In this document: positions 1 through 64,000 of the stretch, in pieces
Position numbering within the stretch: position 1 is the stretch's first letter
How the letters are laid out: every line of letters starts with the position of its first letter
Assembly (NCBI GenBank): GCA_030601865.1
Contig: JAUWAW010000002.1
Span: 7,410 to 71,409 of the forward strand
DNA from: Candidatus Nealsonbacteria bacterium
GTDB taxonomy: Bacteria; Patescibacteriota; Minisyncoccia; Minisyncoccales; JAUWAW01
Direction of reading: 5' to 3'
Length of the DNA stretch: 64,000 nucleotides
Notes under the pieces: model-generated
Databases searched by the model: none
What the model saw: the letters and a program-made list of their open reading frames with translations, nothing else
What the model was told of the DNA's origin: nothing
Position numbers and translations under genes: made by a program

Positions 1-608
1 ACAGTCGTAGTAGTTAATTCCTGAGCCTGGCTAAGACCATATTTTTGGATAGCAAAAGCTAAAATCTCTTTGGCCCTTTTTTCATATTTCTCTATGGCCT
101 GACCTTCTAACTTTCTCATCTTTTCTAAAACTTCCTGCTCGTGCTCGTTTTCTAAACTGGTCAGCAGTTCCTTTTTGGCCTCATCCCTGGACATCCGACC
201 CACCCTCTCTAAATTTTCTATTGCCTCTTGCTGTAAATCCTTTAAACGTTCTTTCACATCTCTAAGTTCATGCACTTTCTGCAAAAACTCCTGTTCCTTT
301 GTCTCTAAAACCTGAAATCTCCTATCTATGTTATTTTCTCTTTTTAAGACAAGCTGTCTGGTTTTCAAAAGTTCCTGCCTTCTTTGGTCTTCTTCTTTAT
401 CGGCTCTTTCAAGTATTTGAGAGGCCTTTCTCTTGGCTTGCTCTAAAGTTTTCTCAACCTCTTGCCTGGTCTGATCTATCTTCTTTTGGATTTTTGCCTC
501 TATAGTGCCAATTTGCCTCTTGGCAATTGATTGGCGGGCATAGTAACCCAAAGCAGAGCCGATTCCCAAAGTAACTACACCCACCCCAAGTAGAATAAAT
601 AGATTCAT
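1..608 (-). CDS. rny: Ribonuclease Y, N-terminal part (gene continues past window start)
   Basis: Missing from the ORF track because it is open at the window edge. My translation from ATG (608-606) reads MNLFILLGVGVVTLGIGSALGYYARQSIAKRQIGTIEAKIQKK...RAKEILAFAIQKYGLSQAQELTTTT. That is a TM helix, a long charged coiled coil, then KH-region onset, which is the RNase Y layout. There is no stop down to position 1. Track ORFs 299..505 and 454..657 are shadow frames. Confidence 0.75.
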   Translation of the reverse strand, partial: MNLFILLGVGVVTLGIGSALGYYARQSIAKRQIGTIEAKIQKKIDQTRQEVEKTLEQAKRKASQILERADKEEDQRRQELLKTRQLVLKRENNIDRRFQVLETKEQEFLQKVHELRDVKERLKDLQQEAIENLERVGRMSRDEAKKELLTSLENEHEQEVLEKMRKLEGQAIEKYEKRAKEILAFAIQKYGLSQAQELTTTT

Positions 609-753
609 ATTTTAAGATGAATTGGTTATTAGCAATATGCATTTTCCCAAAATTCATAATTAACTTTCTATTTCTATTTTAGCAAACAATTTTTTGTTTG
701 TCAAAAAAAATCGCGCTTGACATTAATCTTCAAAGTTCTAAAATAGAATTAGT

Positions 754-1137
754 ATGGCAGAAGAAAATATTAAAGAAATTTTAGAAAAGCACAAAGAAGA
801 AACTAAGCGGCATTTTGATGTGGTAGCTGAGGATTTGAAAGGCGAGATAAAAATTGTTGCCGAACAGGTGGTGGCTAACGCCGAAAAATTAGAAGAACAT
901 ACTCGAATACTGGCAAGTCACACCCGAATACTAGAAAACCACAGTCAAATACTGGCAAGTCACACCAGAATACTAGAAAGTCACACCCAAAGATTCAACA
1001 AAATTGATGAAACTCTTGAAACCATCAAGACGGATATTGAATTTATTAAACACGAACTCAAGCAAAAAGTTGGCCGCGACGAATTCGCTGTTTTAGAAAA
1101 ACGAGTAAGCATGCTGGAAGCAAAAGTAAGCAGATAA
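754..1137 (+). CDS. Small coiled-coil protein with five tandem 7-aa (21-nt) repeats HTRILAS/HTRILEN/HSQILAS/HTRILES/HTQRFNK
   Basis: Intact 127-aa ORF followed by a strong terminator. The heptad periodicity is visible in both DNA and protein. I recognise no family. Confidence 0.5.
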   Translation: MAEENIKEILEKHKEETKRHFDVVAEDLKGEIKIVAEQVVANAEKLEEHTRILASHTRILENHSQILASHTRILESHTQRFNKIDETLETIKTDIEFIKHELKQKVGRDEFAVLEKRVSMLEAKVSR

Positions 1138-1159
1138 AATAACCTAAAACAAAAACAAA

Positions 1160-1187
1160 CTACGAGAACCGTTCTCGTAGTTTTTTG
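1160..1187 (+). terminator. Rho-independent terminator
   Basis: CTACGAGAAC/GTTCTCGTAG stem followed by TTTTTTGTTT. A related CGAGAACNGTTCTCG palindrome recurs at 59238-59260. Confidence 0.7.
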
Positions 1188-1259
1188 TTTCTCCTGTCAA
1201 ATAAAAAAGCCCGCAACTATGTTGCCGACCATAATTGCTCTGTTATTACTGTGTTCGCA

Positions 1260-2186
1260 TCAAAAGTTAGAAATTACCTCGGGGATGCTCTCAATTAAAT
1301 CGGTGGCGGTCATGCCTTCTCCTTTTTTCTTTGAAGCCAGCTCGCCTGCTCGGCCATTGATGTAGGCCGCTCCACAAGCTGCCGTAAACGGATCTATTCC
1401 TCTGGCCAATATTGCTCCGGCAATACCAGCCAGCGAATCTCCGGTACCCCCAACAGTCATGGAGGGTACCCCCGTCTTGTTTACGGCTATTGTCTGATTA
1501 TCAGAAGCCGAGATTAAATCTGTTTTTCCTTTGAGTAAAATGGTGGTTTGTAATCTGGCGGCCTGCTCTTTAACCAAATCTATCTGTTCTTTTTCTAGCA
1601 AACCCATTACCTTTTTGCCAGTCAGAATAAAGAACTCATAGCCATGAGGTGTAACCAGAAACTTTTTGCCAGCTAATAACTTAGGATTGCCAGCTAAAGC
1701 ATGGATGCCATCAGCGTCAATGACCGCTGGTATATCAATTTGAGAAAGATATTCCAACACCACTTCCTTGGTTTCTTCTGACCTACCTATTCCTCCGCCA
1801 ATAACCACGGCTGTCTTTCCGTGAGAAACTTCTTCAGCTGCTTTGGTCATAGAAAGCAAAATGGATAAATGCTCTTTGCTAAGCCGTTCTCCATGCAGAG
1901 GATAGCTGGCCAGATCAGGAGAAAAAGAGGCAATAATGTCAGCCGCTCTTCTGGGAGCGATAATCCTGACCATGTCTACTCCGGCCCGAAAAGCCGCCAT
2001 AGCAGCAAGAGCTGGTGAGCCGCTGTAGAAATCAGACCCGCCGATGACCAACAAAAGCCCATAGTCATACTTTTTTGCCTCAGCCGGTCTTAGCTTATAA
2101 ATTTGTTTTAAGATAGTTTTAGTAACTTGTTTCATATGTCTTAGTATTATAATATCACATTTCTTTAATATATCATAATTACTCAT
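1260..2186 (-). CDS. nnrD: ADP-dependent NAD(P)H-hydrate dehydratase (YjeF C-terminal/carbohydrate kinase family)
   Basis: Family-typical motifs: LLVIGGSDFYSGSPALAAMAAFRAGVDMV and GGTGDSLAGIAGAILARG. Confidence 0.85.
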   Translation of the reverse strand: MSNYDILKKCDIIILRHMKQVTKTILKQIYKLRPAEAKKYDYGLLLVIGGSDFYSGSPALAAMAAFRAGVDMVRIIAPRRAADIIASFSPDLASYPLHGERLSKEHLSILLSMTKAAEEVSHGKTAVVIGGGIGRSEETKEVVLEYLSQIDIPAVIDADGIHALAGNPKLLAGKKFLVTPHGYEFFILTGKKVMGLLEKEQIDLVKEQAARLQTTILLKGKTDLISASDNQTIAVNKTGVPSMTVGGTGDSLAGIAGAILARGIDPFTAACGAAYINGRAGELASKKKGEGMTATDLIESIPEVISNF

Positions 2187-3489
2187 TTAGTTCGCCTAAA
2201 ACTACTTCAAGGGTTTTTTCCTCTCCTTCGCGCAGGATTTTTAAGGCGACTGTGTCTCCGGGATTGTATTTTTGGATAATTTTTGCCAAAGAATTCTCCA
2301 GGGTAATTTTCTGGCCACCAAATTCTAAAATAATATCATCTCTTTTGAGACCGACTTTCTCAGCCGGTGTCTCAGGAACCACTGCTCTCTCATACTCGCG
2401 GCAATACTTATCTCGACCAATCCAAGCTCCGTAATTTACCAAAAGATTATATTCTTTTTGATATTTTTCATTAATTACACAATAATAAACTCCTAAGTAA
2501 GGAACAACGATTTTACCAAGAGTCTTTATCTGTTCAATATCCTTCTTGGCATAATTTATGGGGATGGCAAAACCAATATTTTGGGCATTTTCTGCCTTGG
2601 CCACATTGATGCCAATGACCTCTCCCTTCAAATTCAAAAGAGGTCCTCCAGAATTACCCAGGTTAATAGCTGCATCGGTCTGGATAACATCTTCCAATGT
2701 TTCGGTCAGGCCTCCACCAGAGGCAGTAATTGTTCGCCCCAAACCAGAGATAACGCCCACGGAAACAGTATTACGGAACTCGCCCAGGGCATTGCCAATG
2801 GCAATAACTGTTTGGCCAATTTTTAACTTATCTGAATTGCCCACTCTTACCACGGGAAATGGTTTTGAGACAAGCTTACCTTGTTCATCAATAAGCTGTT
2901 CTTTTTCAATTTCAATGACAGCAAAATCTTGAAAAGGATCTTTATCCAAAACCTTGGCCGGGAATTTCTGACCCTCATTGGTCAAAACAGTATATTCTAC
3001 CTCTTCATTTAAAACAACATGCTTGTTGGTCAAAATCAGTCCATCCTCAGAAACAATAAAGCCGGTTCCTCCACCAACTTGCTTTTTCTCAACGCCTTTT
3101 TGGCGATACTGGGGAATTTTGAATCCAAATGGTTCAATATAGTATTCTTCAACAATGGGCAGGTCTTTGGTAATAATAATGCTGACCACCGCTGGAGAAA
3201 CGCCCTCTACTGCTTTAATAATGGCCTCTTCTTGGGAGGCCTGCCCCGCCGCCCCACCCAGCACTTTTGCAGAAAGTGCTGGGTGAAGGGGGGTCTGAAT
3301 TTGTTGAAGCTCCTGATTAAGCTCTAAATAAAAATAGGTGCCCGCAATCCCTCCAGCCAAAAAGCCGAAAACAGAAGAAGCAAAGAAAACCAAAACCGTA
3401 ATAATAAAAAATCGCCTCACCCCTTGCAATTTCTTCTTCGGGATTCTTATCTTCGGCAACTCAATCTTTGGTAACTCATAAAGCGACAT
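2179..3489 (-). CDS. HtrA/DegP-type trypsin-like serine protease with PDZ domain, membrane anchored
   Basis: GTGFIVSEDGLILTNKHVV (His), QDFAVIEI (Asp), GNSGGPLLN (Ser), a C-terminal PDZ-like region and an N-terminal TM helix. Confidence 0.85.
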   Translation of the reverse strand: MSLYELPKIELPKIRIPKKKLQGVRRFFIITVLVFFASSVFGFLAGGIAGTYFYLELNQELQQIQTPLHPALSAKVLGGAAGQASQEEAIIKAVEGVSPAVVSIIITKDLPIVEEYYIEPFGFKIPQYRQKGVEKKQVGGGTGFIVSEDGLILTNKHVVLNEEVEYTVLTNEGQKFPAKVLDKDPFQDFAVIEIEKEQLIDEQGKLVSKPFPVVRVGNSDKLKIGQTVIAIGNALGEFRNTVSVGVISGLGRTITASGGGLTETLEDVIQTDAAINLGNSGGPLLNLKGEVIGINVAKAENAQNIGFAIPINYAKKDIEQIKTLGKIVVPYLGVYYCVINEKYQKEYNLLVNYGAWIGRDKYCREYERAVVPETPAEKVGLKRDDIILEFGGQKITLENSLAKIIQKYNPGDTVALKILREGEEKTLEVVLGELNE

Positions 3490-3540
3490 ATTATTTAATC
3501 ATATCAAATTTTTTGGTATAATAGAAGTGATAAAAGAATT

Positions 3541-4710
3541 ATGCGCATTGGGTTTTTTACAGACACATATCTGCCGGTGATTCATGGAGTAGTGATTTCC
3601 ATAGAAAGTTTTAAAAAGGAGCTGGAGGCAGCGGGCCACCAAGTTTATATCTACGCTCCTGAAAGTCGGGGTTATAAGGATAAAAATCCCAATGTTTTTC
3701 GATTCAAATCGGTTAAAGTAATTAAAAAGCCGGAGATGCACTATGCTTTTGACTTCCTGCCAATTGGCCACAGCTTCAAAGAGGTAACACATTTTAAATT
3801 GGACATTGTTCACGCCCATACTCCTTTTGCTTTAGGTCTTCTGGCCAAATACATTTCAGAGCGGCAGTTGATTCCTTTAATCTACACTCACCATACCCAT
3901 TATCCAGAATATGCCAAGGCCTATTTGAAGGAAAAAATCTTTCTGCCTTACTTGGCCAAAATCTACAGTACCTGGTTCTCTAATGTTTCCGATGCGATTA
4001 TCGCTCCTTCTTTGAAAATAAAAAAGCTGCTTCGTAAATATGGAGTGAAAAAGAAAATTCCTATTTATATTCTGCCAACCGGCATTAATCTAAAGCTTTT
4101 TAAGAAGGCAAGGGAAAAGGCCCAAATCTTAAAAAAGAAGCTCAAAATTTCTCCTAAAACAAAAATCCTTCTTTCTGTCAGCAGAATAGGTGAAGAGAAA
4201 AACATAGAGTTCTTAATGAGAACAATGAGGGAGATTTTAAAAAAGAAAGATGATTTTTTGTTTTTACTGGTAGGGGATGGACCCTTTTTAGGAGAATTAA
4301 AGAAAATAGCAAAAGACCTAAAAATTATCAACAATATTATATTCACCGGCAGAATTCCTCATAAAGATATTCCCCTTTACTATCAAGCGGCTGATCTCTT
4401 TGTCTTTGCTTCTTTAACTGAAACTCAAGGCATTGTTATTTTGGAGGCATTGTCTTCCGGGCTACCAATAGTTGCTTTGAAAGACGATGCATTATCAGGT
4501 ATTGTTTTAGACAACAAGAATGGATTTTTAGTAGAGCGAGAATCTCCGAAATTATTTTCCCAAAAAATTATCGAACCTTTGGAAGATTCTGCGATTTATA
4601 AAAAGTTTTCTAAGGAAGCAGTAAAGACGGTTCGCCAATTTTCAGAAACAAATGTAGCAAAGAAATTAATTGAAATCTATAAAAGCCAAATAGAAAAACT
4701 CTACCAATAG
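3541..4710 (+). CDS. Glycosyltransferase family 4 (GT-B)
   Basis: MRIGFFTDTYLPVIHGV at the N-terminus; the C-terminal half carries the EX7E-like segment LTETQGIVILEALSSGLPIVA. Confidence 0.8.
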   Translation: MRIGFFTDTYLPVIHGVVISIESFKKELEAAGHQVYIYAPESRGYKDKNPNVFRFKSVKVIKKPEMHYAFDFLPIGHSFKEVTHFKLDIVHAHTPFALGLLAKYISERQLIPLIYTHHTHYPEYAKAYLKEKIFLPYLAKIYSTWFSNVSDAIIAPSLKIKKLLRKYGVKKKIPIYILPTGINLKLFKKAREKAQILKKKLKISPKTKILLSVSRIGEEKNIEFLMRTMREILKKKDDFLFLLVGDGPFLGELKKIAKDLKIINNIIFTGRIPHKDIPLYYQAADLFVFASLTETQGIVILEALSSGLPIVALKDDALSGIVLDNKNGFLVERESPKLFSQKIIEPLEDSAIYKKFSKEAVKTVRQFSETNVAKKLIEIYKSQIEKLYQ

Positions 4711-4714
4711 TTGT

Positions 4715-4745
4715 TTAAAGTGTTTAAGGTTGACGCTTAAACACT
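4715..4745. terminator. Bidirectional hairpin between convergent genes
   Basis: AAAGTGTTTAAG-gttgac-GCTTAAACACTTT followed by TTGTTTT. It overlaps the last codons of the minus-strand GH3 gene. Confidence 0.5.
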
Positions 4746-5866
4746 TTTTGTTTTAGTTCAAGGATTTTTGACACGGATTGATTAATTCTTTGTTCGGAAA
4801 TTTCTCCATCTTGTACTGCTTTTTGAAGCGCGAGTATGGCTGAAGGGACCGGACTCCGCCAGCCAGAAAAAATGAGCATATCCACTCCAGCTTTAACAGG
4901 CAGACTAACTATTTCTTTCAAAGAAAATCTATCACGCAGAGAATTCTGGGAAAGGTCATCAGACATAATTAAAATTTGCTCGCCCAATTTTTCTTGAAGG
5001 AATTGAATACCCTTTTCAGAAAAAGTAAAAGGCAGGGCTGAGTCAAGTTCTTGATAAATAACATTCGCAGTCATCACAAAAGCAGGGCTGACTCCTATGC
5101 CAAAAGGCTTGCTGGGATAATTTTTCACTGCCTCTTGAAATTGAGAAATTTCAGGCAGTTTGGGCAAAACAGCTAATTCTTCTTCAGGGTTAAAGGCAAT
5201 GCCTGTATAGCCCGGGAAATGCTTAATGGCTGTCAAAATTCCCGCTGCTTCTTGCCCTTTCATCACCAAATAGGCTAATTGGCCAATTTGCGAGGGCTCT
5301 TTGCGAAAAGCCCTTGCAAAAAGAAAATCTCCGGGCTGAGCCAAATCTAAAAGTGGGGCTAAATTAAGATTAATACCCAATTCTTTAAGTTCTCTGCCTC
5401 TTTCCAAGCCAATTTGATATGCTTGTTCAATGGTTTCAATCTCTGACTGAGGGGTTTTTTCTTGAGCAAAATCCACACGGGAAATGAGCCCGCCTTCTTG
5501 GTCAACGGCAATAAAAAGGGGCAGACCAGTGTTTTTTAAAGAAACTTCCTGAAGGCTCTCAATTAAATTTTTAAGCTGCTCTGGACTCTTAATGTTTCTT
5601 TGTAACAGGAGTACTCCTCCCGGAGAAAAAGTTTTAATTAAATTCTCAACTTCGGGTGTCAAAATCTCTCCCTCAAACCCAACAATAAACAATTGCCCAA
5701 TTTTTTGTTCCAAGGTCAGGTTATCTAAAATATTTTCTTCAATACCCTGAGAAACCCTTGCCGGCCCAAAATCAAAAAAAGGAAGAACAACCTTCTGCAA
5801 AACAAAAACCAAACCCAGAATCAAAACCAAAACAAAGAAACTTTTCTTCAAAATCCCCAAGACCAT
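4724..5866 (-). CDS. Glycoside hydrolase family 3, beta-N-acetylhexosaminidase (NagZ-like), membrane anchored
   Basis: GH3 N-domain motifs: IGQLFIVGF, FIAVDQEGG, KHFPGYTG. N-terminal TM helix. Confidence 0.8.
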   Translation of the reverse strand: MVLGILKKSFFVLVLILGLVFVLQKVVLPFFDFGPARVSQGIEENILDNLTLEQKIGQLFIVGFEGEILTPEVENLIKTFSPGGVLLLQRNIKSPEQLKNLIESLQEVSLKNTGLPLFIAVDQEGGLISRVDFAQEKTPQSEIETIEQAYQIGLERGRELKELGINLNLAPLLDLAQPGDFLFARAFRKEPSQIGQLAYLVMKGQEAAGILTAIKHFPGYTGIAFNPEEELAVLPKLPEISQFQEAVKNYPSKPFGIGVSPAFVMTANVIYQELDSALPFTFSEKGIQFLQEKLGEQILIMSDDLSQNSLRDRFSLKEIVSLPVKAGVDMLIFSGWRSPVPSAILALQKAVQDGEISEQRINQSVSKILELKQKVFKRQP

Positions 5867-5879
5867 TATTCTATTTTAC

Positions 5880-5913
5880 TACGAAATACGAATTTATACG
5901 AATAGTATGAATT
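5880..5913. repeat. Cluster of four (T)ACGAAT heptamer units (heptamer-repeat family)
   Basis: ACGAAAT ACGAATT TA TACGAAT AG TATGAATT, sitting just 5' of the GH3 gene start. It is the same heptamer found inside several CDS. Track ORF 5871..6095 is a translation artefact of this region. Confidence 0.6.
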
Positions 5914-5959
5914 TCCAGTAATGACTTCAAATTATGACGATCGTCACGATTTGAAGGAC

Positions 5960-7432
5960 TTAGTACTCCAAGAATTTCCATCTTTGGCGGCGGACGAGCC
6001 AATAAGTGAAACAGCCCAAAATTAAGTAAGAAGGTATGAGCCAGAGCCAGGAGATTTCTAAACTTACAGAAGCCCAAGGAATTTGAGAGAACCAATCAAC
6101 TATTTTGACAAGATAACTCAGCAAAAACCAAGCTGGCCAAGAAAGAACCCAGCCCAGGGTTTGCCAGAGCAGACCGCTTAAGCTAAAAACAAAGCCAGAA
6201 ACCATAACATAGGGCAAAATAGGCACAAGTAAAATATTGGTTATGGGCGCCACCAAAGAAAAATAGCCAAAGTTATAAATTAAAAGAGGAAGTGTGAAAA
6301 TTTGAGCTGCCAGAGTCATAACTAAAAGACTTTTCAATTTTCGGAGTTTAAACCTCCAAATATGGATTTTGGCTAGCCAACTTTGAAAAATGGGCATCAG
6401 GTAAATTATGCCGAGAGTAGCTAAAAAAGAAAGTTGGAAACCCACATCAGCTTTCAAAAGCAAAGGGTTTTGAACCAGCATAAAAGTGGCGGCTATGGTT
6501 ATGGCTCTTCCTCCTGTTCTCAGCCGGCCAATTTTTTGAGCCAAAAGCAAAAGCCCGCCCATAATACCGGCTCTAATAGCTGAAGCCGGCGCACCCACCA
6601 TAATAATAAAAAGAACAAGTAGAATGATGGCAAAATAAAAGGCCTGCCCTCTCCAGAGCCCAATTCTTGCACCCAGCCACATTAAAATCTGGCTGAGAAT
6701 AATAATGTGCATGCCAGAAACACAGGTAATATGCCTTACCCCAGCCACATTTAACTTATTCTTCCACTCCTCAGAAATTCTTCGCTTGTCTCCCAAAACT
6801 ATTGCTCCCAGAATTGAACTTTGAGGCGGGGATAATGAACTATAAATACTTTCTCTGAGTTTATTCTTAAAAGATAAGATTTTACTGTAAATAAAATTGC
6901 CTTGATTTTGAGCCAAAATTTCAATCTCTGGCCAATACATTAAAACGTAAATACCATCCTTGGCAAGATAATCTTTGTAGTTAAAATCTTCAAATTCTTG
7001 AGGAAGTTTTAATTTTCCAGTAATTTTTAATTTATCTCCATACTCGTATTCAGGATATTTTCCGGTGGTAACCAAGACCCTGCCCATTTCTTCAACCTTA
7101 ACGGCTAGTTTGATGCTCTTTAACCTGATGTCTGGTTCTTTTACTACCACGCCTAATAAAGTAATTTCTTTTTCTTGGTCGCTCCAGTGTCTTAACTCGC
7201 TCCTCTCAATCTTCAATTGGGCAGATTGGTGCCGCCAAATCCCAGCAACTAAGAAAATCAAACAGAACCCAATGACTGCCACTTTCTTATGCCTCCAAAA
7301 AACAGAAATAAGAAGGATGCCCAAAATTAAAACTCCCAACGTCAAACGTTGGGAGAAAAAAATTATTGAATTGAGAAAAACACCGGCGATAAAAGACAAA
7401 CAAAAATACAGAAAAATCTTAGATTTACTCAT
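5960..7432 (-). CDS. comEC: ComEC/Rec2 DNA internalisation channel (no C-terminal metallo-beta-lactamase domain)
   Basis: Polytopic membrane protein with the competence-domain motif LNVAGVRHITCVSGMHIIIL and an N-terminal OB-like segment. Confidence 0.8.
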   Translation of the reverse strand: MSKSKIFLYFCLSFIAGVFLNSIIFFSQRLTLGVLILGILLISVFWRHKKVAVIGFCLIFLVAGIWRHQSAQLKIERSELRHWSDQEKEITLLGVVVKEPDIRLKSIKLAVKVEEMGRVLVTTGKYPEYEYGDKLKITGKLKLPQEFEDFNYKDYLAKDGIYVLMYWPEIEILAQNQGNFIYSKILSFKNKLRESIYSSLSPPQSSILGAIVLGDKRRISEEWKNKLNVAGVRHITCVSGMHIIILSQILMWLGARIGLWRGQAFYFAIILLVLFIIMVGAPASAIRAGIMGGLLLLAQKIGRLRTGGRAITIAATFMLVQNPLLLKADVGFQLSFLATLGIIYLMPIFQSWLAKIHIWRFKLRKLKSLLVMTLAAQIFTLPLLIYNFGYFSLVAPITNILLVPILPYVMVSGFVFSLSGLLWQTLGWVLSWPAWFLLSYLVKIVDWFSQIPWASVSLEISWLWLIPSYLILGCFTYWLVRRQRWKFLEY

Positions 7433-7886
7433 GCAAAAACAAACCCTTCAAGCCGGTTGTTTCCTCTGTCTCTCTTCTTACTTTCAAATCGGTTTTCAAT
7501 AAAACAATCTCGCCGGTCACGCTCACCGTGCCTTTTATAAAATGCCCGCCAACAGCTCTTTTTTGTTTATTGCCTAAAACTGCGTGTAAATGAAATTCGT
7601 ATTGACCATCTTGCCCGCCCGCCTCGCTATGCGAAGCATTGCGGGCAGGTAAAGAAACATTGCCTGTTAACAATAGAAGTTCGTGGGGTTCGGTAAATTT
7701 TTCTGGCAGATAATTGCCTTTTTCTTTGAAAAAGCCCAACTCAAACTCGCCCAACTGGCCCAAGCCCGACAAAATAACAGCAGTTTCAATGTTATATTTT
7801 CGGCAAACTTTTTCCAAACTTTCAAAAATCTCCTCTCCGGGAAAAAGCCGCGCAAATATTAAATTATCCTTTTCTTTGCTTTGCAT
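7425..7886 (-). CDS. PPC (DUF296) domain DNA-binding protein
   Basis: ARLFPGEEIFESLEKVCRKYNIETAVILSGLGQL ... HLHAVLG is the PPC/DUF296 pattern. It carries an in-frame GC-rich hairpin insert (see 7611-7648). Confidence 0.7.
   Translation of the reverse strand: MQSKEKDNLIFARLFPGEEIFESLEKVCRKYNIETAVILSGLGQLGEFELGFFKEKGNYLPEKFTEPHELLLLTGNVSLPARNASHSEAGGQDGQYEFHLHAVLGNKQKRAVGGHFIKGTVSVTGEIVLLKTDLKVRRETEETTGLKGLFLHE
7611..7648. repeat. GC-rich hairpin element, copy E1, in frame in the DUF296 gene
   Basis: TGCCCGC...GCGGGCA outer stem with an ATGCGAAGCAT inner mini-hairpin. Translated as PARNASHSEAGG. Homologous to 48982-49019. Confidence 0.7.
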
Positions 7887-8388
7887 ATTTAAGTACTTCT
7901 CTTAAAATCTTTTTAAACCAATAAGCGTAGTTTTCAGGGTGTTGTTTTATGTCTTTTTTTAAATCTCGTGGGTTTATCCATTGCCAATCTTCAGCTTCCC
8001 TTTTGTTTATTTTTGGGCTGCCATCAAATTTCCCCACAAATACATGGTCAAACTCATATTCAATTAAATTGCCGAAATCTGTCCGATAAACAAAACTAAA
8101 AATTTCTTTTAGGGCGCAGTCAATGCCCATTTCTTCTTTTAATCTTCGCTTGACTTCTTGGATAAGATTTTTGTTCGGCCTTGGATGAGAACAACAAGTA
8201 TTGCTCCAAAGCCCGGCTGAATGATATTTTGTGCTGGCTCTTTTTTGAAGCAAAAGTTCTCCTTGAGAGTTAAAAATAAAAATTGAAAAAGAACGGTGAA
8301 GTTTGCCCTGTTGGTGAACTTTCATTTTCTCGCCAGTTCCAATTTTGTTATCTTCTTCATCAACAAGAATTATTTCTCTTTTGGTCAT
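7864..8388 (-). CDS. idi: Isopentenyl-diphosphate delta-isomerase type 1 (Nudix fold)
   Basis: HQQGKLHRSFSIFIFNSQGELLLQKRASTKYHSAGLWSNTCCSHPR matches the IDI-1 signature, including the catalytic Cys region. Confidence 0.8.
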   Translation of the reverse strand: MTKREIILVDEEDNKIGTGEKMKVHQQGKLHRSFSIFIFNSQGELLLQKRASTKYHSAGLWSNTCCSHPRPNKNLIQEVKRRLKEEMGIDCALKEIFSFVYRTDFGNLIEYEFDHVFVGKFDGSPKINKREAEDWQWINPRDLKKDIKQHPENYAYWFKKILREVLKYAKQRKG

Positions 8389-8897
8389 TGGAATGTTTCT
8401 ACGGTTTCAATATCTTGTTCAGTAATGATTTCACCTTCTCCAAAAACAAATCTTGCTTTCAGCTTTTCTCCGGCTAAAATTTTGGGCAGCCAGAACTTAT
8501 CATCCGGCCACATCTCTTCAAAAGGAATGTCCTCTATTTTGAACCATTTGGGCGCCATTTCCTCTGATTCTATTGGCTCTCCTTCCCAGTTCCTGGCAAG
8601 AAAAACATGCACATCCTGGTTCCAGTCCTTGTCTTGGGGTATATAAGGGAAACGGAAATTGAGAATAGCCACTTTTTCCAAATCCTTAATCCTGATGCCA
8701 ATCTCTTCTTCGGTTTCGCGAACGGCTGCCTCCACAATATTTTTGTCCCCCTTTTCAGAGTCCAGCTTGCCGCCAACCCCGTTCCACTTTCCTTTTCCAA
8801 ACCCTCTTTTTTTCATAGCCAAAAGCAGCTCTTTATCGTCTTGGCTCTCCCTAACAAATAAACAAAGCGTGGCTTGTTTCATCTTTTGTAGTTTCAT
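8385..8897 (-). CDS. Nudix hydrolase (MutT-like)
   Basis: Nudix box GKWNGVGGKLDSEKGDKNIVEAAVRETEEEIG. Confidence 0.8.
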   Translation of the reverse strand: MKLQKMKQATLCLFVRESQDDKELLLAMKKRGFGKGKWNGVGGKLDSEKGDKNIVEAAVRETEEEIGIRIKDLEKVAILNFRFPYIPQDKDWNQDVHVFLARNWEGEPIESEEMAPKWFKIEDIPFEEMWPDDKFWLPKILAGEKLKARFVFGEGEIITEQDIETVETFQ

Positions 8898-9244
8898 TTC
8901 CGGATTAAATCCTGGAGAATGTCTTCTGGGATAGGAGGTGGTTCTCGCACTGGGCTTTTGCCCGGATAACGCCAGGCAGTAATTATTTTTATTTTCTTGC
9001 CGGCTCTCTTACCCCGAGCATCGTCGAGGGGTTGATACATCAACCAAATTTCTGTGGGATGTTTCTTTGAACCGGTGGGTTGCATAACAGCAATTGTTTC
9101 TGGGGCAATTCCAGCTTCTTTACGGTCGGGCCTAAAAAGCACTCGCCTCAACCGACTCTCACTTAACATATAAAACCTCATCTTTTCTTTAACGTGTTTG
9201 GTCCAGGAAATCCTCTCGTCATCTTTTGGAGATTTGAAAAACAT
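8894..9244 (-). CDS. Hypothetical protein
   Basis: Intact 116-aa ORF with a 4-nt overlap with the downstream gene (operon-like). I recognise no motif. Confidence 0.5.
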   Translation of the reverse strand: MFFKSPKDDERISWTKHVKEKMRFYMLSESRLRRVLFRPDRKEAGIAPETIAVMQPTGSKKHPTEIWLMYQPLDDARGKRAGKKIKIITAWRYPGKSPVREPPPIPEDILQDLIRK

Positions 9245-9261
9245 CTTGTCTCTATTATTCT

Positions 9262-9292
9262 ACCAAAAATTCGCCTTTTAGGCGAATTTTTG
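9262..9292. terminator. Hairpin/terminator after the DUF6580 gene
   Basis: CCAAAAATTCGCC-ttta-GGCGAATTTTTGG. The stem sequence resembles inner hairpin 1 of the three-way-junction repeat. Confidence 0.5.
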
Positions 9293-9314
9293 GGAGTTTT
9301 TTGGGGATGGTTTT

Positions 9315-9926
9315 TTACGCATTTTTCACTACAGCTATTTGGGGAACTCTAAATTTTTTTCTCAACCATACTTCTACTATCTCATAAGCTCCGAAAAAAA
9401 CAGTTGTATAAAATAGGTTCCCAATTAAAGTATTTTTGAAAAAAGGAAGAGCCATTAAATAGCATTGCCAGAGACCAGAAAAAGTTTTGGCATACCAGGG
9501 AGTAAAAACCCAAACAGCAAAATTGGTCAGGGCAAAAAATAAAAGAGCTGCCAAAAAAGCGCTGCCACCAATAGTGTACCATTTTTTATGCTTTTTCAGC
9601 CAGAACCCCAAAACCGCGAAAAGCAAAAAACTGCCGTAGACAAAAAACATTAAACTTAATTGGTAAGAACCAATAAACATATCAGAAATTACCATAGCTG
9701 CCATTGGTAAAATCAAGGCAGTTTTTCTGGAAAGATAAACTCCGGCAAACAAAGCAATGGCGGCAATAGGAGCAAAATTCGGCGGATGAGGCAAAAGCCG
9801 CAAACTGACCCCTACGACAATAAACAGCAAAACAATAACAAACTTTACCCCGTTAAATCCGCCAAAGGCGGTGCGGCAAAGCCGCAATTTAACAGGGTTT
9901 ATGATTTTTTCTTTTTGTGAAAACAT
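9315..9926 (-). CDS. DUF6580-like polytopic membrane protein (putative vitamin/B12-related transporter component)
   Basis: LRLLPHPPNFAPIAAIALFAGVYL motif and about 6 TM helices. It lies downstream of the cobalamin riboswitch and the DUF4430 gene. The N-terminal 25 aa are encoded by a repeat copy (9848-9897). Confidence 0.6.
   Translation of the reverse strand: MFSQKEKIINPVKLRLCRTAFGGFNGVKFVIVLLFIVVGVSLRLLPHPPNFAPIAAIALFAGVYLSRKTALILPMAAMVISDMFIGSYQLSLMFFVYGSFLLFAVLGFWLKKHKKWYTIGGSAFLAALLFFALTNFAVWVFTPWYAKTFSGLWQCYLMALPFFKNTLIGNLFYTTVFFGAYEIVEVWLRKKFRVPQIAVVKNA
9848..9897. repeat. Three-way-junction repeat, copy A1 (inside a CDS)
   Basis: CCCCGTTAAAT | CCGCCaaaGGCGG | TGCGGCaaaGCCGCA | ATTTAACAGGG. 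Read through as NPVKLRLCRTAFGGFNGV. Confidence 0.7.
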
Positions 9927-9931
9927 TTTTA

Positions 9932-10035
9932 ATCACCAAGATACAAGATACAATAACCAAACAAATTTCAATAATCAATCACCAAAAGATTTGGTTATTG
10001 GTGTTTGGTTATTGTTTGTTTCTTGTTTCTTGGTT
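9932..10035. repeat. Long imperfect hairpin, copy B1
   Basis: The 5' arm ATCACCAAGATACAAGATACAATAACCAAACA... is mirrored by ...TGTTTGGTTATTGTTTGTTTCTTGTTTCTTGGT. Homologous to 63347-63471. Confidence 0.7.
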
Positions 10036-10038
10036 ACT

Positions 10039-10497
10039 TTAAAAAGCTGATTCCTCAAATCTAAATTCTACTTTGTCGCCTGCTTTCAAAAGCTGTTTAT
10101 CAGCCGCCACAGAAGGCATCTCTCCATTAATATAATATAACCAGTATTTCCCGTCCTGTCCATTTTCTTTGTCTCCAATGGCTTCAATGAACACTCCTAT
10201 ATCTTCGTATGTTTTTGTTTTCAAATCAAGCTCCAATTTTCCAGCTCCCTTTTTCAACAAGTCAAAAGCGCTTGAACCTTTTTTAATCCTAATCTCAAGG
10301 GTCTGAACATTGCCAGAGCCATTATCAATAATTAAAGAATTTTCCTGAAAAAGTTTCTCATAAAGTACCTGACCCATTGAAGCAGCGCTCAAATTCTCTA
10401 TATCTGAACGGATTCTTCCTGCAAAAACACCTACTCCAATAAGAAGGATAACTCCCATTCCTATTAAAATTTTCAAATTTTTGTCTATCATGTTCAT
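10039..10497 (-). CDS. DUF4430 domain protein (transcobalamin/intrinsic-factor-like fold), membrane anchored
   Basis: DGKYWLYYINGEMPSVAADKQLLKAGDKVEFRF is the DUF4430 C-terminal pattern. It is the first gene after a cobalamin riboswitch. Confidence 0.7.
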   Translation of the reverse strand: MNMIDKNLKILIGMGVILLIGVGVFAGRIRSDIENLSAASMGQVLYEKLFQENSLIIDNGSGNVQTLEIRIKKGSSAFDLLKKGAGKLELDLKTKTYEDIGVFIEAIGDKENGQDGKYWLYYINGEMPSVAADKQLLKAGDKVEFRFEESAF

Positions 10498-10503
10498 AAA
10501 TTG

Positions 10504-10699
10504 AAAAAATCCCGCTTCAAGCGAGATAGGATGACCCTACTCTTTACTCGAAGAGAATTAGGTTAAAATTTTTATGGCGGCATTCTGGCTTTTTACCCAG
10601 TTAAATAATTTCGCCTCTGGCGAAATTGCTGCGGAGCAGCATTTAACCGGGTGAACAGTTGCGGTACAGCTCAGGAATTACACCTGATTTCTCACCATT
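10504..10699 (-). promoter_or_regulatory. Cobalamin (B12) riboswitch with terminator expression platform
   Basis: The minus-strand RNA reads GAGAAAUCAGGUGUAAUUCCUGAGCUGUACCGCAACUGU (core GGUG..AAUUCC..GCNG..CCGCNACUGU). B12 box AAGCCAGAAUGCCGCC (plus coords 10576-10590). Terminal CUCGCUUGAAGCGGG + UUUUUU (10504-10525). Confidence 0.65.
10596..10651. repeat. Three-way-junction repeat, copy A2 (embedded in the riboswitch variable region)
   Basis: CCCAGTTAAAT | AATTTCGCCtctGGCGAAATT | GCTGCggaGCAGC | ATTTAACCGGG. Differs from copy A3 at only 3 positions. Confidence 0.75.
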
Positions 10700-10705
10700 T
10701 ATTTA

Positions 10706-10733
10706 ATTTTACATTTCAAAACTCCTTTGTCAA
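10706..10733 (-). promoter_or_regulatory. Sigma-70-type promoter of the riboswitch operon
   Basis: Minus strand TTGACA (10733-10728), 16-nt spacer, TAAAAT (10711-10706). About 7 nt upstream of the riboswitch 5' end. Confidence 0.55.
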
Positions 10734-10741
10734 TAGTAAGC

Positions 10742-11434
10742 TTATCTTACCTGACAGACATCAAAAAATGGGGCAATGGCTTTTTGGATTTCTAAAAGAT
10801 ATTTGTTGGGATAAGGTTTTTTCTTTTCAAATTTGGGGTCAATGGTTTTCTCTGGTCTAAAATTCTGTAAATAGTATTTTTGGGCTGGTCCAATCCATTG
10901 AGCGATTTTTAAAATGTCTTCTTTTTTAAGTAAAGGGTTTATGGTCGTGCGGAATTCAAAATCTATTTTTGATTCTTTTAAAATCTTGATGCTCTGCTCT
11001 ATATTCCTTAAACTTACTTTTTTGCCCGTCACTTTTTCATATTTTTCCTTGGACGCTTTAATATCTATGGCTACATAATCTATTAATTTCTTTTCAATTA
11101 AACCCTTTAGTATTTTTGGCTTAGAACCATTGGTATCAAGTTTGACTGAATATCCCAATTTTTTAATTTTCTTAACAAAACTTGGCAATTTTTTATCAAT
11201 GGTTGGCTCGCCACCGCACAAAACAATGCCCTCTAAAAGGTCTTTTCTTTCTTTTAAAAAACTGAAAAAATCTTTTTCCAAAATCCTTGGTTGCTTTTTT
11301 ATTTCAGCGGGCAAAACAAGTTCTCTTGAATAACACCAAGGACAGCGATAATTGCAACCAAGACAAAAAACCGTGCAAGCCAGCTTGCCAGGATAATCAA
11401 TAAGGGTTAATTTTTGAAGACCACCAATTTGCAT
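10742..11434 (-). CDS. nrdG: Anaerobic ribonucleoside-triphosphate reductase activating protein (radical SAM)
   Basis: CNYRCPWC cluster motif. 1-nt overlap with nrdD. Confidence 0.85.
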   Translation of the reverse strand: MQIGGLQKLTLIDYPGKLACTVFCLGCNYRCPWCYSRELVLPAEIKKQPRILEKDFFSFLKERKDLLEGIVLCGGEPTIDKKLPSFVKKIKKLGYSVKLDTNGSKPKILKGLIEKKLIDYVAIDIKASKEKYEKVTGKKVSLRNIEQSIKILKESKIDFEFRTTINPLLKKEDILKIAQWIGPAQKYYLQNFRPEKTIDPKFEKKKPYPNKYLLEIQKAIAPFFDVCQVR

Positions 11435-13545
11435 TAGAGTCTTGCGGGCACCTTAAATGTTTTCCGTTGATGAAATTCTTTCTGCTTTCCAACATTAAAC
11501 TGGGACACAGGGCGATAATACCCGACCACCCTTGAATAAACTTCGCACGGCTGTTTTATTGTACATTTTGGACACTCAAAATGTTCGCCGCTCAGATAGC
11601 CATGCGTTGGACAGATTGAAAAAGTGGGAGTCAAAGTAATATAAGGCAAGCGGAACTTCTCAAAGATTTTTTTAATTAATTTTTTCACTGTTTTAGCGTC
11701 TGAAACTCGCTCGCCCAAAAAGAGGTGTAAAACACTGCCACCTGTGTATTTACACGTAATTTCATCTTGAAGTTTTAAGGCCTCAAAAGGATCACCGGTA
11801 TAGTTGACCGGTAATTGGCTACTGTTAGTATAATATGGTACTTTCTTTGTCCCAGCCGTAATAATATCGGGATATTTTTCTTTGTCTTTCAGAGCTAAAC
11901 GATAAGCAGTACTCTCGGCCGGCGTTTGTTCTAAATTGTAGATATCGTCTGTTTCTTTTTGATACTTTACTAATTTTTTTCTCATAAAGTCCATAACTTC
12001 CAAAGTAAATTTTCTACCTCTCTTTGAACCAATGTTCTCGCCAATAAAATTTAAAAGGGCTTCATTCATACCAACCAAACCAATAGTTGAAAAGTGATTG
12101 GCATAATATTTTCCTCTCATTTTTTTTACCCCGGACAAATAAAATTTGGAATAAGGATATAAACTTTTTTCAATGAAGTTTTCTATTGTTTTTCTTTTAA
12201 TTTCTAAACTTGCCTGAGCTAAATCCATTATTTTTTCCAATCTCTCAAAAAAGTCTCTTTTGGTTTTAGACAGATAACCAATTCTGGGAAGGTTAATAGT
12301 AACTACGCCAGTACTTCCTGTAAGCGCTCCCGAACCAAACAATCCACCCCCGCCTCGGTTGTAAAGCTCCCGTAGGTCAAGACGAAGCCGGCAACACATT
12401 GAGCGCGTATCCGAAGGTTTCATTTCCGAATTAATATAATTAGCAAAATAATTTGTTCCGTATTTTGCAGAAGCTCTAAAGATTCCGTCAAAGGCCGGCT
12501 CGTCCCAGGGAAAATCTTTGGTGATATTTACAGTTGGAATGGGGAAATGGAAAGGTCTTCCGGATTTGTCGCCCTCAAGCATTGTTTCGTAAAGCGCCTT
12601 GTTAAATGTCTTCATTTCCTCTTCAAATTCCTGATAGGTTTCTTTCTGAGGTTTACCTCCAATAATTACTGGCTGTTTGGCAAAAGAAGGAGAAGGTCTA
12701 AGGTCTAAGGTGATATTGGAAAAAGGACACTGAAATCCAACCCTGGTGGGTGTGGCCATATTAAACAAAAATTCTTGAAGAGCCTGTTTGACTTGCTGAT
12801 AGGTTAGATTATCATACCGAATGAAAGGAGCTAACAGTGTATCAAAATTTGAAAAAGCAACAGCTCCTGCTACCTCGCCTTGGATTGTATACAGGAAATT
12901 AACTATCTGACCCAAAGCAACCTGGAAATGCTTAGCTGGCTTTGACTCCATCTTGCCCAAAACTCCACCAAAGCCTTTAAGTAAAAGATCGTAAAGGTCC
13001 CAGCCAGCACAATAACAACCTAAAGTATCTAAATTATGAATATGCAAATCGCCGCTCTTGACTGCCTCCCTGATTGGTTTGGGATAGATTTTGTTGAGCC
13101 AATATTTTTTAACGATATAAGAAACGCCATAATGGTTAAGGCCTTGCAAGGAAAAGGCCATGTTGGCATTTTCTTGGACTTCCCAATCCAATTTCCCTAA
13201 GTATTGGTCAACTCTATCCACTGCTTCTTCGCTTACTTTTACTGCTTCTCTTATTCTTCTTCTTTGCTCGCGGTATAAAATATAAGACCTAGCTGTTTCA
13301 ACCAGGTCTTCTAAAATGAGAACTTCTTCAACAATGTCTTGAATTTGTTCCACATTGGGAACCTCATCTTTTTTAAAACGTCGATTTAAAAACTCCACCA
13401 CTCTGTCAGAAAGTTTTTTTGCCTTTTTGCCGTCGCCCTGGCCAGCAGATGTGATGGCTTTAAAGATGGCGTCGGTAATTCTTTTCTGGTCAAAAACAAT
13501 AGTGGATCCATCCCTCTTTTGAACCTTGGCAATTTTGTTTTGCAT
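11434..13545 (-). CDS. nrdD: Anaerobic ribonucleoside-triphosphate reductase (class III) with N-terminal ATP-cone
   Basis: ATP-cone KRDGSTIVFDQKRITDAI. C-terminal Zn/glycyl-radical region CPTHGYLSGEHFECPKC...YSRVVGYYRPV. Confidence 0.9.
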   Translation of the reverse strand: MQNKIAKVQKRDGSTIVFDQKRITDAIFKAITSAGQGDGKKAKKLSDRVVEFLNRRFKKDEVPNVEQIQDIVEEVLILEDLVETARSYILYREQRRRIREAVKVSEEAVDRVDQYLGKLDWEVQENANMAFSLQGLNHYGVSYIVKKYWLNKIYPKPIREAVKSGDLHIHNLDTLGCYCAGWDLYDLLLKGFGGVLGKMESKPAKHFQVALGQIVNFLYTIQGEVAGAVAFSNFDTLLAPFIRYDNLTYQQVKQALQEFLFNMATPTRVGFQCPFSNITLDLRPSPSFAKQPVIIGGKPQKETYQEFEEEMKTFNKALYETMLEGDKSGRPFHFPIPTVNITKDFPWDEPAFDGIFRASAKYGTNYFANYINSEMKPSDTRSMCCRLRLDLRELYNRGGGGLFGSGALTGSTGVVTINLPRIGYLSKTKRDFFERLEKIMDLAQASLEIKRKTIENFIEKSLYPYSKFYLSGVKKMRGKYYANHFSTIGLVGMNEALLNFIGENIGSKRGRKFTLEVMDFMRKKLVKYQKETDDIYNLEQTPAESTAYRLALKDKEKYPDIITAGTKKVPYYTNSSQLPVNYTGDPFEALKLQDEITCKYTGGSVLHLFLGERVSDAKTVKKLIKKIFEKFRLPYITLTPTFSICPTHGYLSGEHFECPKCTIKQPCEVYSRVVGYYRPVSQFNVGKQKEFHQRKTFKVPARL

Positions 13546-13567
13546 AAATTATTTCATTGTATGCCAA

Positions 13568-13591
13568 TACAAAAAGGCCGTCAACCGGCCT
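13568..13591 (-). terminator. Terminator after ftsZ
   Basis: AGGCCGgttgaCGGCCT followed by a U-run on the minus strand. Confidence 0.6.
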
Positions 13592-13596
13592 AAATC

Positions 13597-13605
13597 TGTG
13601 GATAA
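13597..13605. promoter_or_regulatory. Perfect DnaA box upstream of nrdD
   Basis: TGTGGATAA (reverse complement of TTATCCACA), 52 nt upstream of the nrdD ATG. Confidence 0.45.
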
Positions 13606-13628
13606 GTGACAGTCAAGAAGGTCCCAAC

Positions 13629-14558
13629 TCAAAACCCCGTGGCCACCAAGGTTACTTTGATAACGCCTTTCTTTAATTTTTTGTCTTGCACTGCGCCGAA
13701 GATGACCTTAGCTTGAGGATGAAGTCTTTGGGTAATAACCTTAGTTATTTCTTCTATTTCAGACAAACTCATATCCTCTCCCCCGGAAACATTAAACAAA
13801 ACAGCTCTGCCTCCTTGGATGGAAGAATCAAGCAGGGGAGAGTTGATGGCCTGATTAGCCGCTTCCTGAGCCCTTCTTTCTCCTTTGGCCTCGCCAATGC
13901 CCAAAAGCGCTGGTCCAGAGTTTTTCATAATGGTGCGGATGTCAGCAAAATCAACATTGACAATGCCGGGCAGCACAATTAAATCAGAAATCCCTTGCAC
14001 CGCCTGCCTCAGGGTCTCGTCGCACATCCAGAAAGCAATAATGACTGAGGTGTCTCTATTAATCATTTCCAGCAACCGGTCATTGGGAATGCAAAGCAAG
14101 GTATCAACCTTCTCTTTTAGGTCGTGGATACCCTTTTCAGCTATCTTTTTTCTAAAATCTCCTTCAAAGGAAAAAGGCTTGGTGACTACGGCAATAACCA
14201 GAGCTCCCAATTTTTTGGCAATCTGCGCCACCACTGGGCCGGCTCCTGAGCCGGTTCCCCCGCCTGCGCCGTAGGTAACAAAAACTGTATCCGAGCCCTT
14301 TAAAACCTCCCGGAGCTCTTCTCTTTGTTCTTCGGCTGCCTTTCTGCCAGTTTCCGGATTCATGCCTGTGCCCAAACCTTTGGTCAGTTCTCTTCCAATT
14401 TGAACTTTTTGATGGGCTTTGGCTTTTTTAAGGTCTTGGATGTCTGTGTTGACCGCAATTAAATCCACGCCCTGGATTTTACAGGCCATCATTCGGCTGA
14501 CACCGTTACCTCCAGAGCCGCCTATGCCCACTACTTTGATTGAGGTTGTCGCTTGCAT
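13629..14558 (-). CDS. ftsZ: Cell division GTPase FtsZ (short form, no long C-terminal linker/tail)
   Basis: Tubulin signature GGGTGSGAGPVVA and N-terminal IKVVGIGGSGGNGVSRM. Confidence 0.9.
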   Translation of the reverse strand: MQATTSIKVVGIGGSGGNGVSRMMACKIQGVDLIAVNTDIQDLKKAKAHQKVQIGRELTKGLGTGMNPETGRKAAEEQREELREVLKGSDTVFVTYGAGGGTGSGAGPVVAQIAKKLGALVIAVVTKPFSFEGDFRKKIAEKGIHDLKEKVDTLLCIPNDRLLEMINRDTSVIIAFWMCDETLRQAVQGISDLIVLPGIVNVDFADIRTIMKNSGPALLGIGEAKGERRAQEAANQAINSPLLDSSIQGGRAVLFNVSGGEDMSLSEIEEITKVITQRLHPQAKVIFGAVQDKKLKKGVIKVTLVATGF

Positions 14559-14606
14559 TATAATACAGACCCTCCTTCTACATCTTACCTCTTAATTCTT
14601 ATATTT

Positions 14607-15569
14607 TCAACCCCCACCAGCGCGCTGTAAGAGGTCATTGTCTATTGATATTTTTGAGGGCAGAAAATAAGGAAAGTGAAAACCTAAGGAGTAAACAAAA
14701 GGAAGAGTCAATTTTGCTTTTAGAAATCTTGTTTTGAATAGTGCTTGGGTTTCTTGGCGATACTTTTGAAAATCAGGAAAATTCTTTAATAAAATTTCAG
14801 CCGCTGTTAATCCCCAAATTACTCCGCCCCCACTCCATGGTTTGGTTAGGCCGGCCGCGTCGCCGCAAAGAGTGATGTTTTGCTGCCTGGGCAGGTGCAG
14901 ACCTTGAGGAATGAGAGCGCTTTTTATATAAGATTTCTCAAGGGCAGCCCTTGAGAAATTCCTGCTCAAAAATTCATCAAAATCCTTTTTAATGGTCTTT
15001 AGGGGTCCGATTGCTCCGTATTCTGTCCTCTCGCCTCTGGGGATCTTCCAGAAAAAGCCAGCTTTGATAGGCCAGGTCTCCACATAATTGGAATTGTCTC
15101 TTTTATCTTGGAAAACCTGAAGGCCGAGTCGGAATAATGGTTGCCGTAAACCAAGTTGCTCTCTCACTTGTGATAAAGCTCCGTCACAGCCGATGACCCT
15201 ATCAAACCCCTGGGGTATCTTTTTAATTGTTTGTCCAAACAAAATTTCAGCGCCTGCTTTCCGAGCAAGACCAAACAAAATTTTAACCAAGTTTAGACGG
15301 TCAATGGCAAAATGTGTCGGCTTAATACTTAAAGTAATAGTTTTTCTGGGAAAATGCAGAAAGCAGGTATCAATTTTATTTTCAATTAAAGAGTCATTAA
15401 GGGGGATAAACTCTCCCAACCGTTCTGAAATCAAAGAGGAGCAGGGTTTCTGTCCTATCTCTGCGATTGTTTTTTTCTTCTCAAAAACAACCACTTTGTG
15501 ACCTGCCTGACTCAATTTCCAAGCCAGATAAAGCCCGCAGGTCCCGGCGCCGATAATAGCTATATCCAT
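14607..15569 (-). CDS. FAD-dependent oxidoreductase (geranylgeranyl-reductase-like)
   Basis: Dinucleotide-binding N-terminus MDIAIIGAGTCGLYLAWKLSQAGHKVVVFEKK and a C-terminal GDAAG motif. Confidence 0.7.
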   Translation of the reverse strand: MDIAIIGAGTCGLYLAWKLSQAGHKVVVFEKKKTIAEIGQKPCSSLISERLGEFIPLNDSLIENKIDTCFLHFPRKTITLSIKPTHFAIDRLNLVKILFGLARKAGAEILFGQTIKKIPQGFDRVIGCDGALSQVREQLGLRQPLFRLGLQVFQDKRDNSNYVETWPIKAGFFWKIPRGERTEYGAIGPLKTIKKDFDEFLSRNFSRAALEKSYIKSALIPQGLHLPRQQNITLCGDAAGLTKPWSGGGVIWGLTAAEILLKNFPDFQKYRQETQALFKTRFLKAKLTLPFVYSLGFHFPYFLPSKISIDNDLLQRAGGG

Positions 15570-15621
15570 AGAAAAACTATATCAAACATTTGCTAAAAAA
15601 GAAAGACATGCTAAAATCAGT

Positions 15622-16065
15622 TTGGCACATTGTGCGGCACATTCTCAAAAGGAGTTACAGATTATGTCTATGCTGCTCACCTCTGGTCTATCTGAAAGGA
15701 TGATTGAAGATTTAGAATCTTTCCTAGGGCAACCGGCCTTTGATGGAAATATCCAAGAAGGTGGATACTTTTTCTGGGCACCAGAAATAAATTTTGGCGC
15801 TCTGGAAAGAATCCTTGAAGCCACCCAAGAAGGCTCTGACGAAGTTCTTGAAAAAAAACTGGAACGACGTAAACAAAAAATGAAAACTCTGTCTCTCAAG
15901 CTCCAGCAGGCAAAAAAAGAACTATCTGAAATAGTTCAGCAGCTTCAGCAAAAGGAGGCAAAATATAATAGGTTACGGGAGGAAACTAACCGGCTAAAAC
16001 AGCAAAGGGCTAGAATCCTCAACAAGGCAATATCTTGCTTGCAAGAAACCGCCAAAAGGCTCTGA
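15622..16065 (+). CDS. Hypothetical protein with C-terminal coiled coil (start uncertain, possibly the ATG at 15664)
   Basis: The ORF is the only evidence. The antisense track ORF 15645..15899 was rejected. Confidence 0.4.
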   Translation: MAHCAAHSQKELQIMSMLLTSGLSERMIEDLESFLGQPAFDGNIQEGGYFFWAPEINFGALERILEATQEGSDEVLEKKLERRKQKMKTLSLKLQQAKKELSEIVQQLQQKEAKYNRLREETNRLKQQRARILNKAISCLQETAKRL

Positions 16066-16153
16066 GCAACCTACTCAGAACCAAATGTTTTTGTGTGGAA
16101 CTTATTGAATAAAGTTAGAACTTACTTTGAGCAAAATCCCGGCATTGATATTT

Positions 16154-16284
16154 AGCGGCGCTTCGCGCCGCTATCACCGCCGCCTTCGGCGGCAACACCA
16201 GGGACGTTGACGTTGACAGCGCCACGCGCCTACTGACGCCTTGACCGCGGCGTCGTTCCCAGCGGCGGCTTCGCCGCCGCTGGG
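16154..16284. repeat. Cluster of four GC-rich hairpins (REP/BIME-like array or structured RNA)
   Basis: AGCGGCGcttcgCGCCGCT (16154-72), GCCGCCttcGGCGGC (16179-93), GACGCCttgaccgcGGCGTC (16235-54), CCCAGCGGCGGCttcGCCGCCGCTGGG (16258-84). The GC-rich block stands out against AT-rich flanks. Confidence 0.55.
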
Positions 16285-16343
16285 CTGCAAAACAGGAAAA
16301 TTTTCTCTACATTTCTAAAAATTTTAGGCGGCGGGCTTTTAGT

Positions 16344-16375
16344 AAAAATAGAGCATCATTTGACGCTCTATTTTT
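16344..16375. terminator. Bidirectional terminator hairpin next to tRNA-Ala
   Basis: AAAAATAGAGC-atcatttgac-GCTCTATTTTT. Confidence 0.6.
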
Positions 16376-16380
16376 ATCTG

Positions 16381-16453
16381 TGGACCCAGAGGGATTCGAA
16401 CCCTCGACCTCGAACGTGCCACGTTCGCGCGCTACCAACTGCGCCATGGGCCC
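16381..16453 (-). tRNA. tRNA-Ala (anticodon GGC)
   Basis: Manual cloverleaf: acceptor GGGCCCA/TGGGTCC with G3:U70, D arm GCGC-AGTTGGTA-GCGC, anticodon arm CGAAC-GTGGCAC-GTTCG, T arm GAGGG-TTCGAAT-CCCTC. No encoded CCA. Confidence 0.85.
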
Positions 16454-16467
16454 CTCACCCAGAAAGC

Positions 16468-16728
16468 TTAAGCTGATGCTAAACTGTTTTTGATTCTTTT
16501 TTTCAACTGAGTATATGCCTGAGCAAATCTTTTTAGATTATCCTCTCTATATCTAGTATCAGCTTTAGCTCTGTATGCCTCGTAATAAATAAGGTCAAAA
16601 GGAGCTTTGTTTTTAGTTGACTTACTTTTTCCAGTATTATGTTCTTCAAGCCTTCTTATTAAATCATTTGTATAGCCAATATAAACACTGTTATCTCTTT
16701 TACTTCGTATCAAGTAGATATAATACAT
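16468..16728 (-). CDS. GIY-YIG nuclease domain protein (stand-alone, 86 aa)
   Basis: MYYIYLIRSKRDNSVYIGYTNDLIRRLEEHN is the GIY-YIG motif set. The ORF is exactly bracketed by inverted CCCAGAAAGCTT / AAGCTTTCTGGG. Confidence 0.8.
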   Translation of the reverse strand: MYYIYLIRSKRDNSVYIGYTNDLIRRLEEHNTGKSKSTKNKAPFDLIYYEAYRAKADTRYREDNLKRFAQAYTQLKKRIKNSLASA

Positions 16729-16760
16729 AAAGCTTTCTGGGTAAGGGGCTATGGGGCCCC

Positions 16761-17102
16761 TTACTTTTTAACAAACACTCTATACCAATCTTTGTCAGTA
16801 AAAATATCGTGGAAGATAATACCGAATATGCCGCCGATACAAAACTTGGGGAAAACATGAAGCAATCCTAATGCCCAGATTAAAATGAAAAACAAGGTTG
16901 CCATAATCCAGTGATGTAAATGGAGCTTCCGTTTTCCCAAATTCAAAAACACATATTTCATTCTGCTGTTCTCGGGAACTTTTTTGTGATAATAATGCGT
17001 TCCCAAAAATCCAGCTCCTAAACCTAAAACAAACAAAAAGGAGATGAAAGCAGAAACCAAAAGGGTTATTCCTGGTAAAATAATCTTCTTTGCTTTTGGC
17101 AT
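16761..17102 (-). CDS. Hypothetical membrane protein (3 TM)
   Basis: ORF with hydrophobic segments. No motif recognised. Confidence 0.5.
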   Translation of the reverse strand: MPKAKKIILPGITLLVSAFISFLFVLGLGAGFLGTHYYHKKVPENSRMKYVFLNLGKRKLHLHHWIMATLFFILIWALGLLHVFPKFCIGGIFGIIFHDIFTDKDWYRVFVKK

Positions 17103-17120
17103 AATTTTTAATTTTTTCTG

Positions 17121-17192
17121 TGCCCCTGATAGGAGTCGGACCTATATCTGTTCTTTAGGAGAGAACTGTTCTATCCGTTGAACTACAGGGGC
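17121..17192 (-). tRNA. tRNA-Arg (anticodon CCU), unusual T-loop
   Basis: Acceptor GCCCCTG/CAGGGGC, D arm GTTC-AACGGATA-GAAC, anticodon arm GTTCT-CTCCTAA-AGAAC, T arm ATAGG-TCCGACT-CCTAT (C at position 55). Confidence 0.75.
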
Positions 17193-17196
17193 AATG

Positions 17197-17259
17197 ATAT
17201 AAGAACCTTTCGTCGCTTCGCTCCTCAAGAACCTTGATTCGCTAAGGTATAAATATATA
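17197..17259. repeat. 60-nt repeat, copy G1 (reverse orientation), directly 5' of tRNA-Arg(CCU)
   Basis: The reverse complement reads TATATATTTATACCTTAGCGAATCAAGGTTCT-TGAGGAGCGAAGCGACGAA-AGGTTCTTATAT. It matches 31619-31676 except for the core. Confidence 0.7.
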
Positions 17260-17403
17260 GTCTTAAATTAAGATACCATATTTCTGACTTGTTGACAACA
17301 GATTCTTTTGCTATAATTACAAGCGAGGAAGAAATACAAAAATTTATTCTTGTATTTCGACCGAGCGAGTAATTATTTACTGAACAGGAACACAATAAAA
17401 CAT

Positions 17404-18429
17404 ATGTTAAACAAATCTTCAATTCCACAGGTAATTAAAAAAGTCCTGCCGGCCGTGGTCAGCATTACCATCTCAAAATATTTGACTGTTTTTGAAAGCC
17501 CTTTCGGTCCTTCTCCTTTTGGTTTTGAACAATTTTTTGCCATCCCCAGGGGCAAGAAAAAGATAAAGGTCGGTGGGGGCTCGGGCTTTATTGTTGACCC
17601 TACTGGTATCATTTTAACTAATCGCCATGTAGTAACTGACCCTCAAGCAGAATACCTTGTTGTTTTAGATAATGGGAAAAAGTATCAGGCCCAGGTTCTG
17701 GCCCGAGATCCCATCAATGACGTAGCTGTTTTAAAGATTGAAGAAAAAAATCTGCCGGTAGTGGAATTGGGAGATTCTTCACAGCTTGAACTGGGCCAAA
17801 TAGCCATTGCTATTGGCAATGCCCTGGGCATTTTTCGCAATACAGTTTCTGCGGGAGTAGTTTCTGGCCTAAGTCGAGAAATCAAAGCAGGCAGTACATT
17901 AACCGGAGAGGTTACCCGGCTTAAAGGCCTAATTCAGACCGATGCGGCCATCAATCCCGGCAACTCCGGCGGTCCATTAATTGACCAAGAAGGCAAAGCC
18001 ATTGGCATTAATGCGGCTATGGTCTTTATGGCAGAAAACATTGGTTTTGCCTTGCCCATTAATATGGCTAAAAAAGATTTAGAAGAGGTTAAAGAATACG
18101 GTAGAATCCGCCAGCCGTTTTTGGGAGTAAGATATGTACTTTTGAATAAAAAACTGCAAGAACAATATGAGCTTCCGAGCAAAGAGGGTGCTTTGGTCAT
18201 TTCTGAGTCAGTGCCTCAAGGCCAGGCCGTGGTTCCCGGCAGCCCAGCCGATAAGGCCGGGCTCAAAGAAGGCGACATTATTTTGGCTATTAACAAAGAA
18301 AAAATTTCTGTCAAAAATCCTTTAATAGACATTCTAAACAAGCTCAAGGCCGGCGATGAGATTGAACTAAAAGTCCTAAGGGTCGGTCAAGAGTCCCTCT
18401 TTAAAACAATTTTAGAAGAAAAAAAATAA
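17404..18429 (+). CDS. Second HtrA/DegP-type serine protease with PDZ domain
   Basis: GSGFIVDPTGIILTNRHVV, NDVAVLKI, GNSGGPLID, C-terminal PDZ. I prefer the ATG at 17404 (MLNKSS...) over the track start at 17350. Confidence 0.85.
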   Translation: MLNKSSIPQVIKKVLPAVVSITISKYLTVFESPFGPSPFGFEQFFAIPRGKKKIKVGGGSGFIVDPTGIILTNRHVVTDPQAEYLVVLDNGKKYQAQVLARDPINDVAVLKIEEKNLPVVELGDSSQLELGQIAIAIGNALGIFRNTVSAGVVSGLSREIKAGSTLTGEVTRLKGLIQTDAAINPGNSGGPLIDQEGKAIGINAAMVFMAENIGFALPINMAKKDLEEVKEYGRIRQPFLGVRYVLLNKKLQEQYELPSKEGALVISESVPQGQAVVPGSPADKAGLKEGDIILAINKEKISVKNPLIDILNKLKAGDEIELKVLRVGQESLFKTILEEKK

Positions 18430-18460
18430 TACCTCAAAGTTTCCCAATCTAAATAACTGG

Positions 18461-18487
18461 TCGGGCTGATAGCCCGATTACTTATTT
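18461..18487 (+). terminator. Terminator after htrA paralogue
   Basis: TCGGGCTgatAGCCCGA followed by a T-rich tract. Confidence 0.55.
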
Positions 18488-18531
18488 AATTAGACAAAAG
18501 CTGAATCATAAGATATATTAGAAATAGAAAT

Positions 18532-20841
18532 ATGGTATACAATCCTCAAAAAATTGAGCGGAAATGGCAGAGGGTTTGGGAAGAAGCCGGGATTTTTAAA
18601 ACCTCTGACAAGATTAAGGGCAAGAAGAATTTTTATCATCTGGTAATGTTTCCCTATCCTTCAGGGGATTTACACATTGGCCATTGGTATAATTTCGCTC
18701 CGGCTGATGTTTATGCCCGCTTCAAAAGAATGCAGGGTTTTAATGTAATGAGCCCGATTGGCTTTGATGCCTTTGGTTTACCTGCTGAAAACGCAGCTAT
18801 TAAACACGGTATCCATCCCAAAACCTGGACTTATAAAAATATTGAGAGGATGAGAAAACAATTAAAATCAATGGGTACGATTTATGATTGGCAAAGAGAA
18901 ATTATTACCTGTGACCCAGATTATTATAAATGGACCCAGTGGTTGTTTCTCCAATTTTACAAAGCCGGCTTGGCCTACCGCGCAAAAGTGCCAGCCAATT
19001 GGTGCCCCTCCTGTAAAACAATTTTAGCCAACGAACAAGTCATTGAGGGCAAATGTGAAAGGTGCGACTCAGATGTTTTGCAAAAAGAAATTGAACAATG
19101 GCTTTTTAAGATTACTGATTATGCTGAAAAGTTGCTCAAAGACCTGGATAAATTGGACTGGCCCGAGAGAACAAAAACGATGCAAAAGAATTGGATCGGG
19201 AAGTCCGAGGGCTATGAAATTAAATTTTCATCAATCCCTGTCTTCACTACGCGGCTTGACACCATATTTGGATGTACCTACTTGGTTTTGGCACCAGAAA
19301 ATCCAATCATTGAAAAATTAAAAAACAAAATTACCAATTACCAAGAAGTTAAAAGATACATTGAGAAGTCAAAGAAAAAAACAGAAAGAGAGCGCCTCAG
19401 CGAAGCAAAAGAGAAAACCGGGGTTGAAATCAAAGGAGTAAAAGCAATAAATCCAGCTAACGGAGAAAAGATTCCCATCTGGATGGCTGACTATGTTCTG
19501 ATAGGCTATGGCACTGGCGCTATTATGGCAGTACCTGACCGCGATGAACGCGACATGGAATTTGCCAAAAAATACAATCTGCCAATTAAAAAAACAAGGT
19601 TAGTTGATAGTAAAAAAATTGCTAAGAAAGTTAAAGGCAAAAAGATAACTAATTACAAGCTTCGCGATTGGGTAATTTCTCGCCAGAGATACTGGGGAGT
19701 GCCTATTCCAATGGTAAAATGCCAGAAATGCGGCTGGGTACCTGTTCGGGAGAAAGATTTACCAGTATTGCTGCCGACCCTAAAAGATTTCCGGCCAACT
19801 GGTAAGGGCAAATCCCCCTTGGCCAAATCAAAAAAATTCGTTCAAACAAAGTGTCCAAAATGTAAAGAATTAGCAGAAAGGGAAACCGACACTATGGATA
19901 CTTTTGTCTGCTCCTCCTGGTATTATTTAAGATACACTGACCCTAAGAATAAAAAGAAATTTGCTGACCCCAAAAAATTAAAGGCCTGGTTGCCGGTTGA
20001 TATGTATATAGGGGGCGCCGAGCATACAGTGATGCATCTTTTATACGCCCGATTTTTTACCAAGGCCTTGCAAAAACTTGGCATTTTAGATTTTTCAGAG
20101 CCGTTTTTACGGTTGCGCCACCAAGGAATTATCTTGGGTCCCGACGGTCAAAAAATGTCAAAATCCAGAGGAAATGTTATAGACCCGGATATTCAAGTTA
20201 AAAAATATGGTGCTGATGCGGTCAGAATGTATCTCTGTTTTATGGGACCCTATGACCAAGGGGGTCCTTGGCAGCCAAGAGGGATTGTGGGCATAGCAAG
20301 GTTCTTAGACAAAATTTTCAATTTTCAATTTTCAATTTTCAATGACCAAAATTCTAAACTTAAAAAGCTATTACATAGAACAATTAAGAAAGTCACGGAG
20401 GATATTGAAAACTTTCGGTTTAATACGGCGATTTCAGCTTTAATGATTTTGGTCAATGAGATGCAGAAACAAAAAGGTCTAGAACCCGAGGTTAGACCTA
20501 CATTATTAAAATTACTGGCGCCCTTTGCCCCGCACTTTGCCGAAGAACTCTGGTCCTCCTTCGCTAAAGCTTCGGAGGATAAACATTTTGATATTAAAAA
20601 TTCAGTTCACAATCAGAAATGGCCCAAGTATAATCCAAAACTAATTAAAGAAGAAATGATAACTTTGATTATCCAGGTCAATGGCAAGGTACGAGCCAAA
20701 ACAGAAACAGAAGCAGGTATTTCAAAAGAAAAAGCTAAAGAACTTGCTTTATCTTGTGAAAAAGTGCGAAAATGGACAGAGGGCAAGAAAATAAAGAAAA
20801 TAATCTTTGTGCCAGATAAATTAATCAATATTGTAATATGA
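18532..20841 (+). CDS. leuS: Leucyl-tRNA synthetase
   Basis: HIGH motif (PSGDLHIGHWYN), KMSKS (QKMSKSRGN), CP1 and Zn-finger CxxC pairs. Carries in-frame repeat inserts at 20314-20341 and about 20553-20580. Confidence 0.92.
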   Translation: MVYNPQKIERKWQRVWEEAGIFKTSDKIKGKKNFYHLVMFPYPSGDLHIGHWYNFAPADVYARFKRMQGFNVMSPIGFDAFGLPAENAAIKHGIHPKTWTYKNIERMRKQLKSMGTIYDWQREIITCDPDYYKWTQWLFLQFYKAGLAYRAKVPANWCPSCKTILANEQVIEGKCERCDSDVLQKEIEQWLFKITDYAEKLLKDLDKLDWPERTKTMQKNWIGKSEGYEIKFSSIPVFTTRLDTIFGCTYLVLAPENPIIEKLKNKITNYQEVKRYIEKSKKKTERERLSEAKEKTGVEIKGVKAINPANGEKIPIWMADYVLIGYGTGAIMAVPDRDERDMEFAKKYNLPIKKTRLVDSKKIAKKVKGKKITNYKLRDWVISRQRYWGVPIPMVKCQKCGWVPVREKDLPVLLPTLKDFRPTGKGKSPLAKSKKFVQTKCPKCKELAERETDTMDTFVCSSWYYLRYTDPKNKKKFADPKKLKAWLPVDMYIGGAEHTVMHLLYARFFTKALQKLGILDFSEPFLRLRHQGIILGPDGQKMSKSRGNVIDPDIQVKKYGADAVRMYLCFMGPYDQGGPWQPRGIVGIARFLDKIFNFQFSIFNDQNSKLKKLLHRTIKKVTEDIENFRFNTAISALMILVNEMQKQKGLEPEVRPTLLKLLAPFAPHFAEELWSSFAKASEDKHFDIKNSVHNQKWPKYNPKLIKEEMITLIIQVNGKVRAKTETEAGISKEKAKELALSCEKVRKWTEGKKIKKIIFVPDKLINIVI
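20314..20341. repeat. Tandem heptamer ATTTTCA x4, in frame in leuS
   Basis: Read as FNFQFSIFN. Same 7-nt periodicity as the ATTCGTR arrays elsewhere. Confidence 0.7.
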
Positions 20842-22526
20842 AGAAAATTCTATTAGGTAATGAGGCGATTGTCAGGGGTGCTCTGGAAGCAGGGGTCAAT
20901 TTTGTTTCTACTTATCCTGGCACACCGGCTTCAGAGATTGGCAATACTTTTTACAAAATCGCCAAAGAAGCTGGGGTTTACCCCCACACCAAACGGGGGC
21001 AAGGCGCCAAAATTGACGAAGTCAGCCCCCGTTCTGGTGTGGGGGTCTATTTTGAATTTTCAACCAATGAAAAAGTGGCTTTGGAAGCTGGGATAGGAGC
21101 CAGTTTTTCCGGTCTTAAAACCTTAGTGGCCATGAAGCATTTTGGCCTTAATGTGGCCTCTGATAGTTTAATGCCTTTTTGTTATACGGGCAGCAAGGGA
21201 CCAACTGTAATTGTCGTAGCTGATGATCCTAACTGCTGGAGTTCAGCTCAATCAGAGCAAAACTCAAGGGCTTATTCTTATTTAGCCCACATTCCTACTT
21301 TAGAACCCTCTGACCCTCAGGAGTGCAAGGATTTCATTAAATTGGCCTTTGAAATTTCTGAAAAATTTAACCTGCCTATCTTAATCAGATTAACTACCCG
21401 CGTCAGCCACCAACGCGCCCCCGTTAAACTCGGCAAACTATCGGGAAGCCATCCCGATAAAGCAAGGTTTGTCAAAGAGCCACAAAGGTTTGTCACTATG
21501 CCGCCCCGAGTTCTGGAAATGAAAAAAGAACTTTTTAAAAAAATAGAAAAAATAAAAGAATTTTCCGAAAAAACCTTTATCAATAAAATAAGTTTGTTGA
21601 CATCGGATGTCAACAAACAAAAGACCGGCATCATCACTTCAGGAGTTTCTTATTTGTATGTAATGGAGGCATTGGAAGAATTAAAAATAGATTTGCCGGT
21701 TTTGAAACTGGGATTCTTTTATCCTCTGTCAGAAAAGAAAATTAAAGATTTTATTAAAAATCTTAAAAAGGTTCTGACAGTTGAAGAATTAGAACCATAT
21801 CTTGAAAAGGAAATAACAGCTTTAGCTAAATCTGTAAATCCTGGACTACAAATCTATGGCAAAGCTCTTTTGCCTGAGGTCGGAGAGTTGAAACCTGACC
21901 ATGTAGTTGCAGCTTTAGCTACTGTGCTTAAAACTCACGATCGTAGAGTTTTAGCACAGCGGGCTGATTTGCCCAAGTTTCCAAAACGTTTGCCAAATCT
22001 ATGTCCTGGTTGCCCTTACTGGCTTGTTTTTGGTGCAGCAAAGAAAGCAGTCGATTTTAAGAAAGTAATCTTTGGCGGTGACATTGGCTGCTATATGTTA
22101 GCTGGCTTGCCACCTCACAATATCCAGGATTATCTTTCTTGCATGGGTTCTTCTATTGGTATAGCTCATGGAATCAAGAAAGCTACCGCCGGGCAACAAA
22201 AACTTATTGCTTTTATTGGCGATTCCACTTTTTTCCATGCGGGCATCCCTGCTTTAATCAACACCGTCTTTAACAAGTCAAACCCCTTAATTATTGTGAT
22301 GGATAACCAAACCATGGCTATGACCGGCCACCAACCTCACCCCGGCGCGCCAGCCAAGCCAGATGGAATAAAAATTGAGAATATTGTCAAAGCCTGCGGC
22401 GTTAAAAATCTAAAAGTGATTGACCCCATCAAACAAAAAGAATTAATAAAAACAATTAAAGAATTTTTAAACAAAAAACAGGTCTCGGTAATTATTGCCC
22501 GAAGACCCTGTATATTTGTAAAATGA
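20838..22526 (+). CDS. iorA: Indolepyruvate:ferredoxin oxidoreductase alpha subunit (TPP-binding)
   Basis: N-terminal GNEAIVRGALEAGVNFVSTYPGTPASEI; CPGCPYW; TPP motif GDSTFFHAG. 4-nt overlap with iorB. Two in-frame palindromic inserts. Confidence 0.8.
   Translation: MKKILLGNEAIVRGALEAGVNFVSTYPGTPASEIGNTFYKIAKEAGVYPHTKRGQGAKIDEVSPRSGVGVYFEFSTNEKVALEAGIGASFSGLKTLVAMKHFGLNVASDSLMPFCYTGSKGPTVIVVADDPNCWSSAQSEQNSRAYSYLAHIPTLEPSDPQECKDFIKLAFEISEKFNLPILIRLTTRVSHQRAPVKLGKLSGSHPDKARFVKEPQRFVTMPPRVLEMKKELFKKIEKIKEFSEKTFINKISLLTSDVNKQKTGIITSGVSYLYVMEALEELKIDLPVLKLGFFYPLSEKKIKDFIKNLKKVLTVEELEPYLEKEITALAKSVNPGLQIYGKALLPEVGELKPDHVVAALATVLKTHDRRVLAQRADLPKFPKRLPNLCPGCPYWLVFGAAKKAVDFKKVIFGGDIGCYMLAGLPPHNIQDYLSCMGSSIGIAHGIKKATAGQQKLIAFIGDSTFFHAGIPALINTVFNKSNPLIIVMDNQTMAMTGHQPHPGAPAKPDGIKIENIVKACGVKNLKVIDPIKQKELIKTIKEFLNKKQVSVIIARRPCIFVK
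20981..21045. repeat. CCCCCACACC stem-loop element, copy D1, in frame in iorA
   Basis: 20-bp stem CCCCCACACCAAACGGGGGC / GCCCCCGTTCTGGTGTGGGGG (one bulge) with a 24-nt loop. Translated as PHTKRGQGAKIDEVSPRSGVG. Confidence 0.8.
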
Positions 22527-23224
22527 TGAATAAAACATTCAATATGGTAATTGTGGGCACCGGGGGGCAAGGAGTGATTACGGTTTTGCGGATTTTGGCT
22601 GAAGTAGCCCTTATTGAGGGCTATGATGTCAAAACTTCAGAACTCCACGGCCTCAGCCAAAGAGGGGGCTCGGTTGAGGTTCATATTAAATTTGGCAACA
22701 AAATACACTCTCCCCTGGTAGCTCAAGGCAAAGCCGACTTAATCTTGGGCTTAGAAATGCAGGAATGCTTGAAATCTTGCTATTTTGTTCACCCCCACAC
22801 CAAACGAGAACAAGATGCCAAGGGCACCAAAATTGACAAGGTCAGTTCTCGTTATGGTGTGGGGGCAAACTCAAAAACAAGTTTTTTAATCAATGATTAT
22901 CTTATCCCCATACTTTCCTGCCCGCCAGAGCCTTCGGCTCAAGCCGATGGCAGGCGGGTTCAAAAACCCTGGCCAAAAAACAAAATTCTAAAGACCTTGA
23001 AAAATTGGACAAAAGATATTACTCTAACTCCAGCAGCAAAAATCTGTGAAAAAGAATTGGGCACAAAGGTAGTTGTTGGAGTCTATCTATTAAGCTTGGC
23101 TGCTTTCAAAAAACTGGTACCAATTAAACCTGCCTCAATTCTTAAAGCAATGAAAAAAGTCTTGCCCTCAAAATATCTTGAATTAAACAAAAAAACCTTT
23201 AATTTAGCGAGAAAAAATGATTAA
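22523..23224 (+). CDS. iorB: Indolepyruvate oxidoreductase beta subunit
   Basis: VGTGGQGVITVLRILAEVALIEGYDVKTSELHGLSQRGGSV is the IorB/gamma-domain pattern. Two in-frame repeat inserts. Confidence 0.75.
   Translation: MMNKTFNMVIVGTGGQGVITVLRILAEVALIEGYDVKTSELHGLSQRGGSVEVHIKFGNKIHSPLVAQGKADLILGLEMQECLKSCYFVHPHTKREQDAKGTKIDKVSSRYGVGANSKTSFLINDYLIPILSCPPEPSAQADGRRVQKPWPKNKILKTLKNWTKDITLTPAAKICEKELGTKVVVGVYLLSLAAFKKLVPIKPASILKAMKKVLPSKYLELNKKTFNLARKND
22792..22865. repeat. CCCCCACACC stem-loop element, copy D2, in frame in iorB
   Basis: Stem CCCCCACACCAAACGAGAAC / GTTCTCGTTATGGTGTGGGGG with a 33-nt loop. Translated as PHTKREQDAKGTKIDKVSSRYGVG. Confidence 0.8.
22917..22958. repeat. GC-rich hairpin element, copy E3, in frame in iorB
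   Basis: CCTGCCCGCC ... GGCAGGCGGG with inner GAGCCttcGGCTC. Translated as CPPEPSAQADGRRV. Confidence 0.55.
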
Positions 23225-23939
23225 AAAAGTAGTCATTGCCGCGGCTGGTCAAGGAACCCGCATGCTCCACCTGACCAAAAATAAATCCAAGCACTTGATT
23301 AATGTGCAAAAAAAACCGTTCTTGGCTTACCTTTTAGATAATCTCTTGAAGGCCGGCTACAAAGAATTAATTTTGATTGTGGGCTACAAAGAAAATTTAA
23401 TGCGTGAATTTCTTAAAAAATACCAATATAGAGCTATTGTGGTTAATCAATTTGAAATTTTAGGCGGTAAAGAAAAAGAATACGGCACTGCTTGTCCTCT
23501 GAAGTGTGTTAAAGACATTATGGACAAAGAACAGTTCTTGGCAGTTTATGGCGATAACCTCTATTCAGTGACAGACCTGCGGGCCATGAATATTGAGGAC
23601 AATTATAATTATGTGGCTGGCTTTTATCATTCTCACCCAGAAAAGTACGGCGTGTTGGTTGCCAATAACGGTTTCTTGGAGAAAACTGTAGAAAAGCCGA
23701 AAAAATATATTGGCAATTTAATCAACACTGGCTTGTACAAATTCACTCCTGAGATATTTGATGAACTTCCTAAAGTTCGGCGCTCTCCCAGAGGAGAATA
23801 TGAACTAACAGATGCCATTACGTTTCTAGCCGAAAAGAGAAAAGTCAAGGTAAAAAAAATCCAGGATTATTGGCTGGATTTTGGCAACCCAGCGGATATT
23901 ATAAAACTTTCGCGCTTTTTAACATGTCAAAGGGTTTAG
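23217..23939 (+). CDS. Sugar-1-phosphate nucleotidyltransferase
   Basis: N-terminal AAGQGTRM (GxGTR) motif with the NTP-transferase fold pattern. Adjacent to the phosphohexomutase gene. Confidence 0.75.
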   Translation: MIKKVVIAAAGQGTRMLHLTKNKSKHLINVQKKPFLAYLLDNLLKAGYKELILIVGYKENLMREFLKKYQYRAIVVNQFEILGGKEKEYGTACPLKCVKDIMDKEQFLAVYGDNLYSVTDLRAMNIEDNYNYVAGFYHSHPEKYGVLVANNGFLEKTVEKPKKYIGNLINTGLYKFTPEIFDELPKVRRSPRGEYELTDAITFLAEKRKVKVKKIQDYWLDFGNPADIIKLSRFLTCQRV

Positions 23940-25345
23940 TTGAATCTTTCTCCGGGGTGCGCGGTATCTGGGGAAAAGGGCTTAATGAAGAATTGGCCAG
24001 AAACTATGCCTGCGCTTACAGCCATCTTTTGGCTAAACAGTTGGGCAGAAAACTGCGCCTAATCATTGGCTACGACCCTCGCGCCTCAAGTAAAGAAATC
24101 GCCCAAATATTTCGGGCTGGTTTTTCTTTTAAGGCAGAAAAAATTATTGATGTAGGCATACTAGCTAAAGCAGCTGTGGAATTGGGAGTAAGAACCTATA
24201 AATTAGATGGCGGGGTTATGATAACAGCCAGTCATAGTCCCAAAGAATTCAATGGCTGGGAACTTTTAGATAAAACAGGAGCGATTATTTCTCCAAGTTT
24301 TTTAGAGAAAGTTATCCGGTTGAGAAAGAAAATTAAAGTTTCTAAACCCACCACCGCTTTTGAAACAAAAATGGTAGAGGACAAACAGCAAGACCTGAAA
24401 AACCTTTATATCAATTTTGCCAAGCAAATTATTGGCAAAAAGGGATTAGACGCAATCCAAAAAAGACACTTTAACATTGTAGTTGACCCAAATGGAGGCG
24501 CGGCCGTATCTTTAATAAAGCAATTTTGCCAAAGATTAGGAGTTAAGAGCCGTTATCTGAATATGGAACCGGGTAAATTTGCCCGAAAAATTGAGCCGGA
24601 TTTTGAGTCGCTCAATTATTTAAAAGAAATAATTAAAAAAGAAAAGGCGGATTTTGCCATCGGCTTTGACTGCGATGCTGACCGAGCAGAGATTGTTTTG
24701 AAGGATGGTTCAATGGTTAATGGACAATATATTTTAGCAATCTCGGTTGAGGAAATCTTGTCCGGCCTAAAAAACCCTCAAGGCAAAATTGTTATTACCA
24801 ATGATTGCACCTCCAACTTGGTCAGAAGGGTAGCTGAAAAATATGACGCCAAAGTAAAAGAAGTTGAAATTAGCGAGATAAATGTGGTTAATAAAATGTA
24901 TCAAGAAAATAGCCCTATTGGCGGGGAGGGTTCAGCTTCAGGGGCCATTTTTCCACCTTCCCGCTGCCGCGATGGGTTTCTAAGTTTAGCAATTATTCTG
25001 CGGTATTTAGCAAGGAAGCAAAAAACATTGGCTGAGGCGCTTGATGAATTTCCTGACTTTTACAGTTTTCGCGACAAACTTAAATGTCCTCCGGAAAAAC
25101 AAATTCAGGTTCGGCAGAGTATCAAAAACTACCTTTTAGACCACGGTTTCAAAATCCAAGAAAGAGGAGGAAAAACAGGCACGGTCAAGGCATTAATTGA
25201 CAAAGATTCTTTTATCTTCTTCCGCGCTTCCAAAACAGAACCCGGGGTCTTCCGAATTATCTCTGACGCCCCAGACAAACAAAAAGCAAAAAAACTGCTG
25301 AAACAAGGCATTGAAATCTTCAATAACCAATTATCTAATATTTAA
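23924..25345 (+). CDS. Alpha-D-phosphohexomutase (phosphoglucosamine/phosphomannomutase family)
   Basis: Active-site loop TASHSPKEFNG, metal loop FDCDADR, SFSGVRG at the N-terminus. The ATG at 23924 is preferred over the track start at 23870. Confidence 0.8.
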   Translation: MSKGLVESFSGVRGIWGKGLNEELARNYACAYSHLLAKQLGRKLRLIIGYDPRASSKEIAQIFRAGFSFKAEKIIDVGILAKAAVELGVRTYKLDGGVMITASHSPKEFNGWELLDKTGAIISPSFLEKVIRLRKKIKVSKPTTAFETKMVEDKQQDLKNLYINFAKQIIGKKGLDAIQKRHFNIVVDPNGGAAVSLIKQFCQRLGVKSRYLNMEPGKFARKIEPDFESLNYLKEIIKKEKADFAIGFDCDADRAEIVLKDGSMVNGQYILAISVEEILSGLKNPQGKIVITNDCTSNLVRRVAEKYDAKVKEVEISEINVVNKMYQENSPIGGEGSASGAIFPPSRCRDGFLSLAIILRYLARKQKTLAEALDEFPDFYSFRDKLKCPPEKQIQVRQSIKNYLLDHGFKIQERGGKTGTVKALIDKDSFIFFRASKTEPGVFRIISDAPDKQKAKKLLKQGIEIFNNQLSNI

Positions 25346-25358
25346 ATAACTCACGATC

Positions 25359-25967
25359 GTGAGCTATAACATCAATAATAATTTTGACAAAACCTTAGCA
25401 AAAGCAGTAAACGTTATTAAACAAGGTAAGGTTTTGCTTTGCCCCTCGGACACGGTTTATGGCTTGATTTGCGACGCCCACAACGAAAAAGCAGTGTGTG
25501 CTCTTTTTGAAATCAAAAAAAGGCCTTTTGAAAAAGCCATTGCTCTTTTTATCAAAGACATTAAAATGGCTAAAAAACATGCCTATATTGATAAAAAACA
25601 AGAAGCGATATTAAAGAAAGTTTGGCCCGGAAAAATAACAGTTATTCTAAAAAGACAAAAAAGTTGCCGACTTCCCAGAATTCTTTTCGCTAATACAAAA
25701 GTAATTGGCCTACGGGTGCCGAATCACAAATTTCTTAATGACTTACTTAAAAAATTAGATGCTCCTTTGGCCGAAACATCAGCTAACATCTCAGGCAAAC
25801 CCGCTTCAACAAAAATAAGAGAAGTTTTAAAGCAATTTGGAAAAGAAAAACGCCAGCCCGATTTAGTTCTGGATGCTGGCGACTTAGAACCTTCTCTTCC
25901 TTCAACCGTCATTGATTTAACCACAAAAAAGATAAAAGTTTTAAGAAAAGGTGCTATTGTTTTTTAA
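25359..25967 (+). CDS. tsaC: L-threonylcarbamoyladenylate synthase (YrdC/TsaC/Sua5 domain)
   Basis: PSDTVYGLICDA, GLRVPNH, ETSANISGKP motifs. The GTG start lies inside a CTCACGATCGTGAG palindrome. Confidence 0.8.
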   Translation: MSYNINNNFDKTLAKAVNVIKQGKVLLCPSDTVYGLICDAHNEKAVCALFEIKKRPFEKAIALFIKDIKMAKKHAYIDKKQEAILKKVWPGKITVILKRQKSCRLPRILFANTKVIGLRVPNHKFLNDLLKKLDAPLAETSANISGKPASTKIREVLKQFGKEKRQPDLVLDAGDLEPSLPSTVIDLTTKKIKVLRKGAIVF

Positions 25968-26106
25968 TAAATTTTTTGTAAAGTTCCTCAACTAATTTCT
26001 CTTGTTCCTTGATGTCCAAAACTTCCCGGCGAATCCGGGCTTTTTCTTTGCGAATAAATTTTCTCTGGCTTCTGGAAAGCCGTTTTTTCTTCAGCTGTTT
26101 GGACAT
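25954..26106 (-). CDS. Small basic protein (50 aa), not in ORF track
   Basis: My translation: MSKQLKKKRLSRSQRKFIRKEKARIRREVLDIKEQEKLVEELYKKFIKKQ. The track ORF 25988..26200 in another frame is a read-through of repeat A3 and was rejected. Confidence 0.3.
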   Translation of the reverse strand: MSKQLKKKRLSRSQRKFIRKEKARIRREVLDIKEQEKLVEELYKKFIKKQ

Positions 26107-26120
26107 AAAAAAACCAGTTT

Positions 26121-26177
26121 ACCCAGTTAAATAATTTCGCCTTTGGCGAAATTGCTGTGAAGCAGCATTTAACCGGG
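26121..26177. repeat. Three-way-junction repeat, copy A3
   Basis: ACCCAGTTAAAT | AATTTCGCCtttGGCGAAATT | GCTGTgaaGCAGC | ATTTAACCGGGT. Confidence 0.75.
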
Positions 26178-26236
26178 TTTAACCTGTTTAACATAATCAT
26201 TTTGTATTCTAAACTTATTCTACTTTTTTGTCAAAA

Positions 26237-27685
26237 TTACTCTCCTTTAATTACGGCCAAAGGCACCAGTTTTGCCACTTTTTTTGATAAACCAGCATTG
26301 TGCACCACCTCCACAACCTTGTCAACGTCTTTGTAAGCCAAAGGTGCCTCTTCGGAAATACCTCTGAAACTGCGGCATTTAATTATGATTCCTTTTTGCT
26401 TTAATTGATTTACTACCTCCTGTCCAGAAATCGTTCTGGTTGCTTGCCGCCGAGACATTGCTCTGCCCGCTCCATGTGCTGTTGAATAAAATGCCTCTTT
26501 TCCCTGCTCTGTGCCAACCATCACATAAGATGCTGTTCCCATAGTGCCGGGTAGAATCGTAGGTTGGCCGACCTCTTTATATCTTTCCGGAATCTCTAGG
26601 TGTTGGGGCGGGAAAGCCCGCGTTGCTCCTTTGCGATGCACCGCCACCTCAATTTCTTTTCCATCAATAACATACTTTTCTTTTTTGATAATGTTGTGGG
26701 CAACATCGTAAAGAGCTTTCAAAGAAGAAGCTTTTTCTCCTCCCAAAACATCTTTCCATGCCTTACGGATAAAATACGCTATCATTTGCCGATTAGCCCA
26801 AGCATAGTTAGCCGCCGCAGCCATAGCGGCAAAATATCTTTTGCCTTCTGGAGAGCTAAAAGGACAGCAAGCGAATTCTCTGTCTGGAACTTTTATTCCA
26901 TATCTTTGCATAGCAGGAATCATTGTTCTTAAATAATCAGTACAGACCTGATGACCTAAACCACGACTTCCGGTGTGAATCATAATTACAATTTGGTCTT
27001 TAAATAGCCCAAAAACTTTCGCTACTTTTTCATCAAAAATTTCTTCAGCTTTTTGGATCTCCAAGAAATGATTTCCCGAGCCGAGCGTGCCAACCTGGTC
27101 TCTCCCCCTCATTTTTGCTCGTTCAGAAACAGTAGAAACATCTGCCCAATCCAATCTTCCTCCTGCCTCGCAATTCTCAACATCTTCTAGTACACCGTAT
27201 CCCTTTTCTACCAAATGCTTTGCTCCTCCTTCTAAAATCCTGTCTATCTCCTCAATTGACAATTTTACCTTTCTACCTCTTCCCAGTCCCGAAGGCACTT
27301 CTCGTTGAATTGCAGATGCTAAATTTTCCAAATGGGGCTTAATATCCTTTTCAGAATAATCCGATTTCAACAACTTCATTCCGCAATTTATGTCAAAACC
27401 GCACGCTCCAGGCGAGATAATTCCTTCTGGAATTTTAATTGCTCCGACAAACCCAATGGGCACCGAATAACCCTCGTGACAGTCAGGCATCACAATGCCA
27501 TATTTTACTATACCAGGTAAAGTAGTCCCATTTATTAACTGATGTATTGATTCATCTCGAAAAATATTCTCTAGCATCTTCTCCGAAGCATAAATCCTCG
27601 CTGGCACGCGCATATCAGACCGAAAACTTTTGGGAATTTCCCAAAGATAATCGTTAATTTTCTTGAAATCTTTTTTGGAAAGCAT
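26237..27685 (-). CDS. rtcB: RNA-splicing ligase RtcB
   Basis: MPDCHEGYS, GFDINCG, GSGNHF, HTGSRGLGHQV, HNI... motifs of RtcB. Confidence 0.92.
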   Translation of the reverse strand: MLSKKDFKKINDYLWEIPKSFRSDMRVPARIYASEKMLENIFRDESIHQLINGTTLPGIVKYGIVMPDCHEGYSVPIGFVGAIKIPEGIISPGACGFDINCGMKLLKSDYSEKDIKPHLENLASAIQREVPSGLGRGRKVKLSIEEIDRILEGGAKHLVEKGYGVLEDVENCEAGGRLDWADVSTVSERAKMRGRDQVGTLGSGNHFLEIQKAEEIFDEKVAKVFGLFKDQIVIMIHTGSRGLGHQVCTDYLRTMIPAMQRYGIKVPDREFACCPFSSPEGKRYFAAMAAAANYAWANRQMIAYFIRKAWKDVLGGEKASSLKALYDVAHNIIKKEKYVIDGKEIEVAVHRKGATRAFPPQHLEIPERYKEVGQPTILPGTMGTASYVMVGTEQGKEAFYSTAHGAGRAMSRRQATRTISGQEVVNQLKQKGIIIKCRSFRGISEEAPLAYKDVDKVVEVVHNAGLSKKVAKLVPLAVIKGE

Positions 27686-27732
27686 AGTTTTAAAAATTTG
27701 GAGAGAGCAAATCTGGTTTGCTCTCTCCTTCT

Positions 27733-27834
27733 TTATAGAAAGTTGGCTATAACCAACCAGCTAACTCCGAGTGTCCATAGAAGCACAATAACCGCAATTA
27801 TTATAATCACTCCTAAATTATTTATCTTCTTCAC
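27733..27834 (-). CDS. Possible 33-aa single-TM peptide (not in track)
   Basis: GGGAGG Shine-Dalgarno about 10 nt upstream of GTG. Sequence VKKINNLGVIIIIAVIVLLWTLGVSWLVIANFL. Confidence 0.25.
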   Translation of the reverse strand: MKKINNLGVIIIIAVIVLLWTLGVSWLVIANFL

Positions 27835-27955
27835 TAAGATCAACCTCCCATCTAAAATGGTAAAATTCTATTTCTATTATAGCCCAGCCTTAAATATCAA
27901 ACAACACCACTGCCTGCCAAATGCCGTTCTCTTTTTCGCTATATGTTCTAAAATT

Positions 27956-29221
27956 TCAAACTTTTTCATATAGTTTTTGAAACTCCTCACGGGCGACTTG
28001 GCGGTCATCCCAGGGAATCTTTTCATTATTTGCTATACAAATCCAGGGTTCGCAGCCCTTGCCGGTAATTATAATTGTATCGCTCGGCTGAGCCATTTCC
28101 AAGGACTTTCGGATGGCTTCCCGTCTGTCTAAAATTGTTCTTGCCTTGATGCCTGCGCCGTTGGCAACTTGATTGATAATTTCCATTGGGTCTTCGTCAT
28201 ACGGGTCTTCATTGGTAATAATTATCTCTTTGCAGTATTTTGCTGCTATCTCTCCTAAAATTTTTCTTTTCCACTTGTCTCTACCCCCACCGCAAGCCCC
28301 CAGCACACAAATCAGATGTTTAACTTGCGATGTTAAACATTCGTAAACTTGTTTAAGGGCATTGGGCGTAAAAGCATAATCAACAATTACTCTGAAGGGA
28401 CTGGAAATAACTTTTTCCATTCTGCCTGGCACACCTTTTACTTTTGCCAGCGCTTGCTTACACTGCTCAAGAGAAACACCCTGCGATAAACCAATACAAA
28501 TAGCGGCTAAAGCGTTATTAATATTGAATTTGCCAAGTAAACGAATTACGAATTTAGAATTATGAATTAAGAATGAAATGCTTTTGTCTTCCACGTTTAT
28601 TTCTTTTGCTTGTACTATCTTTAAATTCGTGATTCGTGATTCGTGATTCGTGATTCCATAACCATAGATTATCTCGGCTGGGAATTGTAAAAAATAATCA
28701 GCGTTTTTGTCGTCTATGTTTATAATATGCGTTCCCTTGCATATTTTAAAAAATTTTCCTTTAGTTTCTCTGTAATTTCCAAAGCTTCCGTGACGTTCAA
28801 TATGTTCTGGAGATAAATTAGTAAAAACAGCCGCAGCAAAATCAATAAATCTGTGGCGGTGCTGTAAAATACCCTCTGAGGTTACTTCTAAAACTACGTA
28901 TTTACAGCCAGCCCGAACTGCCTGCCTCAAGAATTTTTGCAGCTGAAATCTGCCCGGCATTGTCATTTTCAATTTGTTTTCTTCTTCTCTATTGCCAATC
29001 TTGAACTTTATTGAAGAAGCCGAAGCCACTCTATACCCCGCCTCCTCTAAAATTTTTGTCGCCAAATTCACGGTGGTTGTCTTGCCATTAGTGCCGGTAA
29101 CTCCGATAACCGTTAATTTCCGCGAAGGAAATCTATAAACAATTGCGCCCAAAAAAGCCAGTAAAAAATGATACCAATTGATTAAAAAACCAGGGATAAT
29201 TTTTTTGATTATTGCTTTCAT
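27956..29221 (-). CDS. Mur ligase family protein (MurE-like UDP-MurNAc-tripeptide synthetase)
   Basis: P-loop VIGVTGTNGKTTT, central and C-terminal Mur ligase domains (DYAFTPNAL). In-frame heptamer-array hairpin at 28541-28656. Confidence 0.8.
   Translation of the reverse strand: MKAIIKKIIPGFLINWYHFLLAFLGAIVYRFPSRKLTVIGVTGTNGKTTTVNLATKILEEAGYRVASASSIKFKIGNREEENKLKMTMPGRFQLQKFLRQAVRAGCKYVVLEVTSEGILQHRHRFIDFAAAVFTNLSPEHIERHGSFGNYRETKGKFFKICKGTHIINIDDKNADYFLQFPAEIIYGYGITNHESRITNLKIVQAKEINVEDKSISFLIHNSKFVIRLLGKFNINNALAAICIGLSQGVSLEQCKQALAKVKGVPGRMEKVISSPFRVIVDYAFTPNALKQVYECLTSQVKHLICVLGACGGGRDKWKRKILGEIAAKYCKEIIITNEDPYDEDPMEIINQVANGAGIKARTILDRREAIRKSLEMAQPSDTIIITGKGCEPWICIANNEKIPWDDRQVAREEFQKLYEKV
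28541..28656. repeat. Inverted pair of heptamer arrays, in frame in the Mur ligase gene
   Basis: 5x NNGAATT (ACGAATT ACGAATT TAGAATT ATGAATT AAGAATG), a 49-nt spacer, then 4.5x ATTCGTG. Translated as GITNHESRITN...IHNSKFVIRLL. Confidence 0.75.
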
Positions 29222-29796
29222 TTGCCTAAAATTTGCAAGGCCCTTTTTATCCTTTCTTGAGGGTTTTTTATTTCTTTGGGAAGTTGAGATAAAGCTCTTT
29301 TGGCCTGGTCTTTTGAAAAGCCGAGGTTAAACAAAGCTAAGAAGGCCTCATCTTGTTCAAAAGAATCTTTTTCTTTTTTGGGCGAGGGCTCTTTCGTTTT
29401 AAGCTTGCCGGCTAATTCCAAAATAATCTTCTGGGCTTTTTTCTTGCCAATGCCGGGCACCCCTTCAAAGATTGCTTCATTGCCTTTTTCTATTTCTTTT
29501 TTGATTTTTTCCGGTGAATCAAGCGAGGAAATTTCAAGCGCTGCCTTAGGACCAACGCCGGAAACGTTCCTGACTAACTTAAAAAGTTCAAGTTCTTCAA
29601 AGCTTAAAAAGCCAAATAATTTCAAACTTCGCTCGCCCACGTCCAAATAACAAAAAACCTTGACTGCCTCATTTTCTTTTGGCAGCTTCTCCAAGGTCCG
29701 GCCTGAAACAAAAACCTCATAGCCAACTCCCGCTACTTCCAAAATAATAAACCCTTCCTTTTTCAAAATAATTTTTCCCTCAAGACATGAAATCAT
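29218..29796 (-). CDS. ruvA: Holliday junction branch migration complex subunit RuvA
   Basis: MISCLEGKI...GVGYEV OB-fold start and HhH motifs VSGVGPKAALEI / VPGIGKKKAQKI. Confidence 0.85.
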   Translation of the reverse strand: MISCLEGKIILKKEGFIILEVAGVGYEVFVSGRTLEKLPKENEAVKVFCYLDVGERSLKLFGFLSFEELELFKLVRNVSGVGPKAALEISSLDSPEKIKKEIEKGNEAIFEGVPGIGKKKAQKIILELAGKLKTKEPSPKKEKDSFEQDEAFLALFNLGFSKDQAKRALSQLPKEIKNPQERIKRALQILGK

Positions 29797-29880
29797 TAGT
29801 TTATTCTACCATTGATTTAAGAAATAAAAAATGGCCATATGTCATATTAAAACACAGGGCCTAAGCTGAATTGTGATATT

Positions 29881-30144
29881 TTATTCAGCATTTTGTGATT
29901 TGTTTTCCTTACGTCCTTTTAAGATATACCATGGAAAGCAAATCAGTATCGCCACAAGCAACCCACCGTTCTCAAAAATGGTATTCCGAACGGAAAACCA
30001 CGAAGATAGACACAAGCAAAACAGGATAGCCCAGGGGAAAATAAAACGCCTCTTCTTTGCTGATTTCCATAGGATGTCCACTGTGAAAATGATAAGGAAA
30101 ATAGAGACAAGCACTTTAAGAATCAAGTCCAATGCTAGTATCAT
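29881..30144 (-). CDS. Small membrane protein (87 aa)
   Basis: AGGAGGTGA SD 5 nt upstream of the ATG; 3 hydrophobic helices. The opposite-strand track ORF 29873..30163 was rejected. Confidence 0.5.
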   Translation of the reverse strand: MILALDLILKVLVSIFLIIFTVDILWKSAKKRRFIFPWAILFCLCLSSWFSVRNTIFENGGLLVAILICFPWYILKGRKENKSQNAE

Positions 30145-30176
30145 TATTTTTCACCTCCTGTAGAAAATTCTTGCCT

Positions 30177-30368
30177 TCAACGGAGAAGGCGACCTATCGT
30201 AAAGCCTATTCCGCCCCCGCCAACGGCTGCGAGGGTAATTATCCCCAACATTTTTATAAGAACTTCCGTGGGAGGAAGAGTAAGGGCTGGATAGATAAAA
30301 AGTTTAACTCCCCACCAACTAAGTACCCCCAGCGCTGGATTAGGTAAAACCAAAAACCTTTTCATCAT
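30177..30368 (-). CDS. Small membrane protein (63 aa)
   Basis: GAGGTGGAAG SD-like sequence upstream of ATGATG; 2 TM helices. Forms a two-gene unit with 29881..30144. Confidence 0.45.
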   Translation of the reverse strand: MMKRFLVLPNPALGVLSWWGVKLFIYPALTLPPTEVLIKMLGIITLAAVGGGGIGFTIGRLLR

Positions 30369-30468
30369 CTTCCACCTCTTCCTTATTGTATTGTTAAAAT
30401 GGAAGGACTACCTTCCACTATGTTTATTTTACCACCACAACATTAAGATGTAAATGAACACAGAACTC

Positions 30469-30507
30469 AATACGCCATAATTCTGCCATGGCTTTCTTAC
30501 GGCGTAT
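30469..30507. repeat. AATACGCC palindrome, copy C1
   Basis: AATACGCCATAATTCTGCCATGGCTTTCTTACGGCGTAT. It supplies the spurious upstream ATG (30488) of the next ORF. Confidence 0.75.
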
Positions 30508-30523
30508 ATGTTATAATGAGATA

Positions 30524-31108
30524 ATGACTAAATATAAATATTATTTTAGGAAACCGAGGTCGGAAATTGTTAAAGATGTTCTTTCGTGGTTAATGGTGGC
30601 TGGAATGATTTATATAGCTGCCGGTTCTCCGTATTTTGTTGCAAATGTTTCAAAAAGCTTTAAGAAGGCGCGAAAATATAAAAAGAAAAGGGTCTATGAT
30701 ACTTTTTATAAATTACAAAAACAAGGGTGCATTAAGATTACGAAGAAGAATAAGCAAATTTACATTAGCTTAACGGAAAAAGGTAGAAAGAAAGCGGGGT
30801 GGCTTCAGATAGATAGTTTGAAAATAAAAAGACCTAAAAAATGGGACGGCAAATGGAGAATAGTTATTTTTGACATTGCTCAACTTAAAAAAATGTATCG
30901 TGAGGCATTTCGAGGGAAATTAAAAGAGTTAGGATTTCGCCCCTTGCAAAAGAGTGTCTGGATTCATCCCTTTGACTGCCAAGATGAAATAGAACTCTTG
31001 AAAGATTTTTTCGGATTATCAGAAAAAGAAATGCGATTTATTGTTGCCCAAGACATTGGCCAAGACGATAAAATTAAAAAGAACTTTAACCTTTCACAAC
31101 CAAATTGA
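30524..31108 (+). CDS. PaaX-C-terminal-like domain protein with N-terminal TM/wHTH-like region
   Basis: KKWDGKWRIVIFDIAQLKKMYREAFRGKLKELGFRPLQKSVWIHPFDCQDEI is the W-G-W-(I/V)-FDI...GF..LQ.SVW..P pattern. The ORF is flanked by C1 and C2. Confidence 0.55.
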   Translation: MTKYKYYFRKPRSEIVKDVLSWLMVAGMIYIAAGSPYFVANVSKSFKKARKYKKKRVYDTFYKLQKQGCIKITKKNKQIYISLTEKGRKKAGWLQIDSLKIKRPKKWDGKWRIVIFDIAQLKKMYREAFRGKLKELGFRPLQKSVWIHPFDCQDEIELLKDFFGLSEKEMRFIVAQDIGQDDKIKKNFNLSQPN

Positions 31109-31127
31109 AAAGCAAACTAGGACACAC

Positions 31128-31167
31128 AATACGCCATAAGAAAGCCATGGCTTTTTTATGGCGTATT
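31128..31167. repeat. AATACGCC palindrome, copy C2 (inverted relative to C1)
   Basis: AATACGCCATAAGAAAGCCATGGCTTTTTTATGGCGTATT. Confidence 0.75.
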
Positions 31168-31176
31168 GGTAAAGCA

Positions 31177-31248
31177 ATGCAAGTTGTTCCTAACCTCGAC
31201 TTTAAACACGCGGCTGAAATCCGCGACTTGATTAAAAAATTAAAATAA
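31177..31248 (+). pseudogene. Orphan UVR-motif mini-ORF (probable 3' remnant of uvrB or another UVR-domain gene)
   Basis: MQVVPNLDFKHAAEIRDLIKKLK resembles the UvrB C-terminal NLEFEEAAQIRDQL motif. There is no upstream body; it starts right after repeat C2. Confidence 0.3.
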
Positions 31249-31265
31249 TTTAATATAAAATCACT

Positions 31266-31532
31266 ATGCCAATAACTAAGTCAGCTAAAAAAGCGTTGAG
31301 GCAGAATATAAAGAGGAGGAAGCGAAATATTCAGAGGAAAAGGAAAATAAAAGACCTTATCAAAGAGGTGAGGAATTTAGTTGCTCAAAAAAAGATTGAA
31401 CAAGCCAAAAAACTCCTGCCCAAAATTTACAAGGCCTTAGATAAAACAGCCAAAGTCGGCGTCATAAAAAAGAATACCGCCAGCCGAAAAAAATCAAGAA
31501 TAACAAAACTGACCGCGAAGCGGTCACCCTGA
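31266..31532 (+). CDS. rpsT: 30S ribosomal protein S20
   Basis: MPITKSAKKALRQNIKRRKRN... is a typical S20 basic helical protein. Confidence 0.85.
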   Translation: MPITKSAKKALRQNIKRRKRNIQRKRKIKDLIKEVRNLVAQKKIEQAKKLLPKIYKALDKTAKVGVIKKNTASRKKSRITKLTAKRSP

Positions 31533-31595
31533 GGAGGCCGAAGGCCGACGAAGGGTCTCGTGACTTAACAACGGGATTCTTCGGCTTCGCCTCAG
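31529..31595. repeat. GC-rich imperfect hairpin overlapping the rpsT stop (terminator/repeat)
   Basis: CTGAGG-AGGCCGAAGGCCGACGAAGG...CTTCGGCTTCG-CCTCAG. Shares TGAGGAG(G)CCGAAG(G)CCGACGAA(A/G)GG with the core of repeat G1. Confidence 0.55.
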
Positions 31596-31618
31596 AATGA
31601 CAGTTTCTTAATTCAAGA

Positions 31619-31676
31619 TTATATATTTATACATTAGCGAATCAAGGTTCTGCGAGCAAAGTGAGCAGGTTCTTAT
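31619..31676. repeat. 60-nt repeat, copy G2
   Basis: TATATATTTATACATTAGCGAATCAAGGTTCT-GCGAGCAAAGTGAGC-AGGTTCTTATAT. Confidence 0.7.
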
Positions 31677-32617
31677 ATTTCGGTAATCAACAAATCTAAC
31701 GCCGTTTCTGGATCTATTCTTCCTGTTTTTATATCAACATCTATTTGAAAAATCTTGTGAAAGATTTTTTTTAATTCCTCAAGGCGAAATCTCTGTGCCT
31801 GCTGAAGACACTTTTGAACTACAAAGGGGTGAAGCTTGGCTTCTTTCAAAATACTATAATAGGGTTTTTGTTTTTCCATTAAATCTTTGACTATCAATAA
31901 ATTGCGAAATTGGTAATTAATCATACTGAGAAGATATAAGGGGTTGTCCCCCTTTTCTAAATGCTTATGAAGAAGCCGAAGGGCTGTTTTTTTATCCTTT
32001 GAAGCTATAGCATCTATGGTTTTAAAAATATCTGTTTCTATCTTTGCTTTAACCAGAAGGTCAATGTCTTCTGGCTGAATTTCTTTTCTTTGTCTGTTAT
32101 GGGTGTAAGCAACTAATTTCTTAATCTCCTGACTCATTTGCCAGAGGTTATTACCCACAAAATCAACGAGTTTGTCTAAGGCCTGGGGAGTGACTGTTGT
32201 CTGCACCTTGGCGAGCTCTCTTTTGATCCAATTCTTTAATGGCGTTTTAGTCAAAGGTTTAAATTCCTGAACTTTAGCTTGAGTTTTTAAAAATTTAAAC
32301 AAAGAATCATTTTGAGAAACTGCTCCCCCTTCATAAAATAAGATAATGTCGTCTGTTTCTGTAAATCTTTTTGAAGGCTTTAAAAATCTCCCTTTAAATT
32401 CTGGATTGGTAAAGACATTGGTCAAGATGAATAATTTTTTTTCTTTAAACATTGAAGTAGTTACTACTCCATCTTTAAAGTCCTGGAAGTTATTTTCTTT
32501 CAAATCAAAATATTTTAAATTCAACCCACTCTGGTGGATTTTTTTGTAATGCACTACTATCTCTCGCAGTTTCTTTCGCGACCTATAAGTATCTGAGCCG
32601 TAGAGGAATAGAATCAT
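31673..32617 (-). CDS. holA: DNA polymerase III delta subunit
   Basis: MILFLYGSDTYRSRKKL N-terminus, with length and helical C-terminal domain typical of HolA. Family call rests on overall pattern only. Confidence 0.7.
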   Translation of the reverse strand: MILFLYGSDTYRSRKKLREIVVHYKKIHQSGLNLKYFDLKENNFQDFKDGVVTTSMFKEKKLFILTNVFTNPEFKGRFLKPSKRFTETDDIILFYEGGAVSQNDSLFKFLKTQAKVQEFKPLTKTPLKNWIKRELAKVQTTVTPQALDKLVDFVGNNLWQMSQEIKKLVAYTHNRQRKEIQPEDIDLLVKAKIETDIFKTIDAIASKDKKTALRLLHKHLEKGDNPLYLLSMINYQFRNLLIVKDLMEKQKPYYSILKEAKLHPFVVQKCLQQAQRFRLEELKKIFHKIFQIDVDIKTGRIDPETALDLLITEI

Positions 32618-33762
32618 TTTACAAAGTAGAAAATTTGGCCAATAGCTCCCAGTAAGAATATACCTATTAAAAAGTATAAGAAGATGGAAGGAATTTTCAA
32701 GCTGTATTCTGGCTGGCGATTGCCTAATTTTTTTGCTTTTTTTAACATCAATAAAATTAAACTGCCCTCAACTGCTCCAATAATCACTCCAGCTAGACCA
32801 ATAACGCCAACAAAACTTCTGATGCCAAATAGAAATAGTAAGATGGGAATGCCAAGCACCAAGACAGTGGCTATACCTTTTCTCATCTTCAGGTCATAGA
32901 TAAAGGTGTTTTTAAGATTAATGCCCCAGAGCAGGAAAGAAGTGCTAACCGCTAAAATGCCAAACAGAGCTCCTAAACCAGCTATGTTTTTGCCCAAAAC
33001 CTGGGAGAGTCCTTTGATAGCTTCCTGGGTTGTGAATCCCCCCGAAACTCCAACCACCACCAGGGCAAAAAGAAAATATAAAGCAGCCGGAATAAGTGTT
33101 CCCAAGATTATGACTTTTAAGAAACTTTTGTTGCTTCTTCTGCTAACGGGGTACAGGATTTCTTTAATCTCTGGTATAGCCCCCAGGCCAATTAAAGCAA
33201 AGAAGATGACACCATAAGGGAGAAAAATATGGGAAAGGTTTAAGTCGGCCAAATTATTCAAATTCATTTTAGGTACTCCCCAAAAAAAGATAATGGCTAT
33301 AACCATTATTAAGAAAATGGTCATTAAAAATTCCATCCAGGCAACGGTTTTGATACCTCGCCAAACCGCAAAAGATAAAATAGCCCAGAAAAAAAGTCCA
33401 GCCATAAGTTGGTTGGAAAATAAATAGGGAAAAAGAATGTTTAAAAAATGAGAGCCCACAATAATATAGGCCAGAAGAGCTGATAACAAGCCAAAACTTA
33501 CTGAAAAGAAACTAAGTCCTTTTGCCCATTTACCAAGGTATTTTGCTGCATAGCCGGGCAGACGATGTTTCTCTTGGGTCCGGCAGACAATCTCTCCATA
33601 AACTAAATGAAGAAGCAAGATGACTCCTCCAAAAAATATAAGATAGGCAGCCCCAATCCAAAATCCTGCTCGAGAAACCACATAGGGAATACCAAAAATG
33701 CCTACCCCTACTATGGCCCCAACAAGAGAGGCCAGGGCAAAGTAAAACTTTTTATTGAACAT
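32614..33762 (-). CDS. Amino acid permease (aromatic amino acid/Trp-Tyr permease-like), about 11 TM
   Basis: Polytopic protein with GVGIFGIPYVVSRAGF at the N-terminus. I prefer the ATG at 33762 (MFNKKF...) because the track start at 33822 overlaps mgtC by 71 nt. Confidence 0.65.
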   Translation of the reverse strand: MFNKKFYFALASLVGAIVGVGIFGIPYVVSRAGFWIGAAYLIFFGGVILLLHLVYGEIVCRTQEKHRLPGYAAKYLGKWAKGLSFFSVSFGLLSALLAYIIVGSHFLNILFPYLFSNQLMAGLFFWAILSFAVWRGIKTVAWMEFLMTIFLIMVIAIIFFWGVPKMNLNNLADLNLSHIFLPYGVIFFALIGLGAIPEIKEILYPVSRRSNKSFLKVIILGTLIPAALYFLFALVVVGVSGGFTTQEAIKGLSQVLGKNIAGLGALFGILAVSTSFLLWGINLKNTFIYDLKMRKGIATVLVLGIPILLFLFGIRSFVGVIGLAGVIIGAVEGSLILLMLKKAKKLGNRQPEYSLKIPSIFLYFLIGIFLLGAIGQIFYFVK

Positions 33763-34207
33763 TTTTCGGTTTCCCCTTAAAAATCTTTCTCTCCAACATT
33801 CCCAGGCCCGATAAAATAACAATGGCTAAGAGGGTAGTGAAGATAGCTAAAAAATACAATCTGGAACCGACAGCTATGCCAATGGCAGAGGCCACCCACA
33901 AAGCAGCAGCCGTGGTTAGGCCCTCAATCCTAGCCTGCCTGAAGATAATAATTCCTGCTCCAATAAAGCCAATACCTATGGCTATTGCTTGAATGACCCG
34001 AGAAGGATCAAAGCTAACACCTGGTTTGTCAGCCAGGATATTAAAAAATTCAAAAGAAATTAGAGTAAAAAGACAAGCGCCTAAAGCCACTAAACTGTAG
34101 GTTTGCAGGCCCGCTTCTTTCCTTTTATATTCTCGCTCAATACCAATCAACGCGCCCAGAACCAGAGCTAAAACCAACTGAAAAGCAATTTGCATTTGAG
34201 GTGCCAT
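33752..34207 (-). CDS. mgtC: MgtC/SapB family membrane protein
   Basis: LVLALVLGALIGIEREYKRKEAGLQTYSLVALGACLF is the MgtC signature. Confidence 0.8.
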   Translation of the reverse strand: MAPQMQIAFQLVLALVLGALIGIEREYKRKEAGLQTYSLVALGACLFTLISFEFFNILADKPGVSFDPSRVIQAIAIGIGFIGAGIIIFRQARIEGLTTAAALWVASAIGIAVGSRLYFLAIFTTLLAIVILSGLGMLERKIFKGKPKNVQ

Positions 34208-34247
34208 GTTTTTGTTTTTAAGTCTTTTGTTTTTAAGTCTTTAGACT

Positions 34248-34520
34248 TTACAATCTATACACTTTATAACCTTCTCTTACTTTCTCTTTTACTTTCAATC
34301 CCACTGAATCCCCCTTTTTGGCTTTTTCTTTCTTTTCATGCTCAATCTCTATTGATTCCACTTTTTGGGTAAAATCAGTTTCCACACCTCCGACGATACG
34401 GATAGTGTCTCCTACTTTTAGAGTTCCGGTAAGCTCAATCACTGCCACCTCAATGTTGGAAAAATAATGACTAACCTTGCCTATTAGTTTCCCCTCAGGA
34501 ACAGGTTCTTGATTGGGCAT
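34248..34520 (-). CDS. Small beta-barrel protein resembling translation-factor domain 2
   Basis: GKVSHYFSNIEVAVIELTGTLKVGDTIRIVG...GDSVGLKV pattern. Confidence 0.5.
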   Translation of the reverse strand: MPNQEPVPEGKLIGKVSHYFSNIEVAVIELTGTLKVGDTIRIVGGVETDFTQKVESIEIEHEKKEKAKKGDSVGLKVKEKVREGYKVYRL

Positions 34521-34534
34521 ATTTTTTAATTAAG

Positions 34535-35095
34535 TTATTTTTGCCGACCTTGTATTTTTTTTCGTTGGGTTAATAGTTTAACAAGGGCCTGAATAAGTTT
34601 TTTGGGTTCAGATTCAAAAATAATTTTTTCTCCTCTTCTGTGAGGTTTTCTAAGAAAGTTTTTTATAATGTCAGCCGTGCCCCCAGAGCCCTTTAATATC
34701 CCGATGGGCTTGCGGTCTTCAAAGGCAATGGTAAATTCATTTAAGGTGCCCATGCGGCCACAAATAATAACGACCGCATCAGCCGCACGCGTCATCAACA
34801 GATTTCTGCCAGAGTAATCAAAACCAGTATAGACCATAACATCAAAACAATCTAAGGGAAGCCGGTAGACCTTTCTGTGCTCTAATTCTGAAGCAGCCGG
34901 AGAAAAACCAATGCTGACACCGCCGGCCTCTTTAACAGCACGCGCTGCAAAATAAGGTGCACCGGTTGTGGCACCGGTAATTAAAACACAGTTCTGCTTG
35001 ACAATTTCTCTGCCTACCTCTCTGGCTAAATCCTTGATATTGACTGCGCAATGGTCTACTTGAGAAGCACCAGCCACAGCAATTTTATATTTCAT
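34535..35095 (-). CDS. TIGR00725/LOG-like (SLOG superfamily) Rossmann protein, paralogue 1
   Basis: ITGATTGAPYFAARAV and the GRMGTLNEF (PGGxGTxxE-like) motif. Confidence 0.7.
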   Translation of the reverse strand: MKYKIAVAGASQVDHCAVNIKDLAREVGREIVKQNCVLITGATTGAPYFAARAVKEAGGVSIGFSPAASELEHRKVYRLPLDCFDVMVYTGFDYSGRNLLMTRAADAVVIICGRMGTLNEFTIAFEDRKPIGILKGSGGTADIIKNFLRKPHRRGEKIIFESEPKKLIQALVKLLTQRKKIQGRQK

Positions 35096-35154
35096 AATTA
35101 CTGAATTTACTGAATAGGAACATTATCACATTTTAGCATCTTCTAATTTCTTTT

Positions 35155-35306
35155 TCAAACAAATAAACCCTTCGTTTTCAGAAGGATTTATTTATGAGGA
35201 GAGGAAGAATCTCAACGCTCTTGATCCCTCGAGCTAATCAGGCAATGACTAGGCAGCCGCTAAGACCTCCTTCATTAAGATTCGCTTGCCTTTACACCTC
35301 TCCTCA
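35155..35306 (-). ncRNA. Structured RNA of unknown class with its own promoter and terminator (sRNA or riboswitch-like leader)
   Basis: 10-bp closing helix UGAGGAGAGG (35306-35297) / CCUCUCCUCA (35204-35195), extended by GAAUCU/AGAUUC and enclosing about 90 nt. Immediately followed by the terminator AAAUAAAUCCUUC-ugaaaac-GAAGGGUUUAUUU + GUUUG. Confidence 0.45.
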
Positions 35307-35312
35307 ATTTTT

Positions 35313-35340
35313 ATATTAATGCTTCCAAATTGTCTGTCAA
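35313..35340 (-). promoter_or_regulatory. Sigma-70-type promoter of the structured RNA
   Basis: TTGACA (35340-35335), 16-nt spacer, TAATAT (35318-35313). The helix starts 7 nt downstream. Confidence 0.55.
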
Positions 35341-35357
35341 CCCTGGATTTTAACGGT

Positions 35358-35377
35358 TTATCCACAACTTATTCACA
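35358..35377. promoter_or_regulatory. Two tandem DnaA boxes
   Basis: TTATCCACA (35358-66), AC, TTATTCACA (35369-77). Both fit TTATNCACA and lie just upstream of the promoter. Confidence 0.45.
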
Positions 35378-35392
35378 TTTTACTTAAACTGA

Positions 35393-35464
35393 TGCCCCTA
35401 GCAGGAATCGAACCTGCACCTTGACCTCCGGAGGGTCACGTTCTATCCATTAAACTACAGGGGC
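35393..35464 (-). tRNA. tRNA-Arg (anticodon CCG)
   Basis: Acceptor GCCCCTG/TAGGGGC, D arm GTTT-AATGGATA-GAAC, anticodon arm TGACC-CTCCGGA-GGTCA, T arm GCAGG-TTCGATT-CCTGC. Confidence 0.85.
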
Positions 35465-36201
35465 TTTTCTGCTACAATATAGAAATTGGAGTTTGGGCTT
35501 TTCTCGCGGGAAACAATGATTTGGTCGCTCTTTTTTATGTTAAGCTCTACTTTCCCAATTAGTCCTTCCAGTTCTTTTTTAGTAAAACAATGAAAGTAAC
35601 ATTTGGGCAGACCTGCAAAAGGAATTATAATATCATTGGAACCACACTTCCTTTTAGGATGACTCCGCAAATTCCAAACTGTCAAAATCAACAATCCCTT
35701 GGGTCGCAGCACTCGCTTTGCTTGTCTTAGAAACTTCAACCGTAAGGCCTCTGACGGAATATGGTGCAGCACAGCAATGCTGTAAATCTTGTCAAAAAAA
35801 TTCTTGGGAAAAGGCAAATTCAAAGCGTCAGCTACCTGAAATTTTGCCTTTGGGTACTTGTTTTTAGCAATCTCAATTAATTTTTCAGAATTATCCACGC
35901 CAATATAGTCAATATCCTTGTCTTTCAAAATCTCAAAAAATCTGCCATTGCCACAGCCCAAATCCAATACTTTGTCTCCGGGGACTAAATAATCGTCAAA
36001 CAAAAACCTGAATTCGTCCCAAACTTTCTGTCTTCTGCTTGAAAATTGTTGGGCAAATTTATTATAATATTGGTAATGTTTTTTTATGTCAATTTTAGAA
36101 AAAATAATTTTAGAACTATTAAAATCTCGTGTCAAAACCCGGGCTGATTTGGATTCGTTCAAAAGAAAAGTGGCCAAAGAGTATAAAACTCCCTGCCCCA
36201 C
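35455..36201 (-). CDS. Class I SAM-dependent methyltransferase (start uncertain)
   Basis: Motif I VLDLGCGNGRF and post-I DYIGVDNS. The track start overlaps elp3 by 116 nt. A TTGACA-17-TAAAAT promoter at about 36096-36124 suggests a shorter, non-ATG-initiated product. The last 3 codons overlap the tRNA. Confidence 0.65.
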   Translation of the reverse strand: MGQGVLYSLATFLLNESKSARVLTRDFNSSKIIFSKIDIKKHYQYYNKFAQQFSSRRQKVWDEFRFLFDDYLVPGDKVLDLGCGNGRFFEILKDKDIDYIGVDNSEKLIEIAKNKYPKAKFQVADALNLPFPKNFFDKIYSIAVLHHIPSEALRLKFLRQAKRVLRPKGLLILTVWNLRSHPKRKCGSNDIIIPFAGLPKCYFHCFTKKELEGLIGKVELNIKKSDQIIVSREKSPNSNFYIVAEKPL

Positions 36202-37741
36202 TAATGTAGAATTACTTAAAACTTACCACAAATTGGTTAAAAAGAAAAGGTTGAAGAAAGACGGGGTAATAGAAAAGTTGCTTTGCACCAGGCCTATTCG
36301 TTCGCTTTCTGGCATTGTTAATGTCTCTGTTTTAACTAAGCCCTATCCCTGCCCGGGTCAATGTATTTTCTGCCCCAGCCAAAAAGGCATTCCCAAAAGT
36401 TATTTAAGGGGCGAACCTGCGGTTCAAAGGGCGATTTTAAATAAGTTTAATCCCTATTCGCAGGTCCAAACACGGCTAAAAAGTTTGCAAAAAACAGGCC
36501 ACCCAATAGACAAAATTGAATTAAGAATAATCGGTGGAACCTGGTCTTATTATCCCAAACAATATCAAACCCGGTTTGTTAAAGAATGCTTCCAAGCTTG
36601 CAACGAATTTTCTCCCCTAAAACAAATACGCCATAAGAAAGCCATGGCAGAATTACGGCGTATTAAGGAAAAGGAATTGGAAAAAGAATTGAAGAAAGAG
36701 CAAAAAGCAAACGAGAAAGCCAAGTGTCGGGTGGTTGGAATAACAATTGAAACTAGGCCAGATTATATAGATATTAAAGAAATAAAGCGGATGAGAGAAC
36801 TGGGCATAACCAGGGTGGAATTGGGGGTGCAAAGCATTTACAATGATGTTTTGAAATTAAACAAAAGGGGCCATGGCATAGAAGCGACAATTAAAGCAAC
36901 CAAACTTCTGAAAGAGTCCGGCTTTAAGGTTTCTTATCAAATGATGCCCAATTTGCCCGGCAGTACCTCCAAAAAAGACGTAAAAATGTTTGAAGAGATT
37001 TTTGAAAACCCTGATTTCCAACCCGACCTCTTGAAAATTTATCCCTTGGCCTTGCTCAAAGAAGCTCCTTTGTATAAATGGTATCAAAGAGGAAAGTTTA
37101 AACCGTATTCTGATAAAAAATTAATTAAGCTTTTAATAGAAATCAAAAAGAAAATCCCTTATTGGTGCAGAATCCAAAGGGTAATCCGGGATATTCCCTC
37201 AGCAGATATTGTTGAAGGAGGAGTTAAAATCTCAAATTTAAGAGAAGTTGTTCAAAAAGAAATGAAGAAGCAAGGATTGAAATGCAAATGCATCAGATGC
37301 CGGGAGGTGAAAAAAGATTACAACTCCCAAGAAAAATCTGTGCTTTTTCGCCAGGACTATAATGCCTCTGGCGGCAAGGAGGTATTTCTGACTTTTGAAG
37401 ATAAAAAAAGACAAAAACTCTATGCTCTGCTCCGCCTGCGCATCCCCTATCCAAAAGTGGCAAAGGACAGTCCTCTGCCAATTCTGAAGGATGCGGCGAT
37501 AATTAGGGAGGTTCATACTTATGGTCAACTCCTACCCATTCAACACAGAGATAGGACGAAAATAGGACAGTCGCCTCAACATAAGGGGTTAGGCAAAAAA
37601 CTGATTAAGCAGGGAGAAGAAATCGCCAAACAAGAGTTTGGCACAAAAAAAATAGCCGTCATCTCCGGCGTGGGAGTCAGGGCATATTACAGAAAACTCG
37701 GCTATCACCTGAAGGATACTTATATGATTAAAAAACTGTAA
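36086..37741 (+). CDS. elp3: Elp3-type radical SAM/GNAT tRNA U34 modification enzyme
   Basis: Radical-SAM cluster region PCPGQCIFCPS, VVGITIETRPD, RVELGVQS, and C-terminal GNAT QHKGLGKKLIKQGEEIA. Confidence 0.85.
   Translation: MSILEKIILELLKSRVKTRADLDSFKRKVAKEYKTPCPTNVELLKTYHKLVKKKRLKKDGVIEKLLCTRPIRSLSGIVNVSVLTKPYPCPGQCIFCPSQKGIPKSYLRGEPAVQRAILNKFNPYSQVQTRLKSLQKTGHPIDKIELRIIGGTWSYYPKQYQTRFVKECFQACNEFSPLKQIRHKKAMAELRRIKEKELEKELKKEQKANEKAKCRVVGITIETRPDYIDIKEIKRMRELGITRVELGVQSIYNDVLKLNKRGHGIEATIKATKLLKESGFKVSYQMMPNLPGSTSKKDVKMFEEIFENPDFQPDLLKIYPLALLKEAPLYKWYQRGKFKPYSDKKLIKLLIEIKKKIPYWCRIQRVIRDIPSADIVEGGVKISNLREVVQKEMKKQGLKCKCIRCREVKKDYNSQEKSVLFRQDYNASGGKEVFLTFEDKKRQKLYALLRLRIPYPKVAKDSPLPILKDAAIIREVHTYGQLLPIQHRDRTKIGQSPQHKGLGKKLIKQGEEIAKQEFGTKKIAVISGVGVRAYYRKLGYHLKDTYMIKKL
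36625..36664. repeat. AATACGCC palindrome, copy C3, in frame in elp3
   Basis: AATACGCCATAAGAAAGCCATGGCAGAATTACGGCGTATT, translated as IRHKKAMAELRRI. Confidence 0.75.
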
Positions 37742-37805
37742 AAAAAAAGAATTGCCTGCTTCATTCACAAAGCAGGCAGATTTTTGTTTGAGAATTGGGA
37801 AAGAC

Positions 37806-38540
37806 CTATAGATGTTCCTTCAGCCAAGCCAGAGAATGCTTAATCAATTCGTCCTTGGCTTGATGGCTTTCGAAATTATGCTCTGCGTCTTTGACATAAA
37901 AACTACGCTCCCAAGCACCAAGCTTTTCACATACATCTCTAACAAATTCTGATGGAACATCTTTGTCAACAGAACCATGGATAACCAAAGTAGCAGTATG
38001 CACTAAGGCAACCTTCTTCAACCAATCATAGTTTAGGGCCTCCTTAAAATACTGCCAGCCAACTCTGCCTTTTGGGGTGTCCAAATAGCCCTGTTTGCTA
38101 CACAAAGCTATTTCATCTTCGCTGTACCACTGTCTTATCAATTCTCTCTGCTGAATGGCCGGTGAAATCAAGATTAGAGGCCCTGTTTTGCGCAATCTAA
38201 GATGGAGCAAAATCGCAATTAATGCCCCAATGCTATGGCCTATTAAAACAACCTTCTCGCTACTCATTCTTTGAGATGTTATAAGGCTATCAAAGGCCTC
38301 TTCTGCGTCAGAGAGGAATTGGATAATATTCGCCTCCTGAGATGCCTTTACTGACTCACCATGACCGGTAAAATCAAACCTCAAAGTAGAGTCAACAACG
38401 CCAGCATTCATTAATGCTTTTGAGAGCTCCACTAAAGGCCTGTGCGATTTTGACTTGCCCCAGCCATGCATTATTAAGGCAGTCGATCTTCTATCCATTT
38501 TCTCCTCCTTTTTGTTTTTACTTTCTTTTGTTAAGCTCAT
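37806..38540 (-). CDS. Alpha/beta hydrolase
   Basis: Nucleophile elbow GHSIGA, with an HGW..S N-terminal oxyanion region and a C-terminal His. Confidence 0.7.
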   Translation of the reverse strand: MSLTKESKNKKEEKMDRRSTALIMHGWGKSKSHRPLVELSKALMNAGVVDSTLRFDFTGHGESVKASQEANIIQFLSDAEEAFDSLITSQRMSSEKVVLIGHSIGALIAILLHLRLRKTGPLILISPAIQQRELIRQWYSEDEIALCSKQGYLDTPKGRVGWQYFKEALNYDWLKKVALVHTATLVIHGSVDKDVPSEFVRDVCEKLGAWERSFYVKDAEHNFESHQAKDELIKHSLAWLKEHL

Positions 38541-39093
38541 TGATTACTTTTTCAACCAAAGCTTTCGGGTCAGGGTCTAAAACCAAAACAGCGCCAGTAT
38601 CTTTTTGGATGGTCTCAGCAATCCCAAGCAATTTTTCTGAAATCCCGCCCGTACCTTCCAAAATGCCGATAACCTTGCCTCTTTGATAAGCAGAAGCAAA
38701 CTCGTTCAGGGTGCCAGCAGAGCCAGCACAAAAAATTACTGCATCGCAGTTCATAATAGCAAGAACAATGCGGCCTTCCCTGCCCATTCCCGTAAAAATG
38801 AGATTAGTTCCTTCGGGAGGCAGAGGATAACTAATAGGTGGCTCTGTGTGTCCTTTCAAGTCAGAAGCAGGCGAAAATCCAAGAACTATACCTTCTTCCT
38901 CTCTGGCCCCAACAGCTGCCTCATGAGGTGTACCCATGCAAGCGCCCGTTATCAGAATACAGCCGCTCTTTGCCACTTCTCGACCAAGCTCTCTTGCTTT
39001 TTGTAAAAGAACAGGGGGCAACTCCTTGCCCCTTCCAGCGCTACCCATAAATCCAATTCTGCAATACATTTTGCTCCTCCTTCCTTTTGGCAT
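38518..39093 (-). CDS. TIGR00725/LOG-like (SLOG superfamily) Rossmann protein, paralogue 2
   Basis: ITGACMGTPHEAAVGA and GSAGTLNEF. 23-nt overlap with the hydrolase gene. Confidence 0.7.
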   Translation of the reverse strand: MPKGRRSKMYCRIGFMGSAGRGKELPPVLLQKARELGREVAKSGCILITGACMGTPHEAAVGAREEEGIVLGFSPASDLKGHTEPPISYPLPPEGTNLIFTGMGREGRIVLAIMNCDAVIFCAGSAGTLNEFASAYQRGKVIGILEGTGGISEKLLGIAETIQKDTGAVLVLDPDPKALVEKVINELNKRK

Positions 39094-39398
39094 TGCTTTG
39101 ACGAAGATACCTTACCAGAATTTTAACCTTTTGTCAAACTCTGTTTCAATCTGCTCCGATCGGAGTAATTTGAAACGCTTTACCAAAAAATAAAAATGTT
39201 TAAAACTCACGATCGTGAGTTATTTAAACAAAGAAAAATATAATAGCCGTCCCGCAAGGAACGGCGGATAAGTTCACTGAGAGAAAATGCCTCCAGTAAA
39301 ACCGATTTTCCCTCTGTTTGCTGCTTCATTACAATTGCCCCCTTTCTGTTCTATGAGGTTTCTCTTTCTTCACAAATTGGTAAAGTTCTAATCTCCTG

Positions 39399-39471
39399 CG
39401 GCCCCAATCGGATTTGAACCGGTGTTACGTGGATGAGAACCACGCGTCCTAAGCCACTAGACGATGGGGCC
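39399..39471 (-). tRNA. tRNA-Glu (anticodon CUC)
   Basis: Acceptor GGCCCCA/TGGGGCC, D arm GTCT-AGTGGCTTA-GGAC, anticodon arm CGTGG-TTCTCAT-CCACG, T arm ACCGG-TTCAAAT-CCGAT (one C-A mismatch). Confidence 0.8.
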
Positions 39472-39537
39472 ACGTCAAAGAACAGAAAACAGAAAACAGG
39501 ATAAGAATGTTCATTGTTTACTGTTCATTGTTTTACC

Positions 39538-41649
39538 CTATTCCTTGCGTAAATTCAAGGCCCAGTCAAGGATGGCCTGCTCCCAGGCCTTGTATTGAGA
39601 ATCGAGTTTAGGGTTTGAAGGTACGGGGCCTTGGGGGTCATCTTTTCTAATAAAATGTAGTATTGAATGACCCGCATATTTGCCGTTCAAAACTGGTTTA
39701 TCAGTTAAAATGGGTTCTGGTTTTTCAAAATTTTCTTTGGGATATCTCAATAAAACTTTTCTCATAAATCTGTTCCAGATGGGACCGGCTAAGAGGAAGG
39801 CGGCTTTTCCTCCCATGGGCGTGGCATCATTGTTGCCAACCCAAACCCCGGTCACAATAGAAGGACTGTAACCAATAGTCCAGGCATCCTTACAATTCTC
39901 GGGAGTACCTGTTTTTACTGCTATCTGATAACCATCAATGAAAAGAGCAGAATAATAGCCAAACATGGGGGCCCGAGCTTCGTTATCTGAGAGGAGATCA
40001 TTAATTAAACGGCAATGCTGAACATTCAAAACCCTTCTCGGGGTCTTTTTATTTTCTTCAATAATATTCCCTTGAGAATCTTCAATCTTAACAATGGCTG
40101 TGGGGGAAATTGATAATCCCTCAAAGGCAAAAACCCCATAGGCGGAAACCATATCTATTAATTTCACTGACCCTCCTCCCAAAACCAGGGAAAGCCCATA
40201 GGAAGAAGGGGCTTGCTCCAAAGTAGTAATTCCCAAAGTCCTGGCTAAATTAATTGTCTCAGCAATACCGGCTAAATAAAGAACTTTTACCGAAGGCACA
40301 TTTATGGACTGGGCTAAGGCCTGACGTATGGTTAGAGGCCCCCTAAATTTTCCGTCGTAATTTTCCGGAGTGTAAGGTTCGGCACCCTCGACACCAAAGT
40401 TAGTTTTAACGTCCCATAAGATAGTGTCTGGAGTGTAACCTTTCTGAAAAGCCCGCGTGTAGGCAAAGGGTTTGAAAGCAGAGCCGGGCTGGCGCGGCTG
40501 AAGAGCCACATTGATTTTAGGATCAAATAAACAATTCAGGCCGGGTGTGCAGCCTGAGGGCTCAGATTCTTCGCTAAACCAGTTTTTTGAACCAACCATG
40601 GCTAAAATCTCTCCTTTTTTGGGGTCAATGGCCACCAAAGCAGCATTAAAAGCATTATCGTCTTCGTTCGCTTCAGCACCTTCCCTGATCACTTCTTCGG
40701 CTAATTCCTGAAGTTCCCAATCTAAAGAGGTAAAAACCCTGAATCCTTTTTCTTTTAAGAAATCTTCCCCGTACTTGTTAATAAGGAGCCCTCTAACATA
40801 CATAACAAAATGAGGGGCTTTAATGGGTTGCAAGATTTTGGCAAATTTTAATTCTTCGGCTTTTGCCTCCTCGGCTTGTTCTTTGCTAATGTAATGCTCA
40901 CCAGCCATACGGTCTAAAACATAATCTTTTCTGGCAAAAAGTTCAGCTTGGTGCTGGCCATAAGGAGAAAGATAAGAGGGCTTTTGAATTAAAGAGGCCA
41001 AAAGGGCTGCCTCGGCTAAAGAGATATCTTGAACTGGCTTGCTGAAAAATGTCTGAGCCGCTGCCTCCGCTCCATAGGCATTGGAACCAAAGGGCACCTG
41101 ATTGAGATACCATTCCAGAATTTCCTTTTTGGAATAACGTCGGGATAATTCTAAACTTAAAATAATTTCTCGTATTTTTCTTTTAATTGTTTTTTCTCTG
41201 GTTAGAAAAGAAGACCTAATCAACTGCTGAGGAATGGTAGAGGCGCCCTGGGCCGGGCTCCATAACTTTAAATCAGCCATCAGGGCTCGAAACATTGCTC
41301 TAATATCCAAACCAAAATGGTTGTAAAAATTGGCATCTTCAACAGCGATAATCGCCTGCTTCAAACGTTCAGGTATAATTTCCAAGGGCACGACCGTCCG
41401 CTTTTCTTCCCCATACATTTCGTATAAAAGAACTTGGCCTGACCGGTCATAAATTTTAGTTGACTGGGCAAACTGTCTCTCAGCAAATTTCTCTGGCCGG
41501 GGCAGGTCCCGGGCATAATAAACAAACAAAAAGGAAACTCCGGCCAAAAGCAAAAAAACCATCAGTCCCAAAAACTTGAAAGCTGAAAAAACTTTTGTTT
41601 TTGCCTTGGGTTTTTGATATATTTTACGGTAGTATTTTCTTTGAGCCAT
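39538..41649 (-). CDS. Class A penicillin-binding protein (PBP1A-type transglycosylase/transpeptidase)
   Basis: GT51 motifs EDANFYNHFG and RKIREIILSLELSRRYSKKEILEWYLN. Transpeptidase SxxK (GSAFKPF) and KTGT. N-terminal TM helix. Confidence 0.88.
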   Translation of the reverse strand: MAQRKYYRKIYQKPKAKTKVFSAFKFLGLMVFLLLAGVSFLFVYYARDLPRPEKFAERQFAQSTKIYDRSGQVLLYEMYGEEKRTVVPLEIIPERLKQAIIAVEDANFYNHFGLDIRAMFRALMADLKLWSPAQGASTIPQQLIRSSFLTREKTIKRKIREIILSLELSRRYSKKEILEWYLNQVPFGSNAYGAEAAAQTFFSKPVQDISLAEAALLASLIQKPSYLSPYGQHQAELFARKDYVLDRMAGEHYISKEQAEEAKAEELKFAKILQPIKAPHFVMYVRGLLINKYGEDFLKEKGFRVFTSLDWELQELAEEVIREGAEANEDDNAFNAALVAIDPKKGEILAMVGSKNWFSEESEPSGCTPGLNCLFDPKINVALQPRQPGSAFKPFAYTRAFQKGYTPDTILWDVKTNFGVEGAEPYTPENYDGKFRGPLTIRQALAQSINVPSVKVLYLAGIAETINLARTLGITTLEQAPSSYGLSLVLGGGSVKLIDMVSAYGVFAFEGLSISPTAIVKIEDSQGNIIEENKKTPRRVLNVQHCRLINDLLSDNEARAPMFGYYSALFIDGYQIAVKTGTPENCKDAWTIGYSPSIVTGVWVGNNDATPMGGKAAFLLAGPIWNRFMRKVLLRYPKENFEKPEPILTDKPVLNGKYAGHSILHFIRKDDPQGPVPSNPKLDSQYKAWEQAILDWALNLRKE

Positions 41650-41707
41650 ATTTCTACCTTACAACTTTTCTTTGATTTTTTCAACAAAAAATGCTAAACT
41701 GAAAGCA

Positions 41708-42883
41708 ATGTCAACAAAGACCCCAAAAATTGAACAGGTGCTGACCAGAGGTGTGGAAAAGATTTTGCCAAGCAAAGAGGGGTTAGCCAACTTGATGAAA
41801 AAGAAGAAAATTCGTCTTTATCTGGGCATTGACCCAACCTCGCCGGAGCTCCATCTTGGTCATAGCATCCCTCTAAGAAAACTTAAGCAGTTTCAGGATT
41901 TGGGCCATGAAGTAATTCTTTTATTTGGCACCTTTACTGCCCAAATTGGCGACCCTTCTGGCAAAGATGAAACAAGAAAACCTCTTAGCTCAGCCCAAAT
42001 CAAAAAGAATATGGCTGATTACAAAAAACAGGCCGCAAAGATTCTTGATTTTTCCAAAGTAAAAATTAAACACAATGCTGACTGGCTTGCCAAATTCAGC
42101 CATAAAAAAGTTCTGGAAGTTGCCTCTCATATTACCGTCAGCCGTTTACTGGAAAGGGATATGTTCCAAAGACGGCTTAAACAAGGCAAAGAGGTCTGGC
42201 CTCATGAACTCCTATACCCCTTGATGCAGGGCTATGATTCAGTGGCAATGGATGTTGATTTAGAAGTGGGCGCCACTGACCAACTGTTTAATATGATAAT
42301 TGGCAGAAAGCTTCAGAAGATTTACAACAAAAAAGAGAAATTTGTCCTAACTACACCCATGTTGGTCGGACTTGACGGCCGAAAGATGAGCAAGACCTAT
42401 GGCAATACTGTTAATTTGACTGACCCAGCCAACGAGATGTATGGCAAGATTATGTCGCTTCGTGATGAACTAATAATGCAGTATTTTAAGTTATGTACTG
42501 ATATATCCCTGGCTAAAATCAAAAAACTGGAACACCCGCGAGACCTGAAAGCAAGACTGGCTAGCGAAATAGTTGCTATGTATCACAGCAAAACTGCTGC
42601 GGCAAAAGCAGAAAAAGAATTTAATAGAGTTTTTAAGGAGAGAAAATTACCGCAAGTCCTGCCCAAAATTTCAATCAAAAAAAAGGAGATGAATATTCTT
42701 GAATTGTTGACTAAAACCAAATTGGCCTCTTCTAAATCTGAGGCCAAGCGATTGGTTTTGCAAAAAGGGGTTAAGATTGATGGCCAGAAGCAAAAAGATT
42801 GGCAAAAAGCTGTAAAAATCAAAAAGGGTATGGTAATTCAGAAAGGAAAAAGAAAGTTTGTAAAGATTAGTTGCTCATTCTAA
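41708..42883 (+). CDS. tyrS: Tyrosyl-tRNA synthetase
   Basis: HIGH-type ELHLGHSIPL, KMSKT, C-terminal S4 domain. The ATG at 41708 is preferred. Confidence 0.9.
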   Translation: MSTKTPKIEQVLTRGVEKILPSKEGLANLMKKKKIRLYLGIDPTSPELHLGHSIPLRKLKQFQDLGHEVILLFGTFTAQIGDPSGKDETRKPLSSAQIKKNMADYKKQAAKILDFSKVKIKHNADWLAKFSHKKVLEVASHITVSRLLERDMFQRRLKQGKEVWPHELLYPLMQGYDSVAMDVDLEVGATDQLFNMIIGRKLQKIYNKKEKFVLTTPMLVGLDGRKMSKTYGNTVNLTDPANEMYGKIMSLRDELIMQYFKLCTDISLAKIKKLEHPRDLKARLASEIVAMYHSKTAAAKAEKEFNRVFKERKLPQVLPKISIKKKEMNILELLTKTKLASSKSEAKRLVLQKGVKIDGQKQKDWQKAVKIKKGMVIQKGKRKFVKISCSF

Positions 42884-42906
42884 AACCCCGGCTTCGCCGG
42901 GGTTTT
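42882..42906 (+). terminator. Rho-independent terminator of tyrS
   Basis: AAAACCCCGGCttcGCCGGGGTTTT (GCTTCGC/GCGAAGC apex). Confidence 0.75.
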
Positions 42907-42914
42907 AGGATAAA

Positions 42915-43058
42915 TTACACTTCAGATTCTCCTTCGCCTTCACCCTTTTTCTCTTCGCCTTCTCCGCCTTCGCTCTCTTCTCCTTCAGGTTTTTCTTCTT
43001 TTGCTTCTCCTTCTTCTTCTTGACAAACAAAAGGTGTTAAAACTTTTTCGTAAATCAT
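42915..43058 (-). CDS. Possible 47-aa highly acidic peptide (not in track)
   Basis: MIYEKVLTPFVCQEEEGEAKEEKPEGEESEGGEGEEKKGEGEGESEV. Low complexity with no clear SD. Confidence 0.2.
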   Translation of the reverse strand: MIYEKVLTPFVCQEEEGEAKEEKPEGEESEGGEGEEKKGEGEGESEV

Positions 43059-43146
43059 AATTATAGAGTAAAACTATTTAATTAAAAGGATCGCTTGTTC
43101 TCGACCTTTAAGTCCTAAAACTATTATAAGGACTCAAAGAAGCGTG

Positions 43147-43638
43147 TCAAGCCCTCATCTTAAGTCCACAGCAAATAGCCACCCCTAAAGCGTCAGCTGC
43201 GTCGTCTGGTTTTGGAATCTCTTCCAATTGCAAGAGCGTCTTAATCATTCTCTGTATCTGTTTTTTCTCTGCCCTTCCATAACCGGCTATGGTCATTTTA
43301 ACCTGAAGGGGAGTAAACTCATAAACCGGGAGTTTTTTCTTTGCTGCGGTTAGTAAAATCACTCCTTTGGCTTGGCTAACCGGCATGGCTGTTTTCAAGT
43401 TTTTGAAAAAATAGACATTTTCAACAGCCAAAACTTCTGGTTGATATTTCTTAATTATCTTGTTCAATTCATTATTTATTTTTTTTAGACGTTCTGGCAT
43501 TCCCCAAGAAGGATCCGTTTTAATTACTCCATAGCCTAAGCACTTTAAATTACTTTTGCTTCCCTCTTTTTTCTTTTTTACCCTTACGATTCCAAAACCA
43601 GTGCTGGCTGTTCCAGGATCAATACCTGTAATAATCAT
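43147..43638 (-). CDS. ruvC: Crossover junction endodeoxyribonuclease RuvC
   Basis: MIITGIDPGTASTGFGIV start, with catalytic D/E pattern and a C-terminal DAADALGVAI. Confidence 0.88.
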   Translation of the reverse strand: MIITGIDPGTASTGFGIVRVKKKKEGSKSNLKCLGYGVIKTDPSWGMPERLKKINNELNKIIKKYQPEVLAVENVYFFKNLKTAMPVSQAKGVILLTAAKKKLPVYEFTPLQVKMTIAGYGRAEKKQIQRMIKTLLQLEEIPKPDDAADALGVAICCGLKMRA

Positions 43639-44369
43639 ACTTTTAAATTAGAGTATATTTCCTGCACTGCTTCGTTCTCGTCCAAGGCCTCAAACAATTT
43701 CTGGGCTACCTCTTTTTCTTTTTGTCCTTTCTCAATCTCTTCTTTGGCTACCCAGTCCAAAGAAGCTGAATCAATCTTAATACCCTTTTCTTCTAAAGCC
43801 CGCTTGACGCTCTCTAAATCCTCTGGTTTTGTATAAACATCTAAAAGGTCTTGGTGCCAATAGAGGTTTTCTGCTCCTACCTCAATTGCTTTTAGTTCCA
43901 ATTCCTCTTTTTCTTTATTCGTATATTCGTAAGTATTCGTAATTCGTAGAGTTACACAACCTTTTCTTTCAAAAAGCCATTTGACCGACCCTCCACCAGC
44001 CAGTTTGCCATTATGCTGCTGCAAAACCTGCTTAATTTCAGCTAATGTCCTATTTTTGTTGTCAGTAATGCCTTCAATAATAATAGCTATATTTCCTGGC
44101 CCATAGGCCTCAAAAAGAATCTCCTCAAGCTTTGCGCCCGGCAGCTTGCCAGTTCCCCTCTGTATAGCTCTTTGGACATTGCTTTTTGGTAGATTGTACT
44201 TTTTGGCCTCTTCCAAGGCCTGTCTTAATTTCGGATTCATCTCGGGGTCGCCTCCATCCTTTGCTGCAACCGAAATCATCCGAGCCAGTTTGGAGAAAAC
44301 CTTGCCCCGTTTTTGGTCCTCCACGGTTTTACGGTGCATCACTGTCTTGAAATGACTATGGCCGCTCAT
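43635..44369 (-). CDS. yebC: YebC/PmpR family DNA-binding regulator
   Basis: MSGHSHFKTVMHRK...GGDPEMNPKLR signature. In-frame heptamer insert at 43917-43948. Confidence 0.88.
   Translation of the reverse strand: MSGHSHFKTVMHRKTVEDQKRGKVFSKLARMISVAAKDGGDPEMNPKLRQALEEAKKYNLPKSNVQRAIQRGTGKLPGAKLEEILFEAYGPGNIAIIIEGITDNKNRTLAEIKQVLQQHNGKLAGGGSVKWLFERKGCVTLRITNTYEYTNKEKEELELKAIEVGAENLYWHQDLLDVYTKPEDLESVKRALEEKGIKIDSASLDWVAKEEIEKGQKEKEVAQKLFEALDENEAVQEIYSNLKV
43917..43948. repeat. ATTCGTA heptamer cluster (4 units), in frame in yebC
   Basis: ATTCGTA T ATTCGTA AGT ATTCGTA ATTCGTA, translated as LRITNTYEYTNKE. Confidence 0.7.
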
Positions 44370-44427
44370 ACAGATTTATTCTATCTTAATTATTGATTTT
44401 ATTCAAGCAATTTGCTACACTTAAATT

Positions 44428-44955
44428 GTGCGAAGGCAAAAAAACATTATTGAAAGGATATTGGTCAATCAACGAATAAGGGCTCGCAGAGTCCGAGTTA
44501 TTGATGAGACCGGCAAACAGTTAGGGGTTATGGATTTAGTAAAGGCTCTACGGACAGCCAGAGAGCACAATTTAGACCTTATTCAGGTTACCAAAAAGGT
44601 TGAACCACCTGTCTGTAAAATCTTGAATTATGGAAAGTTTCTCTACTGGGAAAAGAAGAAAAAGAAAGCGGCTAAGGCACATCAGGTCGGTGAGATTAAG
44701 GGTATAAGATTAAGATTTAGCATTTCGCTACACGATTTAGAAATAAGGGCCCGCCAGGCAGAAAAATTTTTAAGAAAAGGAAATAAAGTAAGAGTAGAAA
44801 TGAAGTTGCGAGGACGAGAAAAAGCACTGGGGAATTTTGCCAAAGAGAAAATAAATAAATTCCTGGAGGTTTTAGAGGGCCTCATTCCTTATAAAATTGA
44901 AAGGGGACTCAGGAGACAACCAAGAGGTCTAACAATGATAATAACTAAAGAATGA
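44428..44955 (+). CDS. infC: Translation initiation factor IF-3
   Basis: INQRIRARRVRVIDETGKQLGV and C-domain IKGIRLRFSISLHDLEIR. The infC-rpmI-rplT order is conserved. The track start at 44428 is a non-ATG (GTG) codon, as is typical for infC. Confidence 0.88.
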   Translation: MRRQKNIIERILVNQRIRARRVRVIDETGKQLGVMDLVKALRTAREHNLDLIQVTKKVEPPVCKILNYGKFLYWEKKKKKAAKAHQVGEIKGIRLRFSISLHDLEIRARQAEKFLRKGNKVRVEMKLRGREKALGNFAKEKINKFLEVLEGLIPYKIERGLRRQPRGLTMIITKE

Positions 44956-44956
44956 T

Positions 44957-45142
44957 ATGAAAACTCGCAAATCAATTGTCAAACGTTTCAAAATTACCAA
45001 AACCGGCAAGGTTCTTCGTCGAGCCACTGGTCAGGACCATTATCGCGCCAAAAAATCCGGTAACAAAATAAGGGCAACTCGGAAATGGGTCCATGTTTCA
45101 AAACCCTTGGCTAAAAAGATTAAAAAACTTTTACATGGTTAG
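44957..45142 (+). CDS. rpmI: 50S ribosomal protein L35
   Basis: MKTRKSIVKRFKITKTGKVLRR pattern. Confidence 0.88.
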   Translation: MKTRKSIVKRFKITKTGKVLRRATGQDHYRAKKSGNKIRATRKWVHVSKPLAKKIKKLLHG

Positions 45143-45482
45143 AGTTAAAAGAGGTAAAATCGCGCATAAACGTCGCAAGGCGGTATTAAAACACACCAAA
45201 GGTTTCCGTTGGGGTAGAAAAAGCAAATACAAAGCAGCTAAAGAGGCGCTTTTGCATGCTTGGAAATACGCTTATCGCGACCGCAGAACCAAAAAAAGGG
45301 ACTTCCGCCGCCTTTGGCAAACCCAAATCAATGCTGCCTGCCGCCAGCATGGTTTATCTTATAGTAAATTCATCCATGGCCTCAAACAAAAAAAGATTGA
45401 GCTTGACCGAAAAATCTTAGCCCAACTTGCTCGAGAGAAACCGAAAATTTTTGCAAAAATTATAGAAACAGTAAAGAAATAA
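45135..45482 (+). CDS. rplT: 50S ribosomal protein L20
   Basis: MVRVKRGKIAHKRRKAVLKHTKGFRW. The ATG at 45135 is preferred over the track start at 45093. Confidence 0.9.
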   Translation: MVRVKRGKIAHKRRKAVLKHTKGFRWGRKSKYKAAKEALLHAWKYAYRDRRTKKRDFRRLWQTQINAACRQHGLSYSKFIHGLKQKKIELDRKILAQLAREKPKIFAKIIETVKK

Positions 45483-45492
45483 TTTTATCACA

Positions 45493-45516
45493 CTTTTCCT
45501 ACGATCGTAGAAAAAG
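45493..45516 (+). terminator. CGATCG-centred palindrome acting as rplT terminator
   Basis: CTTTTCCTACGATCGTAGAAAAAG. Confidence 0.5.
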
Positions 45517-45546
45517 TAGTATAAAATACGGGGAATTTTGCTATTT

Positions 45547-47109
45547 TTACCAATCTGTATATATTAATTTGCCTACATCCTGAAGAGGAAAATTAGGCTC
45601 TAAGCGAATTCCCAATACATCTTGGTAAACTTTTGAAATAGTATGCATCCACTCATCGGCATGATAACCAACATAAAGTAAATGGAAAGTATCAAGATTT
45701 TCCTTTGCCGCTCTGAAGTAAATATCTCTTCTTATTCCTTTCATAAACGTTTCAAATCCTTTCTTTAAATCTTTGTATTTTCGATTCCGCAAAGGAGTTA
45801 CCTCATAAGTGGGAAGGCCGTTTTTCATCAAACCGTTTTGCCAATGATAGGCCATGGGATTATTATACCACCTTGGAAAAGAGCAGTTTCCAAAGCCACT
45901 TTCCGCTACCATAATGCCGGTAAGGAATAATGGGTGGATATGATATTCTTTTGTTACTTCAACAATAAGTTCAGCTATCTGTTTCGGATTTATAATCTCT
46001 TGTTCATCAATGCGGGTCTGAAAATAGATGCAATTTGGATAATAATCAGTTATGAATTGACTTAGGCGATTGATAAATTCTTCTTTGTAAAGATCTACCT
46101 GAATAGGATTTTCATAATGTGATGTTTTATATTGGTAAAATTCGTGAGTTACCTGAGTTACCATTGAATCTCTAACTTGCCCCCGCACAGGCCTAACGCA
46201 TCGGAAACCAATGTCATAGTTGTAGTTACTTGGTGCTGTATAACTTCTTTTAGCCACTCTAAGATAAAAAGGGCTGATGCTGCCCCAGGAGCCACCGCGC
46301 AAAACTTTTGTCCGCCCGGTTTTAGGGCCCAATGGGTTGTCTGTAACATCCTTAGTATAATAGTTTGGGTCATACCAATCATTACAAAAATGCCATATAT
46401 TACCACTCATTCCATAAAGTCCATAATTATTTGGCTTCTGGTCTTTTACCTTTGCCAAGCGCCACCATTCACCTTTCATTATCCCTTTTTCATTATCAAG
46501 ATTTGCAAATGAGGGATTGAATTCATCTCCCCAAGGGAATGATTTATCCACTAGTCCCCCGCGAGCCGCGTACTCAAATTCAGCTTCGCTGGGTAATCTA
46601 TAGCCATTAGCCAAACTATCTAATTCCCATAAAGGATAACCCCAAGCATCTAATTGGTCAGTCAGTTTATAAGCTGGTGAAAGCCCTTCAACCTTACTTC
46701 TCCAATTACAATAATCGACTGCCTGATACCAATTGAGACCGGTAACGGGATGTTCTGGTTGATTGTAAGTTTCATAATCCCAGTATTTAGGCTGAAGGCC
46801 GCCGGCGTCAATGTATTTCTGGAAATCGGCATAGGTGAGAGGCGTTTCATCCATATAAAATGTTCTCACCGTTACGGTATGCACCGGAAGCTCATCAGTA
46901 AAACCATTTGCGTCGCCCATCAAAAAAGTACCACCGATTATTAAAATCATCTTCTTAATACCGTTTATAGTTTTGGGCAATTTATAATTTTCTTCTGCTT
47001 CATCTACTTCTTTCTGCTGACCCAGTTCCTCGCGCTCCGCACTAATAGCAAAATACAAAAGCCCTGCGAAAACTATAAAAAAAATGAATATTTTTAAAAA
47101 CCTGACCAT
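45547..47109 (-). CDS. Secreted/anchored FGE-sulfatase (SUMF1, C-type-lectin-fold) domain fused to a C-terminal glucosaminidase-like domain
   Basis: FGE-type motifs GGTFLMGD, YRLPSEAEFEYAARGG, RGGSWGS, GFRCVRP. The C-terminal part has IHPLFLTGIMVAESGFG, reminiscent of the ESGWG glucosaminidase/FlgJ motif. N-terminal signal anchor. Confidence 0.65.
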   Translation of the reverse strand: MVRFLKIFIFFIVFAGLLYFAISAEREELGQQKEVDEAEENYKLPKTINGIKKMILIIGGTFLMGDANGFTDELPVHTVTVRTFYMDETPLTYADFQKYIDAGGLQPKYWDYETYNQPEHPVTGLNWYQAVDYCNWRSKVEGLSPAYKLTDQLDAWGYPLWELDSLANGYRLPSEAEFEYAARGGLVDKSFPWGDEFNPSFANLDNEKGIMKGEWWRLAKVKDQKPNNYGLYGMSGNIWHFCNDWYDPNYYTKDVTDNPLGPKTGRTKVLRGGSWGSISPFYLRVAKRSYTAPSNYNYDIGFRCVRPVRGQVRDSMVTQVTHEFYQYKTSHYENPIQVDLYKEEFINRLSQFITDYYPNCIYFQTRIDEQEIINPKQIAELIVEVTKEYHIHPLFLTGIMVAESGFGNCSFPRWYNNPMAYHWQNGLMKNGLPTYEVTPLRNRKYKDLKKGFETFMKGIRRDIYFRAAKENLDTFHLLYVGYHADEWMHTISKVYQDVLGIRLEPNFPLQDVGKLIYTDW

Positions 47110-47120
47110 ATTAATTCAAA

Positions 47121-48665
47121 TTATTTTAGCGCTTCGTAAAACTTTGCCCAATCAAAATTCCAGGGGTCAGTTTTGCGGTCGGGCGCTATTTGATTGTGGC
47201 CCAAAATATAATTTATTTTATATTTTGTCTTTAAAAACTTAACTAAACTGCCAAGCGAATTATACTGCTCCTTGGTAGGAGTATCAGATTTTGAGTTAAC
47301 TAATTCAATACCAATAGAAAAATTATTGACATTGGTTCTACCGTCAGGCATTTTGCTAACACCGGCGTGATAGGCAATATCTTTATCGAGCGCCAAACGA
47401 TAAATGGTCCCATCACGCGCAATAAGATAGTGTGGTAAGACACCATAGAGTTTATATTCTTGAATAATGCCATCAATATTATAGGGATTTTCACCAAGGG
47501 CGTCGTAAGAGGAGTGAATAATGATGGTGTCAATTAAACGGGGAGACAATGGTGTATGGTGCCCCCAAGCAAGAATTCTATTGACAACATTAAGAGGGGT
47601 TTCTGAATCTTTTATTTCCAGGGTTTCGGTTGGTTTCTCTTCAGTTTTTTCTGGCTGGAAGTATTTGTTAATTTTAATATCTTGGGGGATTACTTGTTCT
47701 ATTTTGCCATTTTTGATGATTACTTTCAGTAAAATGCTTTTCAGGGTTTCTTCAGAAAAGTCCTGGTCAAAAACAAAGTCGCCCAAACTGTAGGCAATCC
47801 AGCCCTCTTTGTATTTTTCTATTTTTTGGACGACATGAGGATGGTGTCCTACTACTAAATCAGCGCCGGCCTCAATGCTGGCTTGAGCAAAAGAAATTTG
47901 AAAAGGCGTGGGTTTTAACGAATACTCCGTCCCAGCATGTAAAGAAACAACCAAAATATCTACTGCTTGCTTGAAGTTTTCAATATCTGCTTGAATGGCT
48001 TCTAAGCTCTTTTCATCAATCCAGGCAAGACCAGGACTTTCTCGCTGTGCCATCCATGTTTTTGGGCCTAAATTAGTGTAAGCCAAAAATCCAACCCTCA
48101 CGCCTTCCGTCTCTTTTATCTTTACTGAGAAGGCCTCTTCTCTGTTAAATCCAGCGCCAATATAATCTATGCCATTTCCTTTTAAAATCATCATTGTCTC
48201 TTTTAAGGCTGTGCTTTGGTAATCAAGCATGTGATTGTTGGCTAAAGACAAAATATCAAAACCAGCAAAAGTAAGTCCTTCTATGGCCTCTGGTCTGAAT
48301 CTGAAAGAACAAATACTGCCCACCTTTATACCCTTATCTGAAATTGGTCCTTCTAAATTACCGAATAAAATATCTGCTTTTTTAAGTTCTTCAGCTATTT
48401 TCAAAAAGGGAAATCTAAAATCCCCTTCCCCGTATTTTTCTATCATATATTCCACTCCTCGGTTTAACATAATATCTCCTACCAGAAAAAGGGTAATCTC
48501 TGGGGCCTCTGGAATGTCTTTGAAGGCAAACTCAAGAGAAAAATCAATAGCAGCTTGTTGGTTCTCTATTAAAAACTCTTTAGCTGGCAAAATAAAACTT
48601 AAAACAAAAAACCCCCCAGCTAAAACCAAAATGACAGTTAGAGTGGCTAATGTAAACCTTTGCAT
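47121..48665 (-). CDS. CapA/PGA-type metallophosphatase domain fused to N-acetylmuramoyl-L-alanine amidase (Amidase_2/PGRP) domain, membrane anchored
   Basis: CapA motifs FLVGDIMLNRGV, ANNHMLDY, GHHPHVVQ. Amidase_2 motifs IIIHSS, HYLIARDGTIY, AYHAG, SIGIEL, GHNQIAPDRKTDP. Confidence 0.75.
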   Translation of the reverse strand: MQRFTLATLTVILVLAGGFFVLSFILPAKEFLIENQQAAIDFSLEFAFKDIPEAPEITLFLVGDIMLNRGVEYMIEKYGEGDFRFPFLKIAEELKKADILFGNLEGPISDKGIKVGSICSFRFRPEAIEGLTFAGFDILSLANNHMLDYQSTALKETMMILKGNGIDYIGAGFNREEAFSVKIKETEGVRVGFLAYTNLGPKTWMAQRESPGLAWIDEKSLEAIQADIENFKQAVDILVVSLHAGTEYSLKPTPFQISFAQASIEAGADLVVGHHPHVVQKIEKYKEGWIAYSLGDFVFDQDFSEETLKSILLKVIIKNGKIEQVIPQDIKINKYFQPEKTEEKPTETLEIKDSETPLNVVNRILAWGHHTPLSPRLIDTIIIHSSYDALGENPYNIDGIIQEYKLYGVLPHYLIARDGTIYRLALDKDIAYHAGVSKMPDGRTNVNNFSIGIELVNSKSDTPTKEQYNSLGSLVKFLKTKYKINYILGHNQIAPDRKTDPWNFDWAKFYEALK

Positions 48666-49105
48666 AAAAATTTATTTGCTTTTTTAAGGATTTCTTTGGT
48701 GTTTTTGAAAGTTAATTGCTCTAGTGCCTGCTCATAAGCCAGCCATTTGTAACCAATATGTTCATAGGAAATTTTGACCTCTTTTGTTTTTGTTTCAGCT
48801 AGAAGATAGGTGACGATTTTAAAGATGTTTTTGTTCTCCTGTTTGTAAAAATACTTAATCCATTCTTTAAAACCCTCAATAAATTTAATATCTTCTATGC
48901 CTGTTTCTTCTTTGGCTTCCCTTAAGGCAGTTTGCTCCAAACTCTCGCCTTGCTCAATATGTCCCTTAGGAAATCCCCAATGCCCGCCCACATCGCTACG
49001 CGAAGCGTTGCGGGCGGGTCCCAACCCATAATGTAAAAGAAGGTAATGGAGCTCATTACCTTCTCTTCTAAATATAACAACGCCGGCTGATTTTTCTAAA
49101 GGCAT
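48647..49105 (-). CDS. Nudix hydrolase (Ap4A-hydrolase-like)
   Basis: WGFPKGHIEQGESLEQTALREAKEETGI Nudix box, interrupted upstream by the in-frame GC-rich hairpin E2. Confidence 0.75.
   Translation of the reverse strand: MPLEKSAGVVIFRREGNELHYLLLHYGLGPARNASRSDVGGHWGFPKGHIEQGESLEQTALREAKEETGIEDIKFIEGFKEWIKYFYKQENKNIFKIVTYLLAETKTKEVKISYEHIGYKWLAYEQALEQLTFKNTKEILKKANKFLCKGLH
48982..49019. repeat. GC-rich hairpin element, copy E2, in frame in the Nudix gene
   Basis: CCCGCCC...GGGCGGG outer stem with inner ACGCGAAGCGT. Translated as PARNASRSDVGG. Confidence 0.7.
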
Positions 49106-49107
49106 GT

Positions 49108-51666
49108 TTATTCCTCTACAACGATGTAGGGCTTGTTAGAAGAGTTTATTCCTGCTTCGTCGTACCAAATTGGTCTTTTCATGCTGTCCATTACTTCTGC
49201 TCGCCATTTTTCGTCTGTGAGGCGGTCTTTCATGGGCCAGGCAAACTCAAAATAACTAAACATTGGTCCTATGGCAATTCCTATTCTGCCCTCTTTGCTC
49301 TTGTGCGCCACCAGTAGCCAATCAACTTTGCCAGTGCCAACTTCTAAAACCTTCTTGGTGTTTGTTTCGGTATGCACATCAGCAATCATACTTGTTTTGA
49401 AGGCTTCATCCTTGCCCTCAAGTGAGGTCTCTTCTATAAGTCCCGGCTTCATCAAGGGTTTCTTCTCTTTTATGGTCAAAGCAGAAGCCAATTTCTGCAA
49501 GATATTGTTAAACTGTTCATCAATATCTTTGATGTAGTTATAGTCGTTTTCGGTTAGCGCTTCGCCTTGAAGTTCTTTTTCTGAAATCTTCTCTAAACGT
49601 GCCATCATCTCTGAACTTTGCTGCAGCGCTAAGGCAACCTCATCTGTCATCACGCCCTGTTCTTTCAGGCCTGCTTCCAGATATTCAACAGCATATTTTG
49701 CCCTGGCAAATAATTCAGGATTGGCTTCAACATAACCATAGTATTTGGCCTCTATTGGCGGCATGGCTGTTTCTTTAGCCACGGCCCAAGTATAACTCTG
49801 TTTAACATACAAAATAGTATCATGCCGCAGTTCTGCCCAACTTGATAGCCCAGTGATTAGGTCTTTTAATTTCCACAATCCGCTTCTCATCCAATTAGGC
49901 AAACCATTCGGCTTTTCTTTCAGAATTGGCTGGAGCATCCAAAGCCAGGTATTGTATAGATTTTTTGTCCATTCGGTCTCATCATATGACTTTACCAATT
50001 GTTTAAGTTCTTCCTGCTTTTTATCGCAATCGCAATAACTATTGTCATAATATTCGTCCAAAACCTGCTCTGCTTTTTTAGAGCCCAAGGTATTCATCAC
50101 GTCCAGACCAGTGGGCATAAACCGGCAGACAGAATAAAGCTTCTCTGGCTGTGTCTCGTAAAGGTTAAGCGCGACCTCGCAAACCGCATTCCAGTACTCT
50201 TCTTTACCCCACCCCCTGCCTAAACCATCTTTTTCCATATCCTGACAGGTCAAGGGCTTGCTCAGCCCCATTGCTTTCATCACTTCATTATAATAAGGCG
50301 AATCTGGATTGGGTCCAACATTCTTATAAACCAAATCGCCTAAAATTTGAGAGTCAATGGCATATCTTTGCCCTATCAGCCGCATACCCTGGGTTAAATC
50401 TTTTAGATTACCAGCCAAGTCAATTTCAAAACCGCCTAAAATCTTTGGTCCTCGCAACTTGACTATTGCCTCTCTGAATTCATCAATGTTAATATCAGCA
50501 ATGTTTTCAGCGCTAAGAGGAGTTGTTATCAACTCGTTTAAGGCCTGACTGTAATCATAAAAAGTTAAATCATCAGAGGCACCAGCAAAAAACCCAGTGA
50601 TAGAATATATCTTTTTCCACAGGTTTTCCACAGCAGCGCTTTTAACTGCTAACGTAAGTAGCAAGGCCTGTTTTGTCCAGTCATCTCCTCTGGCTTTGAA
50701 AGTAAGCCGGCCCAGCCACATCATTGCCTTAAAGTATCTTTTTAGCTCCTCAGAGCTTGTGTAGTGGCCTCTGGGCACATACTGTGAGTAATCCTCACAA
50801 TAACACTTTCTGGTGCAAACCTCTTTGTAAAACTCTAAACTGTCCCAGATTTTACCCTCATAGGGAATGTTTGCTCCTTTAACCTCCTGGCTGCATTTTT
50901 CTCCATCAGGATATTGACCACTAGTAAAAGCAAGTCCCTGGGGAAGAACTTTGTCCAAGCATTCTTCGGGGCAACCCGAGCTGAATATAGGCGATTTATA
51001 AAATCCTTTATGGTCTTCTATTCGCTGAATTTCCTGCTCCACCTCTTTTTTCACTGAAGAAGGCACTTTATAAGAGGGGTTTAACAATTTCATAGCCACT
51101 GCCAAATAAGCAATGTTTCTTTGAGCCAATTCTTTTTCAGCACCTGTTTGTTCTTCTGCCTCCTTGATTACTGCTTCTAAAAACTCTTTAAGTATTGGAG
51201 AAAGTTTTTTTATCTCTAAATTCTTCAAAATCTCATTAAATTCTATGTGGAAAAGGTGTAAAATACTGTCAGCGGTTATAAAAATAGGGATATCTTCATC
51301 GCTTAATTCGCCATAAGCATTTTCAAATCGGTCATAATCCTGACCGGCCATGATAAGAACACCATTTGTGAGTAAAATCTCTTTTTGTTCCTCTGTAAGC
51401 TGCTTACCAAATCTTTCCACAATATCTCTTTGATAATTTTCAGGCAGTTCTGACAAAGGTAAAGAATATTCAGGATTATTATAAATTGTTTCCTCAAAGG
51501 TATAAGCAGGGAAACTTGAAGCCAAAGCCAGAGGAGGAAATAAAATATCAGACAAGGGCGGTCTTTCCTCTTGAGGCCCCTTGCTCAGATAAGCTAAAAA
51601 TCCGAGTGCGCCAATAATCACCAGGATAACTAAGATAAAAATTTTAGAAAATGCTTTTTGGGGCAT
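49108..51666 (-). CDS. DUF3160-like large secreted/anchored protein
   Basis: N-terminal signal anchor. VPRGHYTSSEELKRYFKAMMWLGR matches my recollection of the DUF3160 core motif. First gene of the four-gene minus-strand unit. Confidence 0.6.
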   Translation of the reverse strand: MPQKAFSKIFILVILVIIGALGFLAYLSKGPQEERPPLSDILFPPLALASSFPAYTFEETIYNNPEYSLPLSELPENYQRDIVERFGKQLTEEQKEILLTNGVLIMAGQDYDRFENAYGELSDEDIPIFITADSILHLFHIEFNEILKNLEIKKLSPILKEFLEAVIKEAEEQTGAEKELAQRNIAYLAVAMKLLNPSYKVPSSVKKEVEQEIQRIEDHKGFYKSPIFSSGCPEECLDKVLPQGLAFTSGQYPDGEKCSQEVKGANIPYEGKIWDSLEFYKEVCTRKCYCEDYSQYVPRGHYTSSEELKRYFKAMMWLGRLTFKARGDDWTKQALLLTLAVKSAAVENLWKKIYSITGFFAGASDDLTFYDYSQALNELITTPLSAENIADINIDEFREAIVKLRGPKILGGFEIDLAGNLKDLTQGMRLIGQRYAIDSQILGDLVYKNVGPNPDSPYYNEVMKAMGLSKPLTCQDMEKDGLGRGWGKEEYWNAVCEVALNLYETQPEKLYSVCRFMPTGLDVMNTLGSKKAEQVLDEYYDNSYCDCDKKQEELKQLVKSYDETEWTKNLYNTWLWMLQPILKEKPNGLPNWMRSGLWKLKDLITGLSSWAELRHDTILYVKQSYTWAVAKETAMPPIEAKYYGYVEANPELFARAKYAVEYLEAGLKEQGVMTDEVALALQQSSEMMARLEKISEKELQGEALTENDYNYIKDIDEQFNNILQKLASALTIKEKKPLMKPGLIEETSLEGKDEAFKTSMIADVHTETNTKKVLEVGTGKVDWLLVAHKSKEGRIGIAIGPMFSYFEFAWPMKDRLTDEKWRAEVMDSMKRPIWYDEAGINSSNKPYIVVEE

Positions 51667-51693
51667 AGTTTTGTTGTTATTAATTATTAATCG

Positions 51694-51876
51694 TTATTTT
51701 TGGCTAATTCTTTCAAAGATTTTAAGGGTTGAGTGCTGTGCCGCCCATTTTTTGATGTAATTAGTGTCAACTTCAGAAATCTTTAAAATTGTTTTAACGT
51801 CTTCTAGGTGCTTTGAGGAGCTACCTTTTTTATACCACAGAACTTTAGCTAAAATCAAATCTTCAGGGCGGCTTTT
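51694..51876 (-). pseudogene. C-terminal fragment of a nucleotidyltransferase/MNT-like gene (no start codon)
   Basis: Open frame KSRPEDLILAKVLWYKKGSSSKHLEDVKTILKISEVDTNYIKKWAAQHSTLKIFERISQK, bounded upstream by TAA. The PEDLIL.KL......KHLEDV..IL pattern fits such proteins. Confidence 0.35.
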
Positions 51877-51909
51877 TTAGAATTTAACGTCATATTCTCA
51901 GGTTCATTT

Positions 51910-51945
51910 TGTGTCAAAATCCTGCGATCGCAGGATTTTGACACA
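51910..51945. repeat. Perfect 36-nt palindrome centred on GCGATCGC, copy H7
   Basis: TGTGTCAAAATCCTGCGATCGCAGGATTTTGACACA. Identical to 59186-59221, including the flanks TTT...GTTTT. Confidence 0.85.
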
Positions 51946-51960
51946 GTTTTTTATTGTTTA

Positions 51961-53685
51961 TTATTTGAGGTATTTCAATAGCTTCTCTAATGGCTGGGTA
52001 TTGATAATATCTTTCTTCTCTGCCCAGCCGCGGCGGGCTTGGGCTACACCTAAATTCATAAAACGCATCTGGTCTTTTTGGTGAGAATCGGTATTGATAA
52101 TCATTTTGACCCCTGCTTCTTTTGTCCTACGGACATTTTGGTCGCTTAAATCCAGCCTTACTGGGAAAGCATTTATTTCTAAGATGGTTTTAGTTTGTTT
52201 AGCCACCCTTAAAATCTGGTCAAAATCAATTTGATATTCATCGCGCCTCTTTAATATCCTGCCAGTCGGGTGAGCAATAATCTTGATAAAAGGGTTTTTC
52301 ATTGCCTTGATGAGCCGTTCTGTCATTTTTTGCTTGTCCATCTTAAAACTGGAATGGATGCCCGCAATAGCATAATCTAATTTTTTCAAGGCCTTGTCCT
52401 TAATATCGATTGAGCCATCCTTAAGAATATTTGTCTCTGCCCCCTGTAAAATCTTGATTCTTGATTCTTGATTCTTGATTCTTCTGTTTAATTTATCAAT
52501 CTCTTTTCTCTGCTGGCCCAGCTGGCTTTCGTTTAAGCCCCTCTCAATTCTTAAAAATTTTGTATGGGAGGAAATGCCAATATATTGATAGCCTAAGCCC
52601 ATAGCCGTCCGGGCCATTTCTAAAATAGTATTTTCTCCGGCATCCCAGTCGCAGTGGCAGTGAAGATCGCCCTTAATGTCTTTCATTTCCACTAATTTGG
52701 GCAAATTGTTTTTGAGGCAGGCCTCAATCTCTCCTTTATCCTCTCTGAGCTCTGGCGGCGGACAAACCATTTTTAGATATTTATAAATTTCTTCCTCGGT
52801 TTTGCCAGCTACCATCTTGGCGCCCCTGAATAAGCCGTACTCATTAAGCTTTAACCCTTTATCCATAGCAATTTTTCTCAAATGGATATTATGCTCTTTG
52901 GAACCGGTAAAATACTGAAGCGCTGCTCCGTAGCTCTTTTTTTGAACCACCCTTAAATCCACGTCAAACCCTTGTTCCATTCTGACTGATGATTTGGTGT
53001 TTCCTTTACCCCAAATTTTAATTACTCCAGGTAAAGAAACAAAAAAATCCATTACCTTGCCTGGATTTTTGGTGGTCACTAAAATATCAACATCACCAAT
53101 GGTCTCTTTCATGCGTCGCAAAGACCCAGCCATGCTAATCTGGTCAATCTCTTTAAGTTTTTTTAATCTTTCTAAAATTTCTTCTGTTTCAAGTAAAATT
53201 TCCGCCAAGAGAAACCTACCTTTGCTTTTTTTAAGAAAAGCAATACCTTCTAAAATATTCTTCTCTGTTGTCTCGTCAAACCCGAAAAGAGGAGCAATTT
53301 TATGGGCTTTGGCTGCTTTTTCTAAGTCCTTTAAATTCTTAATGCCCAACTTCTGATACAAAACCTTGGCTTTCTTTGGTCCCAGTCCTTCAACAGCAGT
53401 AATTTCAGCCAAGTCAATAGGGGTTTTCTTTTTTAACCTTTCATAATATTTAATTTTCCCTGTCTTTAAGTATTCCTTAATCTTTAGGGCAATATTTTCT
53501 CCTATACCCGGAAGCTCTTCCAGTGCCTTAACCCCTCCTTTTTTATAAATTTCTTCAATATCTTCTTCTAATGTTTCCAAAGTCAGGGCTGCTCTTTGAT
53601 AGGCATAGGGTTTAAAAGCCACCTCTTCCATTTCTAAATAAGCGGCTATTTCATAGAATATCTCGGCAAGTTGCTGATTTTGCAT
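51961..53685 (-). CDS. polX: Family X DNA polymerase with C-terminal PHP domain
   Basis: HhH motifs LPGIGENIALKI / VEGLGPKKAKVL; catalytic GSLRRMKETIGDVDILV; PHP HCHCDWDAG...SHT. In-frame heptamer insert. Confidence 0.88.
   Translation of the reverse strand: MQNQQLAEIFYEIAAYLEMEEVAFKPYAYQRAALTLETLEEDIEEIYKKGGVKALEELPGIGENIALKIKEYLKTGKIKYYERLKKKTPIDLAEITAVEGLGPKKAKVLYQKLGIKNLKDLEKAAKAHKIAPLFGFDETTEKNILEGIAFLKKSKGRFLLAEILLETEEILERLKKLKEIDQISMAGSLRRMKETIGDVDILVTTKNPGKVMDFFVSLPGVIKIWGKGNTKSSVRMEQGFDVDLRVVQKKSYGAALQYFTGSKEHNIHLRKIAMDKGLKLNEYGLFRGAKMVAGKTEEEIYKYLKMVCPPPELREDKGEIEACLKNNLPKLVEMKDIKGDLHCHCDWDAGENTILEMARTAMGLGYQYIGISSHTKFLRIERGLNESQLGQQRKEIDKLNRRIKNQESRIKILQGAETNILKDGSIDIKDKALKKLDYAIAGIHSSFKMDKQKMTERLIKAMKNPFIKIIAHPTGRILKRRDEYQIDFDQILRVAKQTKTILEINAFPVRLDLSDQNVRRTKEAGVKMIINTDSHQKDQMRFMNLGVAQARRGWAEKKDIINTQPLEKLLKYLK
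52451..52484. repeat. Tandem heptamer ATTCTTG (about 4.5 units), in frame in polX
   Basis: ATCTTG ATTCTTG ATTCTTG ATTCTTG ATTCTTC, translated as RRIKNQESRIKIL. Confidence 0.7.
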
Positions 53686-53687
53686 AG

Positions 53688-54332
53688 TTAATGGATGAAG
53701 GGAATTCTGAAGGAAGGAAATCGGGGAAAAAGTTTATCTTTGGGCGCGATTTCTTTGTGAATTAACAAAAGAAGGCCGGCAGCTATTATGGTAAAGCTGC
53801 CCACCAAAATAAAAATTAATTTAAATCCAAAAGCAGCTGCTAAAATCCCGCCCAGAGCTCCAGCGATTCCCGCGCCAAAACCTAAAGCAGTGCTGTCCAG
53901 GCCCCACTCAAGGGCCTCCCGGCCTTTATCAATATGGCGAGTAAAAATAGCATTCCAAGAGACAATAGCCATGGCCATACCAATAGCGTGGATAACCTGG
54001 AAACCATAAATATGCCAGGGTTGAGAAGCAAAGATAAAACCAAAAGGGGCAAGCCCGGCTAAAAAAGTTCCCGAAACCACAAACCAAAAATCATCTTTTT
54101 CTCCATGATTTTTGTCCAGATACTTGCCAATAGGGATTTGCAAAGAGGACTTAACAACCCAATAGGTTAAAGAAGCAAAGCCAGCTATCTTGACCCCTTC
54201 AGCTGGGTTGCCCACAGCAATATTCTCCAAAACAAATATGGCAAAGACCGGCCCCAGCAACCCCCAGCCGCTGTTTAAGAAAAGGTCGCTGGAGATTAAG
54301 ATTTTTACAACTTTATTAATTGATTTAGGCAT
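53688..54332 (-). CDS. Half-size (6-TM) MFS-like membrane protein
   Basis: Six hydrophobic helices and a loop motif IGKYLDKNHGEK resembling the MFS loop 2-3. May be a truncated or half transporter. Confidence 0.5.
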   Translation of the reverse strand: MPKSINKVVKILISSDLFLNSGWGLLGPVFAIFVLENIAVGNPAEGVKIAGFASLTYWVVKSSLQIPIGKYLDKNHGEKDDFWFVVSGTFLAGLAPFGFIFASQPWHIYGFQVIHAIGMAMAIVSWNAIFTRHIDKGREALEWGLDSTALGFGAGIAGALGGILAAAFGFKLIFILVGSFTIIAAGLLLLIHKEIAPKDKLFPRFPSFRIPFIH

Positions 54333-54334
54333 TT

Positions 54335-55471
54335 TTAACTGGCTTTTATGGGCATAATTATGTAAATATAACTAGGATCACCTACTGGTTTAAGGGCGGC
54401 TGGTCCCTCCTCCCCATTTAACTCAAAACTCACCTCTGGGCTTTGGATATTAATTAGACCATCTATTAAAAACCTCCAATTAAAAGATACTTCGGTCATT
54501 TTTCCTTTTGTTTTTCCCTGAACTAAAGATTGGTTTTCCCCAATTTCTGAGCTTTGACTAAAGATTTCCATCTCTTCTTGCGAAGGGTCAATTTTTACTT
54601 TAACCTCATTAATTCTTCCACTAAAAAGACTGGCTGTTTTTAAATGGTTTAAGAATTTTTCTCTAGGTAGAACAATCTGGGTTTCATATTTCTTGGGAAT
54701 AATTTCTTGATAATTCGGGTAATCCCCTTCAATTAAACGGGAAATGAGTTGTAATTGAGGTTGAGAACTCTCTTTAGTCCTAAATTCAAACATAATTTGG
54801 TTGGGGGTTAAATAAATTTTAAGTTTTCCTTTTTTTTCAGAACCAATATTAATCAACTCCTGCACTATTTTCTGGGGAAGAATTAAAGACTGCCCTTGAA
54901 AATTAGATTTTTCAGAACCCGCTTCAAGTAAAAGTGTTTTTTCTGCCAACCTAAAACTATCAGTAGAGGCAAGCTGAACTTGGTTTTTCTGGAAAGCTAA
55001 ATAAATCCCGGAAATTTCTGGCCGAGTTTGATTTAAACTTGCATACTTGTGTACCTGAGCCAATCCCTGACAGAAAGGAGCGCTATTTAATTCAAGAAAT
55101 TCTTTTTCTTCTATTTTAGGGATAATCGGAAACTCATCTGGGTTAAACCCTTTAATTTTGGTTTTAAAACTTTCACCCTTAATATGTAAAATATTATTTA
55201 TTGACTCAAAGGAAATTTTACTTTCTGGTAAAGAACCAATAAAACTCGCTAAAACCTTGGCTGGAATAACTATTTTACCCTCTTTGTCTATTTTAGCTAA
55301 GACCCAGTAGCGAATTCCTATTTCTAGATCAGTAGCAGATAAATTAAGAAAATTACCCTTGGCTGATAATAAGATATTATTAAGAATAGGCAAAGAAAGA
55401 GATTTGGAAACTACTCTTTCTGTAAACCCTAAACCTTTATTTAAATTTTCTTTTAATACTAATAATTTCAT
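54335..55471 (-). CDS. dnaN: DNA polymerase III beta sliding clamp
   Basis: MKLLVLKENLNKGL...SLPILNNILL start, three-domain length, position downstream of dnaA. Confidence 0.9.
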   Translation of the reverse strand: MKLLVLKENLNKGLGFTERVVSKSLSLPILNNILLSAKGNFLNLSATDLEIGIRYWVLAKIDKEGKIVIPAKVLASFIGSLPESKISFESINNILHIKGESFKTKIKGFNPDEFPIIPKIEEKEFLELNSAPFCQGLAQVHKYASLNQTRPEISGIYLAFQKNQVQLASTDSFRLAEKTLLLEAGSEKSNFQGQSLILPQKIVQELINIGSEKKGKLKIYLTPNQIMFEFRTKESSQPQLQLISRLIEGDYPNYQEIIPKKYETQIVLPREKFLNHLKTASLFSGRINEVKVKIDPSQEEMEIFSQSSEIGENQSLVQGKTKGKMTEVSFNWRFLIDGLINIQSPEVSFELNGEEGPAALKPVGDPSYIYIIMPIKAS

Positions 55472-55611
55472 AGTATTTATTATTGTTATTATTATTGGTG
55501 TTAATTATTAATGATTTACCTTTATTTTAAGGGGTAGGAAACAGTTAATTAGCTCTGTTAATAAATTCTGATTTTTCTTTGGATTATAAAAATATTTAAT
55601 TTATCCACAAT
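55472..55611. other. Candidate oriC segment (dnaA-dnaN intergenic, AT-rich, one perfect DnaA box)
   Basis: TTATCCACA at 55601-55609. The remainder is very AT-rich (ATTATTGTTATTATTATTGG...). The dnaA-rpmH spacer has only weak boxes. Confidence 0.4.
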
Positions 55612-56979
55612 TTATAGGGGGTCTAATGAACTATAAATCCTCTGTTTTATATAATTAATTTCTTCAACCAAACTTTCAGATTGTTTTAGTTCTTTTACTA
55701 TCTTCTCATAGGCATAGATGGCAGTAGTATGGTCTTTGCCGCCCAATCTTCTGCCAATAGAAGGATAAGAACTCTTTAAGTTTTCTCTTAATAAATACAT
55801 GGCAATTTGACGAGGCCTGACCACTTCTTTTTTTCTTGAAGAACTTAAAAGGTCGCTTTGTTTTATGTCATAAAATTCAGACACCACCTGAATCACCTTT
55901 TTATAATTTGCTACCTTAGTCGAACCGGTAATTAAATTTTTAAAAAGAGTTTGGACAATCTGAATGTCAGGGGATTGGCTGTTTAGTTTTTGATAAGCAG
56001 CCAATCTATTTAAAGCGCCTTCCAATTGCCGAATATTGTTTTGTACCACAGAAGCAATATATTCTAAGACTTTTTCTGAAAAATCTAATCTTCTCTCTTG
56101 AGTTTTTGTTTTAAGAATGGCCATCCTTGTTTCAAAATCAGGAGAGCCGATGTCAGCAATCATTCCTCCTTCGAAGCGAGATTTCAACCTTTCTTCAAGG
56201 GCCGGGATAGCTTTGGGAGGTCGATCTGAGGAAAGAGCTATTTGCTTGTTTTTTTCATAAAGGGCATTAAAGATATGGAAAAATTCTTCCTGACTTTTAT
56301 CTTTGCCAGCCAAAAACTGAACATCGTCAATAATTAAAACATCGGCTTCCCTGTATTTTATCTTAAAATCTTCAATACTATGATTTTTAATAGCGGCCAC
56401 CAAACCTGAAATAAATTTTTCAGAAGGAATATATTTTATTTTCTTTGAGGGAAAATTCTTCACTACCTCATTGCCAATAGCTTGTAAAAGATGGGTTTTG
56501 CCCAATCCAACACCCCCATAAACAAATAAGGGATTATAGACCACTCCTGGATTTTTAGAGATGGCCCAACCGGCCGCTTGAGCTAATTCATTAAAGGGTC
56601 CCACCACAAAATTCTCAAAGGTATAACGGGGATTGAGATTGGTCTCTGTGTTTATTTGGAGTTCCTGAAACTCAAGCTGGTTATTAATAGAAACGGCTGG
56701 TAAAGAAGTAGGGGCTTCTGCAATTTCAAGACTAGGTTGAGATGTTGTATATTGGATTTCTTTGATTTGGTTGTCTAAACTATGCAGGATTTTTAAAATA
56801 ATTCTATCATATTTATTTTGTAACCACTCCTGAGAGAAATGGCTGGGCACAGAAACAATCACCTTCTTTTTGTTTCTGGAAATAATGTGCGTATCCTTAA
56901 ACCAGGTAGCGAAACTAGCTCGAGAGATATTAAATTGGATTTGGGCAAGAACTGCTTCCCAAAGTTCTTTCTTGTTCAT
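55612..56979 (-). CDS. dnaA: Chromosomal replication initiator DnaA
   Basis: Walker A GGVGLGKTHLL, box VII, and the C-terminal DNA-binding IGRRLGGKDHTTAIYAYEKI. Confidence 0.95.
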   Translation of the reverse strand: MNKKELWEAVLAQIQFNISRASFATWFKDTHIISRNKKKVIVSVPSHFSQEWLQNKYDRIILKILHSLDNQIKEIQYTTSQPSLEIAEAPTSLPAVSINNQLEFQELQINTETNLNPRYTFENFVVGPFNELAQAAGWAISKNPGVVYNPLFVYGGVGLGKTHLLQAIGNEVVKNFPSKKIKYIPSEKFISGLVAAIKNHSIEDFKIKYREADVLIIDDVQFLAGKDKSQEEFFHIFNALYEKNKQIALSSDRPPKAIPALEERLKSRFEGGMIADIGSPDFETRMAILKTKTQERRLDFSEKVLEYIASVVQNNIRQLEGALNRLAAYQKLNSQSPDIQIVQTLFKNLITGSTKVANYKKVIQVVSEFYDIKQSDLLSSSRKKEVVRPRQIAMYLLRENLKSSYPSIGRRLGGKDHTTAIYAYEKIVKELKQSESLVEEINYIKQRIYSSLDPL

Positions 56980-57000
56980 AATAAGTTTATTTTATCATAT

Positions 57001-57033
57001 ATTCGTATGGCGTATTCGTAACGCTATTTACAT
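57001..57033. repeat. 33-nt conserved block upstream of dnaA (copy F6)
   Basis: ATTCGTATGGCGTATTCGTAACGCTATTTACAT. 30/33 identical to 60787-60819. Confidence 0.7.
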
Positions 57034-57137
57034 AATAACAGAAAATCAAGAATAGCCCAAATCCCTCATTTTTGTTAATAACCTGGGGACAAGATGTGGA
57101 ATTTGACTGTATTGCGATTCGGTGTTATATTTAATCT

Positions 57138-57272
57138 ATGTCCATTACTTACCAACCCAAAAGAAAAAAAAGAAAACGCACCCATGGTTTTAGAAAAAGA
57201 AGTAAAACAAAACCAGGCAGAAAGATTTTAACAAGAAGACGTGAGAAAGGCCGCCACAAGCTTACAGTTTAA
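57138..57272 (+). CDS. rpmH: 50S ribosomal protein L34 (not in ORF track, 44 aa)
   Basis: My translation: [44 protein letters not shown]. Canonical L34, upstream of rnpA. Confidence 0.92.
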
Positions 57273-57295
57273 GGTAGAAGTTTAAACATCACATT

Positions 57296-57646
57296 ATGCT
57301 GCCCAAGGAAAATAGATTAAAAAAGAAAAAAGATTTTGAAAATGTTTTTAAAAAAGGAAAAGGATTTAAAGAAAAATTTTTGTTTTTGAAGATAAGAAAA
57401 AATGAATTAAATGTTAACCGATTTGGTTTTGCGGTCAGCTTAAAAGTTTCAAAGAAAGCAGTAGTTCGTAATAAACTTAAAAGGCAACTACGAGAAATAG
57501 TAAAGGCAAAATTGCCTCAAGTAAAACCTGGAATAGATGGGATAATAGTTGTTCTTCCGGGCCTGGAAGATAAAAATTTCCAGCAAATAGAAGAAATAGC
57601 TAATAAATTGTTCAAAAAAGCAAAAATAATTAACAATACGACATAA
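57296..57646 (+). CDS. rnpA: Ribonuclease P protein component
   Basis: LPKENRLKKKKDFENVFKKGK and the RNR-like motif KKAVVRNKLKRQLRE. Confidence 0.88.
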   Translation: MLPKENRLKKKKDFENVFKKGKGFKEKFLFLKIRKNELNVNRFGFAVSLKVSKKAVVRNKLKRQLREIVKAKLPQVKPGIDGIIVVLPGLEDKNFQQIEEIANKLFKKAKIINNTT

Positions 57647-57684
57647 ACTATAATACTATATAGTATTGTAGTTTATGTGAATAA

Positions 57685-57894
57685 ATGATTAAAACAATTA
57701 TTTTAAAAAGCCTAAAATTATATCAAATTATTATTTCTCCTATTTTTGGAAAGCATTGCCGTTTTTATCCCAGTTGTTCAGAGTATTCTTACCAGGCAAT
57801 TAAGAAATACGGAGCATTAAGAGGATTTTGGAAAGGATTGAGAAGAATAAAGAGATGCCATCCTTTTAATAAGGGGGGAATAGATTTCCCTTGA
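57685..57894 (+). CDS. yidD: Membrane protein insertion efficiency factor YidD
   Basis: YQIIISPIFGKHCRFYPSCSEYSYQAIKKYG signature. Confidence 0.88.
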   Translation: MIKTIILKSLKLYQIIISPIFGKHCRFYPSCSEYSYQAIKKYGALRGFWKGLRRIKRCHPFNKGGIDFP

Positions 57895-57898
57895 GAAT

Positions 57899-58618
57899 AT
57901 GAATGTTTTCATTGCCATTTTCAATACGGTTCTTTACCAGCCATTATTTAATGTCCTGGTATTGTTCTATGAATACATTCCCGGGCATGATTTTGGAGTC
58001 GCGGTGATTGCTTTGACTTTTTTGATACGGATTCTAACCTATCCCTTGGGCATCAAAGCCATTAAATCCCAAAAAGCTATCTCTGAAATTCAGCCAAAAC
58101 TAAATGAAATTAAGGAAAAATACAAAGATGATAAAGCAGCGCAAGCTAAAGCCACCATGGAGGTTTACCAAAAAGAAAAAATCAACCCTTTTTCTGGTTG
58201 CCTGCCTTTATTGATTCAATTCCCGGTCTTGCTGGCTCTTTTTCGGGTATTTTGGAGGGGATTTTCTGCAGAACAGATGGTTTATCTTTATAGTTTTGTC
58301 CCCCATCCCGGCCAGATTGACCCTAGTTTTTTGGGCGTGATAGACCTTAGTCACCCCTTTGCTGTTTTAGCGGTTTTAGCCGGAGTTTGTCAGTTTATTC
58401 AAACAAAAGTGATGACACCTAAACAAAAGGTCCAAAAGAAAAAGGGAGGTGATTTCTCTTCTATGTTCCAAAAACAAATGCTTTATTTCTTCCCAGTTTT
58501 TACTGTTTTAATTGTCTGGCGACTTCCTTCAGCTATTGCTCTTTATTGGATAACTACTTCTTTGTTTTCCATCGGCCAGCAACTTTTGGTTCTGCGAACC
58601 AAAAGTCAAGAACCTTAG
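57899..58618 (+). CDS. yidC: Membrane protein insertase YidC (short, Gram-positive-like form)
   Basis: LTYPLGIKAIKSQKAISEIQPKLNEIKEKYKDD, INPFSGCLPLLIQFPVLLALF. Confidence 0.88.
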   Translation: MNVFIAIFNTVLYQPLFNVLVLFYEYIPGHDFGVAVIALTFLIRILTYPLGIKAIKSQKAISEIQPKLNEIKEKYKDDKAAQAKATMEVYQKEKINPFSGCLPLLIQFPVLLALFRVFWRGFSAEQMVYLYSFVPHPGQIDPSFLGVIDLSHPFAVLAVLAGVCQFIQTKVMTPKQKVQKKKGGDFSSMFQKQMLYFFPVFTVLIVWRLPSAIALYWITTSLFSIGQQLLVLRTKSQEP

Positions 58619-58645
58619 AACCTAAGAACCTAAAAATATAAAAAT

Positions 58646-59107
58646 ATGCTTAACAGAGATAGTTTAAAACAAATTAAGAAAATAGTGGAGGAGTTTTTTG
58701 ACAAGATGGACATTCCAGTGGAAATTCAGGTGTTGTCTCTAGAAGAAAAGACCCTTCCCATAAATCTGAAAGTAGAAGAACCTCGCTTTTTAATTGGAGA
58801 AAAAGGCTGCACCCTAACCGACATCCAGCGGCTTTTAGCAGTTATCTTAAAGAGAAAAATTGCCGGACCCTTTTATCTTAATCTTGATATCAATGATTAC
58901 AAAAAGAAAAAAGCCGAATATTTAAGAGAAACCGCCCGTTCAATGGCTGACGAGGTAGCTTTAACCAAAAAAGAAAGGCAGCTGCCGCCAATGTTGGCTG
59001 CGGAAAGAAGAATTATCCATTTAGAATTGGCTGACAGAGCAGATGTGGCCACCGAAAGCATGGGCCAAGACCCCATAAGAAGAGTCGTCATCCGGCCGTA
59101 TCCCTAA
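58646..59107 (+). CDS. jag: Jag/KhpB-type RNA-binding protein (KH + R3H)
   Basis: Position after yidC; the C-terminal R3H region PMLAAERRIIHLEL. Confidence 0.8.
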   Translation: MLNRDSLKQIKKIVEEFFDKMDIPVEIQVLSLEEKTLPINLKVEEPRFLIGEKGCTLTDIQRLLAVILKRKIAGPFYLNLDINDYKKKKAEYLRETARSMADEVALTKKERQLPPMLAAERRIIHLELADRADVATESMGQDPIRRVVIRPYP

Positions 59108-59143
59108 AAACCTAAAAACCTAAAAATATAAAAAACAAAACTG

Positions 59144-59170
59144 CCGAGGTCATTCCTCGGTTAGTTTTTA
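59144..59170 (+). terminator. Terminator of the rpmH-jag operon
   Basis: CCGAGGtcattCCTCGG followed by TTAGTTTTTA. Confidence 0.65.
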
Positions 59171-59185
59171 TATCTCTGTCAATTT

Positions 59186-59221
59186 TGTGTCAAAATCCTG
59201 CGATCGCAGGATTTTGACACA
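59186..59221. repeat. Perfect 36-nt palindrome centred on GCGATCGC, copy H8
   Basis: Identical to 51910-51945. Confidence 0.85.
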
Positions 59222-59237
59222 GTTTTGAAAGTAGAAA

Positions 59238-59260
59238 CCAGCGAGAACGGTTCTCGCTGG
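59238..59260. terminator. Bidirectional terminator hairpin
   Basis: CCAGCGAGAACggTTCTCGCTGG flanked by A/T runs. Confidence 0.6.
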
Positions 59261-59272
59261 TTTTAATTTTAT

Positions 59273-60784
59273 CTATGGGGTGGGCGGTGAGGCCTGACTA
59301 GCCGGGCAGGCAGTGTCTTTATCTGGTATACCACCTACACCTGTCCAGTGTGCCTCACATCCTTTGCCTTGTTCACATAAAAAAGTTTGGCGTTCGTCTA
59401 CGTCAGAACACTCAGCAGCACTAATTATCTTAAAGCTGTCCAAATCATCTTCCCAAGTTCCTTTTGCCTCACCCCATTTAGCTCCTAATTCACACTTTTC
59501 TAAATCATCGTAAAAGTTTTTAAAGCATATTTCAGCCCATTGTGTTCCAGGCCATCCTTGGGCTAATGTGCTGCATTGGGGCGTGGCATAAATTTTTATA
59601 GCGTAGCCCGAATCTATTTTTATTGAACGGATTTTATCCCAGACACGTTCATAACATTGTTCAACTACTTCCAAACCTTGGGTGCGGTCGCCGCTCCAGT
59701 CTTTATTAAAAAACAGGACGACTTTATATTCTGGCGAAGGCGCTAGATTTAATATTACTTTGGCGGGTATTACCCATTTATCTCCAGATTTCTGTCTATA
59801 TTTTTCAGGTATATAATCTTTATCAAAAGGAATTTCCCAACTTTCATCTATTGTAAATGTTCCTCCTTTCATATCTAACGTTTTTTTGCCTATTTCCTTT
59901 TCAACCCTGTGTCCCAGTATATTTACCCCCACTGTGAGCTTCATCTCTTCTTTGGCGCCTGGGTCTACTGTTATTCTAAATGGTCCTTCGTCTTTTGTGT
60001 ATACGGTGGTGAGTTGTTTAATTTCCTTTGGTCCGTAATGCCACACCCCTAAAGTAGCTTCAATAGTTGTTTTGCCTGGTATTCCTGCTATTGGTTCTAT
60101 TTTTGTTATTGTAAGCTTTATAGGAAGGTCTTCTCCAATGGCAAGATGGAAAGTTTTATCTAGGGAAACAAAGTTTCTTGAACTAAAATCCTTTGACCAT
60201 AATTCATCAACTCCTTCAATAATATAGGCCTTTTTATTGTCTGTATCAACTTTTAGTACAACCGCACGGTATAGGGTTTCGTATTTTATGCCTGTATTTA
60301 TATCCCATGCAAAAGTGGAAGGGCTGATTTCCGGCTCTATTACTCTAACGCTTATTGTTCCTACCCGGGCAAGGGGGAGTTTTGTCATTTTTTCCAAGTC
60401 AGGTTCTTTTAGGGCGACTAATTCTGGGTTAATGGTGTTGAGGATTAAGTAAGAACCGAGGAGCAGAGCCAGGCCTAAGAGCGCGGAGAAGATTTGGTTT
60501 TTGGCATCACCCATTTTGCTGGGGTCGCCCATTGAGGTTAGATAGCGAAACCCACCCACTACAATCATAATGAAAGCAGCTACTCCGGCAATGACCAGAA
60601 ATACATTAAAAAGCTCTCCAACGAGCGTTACTAAAGAGGTCTCGCCTGCTGCCATTTTCTCTCTTGTTTCTTTAAGAAACCAATCGGGATAGTCAAGCTG
60701 AAAAGCATAAACCGACGAGGACAAAAGAAGTCCGAGTAAGATAATAAAGGTTGTTTTAATTAGTTGTTTTGAGAATTGAGTCAT
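59273..60784 (-). CDS. Pilin-module fusion protein 1: signal peptide + VirB2/TrbC-like two-TM 'T4SS pilin' module + about 380-aa beta-rich ectodomain with a Cys-rich tail
   Basis: SSSVYAFQLDYPDW...LVGELFNVFLVIAGVAAFIMIVVGGFRYLTSMGDPSKMGDAKNQIFSALLGLALLLGSYLILNTINPELV. The module is about 75% identical to that of the next gene. Confidence 0.6.
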   Translation of the reverse strand: MTQFSKQLIKTTFIILLGLLLSSSVYAFQLDYPDWFLKETREKMAAGETSLVTLVGELFNVFLVIAGVAAFIMIVVGGFRYLTSMGDPSKMGDAKNQIFSALLGLALLLGSYLILNTINPELVALKEPDLEKMTKLPLARVGTISVRVIEPEISPSTFAWDINTGIKYETLYRAVVLKVDTDNKKAYIIEGVDELWSKDFSSRNFVSLDKTFHLAIGEDLPIKLTITKIEPIAGIPGKTTIEATLGVWHYGPKEIKQLTTVYTKDEGPFRITVDPGAKEEMKLTVGVNILGHRVEKEIGKKTLDMKGGTFTIDESWEIPFDKDYIPEKYRQKSGDKWVIPAKVILNLAPSPEYKVVLFFNKDWSGDRTQGLEVVEQCYERVWDKIRSIKIDSGYAIKIYATPQCSTLAQGWPGTQWAEICFKNFYDDLEKCELGAKWGEAKGTWEDDLDSFKIISAAECSDVDERQTFLCEQGKGCEAHWTGVGGIPDKDTACPASQASPPTP

Positions 60785-60786
60785 TT

Positions 60787-60819
60787 ATTCGTGTGGCGTA
60801 TTCGTAACGTTATTCACAT
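60787..60819. repeat. 33-nt conserved block abutting the start of pilin-fusion gene 1 (copy F7)
   Basis: ATTCGTGTGGCGTATTCGTAACGTTATTCACAT. Contains TTATTCACA (60810-60818), which fits the DnaA-box consensus TTATNCACA. Confidence 0.7.
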
Positions 60820-60840
60820 TGAAAATTGATTGTTCTAAAA

Positions 60841-60960
60841 GTTAACCCTGTCAAATAAAAATTCTCCGAATTTTTACGGCTCGCCCTGTTAAATAATTTG
60901 CTTTGCAAATTAAAATCGGAGATTTTATTTAACGGGGCAAGCCGTATTTGACGGGGTTAA
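60841..60960. repeat. Nested three-way-junction repeats (copy A4 inside another copy)
   Basis: Outer copy: GTTAACCCTGTCAAATA | AAAATTCtccGAATTTT | TACGGCT[..]AGCCGTA | TATTTGACGGGGTTAA. Inner copy (60883-60938): GCCCTGTTAAAT | AATTTGCtttGCAAATT | AAAATCggaGATTTT | ATTTAACGGGGC. Confidence 0.75.
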
Positions 60961-63344
60961 TCTGGGCAAGCTCCTCCTTCTACTGTTGGCCCTATTATAG
61001 GATGTACTATAATAGCAATATGGTCTTTCTCCGCCCAAGTAGTCCCGCCGCACCTGTGAATGGTATCCGTTAAGGCACTAATTTTATGTTGGTCTTTAAG
61101 CTCTACAGCATAAGAGAAAGCTACTTCTCTCCAGGGCTTAATAAGGGTACATATCTTTCCATAATGCCAGGAGCCACACTCCCGGACACACTTATCAGGG
61201 TCATTTGACTCACCGCAATTAACTTCCGGATTTTGACAGGGTGGCAATTTACATTTGTCATAGTCACACCCGTCAGTGCCTCCTCTATCTGGAAGGTTCG
61301 GGTCAGAGATTGAACTAATGGGACCAGGATTTATAGGTGCACCTTTAACTGGGTCTGTGTAAATGCACTCAATAACGTCTTTTAGAGCTTGAGTAGCATC
61401 ACTCCATTGTTTTGAAGTTTTAATAAATCCTGCGAATACCCCTGCCTTGTCGCAATCCGGAATTTTATCTGTATCGCAGACCATAGGCCAGGGAGGACCG
61501 CTTGGTTTTTCGGTACAAACCCCTTGGCAACAATAACCAATCGCGCAAGCACCGGTTAGAATAGAACAGTTATTATAAGCGCTACAAGGATTATCTTTAC
61601 AAATTCCAGTGCATGTTGTAGGCACCACTGGTCCTCCTGTTACCTCTCCACAGACAAAGAAATCAATTGGCCCACATTCTTTTATTTTTTGTATTAAATC
61701 CGGTGTTGTTGGGCAGCAGGGAAAGATATCGTAGCCGGGACAATGATCCGGGTTTCCAGTCCATAGATATCCAGTTTCTGTATTATCATATTCTAACATA
61801 GCTTGTATATCCTCGCAAAGATAAAGACCTTGGCCCGTAGAAGCTCTTTTTGTTTCATCTACTATACCGGCTAAAGTAGTATAGTGTTGTCTTAATCCGT
61901 CAGGACACAAAACATCAGAACATATTTCTTCTGGCTTTGGCCCAGCAATTTGCTTTGCCTTTTGTTTTTTCTCGGCAAAGCCATTAGGGAAAGGAGCAGA
62001 GGAATTTTCAGGTTGTTCACAGGGTGCCCCACATTCCCAGGGAGGAATTAGGCCATCGCCTTTGGTGTGGCAGCCCTGAAGATCAGGCAAGCACCAGAAC
62101 TTTGTTATTCTTTCATTTAGTTCTGCTTTAAGAGGAGGAAGAGGAGGAGAGCAAGAGCAATTGACATTTTTACATTGACAGCCATCAGCTGCTGCAGCTA
62201 ATTTATCAATGGCATCATATGCTTGTTTAAGTGGCTCTATGGGAAAGGTAATTTTTTCATATTTTGTCTCTTCTCCCTCTGCCCAGATGCAATAGAAATC
62301 ACGTCCCTCTTCGCAGTCAATTGGCCCGAGCCAATCTTGGACACTCTTGGCATATGAGCAGGGGAAAAGTATTTTTCCTTCATCAGCTATACACTCGTTT
62401 ATATCTTCTTTTGCCTGGTCTAAGGCTAATTTTAATTTATCTGCTGTTAATAAACCCTCGTTAACAACTGTTTCAACTTTGTCTATTGCTTTATTGATCC
62501 CGTTTTCTGCATTTGGTTCTGGGCAGGTTTCTTCTCCGGTATCGCAGAAAGGCGGAGTGCAGTTCCCTGGAGGGTCTGGAAAGGATCGTGATATTGGAAT
62601 TATTATTGGTTCGGTGCCTCCTGGACAACCCAGATCAGTACAAGGTTGGAAACAGTAAAGCCCTATAAATGGGAGAGTTGCCCACGGTTTACAGCAACCG
62701 TCATAAAGACATGGGCCCCATGCTGGTATATTTATTACCATCTCGCCCTCCACTGCAAATTGATATTGACAATTATGTCCTTTGCAGTATTGCCGTGCAT
62801 CGCGCTGTTTGGCGAATTTGGCAAAACTTGTCATTGTTCCTACGACATTTTTTGTTTTAAGAAATTTTATGGTGTCGTCAATTGCCTGGTCTAAATCAAT
62901 TGAGGTAATAACTTTTGGTATTGGCGGAGTAGGAGGTTCTGGCGGTTCTGGTTCTGGAGCTTTGACCACTTCTTCTATGGTTGGTTCTGTTAATTCTACT
63001 AATTCAGGACCAATGGTATTGAGAATTAAAAAAGAAGCCAGCAAAAGCACCAAGCCAATTAAAGCATTGAAGACCTGGCTTTTAGCATCACCCATTTTGC
63101 TGGGGTTGCCCATTGAGGTTAAATAACGAAATCCGCCCACGACAATCATAATGAAAGCAGCTGCTCCGGCGATGACCAGAAACATATTAAAAAGAGCGCC
63201 AACCAAATCTTTCAAAGACATATCTGTTTCAAGGGGCAACCAATCAGGATAGTCAAGTTGGAGAGCGTAGACAGAAGAAGTAAAAGAAAGCCCGAGTAGA
63301 ACGAGAAATGTTATTTGGATTGAATATCTTGAGAGATTAGACAC
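60957..63344 (-). CDS. Pilin-module fusion protein 2: signal peptide + VirB2/TrbC-like pilin module + Pro-rich linker + about 650-aa very Cys-rich ectodomain
   Basis: TSSVYALQLDYPDW...LVGALFNMFLVIAGAAAFIMIVVGGFRYLTSMGNPSKMGDAKSQVFNALIGLVLLLASFLILNTIGPELV, then PEPEPPEPPTPPIP, then dozens of Cys. I prefer the GTG at 63344 (VSNLSRYSIQITFLVLLG, parallel to MTQFSKQLIKTTFIILLG). The track TTG start at 63383 lies in repeat B2. Confidence 0.6.
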   Translation of the reverse strand: MSNLSRYSIQITFLVLLGLSFTSSVYALQLDYPDWLPLETDMSLKDLVGALFNMFLVIAGAAAFIMIVVGGFRYLTSMGNPSKMGDAKSQVFNALIGLVLLLASFLILNTIGPELVELTEPTIEEVVKAPEPEPPEPPTPPIPKVITSIDLDQAIDDTIKFLKTKNVVGTMTSFAKFAKQRDARQYCKGHNCQYQFAVEGEMVINIPAWGPCLYDGCCKPWATLPFIGLYCFQPCTDLGCPGGTEPIIIPISRSFPDPPGNCTPPFCDTGEETCPEPNAENGINKAIDKVETVVNEGLLTADKLKLALDQAKEDINECIADEGKILFPCSYAKSVQDWLGPIDCEEGRDFYCIWAEGEETKYEKITFPIEPLKQAYDAIDKLAAAADGCQCKNVNCSCSPPLPPLKAELNERITKFWCLPDLQGCHTKGDGLIPPWECGAPCEQPENSSAPFPNGFAEKKQKAKQIAGPKPEEICSDVLCPDGLRQHYTTLAGIVDETKRASTGQGLYLCEDIQAMLEYDNTETGYLWTGNPDHCPGYDIFPCCPTTPDLIQKIKECGPIDFFVCGEVTGGPVVPTTCTGICKDNPCSAYNNCSILTGACAIGYCCQGVCTEKPSGPPWPMVCDTDKIPDCDKAGVFAGFIKTSKQWSDATQALKDVIECIYTDPVKGAPINPGPISSISDPNLPDRGGTDGCDYDKCKLPPCQNPEVNCGESNDPDKCVRECGSWHYGKICTLIKPWREVAFSYAVELKDQHKISALTDTIHRCGGTTWAEKDHIAIIVHPIIGPTVEGGACPD

Positions 63345-63346
63345 AG

Positions 63347-63471
63347 AATAATCACCAAGATACAAGAAACAATAACCAAACAAATCTCAATAACCAATAA
63401 CCAAACAGTTTGGTGATTGGTTATTGAAGATTGGTTATTGTTTGTATCTTGTTTCTTGGTGATTGGTTATT
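63347..63471. repeat. Long imperfect hairpin, copy B2
   Basis: AATAATCACCAAGATACAAGAAACAATAACCAAACAAATCTCAATAACCAATAACCAAAC-ag-GTTTGGTGATTGGTTATTGAAGATTGGTTATTGTTTGTATCTTGTTTCTTGGTGATTGGTTATT. Confidence 0.75.
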
Positions 63472-63489
63472 CTTTTGCGGAGCAAAAGG

Positions 63490-64000
63490 TTATTCTCCAC
63501 GCTCGCGGAGCATCAAAAACACACTAATGGTCCAGAAAGGGATAAGGCCGATGATAAGCCCGACGACCCACATAAAAAGCCCGGTTTCGGCTAAAAAAGT
63601 TAAGCCGGCTTTGGTTAGGACCTTACGAAAGGGCTTGGCAAGTTTGGCCAGGCCTTTCTGCGCTTGCGACAGGGCTTTATCTATGGTTTTGCTGGATTTG
63701 CCTAATTTTTTAAGGTTAGCCCTTTGCTTTTCAAACTTTTTGATTAAGGCCTCTTGACGTTGCTTTTTGCTTTTGACCATTTGTCCAATGCGCCAAAACA
63801 TCCAGCCGCCAATAAAAGCAAGGACTGCGCCATCAATAGCCCAGGAAACAGCGCTAGTGATTGTCCAGATATCAAGGAGCCCCAAAAGAATGATAATAAA
63901 GTCAACCAAATCAACAAATATAGCAAAAAAGAGCATTAGTATCCAGTCAGGATCTAATGGGGAAACCATCATGGCTGGCTCGGTCTCTTCGGTTTCAGGA
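63490..64000 (-). CDS. Membrane protein with central basic coiled-coil segment (may extend beyond window end)
   Basis: Track ORF of 160 aa (4 TM + KSKKQRQEALIKKFEKQRANLKKLGK). The frame stays open from 63972 to 64000 (PETEETEPAMM...), so the true start may lie outside the window. Confidence 0.45.
   Translation of the reverse strand, partial: PETEETEPAMMVSPLDPDWILMLFFAIFVDLVDFIIILLGLLDIWTITSAVSWAIDGAVLAFIGGWMFWRIGQMVKSKKQRQEALIKKFEKQRANLKKLGKSSKTIDKALSQAQKGLAKLAKPFRKVLTKAGLTFLAETGLFMWVVGLIIGLIPFWTISVFLMLRERGE

Follow-up and report, generated by a model that had tools for sequence, protein, structure and literature searches.

How do two unrelated protein-coding genes come to carry the same GC-rich hairpin, read in the same frame? 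The question arises within a single stretch of 64,000 nucleotides (the window), in which a sequence-only reading had pointed to such hairpins in a Nudix hydrolase gene and in a PCC (DUF296) domain gene. That observation held: a 39-nt consensus matched those two sites only, and matched nothing in 100 shuffles. In both genes the hairpin is carried on the coding strand in the identical reading frame. The features concerned are as follows.

48983 to 49018, minus strand: 36-nt hairpin element, copy 1, inside the Nudix gene; coding strand CCCGCCCGCAACGCTTCGCGTAGCGATGTGGGCGGG, peptide PARNASRSDVGG; covariance model 60 bits
7614 to 7649, minus strand: 36-nt hairpin element, copy 2, inside the PCC/DUF296 gene; coding strand CCTGCCCGCAATGCTTCGCATAGCGAGGCGGGCGGG, peptide PARNASHSEAGG; covariance model 63 bits
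22917 to 22958, plus strand: 42-nt relative that has the arms in common (CCTGCCCGC...GCAGGCGGG) and a self-complementary core of its own, inside iorB; about 14 additional residues, SCPPEPSAQADGRR
48647 to 49105, minus strand: Nudix hydrolase gene, host of copy 1 (Pfam PF00293, E 4.9e-21)
7425 to 7886, minus strand: PCC (DUF296) domain gene, host of copy 2 (Pfam PF03479, E 9.9e-27)
22523 to 23224, plus strand: iorB-like gene (POR family), host of the 42-nt relative (Pfam PF01558)
16468 to 16728, minus strand: small GIY-YIG (UPF0213/Slx1-type) nuclease gene, a candidate trans-acting partner (Pfam PF01541, E 5e-16)
16380 to 16453, minus strand: tRNA-Ala(GGC), directly downstream of the GIY-YIG ORF (ARAGORN)

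Comparison with orthologues, which the same reading had proposed as a check, identified the segment in the Nudix and DUF296 proteins as an insert rather than ancestral sequence. The Nudix insert was missing from 118 of the 120 homologues among the matches listed; the PCC insert peptide occurred in none of the other 118 homologues among the matches listed, those of 140-142 aa having no insert, and the 42-nt relative in iorB was missing from 15 of 15 aligned homologues. Once their inserts were removed, the two Nudix proteins that bear them were the most distant pair among the 120 listed proteins, which also argues against ancestry. The empty sites read TTA GGG|CAT TGG for Nudix (L125) and TCT TTG|CAG GGC for PCC (L126), and the filled sites differed from them by an exact gain of 36 nt with zero target duplication. 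An exact gain without duplication was also seen at over 10 loci in which an adjoining intact tRNA allowed comparison with a split tRNA fragment, and no target-site duplication was found in any of at least 13 empty/filled comparisons. Across 120 contexts we detected no target motif beside the insertion; the one deviation was that T is depleted immediately before it and A immediately after it. Judged by these alignments, the Nudix, PCC and iorB segments are insertions, and the comparisons support the conclusion that the Nudix and PCC segments are copies of one repeated hairpin element in unrelated hosts.

The unit, CCYGCCCGCAAYGCTTCGCRTAGCGAKGCGGGCGGG, is 36 nt long and sharply bounded, with information content falling to about 0 immediately beyond its borders (120 unique contexts). 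Its 9-nt GC arms, CCYGCCCGC and GCGGGCGGG, enclose a small inner hairpin, and a 3' AGCGA tail is the source of the palindrome's asymmetry. All 36 positions are conserved across phyla. The compensatory inner pair noted earlier between the two window copies proved both genuine and general: among 127 copies, pair 12/20 was C-G in 95, T-A in 23, T.G in 3, C.A in 1 and something else in 5, and the inner stem covaried within the 36-nt family as well as across relatives of the element. Two inner folds are backed by covariation, the hairpin of the sequence-only reading (11-14/18-21) and a second one that overlaps it (16-19/23-26); ViennaRNA favours a global palindrome, with 12-15 paired to 22-25. Predicted folding was strong on both strands (z -1.8 to -5.1), and decayed, nested and compensated variants of the element were found. 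The iorB hairpin, earlier described as a looser relative, is truly related at a distance (covariance model 22 bits, E ~0.004), having the 9-nt arms in common and a different core. In the iorB-like gene the alignment also revealed a second palindromic insert, unrelated to the first.

The loop is variable among the element's relatives (TTC, TAC, TTT, TGAA, TAAA) while the 9-nt arms stay fixed, so it is the arms, not the apex, that define the family. The apex heptamer GCGAAGC (or its complement GCTTCGC), to which the sequence-only reading had given weight, was enriched only marginally, with 12 occurrences vs. 5.2 +/- 2.6 expected and 2 of 100 shuffles reaching 12, which is weak support. Six of the 12 occurrences cap stems of at least 4 bp. 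Its proposed role as a link from the inserts to the cluster near 16.2 kb, the rpsT hairpin and the tyrS terminator was not borne out, as the sites at 16160, 16268, 31515 and 42891 failed the family model. An Rfam search of the whole window returned four tRNAs only, and nothing at the hairpin cluster at 16.1-16.4 kb.

A scan of 596 Gb returned at least 118 matches to the 36-nt unit, in at least 118 unrelated contexts from Patescibacteria, Verrucomicrobiota and other lineages known from metagenome-assembled genomes (MAGs); about 0.01 chance matches were estimated for 24 fixed bases in 596 Gb. All of the matches are in MAGs, and part of the taxonomic breadth may reflect binning error; at least Patescibacteria and Verrucomicrobiota are backed as carriers by contigs 0.2 to 5 Mb long. 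We find it scarcely credible that the PARNAS segment is ancestral protein sequence, in view of the homologue comparison above, or that the repeat arose as an artefact of assembly or sequencing. The restriction to MAGs would suit an artefact, but the Nudix copy was recovered again when a public read set was assembled independently, the matches come from assemblies of many projects and from contigs up to 5 Mb, and an artefact would lead one to expect neither the decayed, nested and compensated variants nor the bias in reading frame.

This bias concerns the 50 of 100 copies that interrupt long ORFs, the others being intergenic or in the flanks of RNA genes. The unit corresponds to 12 codons, and five of its six frames are open. 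None of the 50 intragenic copies is read in the stop-containing frame, where about 8 would be expected if frame were neutral [(5/6)^50 ~1e-4], and 29 (58%) are read in the PARNAS frame. This commonest frame yields a hydrophilic peptide between Pro and Gly, PARNAS(R/H)S(D/E)AGG. The intragenic window copies are 36 or 42 nt long, both multiples of 3. AlphaFold gave pLDDT <50 for residues 30-38 of the Nudix protein (whole-model mean 90) and for residues 83-92 of an otherwise confident PCC model, and both inserts are thus predicted to be disordered surface loops. The hairpin might instead be retained for a local use, for example as an mRNA structure by which translation or decay is tuned, or as a motif in the peptide, with spread being secondary. 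The sense orientation of all three window copies and of 33 of the 50 intragenic copies would fit such a use, as would a T.G wobble that the sense strand tolerates at pair 3/34 (53 of 127 copies) and the conservation of copies common to distant homologues, which is at least as good as that of the host genes. Nevertheless, we rate this explanation as very improbable: the hosts are unrelated, half of the copies lie outside protein-coding genes, nearly all orthologues do without the predicted disordered insert, and the 17 antisense copies among the 50 encode quite different peptides. The biases toward one frame and toward the sense orientation could reflect selection on the peptide or a role at the RNA level rather than the mechanism.

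The largest recurring ORF family in the loci carrying the hairpin (at least 118) was a GIY-YIG nuclease of the Slx1/UPF0213 type, and no other enzyme family recurred near the copies in these loci. In 10 of 14 cases the GIY-YIG gene at a hairpin locus lay within 130 nt of a copy. The neighboring nucleases matched PF01541 (E 5e-16 to 4e-15) and, by profile, the UPF0213 structures PDB 1zg2 (E 2e-10) and PDB 1ywl (E 2e-8); they consist of little beyond the 80-90-aa catalytic domain and have no separate DNA-binding domain. Slx1-Slx4 is a structure-selective nuclease. Structures of the UPF0213 family have been solved, and we know of no role for it. The family has been grouped with Slx1 in a review (PMC7017083). 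An independent set of 80 GIY-YIG loci was assembled by a locus search with a 6-sequence alignment. A hairpin of the superfamily lay within 150 nt of the gene in 31 of them, and hairpins numbered 35 in 23.3 kb of flank vs. 9 in 129 kb elsewhere, a density ~21-fold higher. The nuclease cassettes are located at tRNA and tmRNA genes.

The window has a cassette of its own, with an inverted copy of the tRNA-Ala(GGC) 5' end upstream of the GIY-YIG ORF; searches of it by sequence and by family model found no arm-type hairpin. We infer the link between the window nuclease (16468-16728) and the Nudix and PCC inserts, the statistics of nuclease-hairpin association being drawn from other genomes. The adjacency could also arise because a cassette does no more than exploit the hairpin, perhaps as a structure at an RNA end, or because cassette and hairpin favor common sites. 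The hairpin may be mobile and translated without the GIY-YIG protein being its mobilizer, the cassettes simply carrying or attracting it. It might serve as a 5' or 3' stabilizer or a terminator of the nuclease mRNA, and in every cassette that has it, it falls within the transcribed flank of the ORF, at 45-100 nt on the upstream side or 12-130 nt on the downstream side. Or it might break up the duplicated tRNA fragment and so prevent deletion of the cassette, and it does interrupt a direct repeat in one of its copies, a repeat through which the cassette could otherwise be lost precisely. Solo copies would then owe their spread to some host activity, template switching or repair-patch capture for instance. 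The 49 of 80 GIY-YIG loci that have no hairpin, like the window cassette, also speak for this explanation, which we regard as unlikely but deserving of real weight. Against it, the 21-fold enrichment and the occurrence of the hairpin at seven different tRNA-fragment positions among the cassettes call for either a very high supply of insertions or coupling to the nuclease; near the copies no second enzyme family turns up repeatedly; and the conservation of 36 of 36 positions across phyla points to a specific, horizontally mobile protein rather than generic repair.

Another candidate mobilizer is a RAYT or an IS200/IS605-type Y1 (HUH) transposase encoded elsewhere in the genomes, acting on a REP-like sequence. 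The element resembles REP/REPIN-RAYT systems in being a GC-rich imperfect palindrome (REPs span 20-40 nt) with a polarity that stems from asymmetry, here an unpaired tail, and in inserting without duplicating the target, in the manner of single-strand "peel and paste"; REPs, too, are thought to act as folded single strands. However, REPs are by definition extragenic, are species-specific, accompany a RAYT gene and have a conserved GTAG/CTAC foot, whereas half of the copies of the element are intragenic, its foot is CCYG...CGGG, it crosses phyla and its neighbor is GIY-YIG rather than HUH. There is neither a conserved foot tetranucleotide nor a target motif at the insertion. The Y1/RAYT family is missing among the recurrent neighbors, and phmmer found no Y1-like ORF either within the window or among the 118 loci, a weak negative given the approximate IS200/IS608 TnpA queries. 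We consider mobilization of this kind to be quite unlikely.

We lean, with moderate confidence, toward the reading that the unit is a miniature, non-autonomous palindromic mobile element of 36 bp that is tolerated when translated and probably moves as a folded single strand with the help of a nuclease of this type. The unit would be added to DNA as one exact block, leaving the target site unduplicated and following no evident target sequence. Copies landing in protein surface loops, as in the Nudix, PCC and iorB proteins, would be translated and tolerated because the unit has 12 codons, five open frames and a hydrophilic peptide bracketed by Pro and Gly. Tandem and nested copies were found (L016, L042, L045, L139), nested ones sitting at the unpaired tip of other copies, and one PCC homologue (P0122) has a reverse copy inside a copy at position 18|19. 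Action as single-stranded DNA, as the sequence-only reading had raised, is plausible because of the precise insertion without duplication, the polarity given by the tail, the tip-nested copies and the adjoining Slx1-family GIY-YIG gene. The hairpin would extrude on single-stranded DNA, a small Slx1/UPF0213-type GIY-YIG nuclease would cut at the base of the extruded hairpin, and the freed 36-nt oligonucleotide, or a copy of it, would be sealed into a nick elsewhere. We infer the transposition chemistry (cleavage, excision and ligation) in its entirety.

A more specific proposal, which we offer as possible though doubtful, is that the hairpin and a UPF0213 (Slx1-like) nuclease make up a previously unrecognized minimal mobile system, with hydrolytic excision and sealing into nicks by the host ligase. 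Such a system would amount to "peel and paste" in which no transposase forms a covalent intermediate. If true, it would explain precise insertion anywhere without target-site duplication, a near-invariant 36-mer across phyla, the split tRNA/tmRNA decoys and the role of the widespread UPF0213/YhbQ/YazA family. It would also suggest a route of transposition for which a structure-selective nuclease and a ligase suffice, and the recurring pairing with Slx1-type cassettes at tRNA/tmRNA genes makes a UPF0213 function testable. To our knowledge, no in-frame "coding" mobile element smaller than 12 codons is known; the unit, if it is one, would be the smallest, near-unchanged in distant phyla. The hairpin is an origin of loop insertions in proteins of the reduced Patescibacteria genomes, affecting annotation, orthology calls and structure prediction, and the conserved 36-mer is an easy marker with which to follow horizontal exchange of episymbiotic Patescibacteria with other bacteria.

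Several other known systems share features with the element. Rickettsia palindromic elements (RPEs) are ~100-150 bp long, occur in Rickettsiales only, have no transposase of their own and are not GC-rich islands with 9-nt arms. They were reportedly described by Ogata et al. in 2000. Like RPEs, the element is a palindrome lying in frame inside unrelated genes whose orthologues are without it, occurs beside or inside RNA genes including tmRNA and is translated as a surface segment; it is set apart from the RPE description by its 36 bp, its near-invariance across phyla and its recurring nuclease neighbor. The mobile GC clusters of yeast mitochondria are GC-rich palindromes of 30-60 bp in an AT-rich genome, some of them in frame in a coding region (e.g., the optional var1 cluster), which owe their spread to break-associated conversion and share their genome with endonuclease ORFs. 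The likeness lies in the palindromic, GC-rich and sometimes in-frame insert with endonuclease ORFs alongside; however, these clusters are organellar, have short target duplications and preferred motifs and are not shared between distant lineages. Integron attC sites, likewise imperfect palindromes, function when folded as single strands, and their unpaired bases set which strand is used; they are recombined by a tyrosine integrase at cassette boundaries, are not dispersed in genes and have no sequence in common with the element. The GIY-YIG ORFs of rRNA-gene insertions in CPR bacteria are non-intron, and most insertions lie at the top or base of a stem-loop (Tsurumaki et al. 2024, PMC11270868). 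As with these ORFs and with free-standing GIY-YIG homing endonuclease genes, small GIY-YIG ORFs here lie in or beside highly conserved RNA genes, but neither a hairpin partner nor a split duplicated target is described there (PMC11270868). I-TevI differs from the UPF0213 proteins seen here in having a separate DNA-binding domain. In the literature searched (on GIY-YIG and on in-frame palindromic insertions in CPR) we found no description of the element, and the core 14-mers had no match on either strand.

Other identities were rejected. Rfam 15 gave sub-threshold chance matches only, namely mir-532 (19.7 bits, threshold 75) and CRISPR-DR20 (12 bits, threshold 42), which speaks against a known RNA family. 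A CRISPR repeat does not fit copies that are solitary or irregularly spaced, nor a phage origin the mere 3 matches in 2.9 million viral contigs. The inverted arms of a strict MITE are present, but its DDE-made duplication was seen in none of the comparisons (at least 13). A translational bypass element, as in T4 gene 60 or the mitochondrial "byps," was set aside on the absence of stop-frame copies (0 of 50) and on the window lengths. Insertion inside the mature tmRNA was likewise rejected, the last GGG of the hairpin coinciding with the predicted tmRNA 5' end. Five Verrucomicrobia copies had seemed to interrupt a tRNA variable arm; ARAGORN and Rfam show an intact tRNA-Val upstream, and these copies lie inside a duplicated tRNA 3' fragment that follows the GIY-YIG ORF.

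The hairpin sequences quoted in the sequence-only reading were found in the window as given, and both segments form local islands with a G+C content of 72-75% against ~39% for the window. A 39-nt consensus matched the window only at 7612-7650 and 48981-49019, with no match in 100 shuffles. The shared 36-nt unit (hereafter the 36-mer) is read in a common frame, the PARNAS frame, giving the peptide PARNASRSDVGG in the Nudix protein and PARNASHSEAGG in the PCC protein. A covariance model built on the inner hairpin drawn in that reading had exactly three members in the window, namely the two 36-mers and the iorB hairpin, whose proposed kinship was thereby recovered (E ~0.004, a rough value from a home-made model).

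Features of the window
48647-49105, minus strand: Nudix hydrolase ORF (PF00293), host of copy 1
48983-49018, minus strand: Nudix copy of the 36-nt unit, coding strand CCCGCCCGCAACGCTTCGCGTAGCGATGTGGGCGGG
7425-7886, minus strand: PCC/DUF296 ORF (PF03479), host of copy 2
7614-7649, minus strand: PCC copy of the 36-nt unit, coding strand CCTGCCCGCAATGCTTCGCATAGCGAGGCGGGCGGG
22917-22958: iorB hairpin, distant relative of the 36-mer, adding ~14 residues
16468-16728, minus strand: GIY-YIG gene, directly upstream of tRNA-Ala

Comparison of homologues identified the PARNAS segment as an insertion in both genes rather than ancestral sequence, as it is missing from nearly all Nudix homologues listed and from PCC homologues of 140-142 aa. 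The closest Nudix relatives run from LLLHYELG directly into HWDFPKG, compared to LLLHYGLG-PARNASRSDVGG-HWGFPKG in the window protein, and the segment is present only in the latter and in homologue P0040 among 120 listed; the PCC homologues run from LTGNVSL directly into QG, compared to LTGNVSL-PARNASHSEAGG-QD. At the corresponding empty sites, the junction lies between TTA GGG and CAT TGG (Nudix, locus L125) and between TCT TTG and CAG GGC (PCC, locus L126), and the filled sites are longer by exactly 36 nt, with zero duplicated bases. The ~14 extra residues of the iorB hairpin are likewise absent in 15 of 15 aligned homologues. AlphaFold models were confident overall (mean pLDDT 90 for Nudix and 85.5 for PCC) and placed both inserts in loops between beta strands, with pLDDT <50 exactly across them (Nudix residues 30-38, PCC residues 83-92).

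With the inserts stripped, no two of the 120 listed proteins were further apart than the window Nudix protein and P0040 (63% identity), and each of these had closer insert-free relatives (78% and 69% identity, respectively). Among PCC proteins, the second one with an insert, P0122, has insert-free relatives at 87-89% identity. Judged from these sequences, either the same codon boundary was struck twice or the insert was precisely lost many times. Other GC-rich inserts occupy the same loops in a PCC homologue (P0125) and two iorB homologues (P0242 and P0278), reading GPPSPACGGLRRA, GPAQAGGWRAGWS and one of 35 residues; those of P0125 and P0242 are hairpins, and these loops are either repeatedly hit or repeatedly tolerant.

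We scanned one genome per species with the pattern GCCCGCAAYGC-N7-AGCGA-N3-GGGCGG and obtained at least 118 matching loci, where by our estimate ~0.01 chance matches were expected. The flanks of the copies are mutually unrelated, and information falls from ~2 bits over the 36 positions to ~0 one base beyond, so the borders are sharp. Variation lies mostly at four positions, and among the matches listed the commonest form, CCCGCCCGCAACGCTTCGCGTAGCGATGCGGGCGGG, accounts for 35 copies. Record labels include many Patescibacteria classes, Verrucomicrobiota, uncultured Gammaproteobacteria, Bdellovibrionales, Margulisiibacteriota and others, some of which may be wrong, since the data are assemblies of uncultured organisms throughout and every record is a MAG; contigs of 0.2 to 5 Mb secure its presence in at least Patescibacteria and Verrucomicrobiota. 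Viral contigs gave almost none (three matches), no Rfam family matched the 36-mer, and its core sequence was not found in the literature searched.

Two or three copies are present in many of the 8-kb loci. In P0122, a reverse-oriented second copy splits the first precisely at 18/19, by the hairpin tip, and L016, L042, L045, L139, L145 and L183 contain further copies that are nested or in tandem. In three loci of one Verrucomicrobiae MAG (L053, L085 and L101), the 36-mer lies within a longer repeat, between constant flanks ending in attgctgattgcccc and beginning with gtgat, so that it can also travel inside a larger unit.

Half of the strict copies (50 of 100) are intragenic. We removed each strict copy in silico and scored the frame that gave a long ORF over the junction.

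Strand and frame of the intragenic copies
Sense, PARNAS frame: 29 copies
Sense, second open frame: 4 copies
Sense, sole stop-containing frame (TAG): 0 copies
Antisense, three frames: 8, 6 and 3 copies

Were frame neutral, ~8 of the 50 copies should have fallen in the stop frame [(5/6)^50 ~1e-4]; we therefore conclude that the insert is read by ribosomes and has been purged where it would stop them. The same absence rejects RNA-level removal and translational bypass of the insert. Tolerance of a hydrophilic, Pro/Gly-bracketed peptide, or an orientation bias of insertion, may account for the surplus of copies in the PARNAS frame.

Strong folding was predicted for both strands of the 36-mer, whether as DNA or as RNA (z -1.8 to -5.1), and the inner hairpin is supported by covariation of positions 12 and 20 (C-G 95, T-A 23, T.G 3, C.A 1). 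Diverged relatives from other loci are built alike: the first 9-nt arm is followed by an A and by a 4-6 bp inner stem with a 3-4 nt loop, and once the inner stem has returned, a tail beginning AGC leads into the second 9-nt arm. Across these relatives the inner stems show paired changes (ACGC/GCGT, ATGC/GCAT, TTGC/GCAA, ATCGC/GCGAT, GAGCC/GGCTC, GCGGC/GCCGC), and the tail is complementary to the loop together with the first bases of the returning strand (TCGC/GCGA, ACGC/GCGT, TTGC/GCAA, AAAGC/GCTTT, GAAGC/GCTTC, TCGGC/GCCGA). Taken together, these complementarities imply a three-way competition between two overlapping small hairpins and the global palindrome. Loop sequences vary (TTC, TAC, TTT, TGAA, TAAA) while the arms are constant, which argues against a special role for the GCGAAGC heptamer.

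When ORF families were clustered over the 118 loci listed, no recurrent transposase family emerged; the family present in most loci (11 of the 118) was a small GIY-YIG protein of ~80-90 aa matching PF01541, and 10 of 14 such genes lay within 130 nt of a 36-mer. Three arrangements recurred. In L004, L007, L090 and L111, an intact tRNA is followed by the ORF and a duplicated tRNA 3' fragment precisely split by the hairpin; in L047 and L092, the hairpin splits a duplicated tRNA 5' fragment, which precedes the ORF and the intact tRNA; and in L026, L080, L107 and L117, the order is smpB, ORF, hairpin (in either orientation) and tmRNA, the last GGG of the hairpin lying at the tmRNA 5' end as predicted. 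The picture was the same in 80 independently sampled metagenomic GIY-YIG loci, picked by similarity to one subgroup: a hairpin with these arms lay within 150 nt of the ORF in 31 of the 80, with 35 hairpins in 23.3 kb of flank vs. 9 in 129 kb of remaining sequence (~21-fold). Measured against the adjacent intact tRNA, the hairpin in split fragments is always a precise insertion, at tRNA positions 3/4, 5/6, 10/11, 11/12, 12/13, 13/14 or 18/19.

Slx1-Slx4 is a structure-selective nuclease. The neighbour proteins belong to UPF0213 (PDB 1zg2, 1ywl), which a review groups (YhbQ, YazA) with Slx1 (PMC7017083). In CPR rRNA genes, GIY-YIG ORFs occur in non-intron insertions and short ORF-less insertions occur at stem-loops; that study did not describe a hairpin partner (PMC11270868).

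The 36-mer is thus a real finding, richer than could be seen from the sequence alone: a discrete 36-bp palindromic unit, inserted precisely, without target-site duplication and in either orientation, translated in genes, found in and beside its own copies, and strongly associated physically with Slx1-type GIY-YIG cassettes. It is very probably a mobile palindromic insert that is translated, and we tentatively propose the GIY-YIG nuclease as its mobilising enzyme. Palindromes that enter genes in frame are already known as a kind; this one is a new variant with an unusually small size, a cross-phylum spread and a candidate partner enzyme.

For the exact chemistry of transposition, we hypothesize that the 36-mer folds on transiently single-stranded DNA and that the nuclease, guided in its choice of strand by the asymmetric tail, cleaves the arms at their base. 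Cleavage by GIY-YIG enzymes produces 5'-P and 3'-OH ends. Holding its own two ends together, the freed hairpin could be ligated into a nick of another strand; once replicated, this would add exactly 36 bp without duplicating anything or requiring a particular sequence. Cassettes homing to universally conserved tRNA and tmRNA genes might carry the recognition hairpin across phyla, and such carriage would explain its near-invariance.

The covariance-model search of the window found no arm-type hairpin alongside its own GIY-YIG gene. That ORF lies between ~20-nt inverted repeats (16454-16480 and 16729-16765; CCCCTTACCCAGAAAGCTT ... AAGCTTTCTGGGTGAGGGG), the downstream one including the 5' end of tRNA-Ala, as if placed in the loop of a long hairpin. 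Other cassettes have short bracketing repeats of the types ccccgttagaga and ccccgtggaata. In some Patescibacteria, hairpins with the same arms and other cores (L127 1871-1906, L131 1538-1571) lie ~90-130 nt inside tmRNA genes at an identical site, after tctcgt; either they are inserts that the RNA tolerates, or it has adopted them as a helix. L144 (1430-1930) contains a tRNA-like gene seemingly interrupted twice, by a hairpin in the D-loop and a GIY-YIG ORF in the anticodon loop, and L149 (1440-2050) two tandem GIY-YIG ORFs with an intervening tRNA bearing another small palindrome.

GCGAAGC/GCTTCGC, described as recurring at hairpin tips, occurs 12 times in the window vs. 5.2 ± 2.6 expected (2 of 100 shuffles reach 12), a mild enrichment at most. 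The inserts themselves supply two of the 12, and six cap stems of at least 4 bp. TTC/GAA is the commonest triloop on window stems of at least 6 bp (6 of 47). This count is in keeping with stable GC-clamped triloops being preferred in general, as in the terminator-like hairpin at 42882-42906, and is no sign of membership in the 36-mer family. Adjoining the GIY-YIG/tRNA-Ala locus, ~85 nt downstream of tRNA-Ala, is a 145-nt G+C-rich block (16152-16296) with three perfect hairpins (stems of 9, 6 and 12 bp), each closed by C-GAA-G; it had no Rfam match and fell outside the 36-mer family by the covariance model.

The genome holds several independent palindromic repeat families. One, unrelated to the 36-mer, has in-frame insertions in both subunits of one enzyme, iorA (20980-21054, PHTKRGQGAKIDEVSPRSGVGV) and iorB (22799-22873, HPHTKREQDAKGTKIDKVSSRYGVG), with arms CCCCCACACCAAACG.....CGTT.TGGTGTGGGGG and three compensatory changes between copies (GGGGG/CCCCC vs. 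GAGAA/TTCTC); the insert was absent in 15 of 15 aligned iorB homologues and its pattern unmatched in 206 fetched loci. Identical 45-nt perfect palindromes (ATTTTGTGTCAAAATCCTGCGATCGCAGGATTTTGACACAGTTTT, centre GCGATCGC) lie at 51906-51950 and 59182-59226, with a diverged copy at 39138-39182. A 61-nt double hairpin is present at 10592-10652 and 26118-26178 (95% identical), and a 43-nt palindrome family around GCCATGGC at 30465-30507, 31124-31166 and 36621-36663.

Follow-up and report, generated by a model that had tools for sequence, protein, structure and literature searches.

In E. coli, PaaX recognizes a 39-bp operator, TGATTC-N27-GAATCA (PMC9493321), and represses its own promoter, Px, by steric hindrance (reviewed in PMC9493321). 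REP elements, which are palindromic repeats of a different kind, carry a GTAG or CGTC tetranucleotide at one end (PMC3733652). For the HIP1 octamer, PMC5861425 gives an over-representation of 15- to 300-fold, reaching more than one copy per gene, and Elhai's model ties HIPs to methyltransferases acting on CGATCG and GATC (PMC4390886).

Here we compare with these systems a set of palindromes in a 64,000-nt stretch of DNA from Candidatus Nealsonbacteria, referred to throughout as the window. CPR/Patescibacteria have tiny genomes, few recognizable regulators and few described mobile repeats. The window has a G+C content of 39.4% and is ~89% coding. Pfam scans of its 58 open reading frames returned a Patescibacteria-type set that includes T4SS-pilin-like, ComEC, NrdD/G, FtsZ, ELP3 and RtcB proteins, and its DnaA homologues are Parcubacteria/Nealsonbacteria-like.

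CGATCG-centred palindromes in the window

The hexamer CGATCG occurs eight times in the window against an expectation of 2.95 (s.d. 1.49), a 2.7-fold enrichment, and eight or more copies were reached in 0 of 100 dinucleotide shuffles. A first-pass annotation of this DNA had reported two identical 36-nt perfect palindromes at 51910-51945 and 59186-59221, both of which are present, and had listed further CGATCG sites; that list proved complete, as there are exactly eight sites and they lie in the same places. The accompanying claim, that CGATCG is always the centre of an extended palindrome, holds for all eight sites with a reservation about quality, as the element at 21931 is imperfect because of a one-base indel and that at 45493 has one mismatch. 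The perfect palindromes around the eight sites measure 12, 8, 14, 12, 18, 12, 36 and 36 nt, and each site is surrounded by an imperfect dyad of ~25-45 nt. The elements, none of which is assigned a strand, are as follows.

5925-5956, no strand: CTTCAAATTATGACGATCGTCACGATTTGAAG, CGATCG-centred near-palindrome, 3 nt past the comEC stop
21929-21954, no strand: TAAAACTCACGATCGTAGAGTTTTA, imperfect CGATCG palindrome within an iorA-like open reading frame, in the linker between Pfam domains
25341-25369, no strand: TTTAAATAACTCACGATCGTGAGCTATAA, at the junction of PGM and tsaC, with 93% complementarity to the element at 39200-39228
39143-39176, no strand: GTTTCAATCTGCTCCGATCGGAGTAATTTGAAAC, upstream of a SLOG gene and adjoining a TTGACA box; matches the half-site profile GTTTCAA-N7-CGATCG-N7-TTGAAAC derived below
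39199-39228, no strand: TTTAAAACTCACGATCGTGAGTTATTTAAA, holding an 18-nt perfect palindrome, downstream of tRNA-Glu
45488-45521, no strand: TCACACTTTTCCTACGATCGTAGAAAAAGTAGTA, between the convergent rplT and FGE-sulfatase genes
51910-51945, in the 45-nt block 51906-51950, no strand: 36-mer copy 1, TGTGTCAAAATCCTGCGATCGCAGGATTTTGACACA, 15 nt 3' of the polX stop and 244 nt 5' of the DUF3160 gene start
59186-59221, in the block 59182-59226, no strand: 36-mer copy 2, TGTGTCAAAATCCTGCGATCGCAGGATTTTGACACA, flanked on both sides by ordinary terminators, those of the convergent jag and T4SS-pilin-like genes

The CGATCG-centred palindromes are confirmed as real and highly non-random. Consistent extended symmetry had been singled out as the anomaly, and this judgement stands up well, as CGATCG is an extreme outlier among palindromic hexamers. 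When all 64 such hexamers were scored, 9.4 of 12 flanking positions were symmetric around CGATCG, compared with 0.75-5.0 for 58 of the 59 other hexamers that occur; the next in rank, GGATCC, reached 5.5 of 12 on the strength of two sites. Likewise, at least three perfect pairs beyond the hexamer were found at seven of eight CGATCG sites and at seven of 765 sites of other palindromic hexamers. The window as a whole is not rich in such structures: it contains 14 perfect palindromes of at least 12 nt, fewer than the 24.5 expected under a Markov model, and half of these (7/14) are centred on CGATCG.

Seven of the eight sites are intergenic or lie at gene boundaries. Their arms fall into two identical copies, three of an AACTCA type and three singletons; an outer consensus fits some only. 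The octamer GCGATCGC occurs twice in the window, each time within a 36-mer. Identity between the two 36-mers extends over 45 nt (51906-51950 and 59182-59226), taking in ATTT on the left and GTTTT on the right, and similarity ends there. Among the eight copies, only that at 39143-39176 lies near a -35-like box (TTGACA). For the iorA copy, no solved homologue spans the region in which a structural insertion could be compared, and the loci fetched from relatives include no iorA or ELP3 homologues.

Exact searches with parts of the 36-mer returned little. The 24-nt core AAAATCCTGCGATCGCAGGATTTT has only two matches, unrelated and terminator-like, among GTDB species genomes (a set that lacks the genome of the window); a 21-nt half-site has none in JGI metagenomes; and the 30-nt core and AACTCACGATCGTGAGTT have none in IMG/VR. 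Because exact matches elsewhere are so sparse, these searches do not support the view that the 36-mer is shared widely as a mobile sequence or came from a phage.

Palindrome pairs around PaaX-like genes

The lead to a partner protein was a 38-nt palindrome, CTGTTCCATTTTGCTGCGATCGCAGCGAA(A/T)TGGAACAG, two copies of which bracket a 200-aa gene at L045, a locus from a relative. Pfam assigns the product of this gene to PaaX_M, the Cas2-like central domain of PaaX. The window also contains a PaaX-like gene, bracketed by copies 1 and 2 of a CCATGG-centred element that we call D7, one of the window's further short repeat families.

30468-30507, no strand: D7 copy 1, ending 2 nt 5' of the extended -10 TGTTATAAT (30510-30518) of the PaaX-like gene
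30524-31108, + strand: PaaX-like gene, 194 aa from the ATG at 30524, with a winged helix and a Cas2-like domain (Pfam PaaX_M, E 4.9e-20)
31126-31167, no strand: D7 copy 2, 18 nt past the PaaX-like gene stop; 42 nt with one mismatch
36621-36663, no strand: D7 copy 3, the reverse complement of copy 1, inside the ELP3 open reading frame

Comparison with ELP3 structures from archaea and bacteria places the third copy within an in-frame insertion of ~22 aa (~66 nt) in the window's ELP3.

The open reading frame of the PaaX-like gene begins at 30488 and spans 206 aa. An ATG within CCATGG had been called as the gene start, and such palindromes mislead start-codon calling. In an AlphaFold (AF2) model of the protein, with a pLDDT of 77, the predicted fold is matched best among PDB entries by E. 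coli PaaX (8a39, E 4e-6) and next by Rv0674 and 3l09; structure matches liken the C-terminal half to Cas2 and the N-terminal half to PadR/AspA-type winged helices. The C-terminal ligand domain of PaaX is absent from the window protein. A WD..R..FD..R..R..Q.S motif is invariant in PaaX-like proteins, as are, across both families described below, the Cas2 beta1 Asp (FDI) and a QKSV motif.

The two families number 1,926 and 91 hits, respectively. Homologues were picked solely by protein similarity and contig size, and a matched pair of 28-46-nt palindromes surrounds every one of the 11 independent PaaX-like genes examined. The centre is CGATCG in six of these pairs and CCATG(G/A) in five. One family (L086, L087, L089 and L095), 65-81% identical to the window protein, has CCATG(G/A)-centred pairs throughout, in which the core TTAATTCTGCCATGGCTTTCTTAA is kept and the outer arms co-vary. 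The other (L091, L092, L093 and L094), 51-63% identical to the L045 protein, has CGATCG-centred pairs throughout. At L093 there is a second paralog, closer to the first family, with a 46-nt pair centred on GCGATCGC, and each of the two paralogs has its own arm type. More generally, arms from different genomes are unrelated, whereas the two members of a pair agree. Within ~15 nt after the upstream copy there is a -10-like hexamer in the window and at L045, L086, L087 and L092-L095, whereas none is evident at L089 and L091. The PaaX-like gene has different neighbours in each genome.

In 1.11 Mb of Parcubacteria DNA, a sample biased by the retrieval of L002 and L003 through the CGATCG pattern and of L091-L094 through their PaaX-like genes, we found 38 long spacer-less palindromes, 15 of them centred on CGATCG, and nine of these 15 abut PaaX-like genes. 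Among the 27 listed pairs of short repeats lying 0.3-1.5 kb apart, seven (six distinct, as L093b is counted twice) bracket PaaX-like genes; two other repeat pairs that we examined, at L009 and L031, bracket genes of the rnpA/yidC region. Solo copies near a PaaX-like gene are few in relatives, at ~1 per 100 kb, compared with eight in the 64-kb window. In relatives, 80 dnaA loci totalling 855 kb contain 56 CGATCG sites, and only six are symmetric, which indicates that full symmetry is lineage-specific rather than phylum-wide; five of the six are the PaaX-flanking copies of L044-L046.

We aligned 50 half-sites from 25 CGATCG palindromes on their centre; they are not independent observations, as the members of a pair derive from one genome. 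Preferences emerged for G at -14 (33/50), C at -10 (36/50) and A at -9 (34/50), with A or T at -8 in all 50 and a purine at -1 in 47, giving the profile cTGTTTCAA-N7-CGATCG-N7-TTGAAACAg. No GTAG or CGTC terminal tag is present in the aligned half-sites. The window 36-mer (TGTGTCAAAATCCTG|CGATCG) fits this profile, as does the 39143-39176 site; the three AACTCA|CGATCG sites form a shorter subtype, and the core CTGCGATCGCAG is common to the 36-mer and the L045 pair. The outer arms TGTTTCA/TGAAACA resemble the halves of parS but are 22 nt apart. A search of the window for the parS-like 16-mer TGTTNCACGTGAAACA gave a single match with three mismatches, no better than chance. In the literature, we found no paper that joins PaaX with Cas2 or Parcubacteria, and none on palindromic repeats of this kind in Patescibacteria.

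Predicted PaaX-like binding sites and alternative explanations

We propose that dimeric PaaX-like proteins recognize these palindromes as their cognate sites and that the eight CGATCG elements of the window are solo copies that have spread in a REP-like manner, a prediction to which we assign a probability of about 0.5. Because E. coli PaaX binds a long operator with inverted outer positions, we read the elements as sites for PaaX-like dimers. Moreover, a PaaX-like dimer sitting on a 34-46-bp palindrome at its own -10 box would match the behaviour of this family, given the PaaX operator and autorepression at Px. The class so defined would consist of spacer-less Parcubacteria palindromes of up to ~46 bp with the centre C-S-A-T-S-G (CGATCG or CCATGG), its type copies being the matched pairs directly upstream and downstream of small PaaX-like genes. 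A dimer, with the Cas2-like domain as its probable dimerization module, would bind the double-stranded palindrome and could contact both the centre and the outer positions G-14, C-10, A-9 and W-8 (GTTTCAA-N7-CGATCG-N7-TTGAAAC). The upstream copy, which abuts a -10-like box at most loci, could then confer autorepression of the kind that PaaX exerts at Px. Additional copies, those of the window among them, would be solo sites generated by copying or insertion, much as REPs are in relation to RAYTs. As tblastn detected no CGATCG-type PaaX-like gene in the 64-kb window, and the PaaX-family gene that is present there belongs with the CCATGG type rather than the CGATCG type, the eight copies are linked to PaaX-like proteins by class resemblance, and we infer that cognate paralogs for the 36-mer and for AAAACTCACGATCGTGAGTTTT-type arms are encoded elsewhere in the genome. 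A dimeric DNA-binding protein had been one of three options raised at first pass, and it now has specific support, as every relative examined has palindromes of this class on either side of its PaaX-like winged-helix genes.

A simple operator model leaves several features unexplained: the palindromic yet variable spacer, the 45-nt identical block, the constant presence of a downstream copy, the gene surroundings that change from genome to genome and the in-frame copy in ELP3. Because a repressor needs only conserved half-sites, the full-length symmetry and the covariation of arms point to an added hairpin, cruciform or copying mechanism. The 45-nt identity at two loci and the in-frame ELP3 copy are the behaviour of a mobile repeat, not of an operator, and such copying and spreading suggest some DNA transaction, a recombination site among the options. 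One could thus regard the palindromes as non-autonomous mobile DNA that occupies intergenic and sometimes in-frame sites and is moved by a PaaX-like/Cas2-like, RAYT-like partner or by an unrelated enzyme, with regulation secondary or absent. Apart from the two features just named, this explanation would account for the presence or absence of elements at orthologous intergenic sites across the window and two relatives (L004 and L005), for the different neighbourhood of the PaaX-like gene in every genome, for a short flanked gene with one repeat type per paralog, as in RAYTs (PMC3337134), and for the invariant Cas2 beta1 Asp and QKSV; the many homologue contigs of ~1 kb, consistent with assembly breaks at flanking palindromes, fit as well. 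It is nonetheless a tentative alternative. We found no transposase fold and no HUH/Y1 domain, the Cas2 domain serves PaaX as a dimerization module, neither a target-site duplication nor a conserved terminal tag was seen, the copy number in relatives is low, the upstream copy sits at the promoter as an operator would, and the polX 36-mer was inherited vertically between the window and L005, where 34 of 36 visible bases are identical, the 5' flank included, a degree of conservation above that of adjacent coding DNA. By contrast with mobile DNA, intrinsic terminators acting in both directions, or 3' stem-loops that stabilize mRNA, with a GATC tetraloop closed by C-G, would explain the elements at the level of RNA. 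Five of the seven intergenic CGATCG sites lie 3-30 nt past stop codons, all sites fold stably (z -2.9 to -12), the core AAAATCCTGCGATCGCAGGATTTT in two unrelated MAGs is a textbook terminator of A-tract, stem and T-tract, and a terminator scan flags 51909-51946 as terminator-like on the + strand. For copy 1, however, the T-run is confined to the + strand, on which no gene lies upstream, and on the strand of polX it is AAAATG that comes after the stem; copy 2 is flanked by a pair of canonical terminators with which both convergent genes are already provided, and a T-run is missing at most other sites. As a set, the CGATCG elements do not show the arrangement of an intrinsic terminator, a stem-loop with a U-tract on the strand of the upstream gene, and an Rfam scan of the window returned four tRNAs only. 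The window's typical terminators have non-palindromic loops (ttc, ttt, c/g), and the CGATCG type makes up three of 21 intergenic hairpins with a perfect stem. An RNA stem-loop needs no self-complementary loop, which leaves CGATCG as the palindrome centre at eight of eight sites unexplained, and at PaaX-like genes the upstream copies precede the -10 box. We consider this role unlikely.

Two explanations that invoke the centre or the position of the elements fare worse. In the manner of HIP1, a CGATCG methyltransferase with biased repair could maintain the centre, or a PvuI-type restriction-modification system could shape the distribution of sites. The octamer GCGATCGC is common to the 36-mers and HIP1, and in the window GATC is depleted (44 observed, 152 expected; O/E 0.29) and CATG is low (O/E 0.67), which implies that something acts on these tetramers; CTAG and TCGA are depleted too. 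The analogy with HIP1, drawn at first pass, fails on abundance, with only two GCGATCGC and eight CGATCG per 64 kb, and such a model explains an 8-mer but not arms of 30-46 nt whose sequence varies from genome to genome and agrees within a pair. Nor did the suggestion of a methylation or restriction target fare better, as CGATCG is enriched rather than avoided and Pfam scans of the 58 window open reading frames revealed no convincing DNA methyltransferase, endonuclease or transposase. The sole methyltransferase trace is a sub-threshold N6_N4_Mtase match (E 0.009) to a Methyltransf_11-type, small-molecule-type protein at 35455-36201, and the window thus shows neither the site avoidance nor the cognate restriction enzyme and methyltransferase that mark a PvuI-like target. 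We regard this family of explanations as quite improbable. Least credible of all is that the two 36-mers are boundary or recombination sites delimiting the polX-dnaN-dnaA/rnpA-jag block. They do bracket this block, 7.24 kb apart, and, being palindromic, are direct and inverted repeats of each other at once. Nevertheless, a relative with 79% DnaA identity and the same gene order (L004) has neither copy, and another with 81% DnaA identity (L005) retains the polX copy and has a CCATGG-type element at jag, so the proposed oriC domain boundary did not survive comparison. The six other CGATCG palindromes of the window are far from the origin, and in relatives such pairs enclose a 0.6-kb PaaX-like gene, not the origin.

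Significance and comparison with known systems

Predicted recognition by PaaX-like dimers would have several implications. A small protein whose identity across many MAGs is 65-81% is always enclosed by a long palindrome of its own and, if it does bind there, would offer an uncultivated phylum a regulator whose target site is already predicted. We also entertain, with clear reservations, a REP-RAYT-like partnership of a kind hitherto undescribed, in which each PaaX-like protein binds its own 30-46-bp palindromes and perhaps cuts or mobilizes them through the Cas2-type Asp, and in which these could spread even in frame into essential genes. If the protein does propagate palindromes, a REP-RAYT-like symbiosis would have arisen a second time and independently, through a Cas2-fold protein, and propagation would bear on a possible origin of Cas2 and of CRISPR-repeat recognition. 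More practically, the palindromes appear to break short-read assemblies, as seen in the ~1-kb contigs of homologues and in the ends of the L005 contig, whose 3' end lies inside a CGATCG element and whose 5' end is 17 nt before a CCATGG centre.

With HIP1 the elements have in common the octamer GCGATCGC, found in the 36-mers and in the L093b and L045 pairs, and the hexamer CGATCG, the target of cyanobacterial DmtB-type methyltransferases. They differ in that the octamer is present here at two copies per 64 kb, the elements are mostly intergenic and have long variable arms, the phylum is another one and no methyltransferase was seen in the window; HIP1 lies in both coding and non-coding DNA (PMC5861425), whereas seven of the eight CGATCG sites of the window are intergenic. 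Bidirectional intrinsic terminators resemble the elements in the A-tract, GC stem and T-tract of the core AAAATCCTGCGATCGCAGGATTTT and in their location after stop codons, but the window elements have extra outer arms past the T-tract and a self-complementary loop. Rickettsia palindromic elements (RPEs) provide a parallel for an in-frame palindromic repeat in a conserved protein, here ELP3, in which the encoded peptide is tolerated. RPEs, however, are ~100-150 bp long and have no flanked gene, in contrast to the 43-nt copy in a ~66-nt insertion described here.

The PaaX system also shares features with the elements. A protein of PaaX fold, a long target (~34-46 bp compared with 39 bp), inverted outer positions and, at most loci examined, a copy beside a -10-like box of the regulator gene are common to both, and the elements, at ~24-46 bp, are long inverted repeats with outer half-sites some 20-27 bp apart, as in PaaX-type operators, although their sequence is different. 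In contrast to PaaX, the CPR proteins have ~190-215 aa, lack the C-terminal phenylacetyl-CoA-binding domain and have no paa genes nearby. Their sites have no spacer and keep CGATCG or CCATGG at the centre, the gene is always followed by a second copy, the arms vary between genomes, and solo copies are scattered, including one that lies in frame within a gene. REP/REPIN-RAYT systems offer another parallel. There are differences here as well: the partner is PaaX-like and no Y1 transposase is found among the window open reading frames; the CPR elements are perfect palindromes and REPs imperfect ones; and CPR copy numbers seen so far are low. The 64 kb of the window contain eight CGATCG-type and three CCATGG-type copies, with heterogeneous arms. 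Nevertheless, both cases feature a short gene flanked by its own palindromic repeat, a repeat type that pairs with its paralog, as at L093, and solo copies that lie mostly between genes and after them.

Tetranucleotide depletion and possible restriction pressure

GATC is strongly depleted across the whole window, with 44 sites observed and 152 expected (O/E 0.29), and the centres of the CGATCG palindromes account for 8 of these 44. CTAG (O/E 0.38) and TCGA (O/E 0.40) are also strongly depleted, and CATG stands at an O/E of 0.67. Together, these ratios suggest that GATC is, or once was, under restriction pressure. No R-M gene lies within the 64-kb window.

Start and surroundings of the PaaX-like gene

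The longest open reading frame of the PaaX-like gene, which encodes a protein with a winged helix and a Cas2-like domain, specifies 206 aa and begins, in the stretch 30488-30526, at an ATG within a CCATGG-centred palindrome, a form also found in public protein P0121. Homologues, by contrast, are about 191 aa long. An extended -10 element (30510-30518) lies downstream of the palindrome-internal ATG, and the true start is probably the ATG at 30524, 5 nt past this element, in which case the mRNA would be leaderless. The intergenic regions flanking the gene are unusually long, at about 690 and 560 nt. One copy of a 60-nt inverted repeat lies in one of these long spacers, on the side towards holA; the other adjoins tRNA-Arg. 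The third CCATGG palindrome copy is contained in an in-frame ELP3 insertion that is missing from both structures compared, those of M. infernus and D. mccartyi ELP3.

Features near the PaaX-like gene and in ELP3
17228-17287 and 31592-31651: 60-nt inverted repeat pair, 87% complementary
36608-36679: ELP3 insertion (gene at 36086-37741), about 22 aa, Lys/Glu-rich, SPLKQIRHKKAMAELRRIKEKEL

Other repeats and hairpins in the window

Other repeated features in the window
10592-10652 and 26118-26178: 61-nt repeat, 95% identical, both copies intergenic
1157-1183 and 59235-59263: two bidirectional terminators, common core CGAGAAC-N-GTTCTCG
9930-10035 and 63349-63464: G/T-rich repeat of about 100 nt, TTGGTTATTG-like, 80-82%
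58605-58652 and 59103-59134: tandem 8-nt repeats CCTAAGAA/CCTAAAAA, at the 3' ends of yidC and jag
60386-60622 and 62967-63203: 237-nt direct repeat, 78%

The 61-nt repeat has two hairpins, AATTTCGCC-tct-GGCGAAATT and GCTGC-gga-GCAGC, nested within an outer stem, ACCCAGTTAAAT/ATTTAACCGGGT. This repeat has no Rfam match at gathering score, and could be a structured RNA or a further small repeat family. Look-alike sets also occur among the terminator hairpins of this genome: besides the pair with a common core, several other terminators in the window have GGC-ttc-GCC loops. The two copies of the G/T-rich repeat register as both direct and inverted; the copy at 63349-63464, which adjoins the start of a pilin-like gene, is itself an inverted repeat with 57-nt arms. 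The 237-nt direct repeat falls inside two neighbouring T4SS-pilin-like genes (59273-60784 and 60957-63383), indicating that they encode paralogous surface proteins.

Palindromes in relatives and resemblance to parS

Several more long palindrome families exist in Parcubacteria beyond the CGATCG and CCATGG types, one example being a 38-nt family in L092. L091 and L092 are two relatives' loci carrying PaaX-like genes of a second family. In L091, the CGATCG element upstream of this gene belongs to a 101-nt tandem repeat (9620-9890) of three copies, with degenerate right arms in the first two, and about 11 copies of GGGAGAA run downstream (10690-10790).

Palindromic repeat in L092
6001-6038 and 7648-7685: 38-nt palindrome with an A/T centre, TGTATCGGAATTTCAAT...ATTGAAATTCCGATACA, between pilin genes

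A large proportion of the PaaX-like homologues in the protein match lists come from very short contigs, roughly 0.65-1.4 kb and thus little more than gene size, consistent with assembly breaks at the flanking palindromes.

The CGATCG palindromes at window 39143-39176 and L092 9943-9980 have the outer arms TGTTTCA...TGAAACA. These arms equal the two halves of canonical parS (TGTTTCAC|GTGAAACA), here set 22 nt apart. The match is probably coincidental, but it is AspA, a centromere-binding protein of archaea, that the winged helix of the PaaX-like protein most resembles in sequence.

Follow-up and report, generated by a model that had tools for sequence, protein, structure and literature searches.

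The 120-base gap between two pilin-like genes (60841-60960) in the window, the whole 64,000-nucleotide stretch of Nealsonbacteria DNA that was analyzed, is a composite of two members of one repeat family. An outer T-shaped palindromic repeat (c5) holds a complete inner copy (c4) of its own kind. Our confidence is high that the composite is a true nested pair of family members, moderate that the nesting arose by insertion and low for any specific enzymology. We propose, with a probability of roughly 0.55, that the repeats form a family of T-shaped DNA palindromes that is or was mobile in trans, and that one copy in the window either inserted into the loop of another or reached it by exchange.

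Anatomy of the nested composite

The composite (60841-60960) reads GTTA-ACCCTGTCAAAT / AAAAATTC-TCC-GAATTTTT / ACGGC-TC-[GCCCTGTTAAAT / AATTTGC-TTT-GCAAATT / AAAATC-GGA-GATTTT / ATTTAACGGGGC]-AA-GCCGT / ATTTGACGGGGT-TAA, where the outermost brackets enclose the inner copy. The outer arms, GTTAACCCTGTCAAATA at 60841-60857 and TATTTGACGGGGTTAA at 60945-60960, pair across 120 nucleotides, as an earlier note on this DNA had described. Sequence and family consensus place the arm cores ACCCTGTCAAAT at 60845-60856 and ATTTGACGGGGT at 60946-60957, and the flanks TTA (60842-60844) and TAA (60958-60960) extend the stem. Inside this stem lie a long hairpin, AAAAATTC-TCC-GAATTTTT (hairpin 1, 60857-60875), and a short hairpin (hairpin 2) that is formed by ACGGC (60876-60880) and its partner GCCGT (60941-60945). 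The earlier version of the short hairpin, TACGGCT...AGCCGTA, adds one flanking pair on each side. The loop of the short hairpin is replaced by the segment 60881-60940, which consists of the inner element core GCCCTGTTAAAT ... ATTTAACGGGGC (60883-60938) and the two-nucleotide flanks TC and AA. The inner core contains two hairpins of its own, AATTTGC-TTT-GCAAATT and AAAATC-GGA-GATTTT. Because the inner copy sits exactly in the apical loop, the inner stem stacks on the host hairpin. The intact-triloop version of the short hairpin, ACGGC-TTT-GCCGT, is present in two other loci, L237 and L075. The predicted fold of the composite reaches -55.9 kcal/mol on the plus strand (z = -10.1) and -50.4 kcal/mol on the minus strand (z = -8.5), and on either strand 0 of 200 shuffles are as good.

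Both flanking genes carry a T4SS-pilin domain. A cyanobacterial origin of the DNA, considered in view of CGATCG palindromes and heptamer repeats, was rejected because the genes of the window, including T4SS-pilin fusions and ComEC, are typical of Patescibacteria. The upstream pilin-fusion gene (ORF 60957-63383, minus strand), whose product has 795 amino acids in the protein database, ends in the outer arm. Its TAA stop codon (60957-60959) covers the last base of the 3' arm core and two flank bases, in agreement with the earlier note.

Both parts of the composite are recognized as family members. A covariance model built from eight copies of other genomes, with no window sequence included, finds the inner copy with 41.6 bits (E~3e-9). 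Across the window, only c1, c2, c3 and the inner copy are credible hits of this model; the outer copy is missed because the 60-nt insert makes it too long. When the inner 60 nt were swapped for TTT, the outer copy aligned over its full length to a sequence profile made from 150 family members, with 28.6 bits, compared with 25.2 bits for the inner copy and 3.6 bits for the best of 200 shuffles. Since the inner segment can be aligned to the other copies under a covariance model, the original observation of a complete second element within the second inner hairpin stands.

A collapsed repeat in a metagenome-assembled genome could also account for the nested structure. An independent short-read unitig (L001) stops 38 nt before the element and L022 has an N gap at a nested site, and these are places at which such repeats break short-read assemblies. 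However, at least 120 contigs from independent assemblies show the same architecture, with unique flanks that are intact, and an assembly artefact is thus hardly credible.

A family of DNA palindromes shared across phyla

The family follows the formula TTY-ACCCNGTTAAAT-[hairpin][hairpin]-ATTTAACNGGGT-RAA, with the consensus TTY-ACCC-N-GTTAAAT, two abutting hairpins and ATTTAAC-N-GGGT-RAA. Each non-coding unit of ~50-65 bp combines a conserved 15-bp stem with two short hairpins of variable sequence. The stem, ACCC / GTTAAAT, is almost invariant across phyla, is fully paired save for one variable pair and provides terminal inverted repeats of 12-15 bp. Exactly two abutting hairpins are formed in 96 of 137 copies, and these two-hairpin copies have zero unpaired junction nucleotides. 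The loops are mostly 3 nt long (GAA, AAA, TTT or TTC). In 150 aligned matches, 95.4% of cells are paired, compared with 75.9% in shuffles, and changes on both sides occur in all 14 hairpin pairs (747 cells versus 194 in shuffles). The fold is kept by double, compensatory changes. A hammerhead or other ribozyme was rejected as an identity for the element, given that it has no conserved unpaired bases and zero unpaired junction nucleotides. A XerCD/dif-like site was also considered through TGTTAAAT, which we take to match the E. coli XerD arm in its outer 8 nt, and was dismissed because the half-sites face the wrong way and no dif-like partner turned up in any locus.

The search pattern ACCCNGTYAAAT-N22-52-ATTTRACNGGGT matches at least 120 stretches in species-representative genomes, for which a rough estimate of the chance expectation is a handful. 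Among the matches listed, most belong to Patescibacteria. Omnitrophota, WOR-3 and Thermodesulfobacteriota (Desulfobacterota) each contribute several contigs, including a 4.1-Mb Desulfatiglandales contig, and single listed matches come from Cloacimonadota, Calditrichaceae, Bacteroidota and others. Viral contigs yielded one match to the pattern, and phage and plasmid collections yielded none. Rfam holds no such family: only tRNAs reach the gathering score in the window, and permissive thresholds around the element return only generic hairpin matches far below threshold. Literature searches by sequence strings and by concept retrieved no published description of the family, and the one paper that contains both arm strings has them as a primer.

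Candidate Phyla Radiation bacteria, which are uncultured and have small genomes, are generally portrayed as having few repeats and little mobile DNA. Here, a compact structured repeat is dense in such a small genome, its 15-bp stem recurs in unrelated phyla from similar habitats, and it builds larger palindromes recursively out of itself. The fixed stem sequence provides a simple probe for horizontal exchange among uncultured lineages, and the repeats can overlap stop codons or gene starts. If mobile, they would be among the smallest mobile units known and a tractable system for studying how folded single-stranded DNA is recognized and integrated.

The window contains five copies in 64 kb, and the arm motif occurs nine times against 0.83 expected. 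In addition to the nested pair, the covariance model detects c1 (9847-9898, 44 bits), c2 (10595-10652, 79 bits, flanks TTT...GAA) and c3 (26121-26178, 69.5 bits). All window copies lie between co-directional genes. c1 falls inside the 5' end of the longest ORF at 9315-9926, upstream of the DUF6580 domain start (residue 27), and thus either the start codon may be misannotated or translation may run through the repeat. c2 and c3 are 15 kb apart and differ at only 3 of 58 nt, with identity ending at TTTACCC / GGGT.

c3 lies downstream of rtcB, and a family copy is found at the same position in L196, where rtcB is only 66% identical to the window rtcB. Remnants of 39-nt mini-units follow both copies; the one behind c3 is a degenerate half-unit at 26179-26195. 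The shared position beside such divergent rtcB genes indicates that some copies are old and retained, and it points to long persistence or host use of the rtcB-side copies rather than recent movement. As a separate observation, the 39-nt mini-units (CCCNGTTAAAT, a 13-nt hairpin, ATTTAACNGGG and TTTA) form tandem arrays in L142 (7-220), L144 (49-200), L196 (1753-1893) and L169, and some of these arrays end in a full two-hairpin copy.

Does the fold belong to the DNA or to a transcript? A structured RNA of the operon transcript, such as a terminator, a processing site or an mRNA stabilizer of the kind that REP sequences can be, would make the nested form simply a larger version of the same device. 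The location of the window copies between co-directional genes, the very stable fold and the position after rtcB that is kept in L196 agree with such a role. However, both strands fold equally well. Relative to the neighboring genes, the sense strand has 62 G·U pairs and the antisense strand has 66, the mean difference in folding energy is 0.02 kcal/mol, and G·U pairs are rare within hairpins. The order of the short and long hairpins is random with respect to gene direction (17:19) and to flank orientation (21:19). Moreover, the conserved bases of the family reside in the paired stem and not in the loops or junction, Rfam gives no match, and the sense strand has no U-tract after the element. 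An RNA-level function is therefore very unlikely. Equal folding of both strands, the rarity of G·U pairs and random arm order point to a DNA-level palindrome rather than a transcript-level structure. For what had been called a three-way-junction element, 'DNA palindrome' is a more apt description than 'RNA junction'.

The DNA palindrome carries a strand mark at its ends. At the base pair just outside ACCC/GGGT, T is opposite G in 45 copies and C is opposite A in 35, so 80 of 135 copies carry TTT...GAA flanks or the complementary form; Watson-Crick combinations account for only 12. The T/G and C/A states are reverse complements of each other. Such a distribution cannot come from independent mutation of the two sides, and exactly one mismatch is thus the rule and marks the strand. 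The T..G strand is antisense to the flanking co-directional genes in a ratio of 46:14 (p = 4e-5) and lies on the C-rich strand in a ratio of 50:21. Gene direction and GC skew are confounded in these loci, of which only two are informative for separating replication from transcription bias. In the window, the T..G strand is the leading-strand template in both c2 and c4, although c4 lies among head-on genes; with n = 2 only, this hints that the strand bias is tied to replication. The direction of replication is read from the origin neighborhood at 54335-59107, where dnaN and dnaA are on the minus strand and rnpA, yidC and jag/KhpB are on the plus strand, and from the cumulative GC-skew minimum at ~56-60 kb. 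An origin at 54-59 kb with this skew minimum places the two large pilin-fusion genes head-on to replication.

The near-invariance of the stem across phyla, a flank orientation that tracks replication or transcription direction and the conserved position at rtcB would also be expected if the stem were the binding site of a conserved host protein, such as a nucleoid, replication or recombination factor, with copies kept by selection and nesting incidental. We consider this explanation improbable, given that a duplex binding site has no need of hairpin covariation and that copy content at homologous sites is swapped freely. We know of no candidate protein.

Nesting in other genomes and the case for mobility

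Nesting is not confined to the window. At least 120 metagenome stretches match a nested pattern of outer arm, inner arm and inner partner, and 52 distinct complete composites were parsed from these at least 120 metagenome loci. The inner copy occupies the apical loop in 23 composites and an arm position, in which it forms a whole arm beside the other hairpin of the host, in 25; four are ambiguous, and none lies within a stem. Placement at the apex or as an arm of the host copy is non-random. It could stem from the mechanism, or from the loss of all insertions that disrupt the host fold.

The inner copy of the window belongs to a subfamily that is found in several settings. Over 60 nt, it shares 96.7% identity with the inner copy of L229, the two interiors match at 32 of 32 positions, and the outer copy of L229 is different. 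The subfamily is free-standing in L033 and L048, and it also occurs inside differing outer copies, in both orientations and in either arm. The junction type of the window (a 5-bp GC stem, TCG[copy]CAA and the stem again) is shared with L133, L161, L240 and L185, and other inner copies are joined through CTG/CGA, through TTG/CGA or with no linker.

A direct comparison of an empty and a filled hairpin is provided by L233 and L240, which are homologous over ~250 nt, with ~98% identity on the downstream side of the element. The short hairpin is empty in L233 (GCTGC-AAA-GCAGC), and at the same place in L240 it is filled (GCCGC-TCG[57-nt copy]CAA-GCGGC) with the same junction as in the window. This pair supports insertion. 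The comparison with empty sites that the earlier note had called for thus succeeded for another family member. For the window locus itself, no empty site could be located: neither exact look-ups of the two pilin genes nor a homology search brought up close relatives of the flanking genes in the collections.

Alternatively, nesting may have occurred once, long ago, and the 120-nt composite may since have been copied or inherited as a unit, in which case it would be silent on local insertion. The junction and inner subfamily that L133, L161, L240, L185 and L229 have in common speak for a single ancient event. However, both hairpins vary from one outer copy to another, the inner copy appears in both orientations, in either arm and with varied junctions, and L233 and L240 represent the same outer copy without and with an inner copy. 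We therefore regard a single ancient nesting as unlikely.

The L233/L240 pair displays a second peculiarity. Between ~7950-8080 of L233 and 2040-2180 of L240, two compensatory double substitutions (GCTGC/GCAGC versus GCCGC/GCGGC and TTTTGCC/GGCAAAA versus TTTCGCC/GGCGAAA) fall within 60 nt, and the 75-nt flank is ~98% identical. Independent mutation plus selection can hardly account for paired changes at such a rate. Mirror symmetry is seen in two further pairs. L238 (simple) and L181 (composite, with the same interior) have homologous flanks and differ in two mirror-image segments that border the inner copy, one of 19 nt on its 5' side and one of 40 nt on its 3' side, and L133 and L205 differ symmetrically by 7 nt on each side. 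These differences suggest that one arm was copied from the other or that whole interiors were exchanged via the conserved arms, and simple insertion does not explain the L238/L181 pair.

Such observations raise the possibility that composites are built in place. Hairpin-templated synthesis or template switching could copy one arm from the other, which would keep stems perfect and add nested shells. The mirror-symmetric segments of L181 versus L238 and L133 versus L205, the clustered double changes of L233/L240 between nearly identical flanks and the random arm order relative to the flanks all fit this scheme. It nevertheless leaves unexplained why the same stem sequence and inner subfamilies occur at unrelated loci and in different phyla, and why near-identical copies such as c2 and c3 lie 15 kb apart. 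As a full account, building in place appears to be improbable.

The recurring self-nesting suggests that the repeats move or once moved. The argument of the earlier note from self-insertion to mobility gains from the separable inner copy, the free-standing subfamily, the L233/L240 pair and the c2/c3 similarity, and it is weakened by the mirror segments of L238 and L181. Its further claim of a preferred target inside the element's own structure found no support. Among loci chosen without regard to nesting, there is ~1 nested copy per ~135 simple copies, and the only nested one is that of the window. Because a few per cent of all intergenic DNA lies inside elements, this rate is no higher than random intergenic landing and gives no sign that self-insertion is preferred in frequency. 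Hairpin loops were also rejected as a general insertion target: complementarity between the two flanks of a free-standing copy does not extend past 3 nt, and these copies are thus not embedded in larger hairpins.

There is no sign of a fixed-offset target-site duplication: for every combination of offset and length, the excess over shuffled flanks is at most a few copies. In 28 of 135 copies, against ~5 expected, the flanks contain direct repeats of 7 nt or more, at variable offsets and often within local tandem repeats. Near-identical locus pairs contain three indels, none of which is a family element. Two indel sites of 45-52 nt, L163 (5513-5564) versus L221 and L236 (1064-1108) versus L227, consist of a single small hairpin or a pair of them and lack the conserved arms, in contigs that are otherwise 95-99% identical.

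The absence of a transposase or integrase from the window was upheld. Pfam scanning of 50 of the 62 window ORFs of at least 70 amino acids found no such domain, and all were housekeeping; the remaining ORFs were recognized by eye (NrdD, NrdG, RtcB and similar) or are very short. Beyond the window, no gene family is enriched beside 240 loci. The largest neighbor family covers 12 loci and is housekeeping. Among the same 240 loci, no long, potentially autonomous element carries the same arms.

We propose that copies of the T-shaped palindrome would spread in trans, by means of an enzyme encoded elsewhere or of host replication or repair functions. Movement would probably proceed via a folded single-stranded intermediate, either a hairpin or a cruciform, for which the conserved stem may serve as the recognized site. 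The single-stranded hairpin apices and the junctions of resident copies would offer permissive landing places, and between the inverted stem halves the two arms may trade places or turn around ('flip/flop').

A more far-reaching proposal, which we advance only tentatively, is that the elements are cross-phylum mobile DNA of a new class that exists and propagates as a folded T-shaped hairpin, with one stem half regenerated by hairpin-templated synthesis. Such a life cycle would explain why pairing is nearly perfect and 'compensatory' changes arise in one step, why the arms occur in flip/flop order, why a single T·G / C·A mismatch that marks the strand is obligatory at the base of the stem, and why nesting is mirror-symmetric. 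The mover could be an enzyme that has been linked to no repeat family so far, or the host replication and repair machinery.

Relation to known repeats and other palindromes of the window

By analogy, the family appears to work most like REP/REPIN sequences and the nested small dispersed repeats of Nostoc. Its cross-phylum conserved stem, perfect three-way junction, flip/flop arms, obligatory single mismatch and recursive self-nesting are unusual. The REP/BIME/REPIN sequences of Proteobacteria, which are moved by RAYT, a Y1 HUH transposase, are similarly short, non-coding intergenic palindromes that are present in many copies per genome and in operons. They also show orientation bias and no target duplication, and a folded single strand is presumed to be the form in which they work and spread. 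However, a REP is a single imperfect hairpin with a 5' GTAG-type guide tetranucleotide, is species-specific and is clustered around a RAYT gene, whereas the present family has a three-way junction, a stem shared across phyla and flanks of TTY / RAA rather than GTAG. No RAYT is found in the window, and no neighbor gene is enriched beside the 240 loci.

The small dispersed repeats SDR1-8 of Nostocaceae are reportedly very small structured repeats that nest within their own copies. They are said to lie within heptamer tandem repeats, with a fold backed by compensatory changes, and to be single hairpins of 21-27 nt that are limited to one cyanobacterial group and proposed to move through RNA. We know of no enzyme for them. 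The family described here differs in its 50-65 nt three-way junctions, its occurrence in Patescibacteria and other phyla and its DNA-level symmetry. Heptamer-like tandem units (AATAACC / AAACAAT) also exist in the window, at 63344-63477 and 9945-10020, where they form long imperfect palindromes beside gene starts, and tandem heptamers of a similar kind flank family copies in L029, L048 and L089.

MITEs such as Correia, RUP and Nezha resemble the family as short, non-autonomous elements that have terminal inverted repeats, are dispersed in intergenic regions and are sometimes nested. The nearly invariant arms of 12-15 bp qualify as terminal inverted repeats. The family nonetheless departs from MITEs in that it has no fixed-offset target-site duplication, no parent insertion sequence with the same ends among the 240 loci and an interior under strong structural constraint, which a MITE does not need. 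Eight WOR-3 loci (L054, L056, L060, L077, L082, L101, L111 and L114) contain the same conserved arms around a ~40-nt interior that has no hairpins and is mutually conserved. These copies are flanked by direct repeats, always of the same 9-mer ACGCAGATT, and look more like site-specific integration or a longer composite unit.

In integron attC sites, the folded single-strand structure sets the site, 7-bp boxes follow GTTRRRY / RYYYAAC, to which GTTAAAT / ATTTAAC of the family conform, and larger sites have a variable, sometimes branched tip. However, the family boxes are the inner part of the stem, an inverse position, and not outer recombination boxes. Extrahelical bases, an unpaired central spacer, cassette arrays and an integrase are all lacking, and the copies are set among core genes such as nrdG, rtcB and the pilin genes. 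An attC identity was rejected, as neither the polarity of the boxes nor the genomic context fits.

The T-shaped ITR hairpins of adeno-associated virus are the telomeres of a linear single-stranded viral genome, which undergoes rolling-hairpin replication by Rep. They share with the family a long sequence-specific stem, two small GC-rich arms, AAA/TTT triloops and the occurrence of the arms in either order ('flip' or 'flop'). The family, in contrast, consists of internal chromosomal repeats of bacteria, and the resemblance is a structural analogy for which no homology is claimed. PATEs derived from IS200/IS605 share the absence of target duplication, hairpins, a single-strand logic and a replication-related strand bias. 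The TTT that is conserved on one side, the strand bias and the lack of target duplication in the family are consistent with such a relationship. However, IS200/IS605-type elements, which insert 3' of a fixed tetra- or pentanucleotide, have ends that are not mutually inverted and subterminal hairpins of conserved sequence, whereas the family has inverted repeats as its ends and hairpins that vary freely. No TnpA was seen among the Pfam-scanned ORFs of the window.

The window contains other palindromic repeats. A second family, TT(T/C)ACCCCCACACCAAACG...CGTT.TGGTGTGGGGG, is found at 20977-21047 and 22789-22868, inside two pyruvate:ferredoxin oxidoreductase ORFs, and shares the TTYACCC start with the junction family. 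In the ORF at 22523-23224, the Pfam POR match stops at residue 83, near the 5' end of the inverted-repeat arm at 22772. These sequences look like in-frame palindromic insertions in coding genes, as in the Rickettsia palindromic elements. Finally, a 36-bp perfect palindrome, TGTGTCAAAATCCTGCGATCGCAGGATTTTGACACA, occurs twice downstream of genes, at 51910-51945 and 59186-59221, and is another dispersed hairpin repeat.
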